From: Promethearchaeota archaeon
GTDB lineage: Archaea; Asgardarchaeota; Thorarchaeia; Thorarchaeales; Thorarchaeaceae
DNA length: 18,937 bases
NCBI GenBank assembly: GCA_027031765.1
Contig: JALVPN010000199.1
Location: 6,428-25,364, forward strand
Reading direction: 5' to 3'
Part shown: one piece after another, positions 1 through 18,937 of the stretch
How the letters are laid out: every line of letters starts with the position of its first letter
Position numbering within the stretch: position 1 is the first letter of the stretch
Program-made: the position numbers and the translations under genes
Notes under the pieces: model-generated
What the model was told of the DNA's origin: nothing
Database searches by the model: none
The model's input: only the letters and a program-made list of their open reading frames with translations

Positions 1-125
1 ACAAGCCCCATTGTGTCGCCGCGTCGCAGGTACAGCTCGACACCGTCGAGTGCCTTGACCACGCCCTCGTAGGTGTAGAAGTTGACGCGGAGACCGCTCA
101 CGCGTAGAACAAAGTCCTCAGCCAC
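1..125 (-). CDS. dppD: Dipeptide/oligopeptide ABC transporter ATP-binding subunit, N-terminal fragment (runs off the left edge of the window)
   Basis: Not in the ORF track. A GTG at 125 lies 2 nt after the dppC stop and translates as MAEDFVLRVSGLRVNFYTYEGVVKALDGVELYLRRGDTMGLV, the typical DppD/OppD N-terminus just before Walker A (LRV.FYTYEGVVKALDGV...GETLGLVGESG). Confidence 0.9.
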   Translation of the reverse strand, partial: MAEDFVLRVSGLRVNFYTYEGVVKALDGVELYLRRGDTMGL

Positions 126-127
126 TG

Positions 128-1438
128 CTATCGCCTCCTGAGCTTCGGGTCCATGATATCCCTGATGCCGTCGCCAACGAGGTTGAAGGCAAGGGCCGTC
201 AGCAGGATTGCCAGGCCCGGATAGAGGGAGATCCATGGGCATATCAGCAGGTAGTCCTGGCCCCGTGAGATCATCAGGCCCCACTCGGCAACACCCGCTT
301 TCGGGCCGAAACCAATGTATGAGAGGCCCGCAGCGGTGAGCAGCACGCCACCAATGTCCATTGTGGCCTGCACAATCAGGGGCTGGATGGTGTTTGGGAC
401 TATGTGGAACAGGAGGATCCTGCTGTCGCTGGCACCGACTGACCGTGCGGCCTCGACGTACAGCTTCTCCCGTTCGGACAGCACCTGTCCACGTACGAGC
501 CGCGCGTAGCTGGGCCACCACGTGACCATCAGCGCGATGGAGATGTTGTCCAAGCTGCGTTCACCAAGGGCCATCACAATGGCCATTGCCAGGATGAGCC
601 CTGGGAATGCGAAGAACACGTCCGTTATGCGCATCACCAGTTCGTCCAGTTTGCCACCATAGTAGCCTGATGCAGCACCGATCAGCGTACCGAGGACGAG
701 CGCCACAACGACAATCTGCACTGATATCCGCAGGTCGACCTGTGCACCCCACACAATCCTGCTGAATATGTCACCACCGACATCGTCTGTGCCCCAGATG
801 TGCTTCGGGTTCGGGGCCTGATAAGAGTCCTCCCAGATACGCTGCTCGGGGCCGTATGGCGCTATGTCCGCTGCAAAGAGGGCCACCAGAGTGAAGCCGA
901 CAATAATTGCGATGCCAGCCACGACGAGTGGGCTCTTACCCACAAGGTACAGGCTGTACCGCATCTCCTTTAGCCGTGGCTTCATGTCCTCCTTGAACTC
1001 TGCCCACCAGAGGCGCCGGACGCCCGGCAGGAACAGCACCAGCAGTGCAAGTACGCAGGGTGGGATCACGTACACCGTCAGTTCCGGCACCAGCAGGAAG
1101 ACGAGGATGTAGAGGACATTGGCGTAGAGCGTCCAGCTGAACGCCTGCGTGTCACCGATGACGAGGAGGTCTCCAATACGTAGCATCACGTAGGCAAGGA
1201 AGAGGACAAAGAGGCCGTGGAGGACGTACCCCGAGACATATGCAGGCATCTCAGCGACGACGCCCAGCACGCCCATCACAGACATCACAAGGTAACCGAG
1301 CACAAGCGTGCCACCGAAGACCAGGCCAGCCATGGAGAGGAGGACCATGATGGCCCGCAGGAACCGCACGGGCGCCTTCCTGAACTCCTCGACCGAGATG
1401 ACACGCTCCTCGAAACCGGTCTCTACGAGTTCACTCAT
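128..1438 (-). CDS. dppC: Dipeptide/oligopeptide ABC transporter permease (DppC/OppC) with an extra N-terminal membrane domain
   Basis: Contains HIWGTDDVGGDIFSRIVWGAQVDL, the EAA loop (YVEAARSVGASDSRILLFHIVPN) and the LSYIGFG and YPGLAILLTALAFNLVGDGIRDIMDP C-terminus. SD AGGAGGTG at 1448-1455. Confidence 0.95.
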   Translation of the reverse strand: MSELVETGFEERVISVEEFRKAPVRFLRAIMVLLSMAGLVFGGTLVLGYLVMSVMGVLGVVAEMPAYVSGYVLHGLFVLFLAYVMLRIGDLLVIGDTQAFSWTLYANVLYILVFLLVPELTVYVIPPCVLALLVLFLPGVRRLWWAEFKEDMKPRLKEMRYSLYLVGKSPLVVAGIAIIVGFTLVALFAADIAPYGPEQRIWEDSYQAPNPKHIWGTDDVGGDIFSRIVWGAQVDLRISVQIVVVALVLGTLIGAASGYYGGKLDELVMRITDVFFAFPGLILAMAIVMALGERSLDNISIALMVTWWPSYARLVRGQVLSEREKLYVEAARSVGASDSRILLFHIVPNTIQPLIVQATMDIGGVLLTAAGLSYIGFGPKAGVAEWGLMISRGQDYLLICPWISLYPGLAILLTALAFNLVGDGIRDIMDPKLRRR

Positions 1439-1447
1439 CCGTCACGA

Positions 1448-1455
1448 CACCTCCT
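1448..1455 (-). promoter_or_regulatory. Shine-Dalgarno site of dppC (AGGAGGTG)
   Basis: Strong SD match 9 nt upstream of the ATG at 1438, directly after the dppB stop codon. Confidence 0.8.
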
Positions 1456-2499
1456 TCATCCGAACCTGATCCGCGGGTCAAGCACACCGTACACGAGGTC
1501 CACAATGAGGTTCGCCGTGACGAAGATCAGGGCCACGAGCAGTGTGAACCCGTTGATGGCTGCGATGTCAGAGTTCAGGATGGCACGCACGGCCCATCGT
1601 CCCAGTCCGGGCCAGTTGTAGATGGTCTCCGTCAGCACTGCGCCGGACATCAGCCCTCCAAATGCGAGGCCAATGACCGTCACGGTGGGGATCATTGCGT
1701 TGCGCAGTGCGTGCTTGTAGATGACAACCCTCTCTGACAGGCCCTTGGACTTGGCAAGGGTGATGTAGTCCTCTCTCAGCACCTCAAGCATGCTTGACCG
1801 CATCATCCTTGTGATTATTGCCAAGGTGAGGTAGCCGAGACAGAAACCGGGTAGTACTAGGTGCATGAGCCCGTCAGCGAACAGCTCCAGGTTCTGGTGA
1901 TACACGATGGCATCGAACAGGACAAACCCTGTTACCCGGTAGTCCTTTTCGTAGTCGAACACACGCCCGTTGAGCCGGTCGCCAGATGGGAAGTGGGGCA
2001 GGCCCGCACGGTAGAGCTGGAAGTAGAGCACGTACTTGAGCATGAGGCCGAACCAGAAGATGGGCATGGACACACCGGCCAGCGAGAACACACGTGTGAA
2101 GTGGTCCACCGGCTTGTCCTTGCGGGTCGCGGACACTATCCCGAGGGGGATGCCCAGCATCACAGCAAAGACCATGGACACCATGGCCAGCTCGATTGTG
2201 GCAGGGAACTTGTCCGCTATCACTTCCAGCACGGGCATGTCACGTGCGCTGCTCATGCTCATGCCCCAGTCACCACGTAGCAGGTTCGATATGTACATGA
2301 AGTACTGTACTGGGAGCGGCTGGTCAAGCCCGTGTGCCTTCTTGATACCCGGGATTGCCGAGTCGGGGGTCCTCTCAGTGATGTACATGACCACGGGGTC
2401 ACCAACAATGTATGAGAGGAACCACGTGATAGTGAGCACCCCGAAGACCACCGGGATTGCAAGCAATATTCTCCTAATGATGAAGTCCCTAAGCTTCAT
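1456..2499 (-). CDS. dppB: Dipeptide/oligopeptide ABC transporter permease (DppB/OppB)
   Basis: MKLRDFIIRRILLAIPVVFGV N-terminus, GLDQPLPVQYFMYISNLLRGDWG, FPATIELA, RMMRSSMLEVLREDYITLAKSKGL (EAA-like), HALRNAMIP, GAVLTETIYNWPGLG and DLVYGVLDPRIR. The start is moved from TTG 2532 to ATG 2499 (GAGGA SD 7 nt upstream and the family N-terminus). Confidence 0.95.
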   Translation of the reverse strand: MKLRDFIIRRILLAIPVVFGVLTITWFLSYIVGDPVVMYITERTPDSAIPGIKKAHGLDQPLPVQYFMYISNLLRGDWGMSMSSARDMPVLEVIADKFPATIELAMVSMVFAVMLGIPLGIVSATRKDKPVDHFTRVFSLAGVSMPIFWFGLMLKYVLYFQLYRAGLPHFPSGDRLNGRVFDYEKDYRVTGFVLFDAIVYHQNLELFADGLMHLVLPGFCLGYLTLAIITRMMRSSMLEVLREDYITLAKSKGLSERVVIYKHALRNAMIPTVTVIGLAFGGLMSGAVLTETIYNWPGLGRWAVRAILNSDIAAINGFTLLVALIFVTANLIVDLVYGVLDPRIRFG

Positions 2500-2570
2500 T
2501 CCACAGTCCTCTTCACGAGTCGCTCCGCTCAAGCCTCGCTTGCGCCTGACCGCCGAGGCCAGCGGGCGAT

Positions 2571-2582
2571 ACTTATGTCTTT
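2571..2582 (-). promoter_or_regulatory. Putative BRE/TATA-like promoter of the dpp operon (AAAGACATAAGT)
   Basis: AT-rich 12-mer in GC-rich DNA, 71 nt upstream of the dppB ATG. It is 10/12 identical to the 12-mer upstream of the carbamoyltransferase at 4489. Confidence 0.45.
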
Positions 2583-3057
2583 AGATGCTGGTGCGAGGTG
2601 AACACCTCAAACAATGACACTCCCCCACCAATCCCATTATATTCCTTTGCAAAAGCGCCAGTCCACCCGTCCTGGACCACAGCCAGCCCCGGAGCAGAAC
2701 ACCAGCACAGGTCATTTGGTACGTCGCATCACAATACCGGGTCGGAAACGCCGTGCTACGACCGACCATGTCCACCAGTGAGAGCGTGTAGGGACCGTGG
2801 CAGGTCGGGGCCACGTGAGACGCGTGCCACCTGGGGGCCATTGCTGGTGCCCGTCCAGTCCATCAGACACACGAGCGCGGTAGCACTGACCCGGCAAGAT
2901 GACGCAATCAGAAAGACTTTTGCGACCACGTCCCTAGAGGGACATGAGAGCAGTGTTCAATAGACATTGATGGAAACGCAATGGGGTTGCGACCAGTGAC
3001 GGGTAGCACTTCGTGTGCCCAGCAGGCTGCTCCAGACTGAGAAAGAGGTGATAGGAC

Positions 3058-3327
3058 ATGCAGCTGACCTTTGACCGCACATGGCTGAAGCGTGCGGGAT
3101 GGGTGGCCCTTGCAATCGGGGTGTTCGTCCTCACACCATTCGTACTCAGCGTTCTCGCCGAGGTGACTGGTGTGGTCCACTTCAGGGAAATCTACGGCCC
3201 GCTGCTGATGTGGAACGACCTGTCAGCACCTGCCTTCGTCGTCGGGTTCGTCATCATCCTTGCACTGATGACCGTGATGATGTACTTGGTCCTCCGGGCG
3301 TTCAGCCCCACGGAAGGTGCATGGTGA
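3058..3327 (+). CDS. Small integral membrane protein (89 aa, 2 predicted TM helices), unknown function
   Basis: SD GAGGTGA at 3045-3051, 6 nt before the ATG. Two hydrophobic segments (AGWVALAIGVFVLTPFVLSVLA; AFVVGFVIILALMTVMMYLVL) and GC-rich third codon positions. Confidence 0.8.
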   Translation: MQLTFDRTWLKRAGWVALAIGVFVLTPFVLSVLAEVTGVVHFREIYGPLLMWNDLSAPAFVVGFVIILALMTVMMYLVLRAFSPTEGAW

Positions 3328-3349
3328 GGACGCGTCATAGGCCGTCGAC

Positions 3350-3535
3350 ATGCGGGACGACCCGTGTGCACCGTACTGGCTGTACGGCTGCATGTGTCTG
3401 GGCAGCGCCTGTACCGGCCAGTGTCCGGACATAGAATACCTGTGCATGGGATACCTGCTACCGGACAGCCATCGTGAGGGCCATCACAGCCTTCTGCACG
3501 TGCAGACGGCTCTCAGCGATGTCGTACACGATTGA
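3350..3535 (+). CDS. Possible small Cys-rich peptide (6 Cys in the first 32 aa)
   Basis: MRDDPCAPYWLYGCMCLGSACTGQCPDIEYLCMG. In the non-overlapping part 27 of 35 codons end in G/C. Against it: weak SD and a 78-nt convergent overlap with the carbamoyltransferase 3' end. Confidence 0.3.
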   Translation: MRDDPCAPYWLYGCMCLGSACTGQCPDIEYLCMGYLLPDSHREGHHSLLHVQTALSDVVHD

Positions 3536-4489
3536 CCGCGGGCCGTCGCACACCTCATCTGTGACCTCAGCCCCCCGGTCCACTGGCCCACAGTGCATGA
3601 AGTACGCGTCGTTGGTGAGCGACATCCACTCGCTCGTGCACGTCCAGTCCTCGTGGCGGGCAGCAAGTCCTATCTCACGTTGCTTCGCAGCCTCGACCCC
3701 ACGTTCCCGGGCCGTGTCGTAGAAGCCACTGGTCATCCAGTTGCGGGAGTACACAAAGTCAGCCCTGCGATACCCCTCCTCAAGGTCGTGCACAACCTCA
3801 AACCTGCCGCCTGACTCCTCGGCGTTCTCCTCGCACCACCGCATGACCTCGGGGTCAAGGTCGTACCCCTCGGGATAGGCCAGTGTCACGTCCGTCCCCA
3901 GCCGCGTGTTTATCAGGATGCTCTCCTGCACCGAGCACCATGACCTCACGAGGGCGCCCTGCGCCCACACCTGGAGCAACTTCTTGCCCCTGGGGTCACG
4001 CCCGGCATGCATCCGCATCCCCATGATGTCTGCAAGGCCTTGGCAGGGATGGAACCTGTCGTGGGCCATTGATATCACGGGCACGCTTGCCCACCGGGCA
4101 TACTCCTCAAGCAGCTCGTGCCCCTGACCATAGTACTCCAGGGCGGTCTCAAGCACCCGGATGCCAATCCCACAGGCATATCGGCTCATCACGTTGGCAG
4201 CGTCCTGGACCGTCTCACCGGCCGTCTTCGCAGACTTCAGACGCATCGACCTCGGCTCAAGGAACTGTGCATGCCCACCGAGTTCGGTCGCAGCACACTC
4301 GAAGGACTGACGTGTCCGTACGGAGGGGTTGTAGAAGAACATGAAGAATGTCCGCCTGTCAAGGCAGTTGTTCAGTGGGTGGTCGAACCGCCGCGCCTTG
4401 AAGTCAAATGCGAGCTCCAGCGTCCTCTCGATCTCATCAACGGTCCAGTCCTGTGTGCATAGCAGGTCACGGTTGTACAGTGTGTTCAT
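3458..4489 (-). CDS. Aspartate/ornithine carbamoyltransferase-superfamily enzyme, divergent paralog 1 (substrate uncertain)
   Basis: Carbamoyl-phosphate motif FFYNPSVRTRQSFE, HPCQGLAD, C-terminal [38 protein letters not shown]. The start is moved from TTG 4501 to ATG 4489 (MNTLYNRDLL aligns with the RDF motif of paralog 2). Confidence 0.9.
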   Translation of the reverse strand: MNTLYNRDLLCTQDWTVDEIERTLELAFDFKARRFDHPLNNCLDRRTFFMFFYNPSVRTRQSFECAATELGGHAQFLEPRSMRLKSAKTAGETVQDAANVMSRYACGIGIRVLETALEYYGQGHELLEEYARWASVPVISMAHDRFHPCQGLADIMGMRMHAGRDPRGKKLLQVWAQGALVRSWCSVQESILINTRLGTDVTLAYPEGYDLDPEVMRWCEENAEESGGRFEVVHDLEEGYRRADFVYSRNWMTSGFYDTARERGVEAAKQREIGLAARHEDWTCTSEWMSLTNDAYFMHCGPVDRGAEVTDEVCDGPRSIVYDIAESRLHVQKAVMALTMAVR

Positions 4490-4525
4490 CGCAGTCCACA
4501 AGACGACCGCTGTGCACCACCAAGG

Positions 4526-4537
4526 ACTTAGGTGTTT
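4526..4537 (-). promoter_or_regulatory. Putative BRE/TATA-like promoter of carbamoyltransferase 1 (AAACACCTAAGT)
   Basis: 36 nt upstream of the ATG at 4489 and similar to the 12-mer upstream of dppB. It overlaps the inverted repeat GGTGT-N8-ACACC at 4531-4548. Confidence 0.4.
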
Positions 4538-4752
4538 CGAAGCACACCCCGTCGCATGCGGTCATGCAGGCCGGTTGCCGCCAGCCTGAGCCGTGACGCA
4601 ACCCACTCCCCAAGGCATGTCCACACATCTACATCTCAGGTACACATACCGCCCGACCCACCAACACCAACACGTGGCCGCACCCGGGCATGACCTGGAC
4701 CGTACTGTGTAGGGGGGCCGGCAACATGTGGCGGCCCATGCCACCACACCGG

Positions 4753-4992
4753 TCACCCGCGGAGGAGCGACTCCAGCCTCACCAGCTCGTCGTTGACCTC
4801 CTTCGCCTTGACGATCAACCGGACGAGGGAGCTGCGGTACTCCACTTCACCAATCCGTCCTGCCCTCAGCGACTCGTCAAGGTCGAACCGCTGACGACGC
4901 AGCTCCTCAGAGGCGCGCCGGAGGGCCGCCTGTCGGATCTTGACGAATGCCTTTGAGGTGCTCTGACCAATACCAGTCGAAAGACCACTCAT
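4753..4992 (-). CDS. Small helical protein (79 aa) with a SHOCT-like GRIGEVEY motif
   Basis: ATG at 4992 with a GTGAGG SD upstream and a TATATATA box about 43 nt upstream. Charged amphipathic helices flank LRAGRIGEVEYR. Confidence 0.7.
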   Translation of the reverse strand: MSGLSTGIGQSTSKAFVKIRQAALRRASEELRRQRFDLDESLRAGRIGEVEYRSSLVRLIVKAKEVNDELVRLESLLRG

Positions 4993-5034
4993 GTACGTCA
5001 GCCTCACATGTATCATTATTACATATTATCACCA

Positions 5035-5042
5035 TATATATA
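5035..5042 (-). promoter_or_regulatory. Archaeal TATA box (TATATATA) in an AT-rich island
   Basis: Strongest TATA-like element in the window, correctly spaced for the gene starting at 4992. Confidence 0.65.
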
Positions 5043-5407
5043 GTAATCGGCGATGTCGTGGGTGGCCGCTCACTGTGGAGGAAGGCACAGCGGTCGCGCA
5101 CTGTCCCTTGGTACGCAGACGGCCAGCGCTGCGACAGGGGCCACAGGACGGTCGTCACCATGCTCAATAAGCACCACTACGGTCTCATGGACCACATTGA
5201 CTGTGGCAGCCGGGAGAGGGCATACTGCCAAGCGGGGCGAGGGCTGTGGAGCTCACCGGGGTACCCGGTGTGGAGTGGCAAGCATGGCATGGTGTGGTGG
5301 GGTGGTAGTAGACAGGTGGTCCGCACACACTCAGGGGTCTCAATTGGAGCTGCCAAGGACTGGCGAGTCCGACACAGCTGGCCAGGCACCGCCAAGTGGA
5401 GCTGCAA

Positions 5408-6454
5408 CTAGCGCATTGTGAGGGCCATCACGGCCTTCTGTACGTGCAGACGGTTCTCGGCCTGGTCGAAGACCACGGACTGGGGGCCGTCAATGACGCT
5501 GTTCGTCACCTCGAAGCCCCTGTCACATGGGAGGCAGTGCATGTAGACGGCCTTTGGACCGGCAGTCCTCATCTTCTCGTCATCGCAGATCCAGTGCTTG
5601 TTCTTGTCGAAGAGCTCCTGGGACTTGTCGAGCTCGGGTGTTGGGTTCCACGGTGGGATGGAGCCGCGGCAGGTCCAGGCCTTTGGGTACACGACGTCGG
5701 CACCCTCGAACGCCTCGTCCATGTCGTAGACGATGTCGAAGCCCGAGCCGTTCTCCTCGGCGTACTGTCTGCACTTGGCAATGACCTCGTCATCGAGTTC
5801 CATGCCCTTCGGGTGGGCCAGGACCGTGTCCATGCCCATCTTTGTGGCTGCGATGACAGCGCTCTGGGGCACTGCGAGGGGCTTGTGGACGGAGGGCGAG
5901 TAGGCCCAGCTCATCACGAAACGGACACCCCGGAAGGTGCCGAACTTCTCCTTGACAGTGAGGAGGTCAGCAAGGGCCTGACACGGGTGGTACTTGTCGT
6001 CCTCCATGTTTATGACCGGTATGTCAGCCCAGTACGCAAAGTTGTTCACGATCTCATTGGCACGGCCATAGACCCAGCCCACGGGCTCACCATAGCACCG
6101 GATGGCAATGCCATGGCCCATGCGTGAGAGCACGCGCGCAACGTCTGAGACCCGCTCTGTAGAGTACGCCTTCTCGTCGCCCTCAAGGGCAGGGGCGTAT
6201 ATCTTGCTGGGGTCGAGGAAGTGGGCGTGACCACCCAGCTGCGTCATCCCGGCCTCGAAGGAGTTGCGGGTCCGCAGGGACTGGTTGTAGAAGATCATGA
6301 ACAGCGTCTTCGTGTCCAGCAGCTTGTGTGGCTCGCCGACAGCGAACTTGCGCTTCAGGTCCAGTGCCACTTCGAGGAGCGTCTCGACCTCCTCGCGGCT
6401 GTAGTCGAGGAGGGTTATGAAGTCCCTGCCTCTGAAAGACTCCGTCTTCACCAT
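5408..6454 (-). CDS. Carbamoyltransferase paralog 2, YgeW/N-acetylornithine-transcarbamylase-like branch
   Basis: [39 protein letters not shown] (resembles YgeW WAYSPS..KPL.VPQ as recalled), [13 protein letters not shown] and [15 protein letters not shown] at 6454 is preferred over GTG at 6463. Confidence 0.9.
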
Positions 6455-6716
6455 GGTGACCACAGACCACAGCCCTACGCGGGGCGTCAGAAAAACGTAT
6501 GGATGGCAACGACGACGTGGAGGATTGGCGGGGGGTCAGGACGGACGGAGTGGTGCGGACGCGTGCGGTGTACCGGGCAGGTACTGGAGCTGCAACAGCA
6601 CGACAAGTAGTGCCAACACGCAGACAACAGACCTACAACAGGTTGTGACACGACCCACACAAAATGAGTTATGTAGTGGAACACTGTATGTAGGCAGTGT
6701 ACGGAAGTGTTACTAT

Positions 6717-9700
6717 ATGCCTGCGGGACGGGGTGCTCTTGCAATTGCAATATTGTGTTCACTCACTCTCGTCACACCCGTTGTGATGGCAGTAGTGGAC
6801 ACCATGACGTGCAGGCCGCTCCAGACGGGGGATGCGGCTGTGACCGGGGACGCACCATCCGTACTGGTCAAGTGGGGGCGTCCTGTGAGTGACAAGGTGA
6901 CCGCCCCCGCAGCGCTCGTGGACCTGACCGGGGACGGCGTACTGGACGTCGTCATCGGAGACCTCTCTGGCCGCCTCTACGGCTTCCGTGGCAACAATGG
7001 GGACACCCTGTGGACGCTCGACCTTGGCAGTGCCGTGACGGGACAGCCCGCAGTCGGCTGGTACCCCCTGACAGGCGGCGGTGACTCGGGGGAAAGTACG
7101 GTACCATATGTCTTCGTGCAGGCCAACAACCGTGTGTATGCAGTCTTTGGCCTCAACGGCACCACCCTGTGGGAGCATGCCCTCGCCTCCGAACAGTTCA
7201 CAGCCCCTGCGGTCACAGATGTCGACGGGGACGCGTGGCCGGACATCGTGATCGGTGCACACAACGGAGGACTGCTGGCGCTCGCTGGTGCCAATGGCTC
7301 TGTGCTATGGACAAGGGACGACCTCGGCAACGTCATGTATGCACCGAGCGTAGCAGATGTGGACTGTGACGGGGACCTGGAGGTAGTGGTAGGTGCATTT
7401 GGTGGCAAGGTCTACGTGATCAGCGCCATAAACGGCACCACCGTGTGGAGCAGGGAGCCACCCGGTGACCCGGCCACGCCCATCTCGGTGGGGGACGTCA
7501 ACCGTGATGGGAGGCCGGAGCTCGTGTACGGCTCCTTTGACAACCGCGTGCACGTGCTGAGTGGAGAGGACGGTTCCACGCTGTGGTTCGGGAACGCAGT
7601 GAACGACATAACAACGACGCCGGCACTTGCGGACATAGACGGTGACGGTGATGTCGAGGTCGTTGTGGGGGCAGCCAACGGGGACGACTCGTTGTACGCC
7701 TTCAACGGTGTCACGGGCGAGCGCAAGTGGAGGTACACGGCACCAGACTACAGTGTGCGTGCGGCCGCGATATGCGGCGGGAGCACCGTGCATGGGCTTG
7801 ACATTGTGCTCTCGGTCGACAATACGCGGCTGACGTGCATCAATGGCACGTCTGGGGAGAGGACATGGTATCTCAACCTCAATGGGGCCCTGACGTGCGC
7901 CCCGGTCGCCGGCAACCTCGATGACGACCCGGATGTCGAGGTCGTGTTCGGCACGTACGGGAGCTATGTCTACGCGGTGGACATCGAGGGCGCCGGGTAC
8001 CGTGTCTACTGGCAGGGAGAGTGTGGAGACCCGTGGTGCTCTGGGACACGTGACCTCGGGGCCATAGACCCGGACATGGACGGCCTCTCATCGTACAGCG
8101 AACAGTTCACAGGGACAGACGCCAGAGACAATGACACTGACGGGGACGGCATGCCCGATGGGTGGGAGGTGTGGCATGGCCTTGACCCCGTAGACGACGA
8201 CGGGGACGCTGACCCCGACATGGACGGCCTACCGAACCGCTATGAGTACGGGAACCGGACGCTACCGGATGACCCGGACACCGATGATGACGGCATGTAT
8301 GATGGCTACGAGGCAGACTATGGCCTTGACCCGTTGACCGATGATGCCCTGGAAGACCCCGACAGCGATGGGCTCATCAACCTCGTAGAGTTCGCTGCCG
8401 GGACCCGTCCTGATACCGACGACACGGACGGCGACGGCATGGACGACCTCTACGAGTACGTCTCAGGGCTTGACCCGGTGGTCGATGACAGCCTGCTCGA
8501 CCTTGACGGCGACGGCCTGACGAACATCGACGAGTACTCACTCGGGACACTGGTGAACAGTAGCGACAGCGATGCGGACGGCATGCCGGACGGCTGGGAG
8601 GTCGACCATGGCCTCGACCCGTTGTCTGATGACAGGTATGACGACCCCGATGGTGACCGCCTGGCGAACCTGTGGGAGTACCTGGACGGTACGGACCCCC
8701 ACGACCCCGACTCCGATGGTGACGGGATGCCTGATGGCTGGGAGGCCCTGAACGACCTCGACCCACTCACACCAGACCGACTCGCCGACCCCGACTCCGA
8801 TAGTCTGACCAACATACAGGAGTACGCCCTCGGTACGCTCCCCACCGACAGCGACACGGACGGCGATGCCATGCCTGACGGCTGGGAGGTCGACCATGGC
8901 CTTGACCCGCTGTTTGGCGACGGGGCCAACGACCCTGACAGTGACGGCCTGTCCAACGTAGAGGAGTACGTTGCCGGTACGGACCCCCATGACAATGACA
9001 CTGATGGTGACGGCATGCCTGACGGCTGGGAAGTGCAGCACGGCTTCAATGCGACGTACGACGACGCAGCAGCAGACCCCGACGACGATGGCCTGACCGA
9101 CCTCGAGGAGTACCGGCTGGGCACCCTGCCGACTGAGGCCGACACCGACGGGGACGGCCTGCCCGATGGCTGGGAGGTACAGCACCACCTGGACCCCACG
9201 AGCCGCGACTCACACCTTGACCGGGACAACGATGGCCTCTGTGGACTCGACGAGTACGCTGCTGGTACAGACCCCGAGGACCCGGACACTGACATTGATG
9301 GCCTCCTCGATGGCACAGAGGTACGCCTGGGACAGGACCCGCTCTCACCGCGGGATGCAACTGTCGGGCTGGTGCTGCTCAACATACATGTGATAGTGAC
9401 AGCATGGCTGGTGGCGGCGGGGACCATTGTCTGGCGGAGGGAGGACATCCTCGTATGGCTATGGAGGTGGAGGCGCGGCCAGACCGCCGGGTGGGACACC
9501 GACCGCATCGTGGAGTGGCTCACGGCTGACGACGACGACAGGTCAGAGGCCACCCGCGTGGTGCGGGAGGCGTATGCCCTCTGCATGGAGGGGGGCCGCC
9601 TGCTCGAGCAGTCTGACTACGGGGGCGCGAGAGATATGTTCGGCAGGGCACTGGCGACAGTGCGTCACCACTCGGGCGTCCTCGGACCCGTCCAGCCGGA

Positions 9701-9767
9701 GATAGTACAGTTTGTGGTCGCGGAGGCAGAGGCTGGACTCTCACTGGCCATCAGCAGGGGGCGCTAG
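6717..9767 (+). CDS. Single-pass cell-surface protein: signal peptide, FG-GAP/PQQ-type beta-propeller, Ca-binding TSP3-like repeats, TM helix and TPR-like cytoplasmic tail
   Basis: ATG at 6717 starts a signal-like segment ([25 protein letters not shown]). Eight blades carry D(V/L/I)DGDG..(D/E)VV.G and G..LW motifs (about 6903-8060), followed by 18 DxDxDG-type repeats (8067-9350), a hydrophobic helix (9363-9434) and a helical tail. The ORF-track extension 6417-6716 looks non-coding. Confidence 0.9.
8067..9350 (+). repeat. Intragenic tandem repeat: nine 144-nt (48-aa) units of alternating 22-aa and 26-aa Ca-binding motifs (last unit shorter)
   Basis: Units start at 8067, 8211, 8355, 8499, 8643, 8787, 8931, 9075 and 9219, exactly 144 nt apart. 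Consensus [48 protein letters not shown]. Confidence 0.95.
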
Positions 9768-9788
9768 TACGCTGGCCCGCGTCCAGCA

Positions 9789-10763
9789 CTACGGCTCAAG
9801 ACGTACCTGGACCGGTGCTTTCCACGACTGGACCAGTGCAGTGAGGTGCTCCTCAGCCCGGTCAGTACCGTAGACTGCGTGCAGGAGCCTCCGTAGACGT
9901 GGGATGTGTGGTGCCCTCAGGCGGGTGTCAGCACCGGGGTAGTGGAGCTCGTCTGCACTTTCGAAGACGGCCCGGGCGTCAAGGAATGCAGGCCTGTCGG
10001 CAGAGTGGACGCCCAGTGCCCGCAGCACACCGGTCAGTCCACCATGACGGCGCAGGAGCCGGACGCCACGTCTGGGGCCGACACCACGGATTCCCGGGTG
10101 GAAGTCGCAGCCACAGAGCACTGCGAGGTCTCTGAGGCCCTCCAGGTCCAGGCCAGTGGTGCTCATCAGCCTGGCCAGACCCGTCGATTCGACGAGTCCC
10201 CGTGACGTGTGGACGTGACGGGACACATGTGGTGCCCCGAAGAGCAGCGTGTCGACGTCATTCGAGACCGCCGTGCCCACGAGGCCGTCACGACACAGTG
10301 CAGCTGCGGCCATCTCCGCCTCCGAGGGGGCCCTCACAGTGGGGACGCCCGCTGCAGAACAGAGGTCGAGGAGGTGCTGCGCGGCAAAGTAGGTCATGAC
10401 AGCAGGCGACTCGTGGAGCGTCCTCGCCAGCCCGGTGTCGTAGATGTCCGGCGAGGCGGCAAACCTGCGGTACAGTGCAGCACCGCGTGCCACGGTGGTA
10501 GCGTCCGGACGACGCTTGAGCGAGTCGGGGGGCCCGTCGAAGACGAACACGGGGGTCACGCCCAGTCGCAGGAGGCCAGTGACGAGCCTGAGGGCCACGT
10601 GGACGTGACCGGTAGGCACACGCTCGCAGTAGCGACTGGGGCGCATCATGACCGACATGCCACGGATCATGTAGTTGAACATGTCGACTGCCACCGCAGC
10701 CGGCCGGAGCGCACCAATGGGGCCCCAGTCCCACCGTACAAAGTCCCAGCCATGCACCCCCAA
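9789..10763 (-). CDS. FEN1/XPG-family structure-specific nuclease (divergent flap endonuclease paralog)
   Basis: AVDMFNY, PVFVFDGPP, APSEAEMAAA, SNDVDTLLFGAP and the H2TH motif LCGCDFHPGIRGVGPRRG; the catalytic acidic residues are retained. The start is set to TTG 10763 because it gives the canonical MGV N-terminus with SD GAGGTG (10772-10777) 8 nt upstream. Confidence 0.88.
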   Translation of the reverse strand: MGVHGWDFVRWDWGPIGALRPAAVAVDMFNYMIRGMSVMMRPSRYCERVPTGHVHVALRLVTGLLRLGVTPVFVFDGPPDSLKRRPDATTVARGAALYRRFAASPDIYDTGLARTLHESPAVMTYFAAQHLLDLCSAAGVPTVRAPSEAEMAAAALCRDGLVGTAVSNDVDTLLFGAPHVSRHVHTSRGLVESTGLARLMSTTGLDLEGLRDLAVLCGCDFHPGIRGVGPRRGVRLLRRHGGLTGVLRALGVHSADRPAFLDARAVFESADELHYPGADTRLRAPHIPRLRRLLHAVYGTDRAEEHLTALVQSWKAPVQVRLEP

Positions 10764-10768
10764 GTCGC

Positions 10769-11551
10769 TCACACCTCACGGATAGAGTGGAGACCGGTAC
10801 TGTCCACACGGACGACCACTGACGGGCACTGTAGTCGTACCGGGGCCCGTTCGACCGTCACACGCACGAAGCCGGAGGCCGGGTCGACCATGTCAATGCG
10901 GACCATTGAGTCGACGGCATGCGACAGGACGTTCCCACCGACCACTCTGGACTCACCGGTCAATGGGTGCTTTGAAGAGTGGTCAGTTGCCACCATGTGG
11001 AGGCCGCTGTCGAGCAGCACGTTGCGGACAGCCTCGAGTGCACGGAACAGCCTCCGCTGCCGCCCGCGGGTACCGGGTGGCACCGACAGGTTGAGGACTC
11101 CGGTCAGACTGTCCAGCACCACCAGCGAGGCACCAGGTACACCGGCCACCCTCTGGAGGCGGTCCTCAAGGTCTGAGAGTGACAGGACGCGGCCCACGAC
11201 CACCCTCTGCAACGCGCCCCGAGGACAGTCCCTGAGAAGGCTGCGCAGGAGGCGGGGCCTGCAGTTCGTCCCCGAGTCGAGGAAGATGCATGTGCCGCCA
11301 GCACGTACCGCACCACTGGCAAGCTCGTGGGCGAGTAGCGTGAGCAGCCCGCGCTCGTTGCCATGGACGAGGGTCAGCTGTCGTTCGACAATGATGGGTG
11401 CCAGCAGGGTGTTGAGCTGGTCGGGAGACAACCGGACGAGCGGCTGGCCGTGGTCACTGGCCTCGTCAAGCCGTACGCGTCCCACCGGTCTCACCCCCGC
11501 TGCTGACAGTGCCCCTCTCCACACTGACCGGGGCCTGCAGGAGACAGACAT
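10769..11551 (-). CDS. RadA/Rad51-family paralog with a degenerate Walker A (probably not an ATPase)
   Basis: LTLVHGNERGLLT at the P-loop position, CIFLDSGTNCRPRLL (compare YIDTENTFRPERL), Walker B LVVLDSLTG and GGNVLSHAVDSMVRI (compare Rad51 GGHILAH). The start is uncertain: ATG 11551, or GTG 11485 which reduces the overlap with the upstream gene to 20 nt. Confidence 0.8.
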   Translation of the reverse strand: MSVSCRPRSVWRGALSAAGVRPVGRVRLDEASDHGQPLVRLSPDQLNTLLAPIIVERQLTLVHGNERGLLTLLAHELASGAVRAGGTCIFLDSGTNCRPRLLRSLLRDCPRGALQRVVVGRVLSLSDLEDRLQRVAGVPGASLVVLDSLTGVLNLSVPPGTRGRQRRLFRALEAVRNVLLDSGLHMVATDHSSKHPLTGESRVVGGNVLSHAVDSMVRIDMVDPASGFVRVTVERAPVRLQCPSVVVRVDSTGLHSIREV

Positions 11552-12422
11552 CAAGTACCCCCTCTCTTTGAAGGGGCGCGCCCGACAGCACTGCACAGTC
11601 CGCAAGGTGGACAACACAGGCCAGACCGTCACCGTGGGGACACACAACCATGCCCCGGGGCTGCTCCAGCAGCAGCCGGTCGACGGACTCGGGGTCGGTC
11701 ACCAGCACGTACTCATCGATGGGCAGGCCGACACGTTCTTGGAGCAGCGGGAGGGCCACCGCGGCCAGCGCGAGGAGTGGCGGTGCCCTCGCTACCGGGG
11801 ACACGCCTGCCGAGGCCAGGAGCCGCGGCACCTGACGTGCCCGGGGGTCAGCCTGACGTACCACCACGAGGTCGGCCCCCTCAGTGTGTACCAGACATAC
11901 CGGGAGGCCTTCCCGGCCCCGGAGGAGCGGGACGACACCTTCGAGCATGCCCTCCGGGAGTACGAGCACCAAGACATCACGTAGTAGTGGGCCTGCGTGC
12001 TGCCATGGTGCACCCAGTACCCCGACCCCTGCAGTACCTGACGACACAGGCGCACTGGCCGACATGTCGAGCAAGGACTGGAAGAGGTCGCGGAACCGTT
12101 GCGGGTCGCGGGTAGCAGCACCCAGGAGCAGGACGACCGTAGACGCAGCGACCGCCACTGCGAGGCCACCGGCAAGCGACGCGATGAACACAGAGACGTA
12201 GGTAAGGCCCAGACACAGGTACCCCGCATACTCGACAGTACGGGCTGTCCTCCCCTTGAGCCGTGTCGTCCCAGTGCGGAGCAGGGACAGTGCGAGCACT
12301 GCCAGGACAGAGAGTGGGAGCGGGTTGCCCAGTCGCAGGCTGGCCACGACGGCCGTGACAAGCGCCAACAGGTACGACCCGGCCAACAGGAGTACCAGCG
12401 CGGCCAGGCTCAGCTTGATCAT
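11466..12422 (-). CDS. Hypothetical membrane protein (about 4 N-terminal TM helices plus a soluble C-terminal domain)
   Basis: ATG at 12422 forms an ATGA overlap with the stop of the upstream RadB-like gene. Four hydrophobic segments lie in the first ~105 aa. Confidence 0.75.
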   Translation of the reverse strand: MIKLSLAALVLLLAGSYLLALVTAVVASLRLGNPLPLSVLAVLALSLLRTGTTRLKGRTARTVEYAGYLCLGLTYVSVFIASLAGGLAVAVAASTVVLLLGAATRDPQRFRDLFQSLLDMSASAPVSSGTAGVGVLGAPWQHAGPLLRDVLVLVLPEGMLEGVVPLLRGREGLPVCLVHTEGADLVVVRQADPRARQVPRLLASAGVSPVARAPPLLALAAVALPLLQERVGLPIDEYVLVTDPESVDRLLLEQPRGMVVCPHGDGLACVVHLADCAVLSGAPLQREGVLDVCLLQAPVSVERGTVSSGGETGGTRTA

Positions 12423-13195
12423 ACGGAACACGAGTCCTCCGAACACCTCGACACCCCCATTGCAGACGTGCCAGGCCTCCCCGTCGCCGCTGCTGACACT
12501 ACTGCCCCGGCCGTGGGGCCCCGGTCAGGGGACGGACGACCGCCTGCCTCAGGACCTCTGCCACCAGACTCGAACTCTACGGCGCCATCTGCACGCACCC
12601 ACATCCTGCCCAGGAGGCCCCGGCCACCCACCTCGACGACCTCTGAGGCCGGGTCACCGGCAGGCCCGCGTCTGAGCAGGAGGTCATGGTCTGCCCAGCG
12701 CCGGATGGCCGCGTAGCACACTGGCACTGTGCCCTCGGCTCCCAGGTACCTGCACTCGCTGGTCAGGATGACCGGCACCCGTCGTGTCCTGCTCATTGCT
12801 GCAAGCGTTGGCAGCACCTCTTCGAAGAGTTCCCGGCCCCACATGATGTCGTCCTGGAACGACATGTCGAGCACGCGGGTCACCGGGTCGACGACCACAA
12901 GGCCCAGGTCGGCGGGTGGAGCACTACACAGTGTCAGGACAGCCCTCCGCGCCTCATCGGGGCTGCGCGTGACCTCCACCGTGATGTTCGACGCGACACC
13001 TCCAAGGACACACACGTTCCTCCTGAGGTGCGTCACCACGCTTGTCTTCAGGTCAGTACAGAACCAGTGCACGCAGGAGTGGCTGCTGGCCTCTGCCGCG
13101 AGGCGGGACGCGAACACCGTCTTGCCGGCCCCAGACAGGCCCCAGACATGGACAATGCCACGTAGGCCGAGCCGGTGCATCAGGCCACTCCGCAC
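12419..13195 (-). CDS. RadB-like RecA-superfamily ATPase
   Basis: Walker A GLSGAGKT (13118-13141), Walker B LVVVDPVT and VPVILTSE. The start is set to GTG 13195, one base after the upstream stop (ATG 13180 is the alternative). The ORF-track extension to 13444 overlaps the neighbouring gene. Confidence 0.82.
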   Translation of the reverse strand: MRSGLMHRLGLRGIVHVWGLSGAGKTVFASRLAAEASSHSCVHWFCTDLKTSVVTHLRRNVCVLGGVASNITVEVTRSPDEARRAVLTLCSAPPADLGLVVVDPVTRVLDMSFQDDIMWGRELFEEVLPTLAAMSRTRRVPVILTSECRYLGAEGTVPVCYAAIRRWADHDLLLRRGPAGDPASEVVEVGGRGLLGRMWVRADGAVEFESGGRGPEAGGRPSPDRGPTAGAVVSAAATGRPGTSAMGVSRCSEDSCSV

Positions 13196-13196
13196 C

Positions 13197-14927
13197 TCAT
13201 GCGCCCTCACTACCGGGCACCTCCTCGCGTCCCACGTCCGCAGGCGCGTGCACACCCATGCTGTCACCAATACCAGCACCAGCAACTGACGCGGTACTGA
13301 CCCCAGTAGCTCCACCACCAGCGTCATCTCCCGTGCTGAAGTCCTGGTCTGCAGGGCCACCACCTGGAGCGCCCGTCCCAACAGCACTCGTAGCACCCGG
13401 ACTATCAGTGGCCCCTGCACCAGCGGTGCTGTCAGCCCCTCCACCTGATGTGCCCCCGGCCAGTGAGTCCAGTGCTGAGTCGATCATGCGGTCGAGCAGG
13501 TCGCGCACCTCATCATCATCGTCATCGTCCGCCTTCCCATCACCGTGCGCAGGGGCGTCATGGCCGCTGTTGGCCGTAGGGCTGTCGTCTCCACTCTCAC
13601 TGCCATCGCTCTCCTCAAGTGCCCTGTCGAGCTCGCGCACGACGAGCCTCATGCTCCAGTCATTGAGGGTGTCGTCCAGGGTGCGTTTCAGGTCGGCAGA
13701 CAGGATGCCACCCATGAAGAGGGCGTTGTTCAGGGTGCCGAGGTGCTCGACGAGCTCGCCCTCCGAGAGGGGTGACGCACCGCTCCCTGAGAGGGACGCA
13801 TATGCCAAGGCCAGTGCAGAGTCCATCTCGGGGTCGACGACGCCGACAGCGTGGAACACCGACAGGAACATGTCGAGTGCACGGTCACCCAGGCCCACAG
13901 TGCCACTGGGGAGCGCCATCTCACCAGCAGCACGCACCAGCTCGTCAATCACCGCGTCCGCATAGCGCATCGCAAGGGGTGCGTCCCGGTCGCACAGTGC
14001 GTCACAGACCGACGCCATCAGCGCCGAGACCGTCACGGTGAGTTCCCTGACGAGGGAGCCCACGAGAGAGTGCTCACTGAGCGAGTCCCGGATACGCCCC
14101 CCGTCAGCCACCGCATAGAGGGCCTCCAGCTCGTCTGAGCGGGCGCCCTCGAACTTGAGCATGGCGCTCCTCGAAGAGGACAGCAGGACGAGCGCTGCCA
14201 CAGAGGCGGCCACCACAATCACAGACGCGAGCGTGTCAGGGGCCCTGCCGGAAAGGAGGCCCTGCAGGACAGGGACCAGACCCGTCGCAGCCAGGACGAG
14301 GGCCAGCAGTCCAGACCAGCCGTGTGAGACGGAACGTGTGCGCGCAGCCCACTTGCCGGGACAGACAACACCACGTACATCCGCGTGGACGGCACGGGCG
14401 TCGCTGCTGAGCGCGAGTGCGAACTCACTGGAGCTGAGCACACGCGAGCTTGTGGTCAGCCACGACAGGTCGACCGAGGGCGGGACGTCCTGTGCCACCA
14501 CATACACGGTACGCGTCACCAGTGGGACGGACCCCGCCTGCGAGCCCGTGGGAGAGACCGTTTCGAGGGAGACGCGTCCCCAGGGGGTCAGGGTGGTCCA
14601 CTGGCCTGTCTCCTGGGCCAGCCCTGTGTCACGCAGCAGCTCGTCCAGCGGCATGTTCACCCTGTCGAGGATGACGGCCCTCCTGCCGGGTGTTACGTGT
14701 CGCTGGAGGCCTGCGCCCTCCGCATCGAGCACAGACACAATGTCGACATGGACGCTGCGCGAGCCCGGAACCCCGGACAGGCGCACGCCCATGACAATGC
14801 CACCGGGATAGGCGGTGGCCGAGTAGCCGGAAGAACGGAGGGCCCGCATGACCTCGGCGCCAGTGCGGCCGACCGAGGCCGGGTCGTCCTCTCCCAGTGC
14901 TGTACTGGTACCATGTCCTATCATCAT
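13197..14927 (-). CDS. Hypothetical membrane-anchored protein (2 central TM helices, helical domain, ~140-aa acidic low-complexity tail)
   Basis: ATGA overlap with the helicase stop and a GGTGA SD. Hydrophobic pair WSGLLALVLAATGLVPVL and LASVIVVAASVAALVLL. The tail (13197-13616) is rich in D/E/G/S/A. Confidence 0.78.
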   Translation of the reverse strand: MMIGHGTSTALGEDDPASVGRTGAEVMRALRSSGYSATAYPGGIVMGVRLSGVPGSRSVHVDIVSVLDAEGAGLQRHVTPGRRAVILDRVNMPLDELLRDTGLAQETGQWTTLTPWGRVSLETVSPTGSQAGSVPLVTRTVYVVAQDVPPSVDLSWLTTSSRVLSSSEFALALSSDARAVHADVRGVVCPGKWAARTRSVSHGWSGLLALVLAATGLVPVLQGLLSGRAPDTLASVIVVAASVAALVLLSSSRSAMLKFEGARSDELEALYAVADGGRIRDSLSEHSLVGSLVRELTVTVSALMASVCDALCDRDAPLAMRYADAVIDELVRAAGEMALPSGTVGLGDRALDMFLSVFHAVGVVDPEMDSALALAYASLSGSGASPLSEGELVEHLGTLNNALFMGGILSADLKRTLDDTLNDWSMRLVVRELDRALEESDGSESGDDSPTANSGHDAPAHGDGKADDDDDDEVRDLLDRMIDSALDSLAGGTSGGGADSTAGAGATDSPGATSAVGTGAPGGGPADQDFSTGDDAGGGATGVSTASVAGAGIGDSMGVHAPADVGREEVPGSEGA

Positions 14928-17119
14928 ACTACATCACCACTACTATCATCTCTGAGCCTGACCTCGAGGTCTTCGAACAGCCGGCGTGCCATCTCTGCGA
15001 CCCGGGCCATGCCAGTGACGTCAGCGACCCCCGCGATGGAGTAGGTGAGCCAGCGCGAGGTGTCCATCAGCGACACCAGGTCCCTGTATGAGACGCCACT
15101 GTACTCAGCGACCTCGTCCAGCGGCGTCCGCGTGGTCACCGCCATCAGGAGTGCCTGCTGGAGCTGGTCGTCCACACGCTGGCCGGTCTCAAGGGCGACC
15201 ATGTGCCTGAGCAGTGCAACGAGCCCGTCGGCCGAGTCAACCACCGACATGAGTGGCAGCACCTCACGCAGGGTGGTCGGACGCAGGTACAGCCGGCACA
15301 CTGTCCTGCCAAGTGCGGTCGGCCGCAGGGCCCCAGACTCGCCGCCCTCCACAAGCCCCAGCCGGACGAGCATGGACAGGGGGCTCGCCTCACTGAGTGC
15401 CAGCGGGACTACAAAGTCGGCCAGGGCCTGGTGCTCCGTGGCAGCGGCCACCCCGAGGGCCACGAGGTGAGTGCAGAGGATGCCGTCATCAGAGATGGGA
15501 GAGCCGCAGGAACACATGGGCCCGTCGATGACGCCGGCCGGGTCAGTGCGCAGTGAGAAACGACACACATGGCTGCTGCCAGCTGTCGAGTGCACAATCC
15601 CACCGATGACCCGGTCACTCACCTCGCGCACCTCTACGTGCCCGAGCACGCCCTCGCGGGCAGCGGCGAGCGTGGTGGACAGGGCGTGCCTCCCAATGGC
15701 TGCCAGGGCGGTCATGTCGGCAATGCTGAACAGGCGCCCCCGGGCACCGCCGTCCCACCTGCTACAGTGTGCATAGAACGACTCGAGCAGCACACCGTCC
15801 TCCAGGTCCTCCACCGCCGCGCTGCCCAGCCAGTCCAGGAGGACGAGGACCTGCTCTGCGAGGGCGTCGGGGTCGCCGAGGGCGCTCCTCACAGGTGCGA
15901 AGCGTGCGACGAGCACCTCCTCGCCCGTCCGCGGGTCCTGCCGCCGCCCGCCACCCGCACTGATCACACGTGCCGACTCACCACGACTCGATGTGAGGAC
16001 GATGCCAAAGCCCATGCGGTCACGCCCCGGACGTCCGGCCCTGCCAAGCATCTGGTGGACGAGGTTGGGGTCCAGGAGGTCGTCTGGACTGCCCGGCGAG
16101 CGTGCAGAGGTAAGGATGACCGTCCTTGCCGGGAGGTCCATGCCGACAGCGAGTGTGGTCGTCGAGCAGACCACCCGCACGAGGCCACGGGTGAAGAGCT
16201 GTTCCACGAGCGCCCTGGCAGAGGGCGCCAGACCGGCATGGTGGTAGGCCACACCAGATGGGAGGAGGCCGCTCAGGTCAGGGGGTAGCTGCACGCCCCA
16301 GTTCTCAATCGAGGACAGCTGCCCCTGCGACTCGCGCTGCTCCTCCGAGGTCAGGTGGCGCTGTACCTCCGGTGCGAGGGCGGCGGCAGTAGACTCCGCC
16401 TCCCTGCGGCTCTGGGTGAACACAAGCACCTGGCCATCTGCCTGCACAGTGGTCATCACGAGCTCTTGGAGCAGTGCTGCACGCTGACGGGTGGCGAGCA
16501 CGTGACACGAGAGCGGTACGGGGCGTTCGCTGGACTCCACGAGCTCGGCGCCCAGCCAGTCTGCGAGCACTTCTGGTGAGCCCACGGTGGCGGACAGGCC
16601 GATGAGCTGCAGCCCGGGCACGAGTTGGCGGAGGCGCATTATCAGTCCTTCGAGGCGGGCACCACGCACAGGGTCTGACAGCATGTGCACCTCGTCGATG
16701 ACCACCGTGCCGACCGACTCCAGCCATGATGCCCTGTGTCTGAGCAGCGAGTCCGCGCGTTCGTAGGTCGTCACCAGCAGGTCGTACTCGCCGAGCTCCT
16801 CGGGCGTGCGGTAGTAGTCGCCACTGCTCACACCAACACTGATGCCAAGGGGTGCGTACCGTTCGCTGAGGACCGTGGCCACCTGCCGTGCCAGGGCCCG
16901 CAGTGGTGTCAGGTAGAGGCCACGCCGGCCCGACGAGACCGCCCGCAGGAGGGCCATCTCACCGACCATGGTCTTGCCAGAACCAGTGGGGCTGACCACA
17001 AGGACGTTGCGGCCCTCCAGCAGCCCACGTCCGACAGCCTCCTTCTGTATGCCACGGGGACGGAGGCCCGCTCTTGCCAGCAGGTCCTTGACACCAGTTG
17101 TCCGGCACACCTCTGTCAT
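14924..17119 (-). CDS. Ski2/Hel308-like SF2 DExH helicase with an inserted SWIM zinc finger
   Basis: Q motif GIQKEAV, SPTGSGKT, PLRALA, TTYERADSL, DEVH, SAT, YHHAG, STTTLAVGMDLPA and QMLGRAGRPG. Winged-helix and ratchet-like segments (RPTALGRTVCRLYLRP; MDTSRWLTYSI). CSC-x10-CTHLVA at 15467-15514. ATGA overlap with the upstream gene. Confidence 0.93.
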   Translation of the reverse strand: MTEVCRTTGVKDLLARAGLRPRGIQKEAVGRGLLEGRNVLVVSPTGSGKTMVGEMALLRAVSSGRRGLYLTPLRALARQVATVLSERYAPLGISVGVSSGDYYRTPEELGEYDLLVTTYERADSLLRHRASWLESVGTVVIDEVHMLSDPVRGARLEGLIMRLRQLVPGLQLIGLSATVGSPEVLADWLGAELVESSERPVPLSCHVLATRQRAALLQELVMTTVQADGQVLVFTQSRREAESTAAALAPEVQRHLTSEEQRESQGQLSSIENWGVQLPPDLSGLLPSGVAYHHAGLAPSARALVEQLFTRGLVRVVCSTTTLAVGMDLPARTVILTSARSPGSPDDLLDPNLVHQMLGRAGRPGRDRMGFGIVLTSSRGESARVISAGGGRRQDPRTGEEVLVARFAPVRSALGDPDALAEQVLVLLDWLGSAAVEDLEDGVLLESFYAHCSRWDGGARGRLFSIADMTALAAIGRHALSTTLAAAREGVLGHVEVREVSDRVIGGIVHSTAGSSHVCRFSLRTDPAGVIDGPMCSCGSPISDDGILCTHLVALGVAAATEHQALADFVVPLALSEASPLSMLVRLGLVEGGESGALRPTALGRTVCRLYLRPTTLREVLPLMSVVDSADGLVALLRHMVALETGQRVDDQLQQALLMAVTTRTPLDEVAEYSGVSYRDLVSLMDTSRWLTYSIAGVADVTGMARVAEMARRLFEDLEVRLRDDSSGDVV

Positions 17120-18936
17120 GTCCCGACCCCCTGTGAGTCCTCGTACTGCCTCAACGCCATCTCGCCCTTCATTGTGATCCGGTAGTTCTGGTACGACACG
17201 CCACTGTGCACCTCGTGACCACGCAACACCATGCTCGCATGTTCCAGACGCATGAGGACGGCCTGCACGTCAGCACCGGGGTGTCCACTTGCCTGGACGA
17301 ACCGCCTGACAGACTCCTCGGTCAGTGGCGAGTACCTCCGGAGGAGGCGCAGCACCTCGACCGCAACACCCACATCACGGCCAACAGCGGTCTCGAGGAG
17401 CGACTGCGCACCGGGAGCAGGCAGTCCCTCCGGTGGCCGTGCAGGCGCGACCCCTGACAGCCGGCGCCGGAGCTCCTCGTCTGATGGTGCCACCATCTGT
17501 GGACAGTCGTCGAGCCGGACAGGCACAGCGAGCTCCTCACCGCTCCGGGCCAGCAACACCATCCCGTCAGGGAGGACACGCAGGAACGAGGTCTCACGTG
17601 GTGACCAGCGGGCCTTTGTGTGGAGGCCAGTCGTGAGCACTGACAGGCCCAGGGCGCCCGAGACCACACCGAGGTCGTACTTGTTCTTCAGACGCAGGGA
17701 TATGCATGCCGAGAGCTGTTCGATGACGCCGGTCGGCAACGACGATGGCTGTGACACACTGACCACCAAAGGCCCACGACCCATCAGCTGCCTGACACGC
17801 CGCTCGGCCCACGGGGCCCTGTCGCTGAGGCGTGTCCCCTGTACGGTGAGGTCCGAGGGGCCGTCGAGGACAACCACCAGAGCGGGGTCAGCCTCAAGGC
17901 CGAGGAGTTTGAGAGAGAAGAGCTCCCACGCGAACATGTCCAGCATGTCGGAACCCGTCTTCAGGACGACCACAGAGAGCGGGGCGGACACGATGTCTGC
18001 GATGTCCACCGTCTGGTGCCCGTAGAAACACGCGGCGCCCGGGCCCTGGTACAGCGTCCTGATGGCCTCCATGCCACTCGCGGTCGCCCTCGACAGCTGC
18101 TGTGCCTGACCGGGGACGTCACTGTTGGCGTCCGTAGCATCAAGTGTGACGTCAGCGACAGTAGCCGACCCCAGGGCCACAGCCCGGCTCAGGGCGACCT
18201 CAAGGTCGACAGCGGTGGTGAGCGGCATGCCGGCCAACACCTCCAGCGCCCGCTTGAGGCCCGCCACGTACTCCCTGTGTCCCACCCCCTCAGGGTCCAC
18301 CGGGTTCAGGACGAGGTCGCGGCCGAGGACAAGACCGAGGGCAGAGGGGTCGAGGGCTGCAAGTGCAAGCCTGGACTCATCAGATGTGACTACGAGGACG
18401 CGGTTTCCAGCCGACAACAGGCCACTGGTCAGCAGGCCAAGCACATGGAGCCGCTCGTCGGCCGTGCCACCACAGAGCAACACACCGCGCGCCAGTTCTC
18501 CGTGCACGAGTCCTACGGGTGGCCCCTCAGTCAGCGTGTCCGGGCTCACCGAGTAGCCGATGCGGTACTCGTACGGACGGCCCCGGATTGGTGCGACGAA
18601 CTGGCCTGGGACACTGCTCCCGACCTCCGAGGCCAGCTCACTGGCAAGGCGTACGAGCCAGTCCTTGAGCTCCCGGCCGGCAGCAAAGAAGCCCGGCCAC
18701 GAGAGGGGGACATCACAGTCGAGGACGGAGCGCTCGAGGTCGTCTGGGGACACGGCTGTCAGCGTACTGAGGGGCACAGTGGCACGGACAGCGGTCTCGA
18801 AGGCCTGCGCCTCACGGGTGTCCAGGGTGTGGCCCATGACCGCAGCAGTGACCTCCCAGAGACCGCCACGTGCCAGCGAGAAGGCGTCAGCGGCACCGCC
18901 TGTGAGCCGGTAGAGGAACTCCTCCACATCCGGGGC
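17116..18936 (-). CDS. HerA/VirB4/FtsK-superfamily ATPase-like protein with degenerate Walker motifs and a C-terminal winged helix (5' end outside the window)
   Basis: The frame is open to the right edge. GVLLCGGTADERL at the Walker A position, LVLNPVDP, an all-helical insertion, LVVVLDGP at Walker B, VSVSQPSSLP..VIEQLSACISLRL (HerA Q.P motif) and C-terminal VLMRLEHASMV...NYRITMKG. Confidence 0.75.
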   Translation of the reverse strand, partial: APDVEEFLYRLTGGAADAFSLARGGLWEVTAAVMGHTLDTREAQAFETAVRATVPLSTLTAVSPDDLERSVLDCDVPLSWPGFFAAGRELKDWLVRLASELASEVGSSVPGQFVAPIRGRPYEYRIGYSVSPDTLTEGPPVGLVHGELARGVLLCGGTADERLHVLGLLTSGLLSAGNRVLVVTSDESRLALAALDPSALGLVLGRDLVLNPVDPEGVGHREYVAGLKRALEVLAGMPLTTAVDLEVALSRAVALGSATVADVTLDATDANSDVPGQAQQLSRATASGMEAIRTLYQGPGAACFYGHQTVDIADIVSAPLSVVVLKTGSDMLDMFAWELFSLKLLGLEADPALVVVLDGPSDLTVQGTRLSDRAPWAERRVRQLMGRGPLVVSVSQPSSLPTGVIEQLSACISLRLKNKYDLGVVSGALGLSVLTTGLHTKARWSPRETSFLRVLPDGMVLLARSGEELAVPVRLDDCPQMVAPSDEELRRRLSGVAPARPPEGLPAPGAQSLLETAVGRDVGVAVEVLRLLRRYSPLTEESVRRFVQASGHPGADVQAVLMRLEHASMVLRGHEVHSGVSYQNYRITMKGEMALRQYEDSQGVGT

Positions 18937-18937
18937 G

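Follow-up and report, generated by a model that had tools for sequence, protein, structure and literature searches.

A conserved Thorarchaeaceae operon that links a SWIM-bearing Hel308-like helicase with RadB-like and RadA-derived paralogs

Archaeal Hel308/Hjm, metazoan HELQ and the helicase domain of POLQ (PDB: 2p6r, 2va8, 2zj5, 5a9j) are Ski2-like SF2 DNA helicases that share a RecA1/RecA2 core, a winged helix with a ratchet domain and a motif IVa of the form YHHAGL, which is defined more generally as F/YHHAGL (PMC10484726). HELQ binds the RAD51-paralog complex BCDX2 (PMC13623763), and in published trees the eukaryotic HELQ and POLQ proteins branch with the Hel308 proteins of Asgard archaea (PMC10946056). 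RadB, a euryarchaeal paralog of RadA, is a recombination mediator in Haloferax (PMC5480776), and two RadA clades have been described in Asgard archaea (bioRxiv 10.1101/2025.05.23.655837). CXC...CXHXXA is the defining motif of the Shu2/SWS1 family, whose members always partner RAD51 paralogs (PMC6316741, PMC5727457). In the Shu complex, for which a structure is available (PDB: 5XYN; PMC5727457), the SWIM protein Shu2 or SWS1 is found together with the RecA-fold paralogs Shu1, Psy3, Csm2 or SWSAP1, one of which has no functional P-loop. Furthermore, the Ced system of Sulfolobales (CedA, CedA1, CedA2 and CedB) imports DNA for recombinational repair (PMC11823120, PMC9905601).

The window, by which we mean the whole stretch of 18,937 nucleotides that was analysed, carries a minus-strand operon with a Hel308-family helicase, a RadB-like ATPase with Walker A (paralog D) and a RadA-derived protein without the P-loop lysine (paralog F). 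The sequence-only reading had described one operon with a SWIM finger, a Hel308-family helicase and two RadA-family paralogs, and all four parts are indeed present on the minus strand. They lie in the span from 10769 to 17119 that it had given for them, but this span belongs to the 3' half of an array of 15 genes that extends past both ends, and two membrane-protein genes intervene between the helicase and the paralogs. The array further contains a second RadA (RadA2), an XPD-like and a FEN1-like paralog, four membrane proteins and a pseudo-ATPase that resembles CedB/HerA. In this genome, the other half of the operon is found on contig C221. Adjacent genes share 4 nt (ATGA or GTGA) or are only a few bases apart. 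The 15 genes occur in the same order in more than 20 Thorarchaeaceae genomes from at least 12 genera, and the flanking genes are kept too. Canonical RadA, RadB, Hel308, XPD and FEN1 are encoded elsewhere in the same genome, so the copies in the operon are paralogs. We consider it reasonably probable that the operon is vertically inherited and translationally coupled, and that it supplies a second set of divergent recombination enzymes beside membrane-anchored proteins.

The conservation of the array also bears on whether it could be an anti-phage defence island or an integrated mobile element built around a Hachiman-like Ski2 helicase, which we regard as extremely unlikely. The helicase core reaches 133 bits against the PADLOC HamB models and the XPD-like protein matches the PADLOC DinG model of type IV CRISPR, but both matches span generic helicase cores only. 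HamA or another defence partner is not present in the operon, and none of the other eight operon proteins tested had a PADLOC match. Moreover, throughout the family the array is found in a single copy, in synteny and between conserved flanks, a pattern opposite to that of defence islands. The defence reading is therefore disfavoured.

The helicase (14924..17119, minus strand) is a Hel308-family SF2 paralog of 731 aa, identified with Pfam, NCBIfam and a fold match of its AF2 model. It matches the Pfam families DEAD (8e-32) and Helicase_C (7e-11), and the Hel308-type NCBIfam models with E-values from 2e-83 to 2e-102, aligned over residues 10-386 only. The scores are far below the NCBIfam equivalog cut-offs, with 280.6 bits compared to 1200 for NF040935 and 344 compared to 887 for PRK02362. 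Motifs I, II, IVa and VI read GSGKT, DEVH, AYHHAGL and QMLGRAGR and are invariant or nearly so. According to the AF2 model (pLDDT 87), the protein consists of a RecA1/RecA2 core, a winged helix that is split by the SWIM insert, and a ratchet domain. The best PDB matches of this model in Foldseek are the Hel308/Hjm structures 2p6r, 2zj5 and 2va8 (E 1e-35 to 1e-34, TM 0.65-0.76), followed by the POLQ helicase domain (E 1e-30). Unlike Hel308/Hjm, the operon helicase has a SWIM module of ~120 aa inside the winged helix and lacks the HhH domain 5. In the AF2 model the chain stops after the ratchet helices, and the GxGRVRAR-type HhH motif, which is found in the helicases L048-L050 and in the canonical Hel308 of the same genome, is missing. 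This canonical Hel308 has domain 5 but no SWIM module. The backbone of the helicase tree was without resolution.

The insert in the winged-helix domain covers residues ~456-575 (15395..15754, minus strand) and was delimited by predicted structure, fold match and the Pfam matches of its orthologs; the segment that follows it aligns to the winged-helix residues 446-488 of Hel308. Within the insert, the putative zinc-ligand motif CSC-x10-CTHLVA (residues 536-554; 15458..15514, minus strand) has C536, C538, C549 and H551 as ligands, all of which are invariant in 14 Thorarchaeota orthologs. The motif is positioned at the same site in each of the 12 distant helicases retrieved from Asgard archaea, and in a total of 32 sequences, which include these 12, the four CxC/CxH ligands are invariant, well beyond chance. 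In the AF2 model the insert comprises a pair of helices and a sheet of four strands, followed by a further helix that begins at CxH. The window's own insert does not match the SWIM family (Pfam: PF04434) even at E 10; orthologous inserts score 30.8 (L050), 19.1 (L039), 17.2 (L045) and 15.8 bits (L046), with a gathering cut-off of 19.6. A profile of the insert recovers stand-alone, Pfam-positive SWIM proteins. Its best fold match is the SWIM region of ZSWIM8 (9rwz_M; Z 6.4, rmsd 3.7 over 89 aa), followed by a match at Z 3.8, and its neighbours in the ESM Atlas are PF04434 proteins (TM 0.43-0.51), bacterial SNF2-associated SWIM modules among them. Based on the Pfam matches of orthologous inserts and on the profile, fold and Atlas matches, the sequence and predicted structure identify the helicase insert as a genuine SWIM module, for which zinc binding is predicted.

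Bacterial SNF2-associated and stand-alone SWIM proteins (Pfam: PF04434, PF08455) have the same fold extent, with a beta-sheet and then the CxC...CxH helix, and the SNF2-associated ones are likewise attached to an SF2 helicase. The host of the Asgard module is a Ski2/Hel308 helicase and not SNF2, however, and the module lies within the winged helix instead of at a terminus. The earlier caution that SWIM domains occur widely with prokaryotic helicases holds. The module is probably a generic prokaryotic helicase-associated SWIM that was grafted into the winged helix of a group of helicases from which the autoinhibitory HhH domain 5 had disappeared, where it would probably add a DNA- or partner-binding surface.

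Paralog D (12419..13195, minus strand, with an alternative start ATG at 13180) is a core-only RecA-fold ATPase of the RadB type with an invariant Walker A (GxxGSGKT) and Walker B Asp. The single sequence scores 25.9 bits (8e-6) against the RadB model TIGR02237, which has a cut-off of 172. The profile of the D clade (A6) has RadB as its top single-domain match in the PDB (2cvf, 1.5e-27). The same profile gives 99 bits for RadB, 65 for RadA and ~43 for RAD51B, XRCC3 and RAD51D, which is a ranking of scores and not a tree with eukaryotic sequences. Both RadB (TIGR02237, 2cvf) and D consist of a RecA-fold core alone (~220-250 aa) and carry Walker A and Walker B. D differs from RadB in that it forms an Asgard clade of its own beside canonical RadB in the same genomes and is genomically tied to the helicase; it groups with the proteins encoded next to SWIM helicases in other Asgard archaea (SH-aLRT 97), apart from canonical RadB. 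We classify D, on its sequence, as RadB-like and not as a RadB ortholog.

Paralog F (10769..11431, minus strand, with an alternative ATG at 11551) has a RadA/Rad51-derived core and is a predicted pseudo-ATPase. It has GNERGLLT at the P-loop position and the Lys is absent in 19 out of 20 orthologs, so that one paralog with and one without Walker A are found, as had been noticed before. F retains LDSLTG, the Walker B Asp and the Rad51-like motif GGNVLxH. Its profile matches RadA, Rad51 and DMC1 with E-values from 1e-16 to 1e-11, RAD51D with 4e-8 and RadB with 1e-6; the bit scores of 64 for RadA, 60 for DMC1 and 36 for RAD51D again rank profiles and do not represent a tree with eukaryotic sequences. 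In the tree, F is a long branch with Thorarchaeaceae only, and an F-clade HMM search found no ortholog in the other Asgard loci. Since F is confined to Thorarchaeaceae, the pairing of D and F is not ancestral. This profile comparison places D nearest to RadB and F nearest to RadA/Rad51 and reveals no special affinity of either one to the eukaryotic RAD51 paralogs (RAD51B/C/D, XRCC2/3, SWSAP1 and Shu1/Psy3/Csm2).

These results also weigh on a possible prokaryotic ancestor of the Shu complex, in which the SWIM insert would dock on the D/F pair like Shu2 on Shu1/Psy3 or SWS1 on SWSAP1. Such an ancestor would account for a SWIM module and RecA-fold paralogs in one operon, with one paralog lacking the P-loop, and the window's own motif fits CxHxxA. 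The Ala of this motif varies, however: close orthologs have A, T or I at this position, and helicases from other Asgard families have K, G, H or T. Moreover, the SWIM protein of the Shu complex is a separate subunit, whereas the SWIM of the operon is an insert of the 731-aa helicase and not a stand-alone alpha/beta protein, and the folds closest to it belong to ZSWIM8 and to bacterial SWIM proteins that are either SNF2-associated or stand-alone. The D profile scores far higher for RadB than for RAD51B, XRCC3 and RAD51D, RadA, Rad51 and DMC1 rank over RAD51D for F, and F is limited to Thorarchaeaceae while the SWIM insert is Asgard-wide. The profile search of the PDB, run to E 10, and the fold searches found no Shu2/SWS1 chain, an absence that is compatible with kinship, and 0 of 20 sampled matches of the insert profile carried a Shu2/SWS1-type name. 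Because the Ala varies, D is nearest to RadB, F is nearest to RadA/Rad51 and the searches revealed no relative of Shu2/SWS1, homology of the insert and the paralogs to the Shu complex is not supported. We judge the Shu-like arrangement to be very unlikely, and the SWIM insert is probably not an ortholog of Shu2/SWS1. The sequence-only reading had drawn a parallel to both Shu and HELQ; its Shu half does not hold beyond the broad SWIM superfamily, while its half on HELQ and the RAD51 paralogs gains support from gene linkage in Asgard archaea.

Hel308-like helicases with a SWIM module are present in many Asgard families, and in at least seven of the Asgard families genes of the D-type clade and of a second RadA clade recurrently adjoin them. 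The RadA2 clade is separate from canonical RadA in the tree. In all 11 assessable genomes outside of Thorarchaeaceae, a D-type gene lay no more than 10 kb away from the SWIM helicase; as the D-clade model was trained partly on neighbours that were later recovered, these cases are independent only at the level of families. There are also SWIM helicases in other surroundings. A second SWIM-bearing helicase-like gene of the same genome, on contig C110, has no RecA-family neighbour and three SWIM helicases that retain domain 5 have no D-type neighbour, which indicates that SWIM and the paralog linkage are separable. The helicase and D are probably an ancient Asgard gene pair, with RadA2 usually nearby. 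The recurrent linkage of helicase and D across Asgard archaea supports an analogy to HELQ and its RAD51 paralogs. HELQ binds BCDX2, and here the genes of the putative partners lie in one operon with the helicase.

Three genes next to the helicase and the paralogs encode proteins linked to the membrane. The CedB/HerA/VirB4-like protein g787 (17116..18936, minus strand) is cut by the contig end, so that the window holds the C-terminal ~606 of ~780 aa, and its N-terminus is found on contig C221. Its orthologs have 758-787 aa with N-terminal TM segments. The Walker A is degenerate (GGTADERL), and the invariant columns do not include a P-loop Lys. No match to g787 was found in Pfam, NCBIfam or PADLOC, and HerA structures in the PDB match it weakly (E 0.05). 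In a comparison of ESM Atlas features, the best match is annotated as 'DNA import protein CedB' (0.92) and 10 out of 10 matches are of the DUF87/HerA type. The two genes that separate helicase and paralogs encode a 576-aa protein (13197..14927, minus strand) with a conserved pair of TM helices (~aa 200-256) and a tail that is acidic and of low complexity, which keeps its position in all Thorarchaeaceae loci and has no match in Pfam, NCBIfam, PADLOC or the Atlas, and a ~320-aa membrane protein (11466..12422, minus strand) that has four TM helices in its N-terminal part and a C-terminal domain in the cytoplasm; the start codon of its gene overlaps the stop of D (ATGA). As these genes stand between the helicase and D and F, the direct partners of D and F could be membrane proteins.

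This arrangement invites comparison with Ced, which likewise has a CedB/HerA-like membrane protein, small membrane proteins and a link to recombinational repair. The operon might encode a Ced/Ted-like envelope machine for DNA import or cell-to-cell transfer, in which D and F are not mediators of RadA filaments but subunits of a complex with the 2-TM, 4-TM and CedB-like proteins, while the helicases and the nuclease process the crossing DNA. The interleaving of D and F with membrane-protein genes, the conserved TM helices in four operon proteins and the Atlas cluster nearest to g787, CedB, with its HerA/VirB4-type matches, are consistent with this. The CedB-like protein differs from that of Ced in being a pseudo-ATPase, however, and cannot alone be the motor because it has no P-loop lysine, and, unlike in Ced, helicases, a nuclease and recombinase paralogs share the operon. 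No CedA-like or pilin-like component was identified (CedA was not sought by profile), and no relatives were detected for either the 2-TM or the 4-TM protein. In the fetched loci of other Asgard families, moreover, the helicase, D and RadA2 occur without membrane genes, so the core trio does not depend on them. We therefore consider DNA translocation a rather unlikely function of the operon.

The explanation that we favour, with some reservation, is a second recombination set of RadA2, D, F, the XPD-like helicase, the Hel308-like helicase and the nuclease at the membrane, analogous to HELQ with the RAD51 paralogs. D would act as a RadB-like mediator on RadA2 filaments, and in Thorarchaeaceae it would probably be joined by the RadA-derived pseudo-ATPase F to form a catalytically asymmetric pair. 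The Hel308-like helicase, as a 3'-5' translocase or annealase, could handle the same branched or single-stranded intermediates, and the FEN1-like nuclease may trim flaps, the entire process presumably being kept at the membrane. This nuclease (9789..10772, minus strand) is a FEN1/XPG-family paralog encoded by the last gene of the array. It matches XPG_I (2.6e-18) and scores 103 bits against fen_arch, which has a cut-off of 352; the canonical FEN1 of the same genome is found on contig C144.

In eukaryotes, recombination relies on HELQ and on complexes of RAD51 paralogs, both of which are of obscure evolutionary origin. In Asgard archaea we find a conserved gene pair of a Hel308-type helicase and a dedicated RadB-like paralog, usually with a second RadA alongside. 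Because the proteins are all small and soluble, and some of them occur in cultured Asgard species, the gene pair is a concrete, testable prokaryotic model of a helicase-paralog partnership. A Hel308 subfamily which carries a SWIM insert, lacks the autoinhibitory domain 5 and is paired with a dedicated RadB-like clade has not been described before. No paper retrieved in the literature search brings up SWIM and Hel308 together, and SWIM is not mentioned in a dedicated survey of archaeal Ski2-like helicases which included 75 Asgard genomes. Two RadA clades in some Asgard lineages are reported in a 2025 preprint, which gives no operon context (bioRxiv 10.1101/2025.05.23.655837).

The window has a high G+C content (59-68%) and comes from a genome of 2.95 Mb that is 95% complete; the orthologs of its helicase are all labelled Thorarchaeota or Promethearchaeota. 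Seven genes lie on the minus strand, with 4-nt overlaps or a spacing of a few bases between neighbours: an open-ended 606-aa ORF (17116-18936), a 731-aa helicase (14924-17119), g558, a 576-aa protein with two TM helices (13197-14927), the RecA-fold paralog D (12419-13195), a membrane protein of ~320 aa with four TM helices (11466-12422), the second paralog F (10769-11431) and a FEN1/XPG-like nuclease (9789-10772). By Pfam and NCBIfam the helicase is Hel308-like, and D and F each have a weak RadB-like match only. The sequence-only reading had described a SWIM-bearing Hel308-type helicase together with two RadA-like paralogs, one of them without Walker A, and this observation is correct as written, with the CSC-x10-CTHLVA motif located at aa 536-554 of the helicase.

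The Hel308-type NCBIfam/Pfam match of the helicase covers aa 10-386 only and is far under the equivalog cut-offs. Its AlphaFold2 model (pLDDT 87) has Hel308/Hjm as the best match (E 1e-35) and the helicase domain of POLQ as the next. The modelled segment aa ~456-575 consists of two helices, a sheet of four strands and a helix starting at the CxH, all set into the winged-helix (WH) domain, and the segment after the insert aligns with the WH residues 446-488 of Hel308. The protein ends after the ratchet domain and therefore the helix-hairpin-helix (HhH) domain 5 is absent.

We conclude that the insert is a genuine SWIM module, of a generic prokaryotic kind. None of its four predicted zinc ligands varies among 14 close orthologs or among 32 sequences across several Asgard families. 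Pfam gave no SWIM match on the window's own insert even at E 10; orthologous inserts reach the Pfam SWIM model, one of them (L050) with 30.8 bits at a gathering cut-off of 19.6. Searching the insert profile against 1.84 billion representatives returned about 65 helicase-sized proteins first and then small stand-alone proteins passing Pfam SWIM. The helicase-sized matches that were looked up carry Heimdall-, Loki-, Hel- and Baldr-archaeal names, and none of 20 sampled matches bears an SWS1/ZSWIM7 name, all being Asgard helicases or anonymous small SWIM proteins. For the domain model of the insert (pLDDT 86) the best fold match was ZSWIM8, whose SWIM region reached Z 6.4 with an rmsd of 3.7 over 89 residues (runner-up Z 3.8). 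Outside its own family, the ESM Atlas places the insert next to PF04434 proteins and to SWIM helicases of the bacterial SNF2-associated type. A Foldseek comparison of the insert model with PDB structures yielded nothing under E 0.05, and the PDB sequence search with the insert profile found the Hel308 WH tail only, with no Shu2, SWS1 or ZSWIM chains listed.

There is a second SWIM-bearing helicase-like gene in the same genome, of ~742-759 aa (CSCESWKYQGLRKHRLCKH; 6158-8386, minus strand, in locus L099, G000:C110:82000-97000). It is very degenerate, with a DEAD match under the Pfam cut-off, adjoins genes for succinyl-CoA ligase and lacks a RecA-family neighbour. It is possibly an inactive helicase derivative.

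Paralog D has an invariant GxxGSGKT and the Walker B Asp, and F has no P-loop lysine but keeps LDSLTG and the Rad51-like GGNVLxH. Against the PDB, the profile of the D clade (A6) matched RadB best (1.5e-27, 99 bits), followed by RadA (6e-17), RecA (1e-13), Rad51 (1e-11) and the eukaryotic paralogs RAD51B, XRCC3 and RAD51D (~2e-10). The F profile matched RadA, Rad51 and DMC1 (1e-16 to 1e-11), RadB (1e-6) and, as eukaryotic paralog, RAD51D (4e-8). A quick maximum-likelihood tree combined the RecA-family genes that PF08423 scans detected in five Asgard genomes with RadB of the window's genome, the proteins of the operon and the genes near distant SWIM helicases. In this tree D joins the genes near SWIM helicases of other Asgard families (SH-aLRT 97), separate from canonical RadB (99), and the operon RadA joins RadA-like genes near these distant helicases (93), separate from canonical RadA (95). 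Within the RadA-like assemblage, F sits on a long branch that is confined to Thorarchaeaceae. Another clade of RecA-fold proteins, which lack GK[ST] (L085, L088, L089, L093 from G320, G313 and G362, L095 and L097), is encoded at unrelated loci in genomes of Thorarchaeaceae and other Asgard archaea, with SH-aLRT 99 for the Thorarchaeaceae members.

A phylum-level scan with the C-terminal half of the helicase found an ortholog in 58 of the 85 genomes of the family and weaker matches in other families. All 12 distant helicases fetched have CxC...CxH at the same site, and a RecA-family gene is found within about 8 kb in 9 of these 12 loci. The scores of the D-clade profile are bimodal, with at least 158 bits for the D type and about 110-140 bits for canonical RadB. 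In the reverse test with this profile, a D-type gene lies less than 10 kb from the SWIM helicase, and usually adjacent to it, in 11 of 11 genomes outside Thorarchaeaceae that have both genes on one contig; these span six families, and several of their sequences were used in training the D model, so that they are independent at family level only. The helicases linked to D lack domain 5. Three SWIM helicases which keep domain 5 (L048-L050) have no D-type neighbour. The helicase family tree has long branches and a backbone without resolution, and makes no call on the orthology of the Thorarchaeaceae operon helicase and the D-linked helicases of other families.

The sequence-only reading had further proposed a parallel to both the HELQ-RAD51-paralog axis and the eukaryotic Shu complex, and it held in part. 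For the HELQ analogy there is support in the form of conserved gene linkage, in agreement with published trees which place HELQ/POLQ with Asgard Hel308 sequences (PMC10946056) and with the interaction of HELQ with BCDX2 (PMC13623763). The Shu analogy comes down to the co-occurrence of SWIM and RecA-fold proteins. Shu2/SWS1 proteins have a signature defined by an Ala (PMC6316741), which is not conserved in the insert described here, and their SWIM is a subunit, whereas here it is an insert in a helicase. Moreover, the relatives of the insert are generic SWIM proteins and the paralogs are RadB-like and RadA-like. A 2015 study by Godin and colleagues (in Genetics 199:1023) reportedly defined the Shu2/SWS1 family and claimed archaeal orthologs; the family definition used here follows PMC5727457 and PMC6316741. 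The complex prediction of D and F with the SWIM/WH segment as partner scored 0.00 against a mark of 0.32 and counts neither for nor against. The idea of a Shu ancestor is attractive and of low probability. It would make the Asgard trio of SWIM Hel308 without domain 5, D-type RadB-like paralog and second RadA a prokaryotic antecedent of the HELQ-BCDX2 axis, with a SWIM that docks the paralog and was later freed as a separate SWS1/Shu2 subunit, which we consider quite improbable.

In Thorarchaeaceae the unit is larger than the stretch described initially and is an array of 15 genes. On contigs with orthologous helicases the order is g250, g154, RadA-like (HhH + Rad51), g152, g196, XPD-like, g201, g98, g787, Hel308-SWIM, g558, D, the 4-TM protein, F and FEN-like. 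Essentially all of 20 further Thorarchaeaceae loci have the same order, with the flanking genes kept. The window's contig stops inside g787, a CedB/HerA-like gene (window 18937), where the assembly splits the operon, and the eight upstream genes are located at the beginning of another contig of this genome, C221 (G000:C221:1-9000, minus strand, ~470-6590). This segment contains g250, the second RadA, g152, g196, XPD-like, g201, g98 and the N-terminal part of g787; no g154 was found in it. Outside the operon the genome encodes a canonical Hel308 that has HhH domain 5 but lacks SWIM, an XPD with an adjoining RadB, FEN1 and a RadA that is incomplete and lies at the end of a contig. The canonical RadA of complete relatives reaches 304-320 bits with PF08423, compared to ~180 bits for the operon copy. 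With these further enzyme copies and the lower scores of the operon RadA, the operon thus encodes a divergent second set of enzymes for recombination.

Conserved TM helices are present in four proteins of the operon, namely g201, g787, g558 and the 4-TM protein. By language-model features g787 is nearest to CedB/HerA/VirB4 ATPases (0.92; 10 of 10 matches DUF87-type); by sequence its HerA match is weak (E 0.05), and it has no P-loop lysine. The ESM Atlas gave no usable match for the 2-TM or the 4-TM protein. Since the D and F genes alternate with membrane-protein genes, a membrane-bound assembly in which D and F have the membrane proteins as direct partners is a serious alternative to their partnership with the helicase. 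The growth into a 15-gene membrane-linked operon is a hint that recombination is coupled to the cell envelope in Thorarchaeaceae. That the operon is a defence system is not supported, as the PADLOC matches are to generic helicase cores only and the array keeps its synteny, in a single copy, throughout the family.

Variants of the array were also observed. The FEN-like gene of GCA_964610875 is present as two ORFs of 125 and 178 aa (L002/L065, 16155-17125), which suggests a frameshift or a pseudogene. In G368 (locus L056, G368:C1) the upstream half of the array is away from the helicase, whose open frame reaches 985 aa, and the operon is therefore rearranged there. In another Asgard family, f16, the gene of a small g152-like protein separates the SWIM helicase from the D-type paralog (L040 9411-9854, L041 6418-6825), and in Thorarchaeaceae g152 comes after the second RadA; the g152-like protein may belong to the core module as a conserved fourth component. 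A second, non-operon pairing of helicase and paralog in the window's own genome is the canonical XPD adjoining the canonical RadB (G000:C40:30099-33510). On the opposite strand, a 1116-aa ORF adjoins the operon (6417-9767, plus strand); it contains multiple DxDGD / thrombospondin-type Ca-binding-like repeats and has a TM segment at its C-terminus. Other Thorarchaeaceae loci have, in its place downstream of the operon, a MG2/Big_1 surface protein of ~2,590 aa.

Follow-up and report, generated by a model that had tools for sequence, protein, structure and literature searches.

The window analyzed here, a stretch of 18,937 nucleotides from a thorarchaeial member of the Asgard archaea, encodes a helicase of the Hel308 lineage in which a SWIM-type module lies inside the winged-helix (WH) domain and from which the HhH domain 5 is missing. 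This overall architecture, consisting of a Hel308 core, a SWIM insert in a split WH and no domain 5, can be accepted with near certainty. Judged from sequence, the protein belongs to an Asgard-wide subfamily, SWIM-Hel308, to which the insert is ancestral, and its gene is an extra paralogue beside the canonical Hel308 of the same genome, a protein of 745 amino acids whose WH is uninterrupted and whose HhH tail carries GRVRAR. The features of the gene and its neighbors are collected in Table 1.

Table 1. Features of the helicase gene and of the surrounding operon (positions are those of the window)
Feature	Position	Strand	Details
HerA/DUF87-like gene, upstream	17116..18936	-	Degenerate Walker A/B, C-terminal wHTH; PDB profile matches to HerA chains including 8j4u_M (E 8.9e-5)
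SWIM-Hel308 helicase gene	14924..17119	-	731 aa; ATGA overlaps with both flanking genes
RecA1 domain	16580..17050	-	Residues 24-180; Pfam DEAD E 8e-32
RecA2 domain	15965..16507	-	Residues ~205-385; Pfam Helicase_C 290-365, E 7e-11; Hel308 alignment to residue 382
WH N-terminal part	15758..15871	-	Residues 417-454, helices H1-H3; AF2 model, VIA match to Hel308 WH
Insert, 114 aa	15416..15757	-	Residues 455-568; alignment with canonical Hel308 (P0086); AF2 pLDDT ~90
Putative Zn ligands (CxC-x10-CxH)	15467..15514	-	C536, C538, C549, H551; invariant across divergent homologues
WH C-terminal part	15284..15415	-	Residues 569-612: H4, wing hairpin, LGR..RLYL; query 594-628 vs Af Hel308 470-507
Ratchet domain 4	14939..15283	-	Residues 613-727; Pfam Helicase_dom4_arc weak (18 bits, E 0.002); query 667-717 vs Af 576-626
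576-aa protein gene, downstream	13197..14927	-	Two predicted TM helices; Thor clade only; no known family
RadB-like RecA-fold ATPase	12419..13180	-	Intact GLSGAGKT; NCBIfam recomb_radB E 4.9e-6; orthologues with Pfam Rad51
Multi-TM protein, operon member	11466..12446	-	No family assigned
Second RadB-like paralogue	10769..11449	-	Degenerate P-loop GNERGLLT; NCBIfam recomb_radB E 3.7e-9 over whole profile
FEN1/XPG-like nuclease paralogue, final operon gene	9789..10772	-	Pfam XPG_I/XPG_N; fen_arch 103 bits vs 352-bit cut-off

The top sequence and fold matches of the protein are all to Hel308/Hjm, led among PDB sequences by 9b15 and 2p6r (E 4e-72). SF2 motifs I, II (DExH), III and VI are present across the two RecA domains: the Walker A (SPTGSGKT), DEVH and SAT motifs of RecA1 are all intact, and motif VI of RecA2 reads QMLGRAGRPG. 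A winged-helix domain 3 follows RecA2, as seen in the AF2 model and its VIA comparisons, and a ratchet domain 4 is indicated both by collinearity with A. fulgidus Hel308 residues 576-626 and by the Pfam model Helicase_dom4_arc, which matches 34 of the 36 family members and reaches 60.8 bits in P0078. The same RecA1-RecA2 core with all of its motifs, WH domain 3 and ratchet domain 4 are common to archaeal Hel308/Hjm proteins (2p6r, 2va8, 2zj2) and the helicase domains of HELQ and POLQ. Unlike Hel308/Hjm, however, the Asgard protein contains the 114-residue SWIM insert, lacks the HhH domain 5 and falls far below the NCBIfam equivalog cut-offs for Hel308 (344 vs 887 bits for NF002654 and 281 vs 1200 for NF040935), with these models matching residues ~10-386 only. 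A preliminary description of this DNA had proposed a distinct subfamily of Hel308-like helicases, a proposal that these results support.

The same description had placed a SWIM module with β-strands inside the WH domain, and the structural comparison with Hel308 bears this out. In the AF2 model of residues 405-612 the WH is whole yet split, its two halves flanking the insert, and the match to Hel308 structures spans both sides of it (VIA: 2va8_B, Z 10.9, rmsd 2.0, 80 residues aligned, model 6..207 vs chain 419..499; 2p6r_A, Z 10.1, 85 residues aligned). The span originally noted, 15386-15766, corresponds to residues 452-578 and holds its place, but the extra stretch itself is 114 residues long instead of the ~127 first given. 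The modeled insert consists of a linker, two short helices, a four-stranded β-sheet (residues 494-500, 504-510, 516-525 and 531-536), a Zn knuckle and a helix. This is the topology of a SWIM domain, a sheet followed by a helix, with CxC at the end of a strand and CxH at the start of the helix. The signature has a spacer of n = 10, within the n = 6-16 typical of SWIM CxCxnCxH motifs (PMC5727457), and arises only 76 times when the protein is shuffled 200,000 times. In an alignment of 32 homologues sharing 16-54% identity, four of the seven invariant columns are C536, C538, C549 and H551, and the same four are the sole invariant columns when the inserts of 23 sequences are aligned by themselves. 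We infer that the CxC..CxH site would bind one Zn.

Profile searches link the insert to the SWIM family through relatives of the window protein. The homologous insert of the Baldrarchaeial member P0078 matches Pfam SWIM (PF04434) at 28.8 bits against a cut-off of 19.6, and that of P0053 scores 19.5 bits; among Thor members, 5 of 36 match, at E>=0.56, while the window protein and its own insert gave no SWIM match in Pfam even at E<=10. In the ESM-Atlas, model residues 64-162 are matched by nine rows from SWIM/SNF2_assoc clusters, with 85-96 residues aligned at an rmsd of 3.2-3.8. A Foldseek search of the PDB with the WH-plus-insert model returned nothing at E<=0.001, ZSWIM8 (9rwz_N) ranking ninth at E 0.19, and the VIA lists are dominated by the WH domain, so that the insert itself was barely compared with the PDB. 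An HMM built from the insert matched PDB sequences only through a chance-level ribosomal protein, and a feature-based protein atlas search with residues 455-590 gave no usable match.

Conservation of the insert differs with the depth of the comparison. Across the family only the four putative ligands and some hydrophobic positions are conserved, as would be expected if the Zn site were purely structural and the insert a neutral, lineage-specific decoration that stabilizes the WH and has no ligand. That explanation is very unlikely, since a folded module of 100-120 residues has been kept in at least 230 genomes from many Asgard families, even in a paralogue with decayed ATPase motifs, and its surface is well conserved within clades (74-75% mean column identity in the Thor clade). 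The Thor members share a conserved, acidic Zn-knuckle loop (G.P..[DE][DE]GIL), which fits protein contact better than DNA contact. Outside the Thor clade the loops are neutral to basic, for example with a net charge of +4 (P0053, P0072) or +2 (P0078), and the net charge of the whole insert ranges from -4 to +4.

The loss of domain 5, also stated in the preliminary description, was confirmed. Collinearity with A. fulgidus Hel308 ends with query residues 667-717 against Af 576-626, and the protein stops at residue 731, four residues past the ratchet domain; neither an HhH domain with an RxRAR motif nor any HHH Pfam match was found in the 731 residues. Domain 5, an annealing element as well, is a known brake on the ATPase and helicase activities of Hel308 (PMC13623763), and a protein that carries the insert but lacks this domain invites the explanation, advanced at the outset, that the SWIM module took over from domain 5 as an intramolecular, Zn-dependent brake or switch. 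That exchange is decidedly unlikely. The insert and an HhH domain 5 with RVRAR or RVRGR occur together in many members, including the Baldr protein P0078, the Heimdall protein P0074, the Promethearchaeota protein P0073 and the Loki-type P0084, L038 and L040-L042, which argues that the insert did not arise as a replacement; furthermore, it sits on the WH, distant in sequence from the hinge between domains 4 and 5. Because the two coexist in Loki-, Baldr- and Heimdall-type members, the insert would be the older feature and the loss of domain 5 secondary. It is thus very probable that the insert predates the loss, and domain 5 was apparently dropped later in some lineages and not replaced by the insert. 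This order of events is drawn from the coexistence of the two features and not from a tree: a maximum-likelihood tree of helicase cores left the backbone unresolved and suffers from a long-branch problem for the pseudo-helicase paralogue.

SWIM-Hel308 proteins are confined to a narrow part of the tree of life and are common within it. Among 1.84 billion proteins, 40 representatives only were recovered at E<=1e-3, and all of the named ones are Asgard. Phylum-wide, 230 of 400 genomes match the family, as do 83 of the 85 genomes in the window genome's own family. Five Loki-type genomes have no full Hel308 match other than the SWIM-bearing gene. A literature search found no paper describing a Hel308 variant with a SWIM insert, and none naming both Hel308 and SWIM.

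The genomic setting of the window gene associates the helicase with duplicated recombination proteins. The next gene begins on the helicase stop codon through an ATGA overlap, and with ATGA overlaps at both junctions the helicase gene appears to be translationally coupled into an operon. The operon contains RadA2, two RadB-like proteins, XPD2, a FEN1-like nuclease, a dead HerA-like protein and membrane proteins. The degenerate P-loop of the second RadB-like paralogue marks it as a pseudo-ATPase. The 5' end of the HerA-like gene is cut by the end of contig C199, which is also the end of the window, and the gene continues on contig C221, so that the operon of this genome is split over the two contigs; the same gene order is found in the Thor loci L001, L002 and L043-L046. 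The cluster genes have more typical counterparts elsewhere. Canonical Hel308, XPD and FEN1 are also encoded elsewhere in the genome of the window, the second FEN1 lying on contig C144, and cluster RadA proteins score 220-342 bits compared with 460-500 bits for the canonical RadA encoded elsewhere in the same genomes. A role that goes further than soluble homologous recombination is suggested by the membrane proteins of the Thor operon.

Linkage to recombination genes accompanies the absence of domain 5. In all six sampled families whose copies lack domain 5 (f1, f2, f14, f16 (Jord-type), f19 and f18, the last with another C-terminal extension in its place), RadA2 and/or RadB-like genes lie <=10 kb from the helicase, although this linkage is seen among related genomes, whose synteny is not independent evidence. 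The RadB-like ATPase gene is conserved beside domain-5-less SWIM helicases of Thor, Jord-type and three other families; FEN1-like genes accompany these copies in four of the six families and HerA-like genes in five, and an XPD paralogue is linked to the helicase in Thor and its order. For copies that retain domain 5, linkage to recombination genes was found at ~2 of 6 loci only.

Some of these genes also recall antiviral defense. The helicase core resembles HamB of Hachiman (PADLOC, 133 bits), the XPD paralogue matches the type IV-A DinG model at 256 bits, and HerA-like proteins occur in several defense systems, complexes of which are among the PDB profile matches. It is nevertheless most improbable that the helicase and its operon form an antiviral system or part of a mobile element, in which the SWIM module would sense foreign DNA or a phage protein. 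No further cluster protein matches PADLOC, no HamA or Cas gene is present, no defense system was called, and neither integrase nor repeats were seen in the loci inspected. Moreover, the cluster is present in 83 of the 85 family genomes with gene order kept across genera, and this near-universal occurrence and stable order give it the look of vertically inherited chromosomal equipment; its content consists of RadA, RadB and FEN1 paralogues. Assignment to Hachiman (HamAB) itself was rejected, as only the helicase core matches HamB models and the neighbors have no PADLOC match.

The explanation that best accounts for these observations, given an even chance as a whole, is that the protein is a recombination motor with a SWIM docking platform. 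According to this proposal, an Asgard-specific DNA helicase of the Hel308 lineage (Ski2-like SF2), presumed active and bearing the SWIM module between WH helix 3 and helix 4, would supply 3'-5' motor activity to a machine dedicated to recombination or fork repair. The module would face outward as an adaptor and dock a partner, the best candidate being a RecA-fold protein, either RadA itself or one of its paralogues. A role for the helicase in recombination is what we infer, and its cooperation with the recombination proteins of the cluster is probable; the SWIM module is plausible as an interaction module, and its docking of a RecA-fold partner is a tentative suggestion. Known partnerships provide precedents: the SWIM domain of Shu2 contacts the Rad51 paralogue Shu1 (PMC5727457), and recorded partners of HELQ and Hel308 are the RAD51 paralogue complex BCDX2 and RadA, respectively (PMC13623763). 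A complex prediction for the WH+SWIM fragment with residues 1-200 of the RadB-like ATPase scored 0.03 against a mark of 0.32 and is counted neither way.

The Loki- and Baldr-type genomes constrain this proposal, for their sole Hel308 carries the SWIM insert without linked RadA paralogues, and the primary role of the module therefore cannot depend on the cluster proteins. In view of the neutral to basic loops outside the Thor clade, that primary role could be DNA recognition. The module would then act as a nucleic-acid sensor, positioned on the WH near where the motor meets duplex or branched DNA, which directly binds a fork, D-loop or flap and determines which substrates are chosen, with no protein partner needed. 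The Hel308 WH itself binds DNA (Northall 2017, as cited in PMC13623763), SWIM domains were first predicted to bind DNA or proteins (Makarova 2002, as cited in PMC5727457), and the insert comes closest in shape to SWIM/SNF2_assoc modules found in bacterial SNF2 DNA translocases. Even so, a sensor of this kind is rather unlikely, given the conserved acidic loop in the clade of the window, the variable charge of the insert as a whole and the failure of both Foldseek and the insert HMM to match a DNA-binding SWIM structure in the PDB.

Several known systems share elements of this architecture. Mtr4 and Ski2 are likewise Ski2-like helicases with a large accessory domain, the arch, inserted in the WH (PMC10946056, legend of Figure 1), and the arch acts as an adaptor and substrate platform. 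The arch belongs to RNA helicases of eukaryotes and is a helical stalk with a KOW barrel, whereas the Asgard insert is a SWIM β-sheet plus a Zn knuckle; the likeness of the insertions is drawn at the level of the WH domain. The nearest predicted shapes to the insert come from bacterial SNF2 ATPases with SNF2_assoc (PF08455) and SWIM (PF04434), and from stand-alone bacterial SWIM proteins. As in the Asgard helicase, the SWIM module of the SNF2 ATPases is attached to an SF2 nucleic-acid motor, but there it is N-terminal rather than inserted, and the motor is of the Snf2 family and not Ski2-like.

A comparison with Shu2/SWS1 and HELQ-BCDX2 leads to a more ambitious version of the docking proposal. 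Shu2 and SWS1 tie a SWIM domain to Rad51 paralogues, and the Asgard SWIM (n = 10) is tied by genome position to RadA paralogues, one of them a pseudo-ATPase, within a helicase that belongs to the lineage of HELQ. Shu2 and SWS1 are small separate proteins, in contrast to the Asgard SWIM, which is part of the helicase, and no similarity beyond CxC..CxH emerged from sequence or PDB-fold searches (Foldseek, insert HMM). The Shu2/SWS1 proteins reportedly share a conserved alanine in CxHxxA, described by Godin and colleagues in 2015. The window protein has this alanine (CTHLVA), but it is not conserved in the SWIM-Hel308 family, whose members show A, T, I, K, G, R, L or H at this site. That the SWIM module docks RadA2 and RadB-like proteins, and that the operon represents a prokaryotic forerunner uniting the SWS1/Shu2-RAD51 paralogue and HELQ-BCDX2 partnerships, is improbable; if it were true, the eukaryotic SWIM subunit could descend or have been exapted from a helicase insert.

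According to current descriptions, Hel308 and HELQ keep one five-domain layout in organisms ranging from archaea to animals (PMC13623763). In the archaeal lineage closest to eukaryotes, most Hel308-type helicases carry a sixth module, SWIM, at the very domain on which other Ski2-like helicases mount an adaptor arch. The SWIM form is apparently the sole Hel308 of Loki-type genomes and may be relevant to the report that most Lokiarchaeota lack Hel308 (PMC10946056). For Thor, Jord and their relatives, a domain-5-less copy within an operon of duplicated recombination proteins offers a compact, tractable system, one that addresses how Rad51/RadA paralogues cooperate with a Hel308 motor, what purpose domain 5 serves and which ligands SWIM domains recognize, questions that concern eukaryotic DNA repair as well.

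The N-terminal half of the helicase carries a complete SF2 motor, recognizable in the sequence by Walker A SPTGSGKT, DEVH, SAT and QMLGRAGRPG, and by Pfam matches to DEAD (residues 24-180, E 8e-32) and Helicase_C (residues 290-365). Its closest solved relatives by sequence are the Hel308 chains 9b15 and 2p6r (E 4e-72, query 25-382), followed by two short collinear stretches (query 594-628 against A. fulgidus residues 470-507, and 667-717 against 576-626). The NCBIfam Hel308 equivalog models cover only residues ~10-386, with 281-344 bits against cut-offs of 887-1216. Since the protein ends at residue 731, domain 5, the HhH tail of Hel308, is absent, as the preliminary description had stated. 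A canonical Hel308 is also present in this genome; it is 745 aa long and has an uninterrupted winged-helix (WH) domain and a GRVRAR tail. Judged from its sequence, the protein is Hel308-like but lacks two defining marks of Hel308 proper, domain 5 and an equivalog-level score. It is a Hel308-type motor, predicted to be active, with an exposed, well-folded SWIM module on the WH domain, and its gene belongs to an operon made up of recombination paralogues.

Features of the window, with continuation on contig C221 where the operon crosses a contig end
Feature	Coordinates	Strand	Remarks
Carbamoyltransferase-family gene	3458-4501	-	aspartate/ornithine type
Carbamoyltransferase-family gene	5408-6463	-	aspartate/ornithine type
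Propeller/TSP3 protein	6417-9767	+	1116 aa; FG-GAP/PQQ-type beta-propeller and bacterial TSP3 repeats
Operon gene 7, FEN1-like nuclease		-	
Operon gene 6, RadB-like pseudo-ATPase	10769-11449	-	P-loop GNERGLLT, without GK[ST]
Operon gene 5, multi-TM protein	11466-12446	-	three to four TM helices; no known family
Operon gene 4, RadB-like ATPase		-	
Operon gene 3, membrane protein	13197-14927	-	two TM helices; no known family
Operon gene 2, helicase	14924-17119	-	731-aa product
Feature first noted in the helicase	15386-15766	-	residues 452-578
Extra stretch of the helicase	15416-15757	-	residues 455-568, 114 aa
Operon gene 1, HerA/DUF87-like	17116-18936, continues C221:3-476	-	degenerate Walker motifs (A, GGT-ADER; B, VVVLDG); C-terminal wHTH

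The extra stretch, delimited by alignment with the canonical Hel308 P0086, holds the putative Zn ligands C536-x-C538-x10-C549-x-H551, a pattern that arose in 76 of 200,000 shuffles of the helicase protein. These four residues account for four of the seven invariant columns in an alignment of 32 homologues (16-54% identity) and are the sole invariant columns when the inserts of 23 sequences are aligned alone. An AF2 model of residues 405-612, built from a diverse alignment (mean pLDDT 86.9), folds the insert into two short helices, a four-stranded sheet and a helix, with CxC closing the last strand of the sheet and CxH opening the helix. In an ESM-Atlas shape search the first row was the helicase's own family, and the nine following rows were SWIM or SNF2_assoc+SWIM clusters, matched over model residues ~64-162 (protein 468-566; 85-96 residues, rmsd 3.2-3.8 Å); a Foldseek search of the PDB with the model gave nothing significant. 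The homologous insert of the Baldrarchaeial protein P0078 scores 28.8 bits on Pfam SWIM (gathering score 19.6, E 8.6e-7), and the homologue P0053 scores 19.5 bits. The helicase itself has no Pfam SWIM match even at E<=10, and only 5 of 36 close relatives match, all at E>=0.56. By signature, predicted fold and transitive Pfam evidence, the insert is classed as a SWIM finger with putative Zn binding; nothing assigns the helicase to the Shu2/SWS1 family.

The model also bears out a split WH domain. VIA-align matched it to the WH of S. solfataricus Hel308 (2va8_B; Z 10.9, rmsd 2.0, 80 aligned, model 6-207 against chain 419-499) and, in the comparison proposed earlier, to A. fulgidus Hel308 (2p6r_A; Z 10.1, 85 aligned, model 4-208 against chain 403-488). 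Because the two flanks of the insert cover a contiguous WH of 81-86 residues in both cases, the domain is predicted to be whole, with the insert breaking it between helices 3 and 4.

Searched against 1.84 billion proteins, a C-terminal-half profile recovered only 40 representatives at E<=1e-3; the named members belong to Thor-, Hermod-, Jord-, Heimdall-, Baldr- and Lokiarchaeota/Promethearchaeota, and all family members keep the four putative ligands. A profile built on the WH plus the insert has matches in 230 of 400 phylum genomes; for the window's own family the figure is 83 of 85, and Thor genomes usually yield two matches. The second match in the present genome is a 742-aa SWIM-bearing Hel308 paralogue (C110:88229-90325; L006:1429-3657, minus strand) with a textbook SWIM finger, CxC-x13-CKH; its decayed Walker A and B (DExH) motifs make it look like a pseudo-helicase. 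A corresponding second match, at ~1e-25, is found in most of the family's genomes. Among the papers searched, none combines "Hel308" and "SWIM"; a September 2026 review describes five domains common to Hel308/HELQ (PMC13623763), and the insert does not appear in a 2024 survey of archaeal Ski2-like helicases.

The helicase gene, second of seven co-directional genes in the window, shares ATGA overlaps with both neighbors. The contig ends within the HerA-like gene; the operon carries on at the beginning of C221, where an XPD paralogue, a RadA paralogue and small ORFs complete it. An identical 15-gene order recurs in the Thor loci L001, L002, L043, L044 and L046, while L045 has no matches to the upstream XPD, HerA-like and RadA genes. 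On the RadA model, the RadA of the cluster reaches 220-342 bits, against 460-500 bits for a canonical RadA elsewhere in the same genomes, and the present genome has a separate canonical XPD (contig C40), FEN1 and Hel308. These counterparts mark the cluster as a paralogue set, a second recombination toolkit. PADLOC matched the cluster to no defense system. The XPD paralogue (L020:1325-3370, minus strand, C221) matched the PADLOC type IV-A CRISPR-associated DinG model at full length (256 bits), with no cas genes nearby.

The HerA-like gene adjoins the helicase in several Asgard families, and its Thor orthologues have an N-terminal TM region. The RadB-like pseudo-ATPase is reminiscent of Psy3/Csm2-type Rad51 paralogues. 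The two membrane proteins embedded in the Thor operon raise the possibility of a function at the membrane, for instance in DNA uptake or exchange. The FEN1-like gene of one Thorarchaeota MAG (L002:16155-17125) is called as two ORFs of 125 and 178 aa, owing to either a frameshift or an assembly error. Immediately downstream of the operon, on the opposite strand, lies the propeller/TSP3 gene, whose product is probably a surface protein; the two co-oriented carbamoyltransferase-family genes are ~900 nt apart.

The suggestion that the SWIM module was swapped in for the domain 5 brake does not hold. Insert and HHH_5 domain 5 occur together in P0078, Heimdall P0074, the Promethearchaeota MAG protein P0073 and Loki-type genomes (P0084; loci L038, L040-L042). 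The domain 5 motif is RVRAR/RVRGR in the Baldr and Loki-type members and RVKGR in P0073; none of this type is evident in P0074. This coexistence indicates that the insert is older and no replacement; the loss of domain 5, or its replacement by a different extension in one lineage, came later. The 884-887-aa SWIM helicases of L039:8535-11198 (family f18) and P0079 have, instead of domain 5, a ~150-aa C-terminal extension of no assigned family. The resolution of the core tree is too low for the losses to be counted.

Copies that keep domain 5 are mostly solitary. In all six sampled families with domain-5-less copies, a RadA paralogue and/or RadB-like gene lies within 10 kb of the helicase, with a FEN1-like gene in four and a HerA-like gene in five. 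Domain 5 acts as brake and annealing element, and its loss suggests that control may have passed to operon partners. HELQ binds BCDX2 and Hel308 interacts with RadA (PMC13623763), which makes a RecA-fold protein the leading candidate for the SWIM module's partner. The chief alternative is that the module recognizes branched DNA directly: Loki- and Baldr-type enzymes, which have no linked paralogues, retain the insert, and their loops are neutral to basic. The Zn-knuckle loop of the Thor clade, however, is conserved and acidic, and from its sequence a protein contact would fit better than a DNA contact there.

Five Loki-type genomes, 92-100% complete (G170, G185, G203, G228 and G268; loci L038, L040-L042), have a single full-length match to canonical Hel308, which is also their best match: the gene that bears both the SWIM insert and domain 5. 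Of 15 Lokiarchaeota genomes, 13 have been reported to lack Hel308 (PMC10946056), and that reported absence may relate to the sole Hel308 of these organisms being the SWIM-bearing form.
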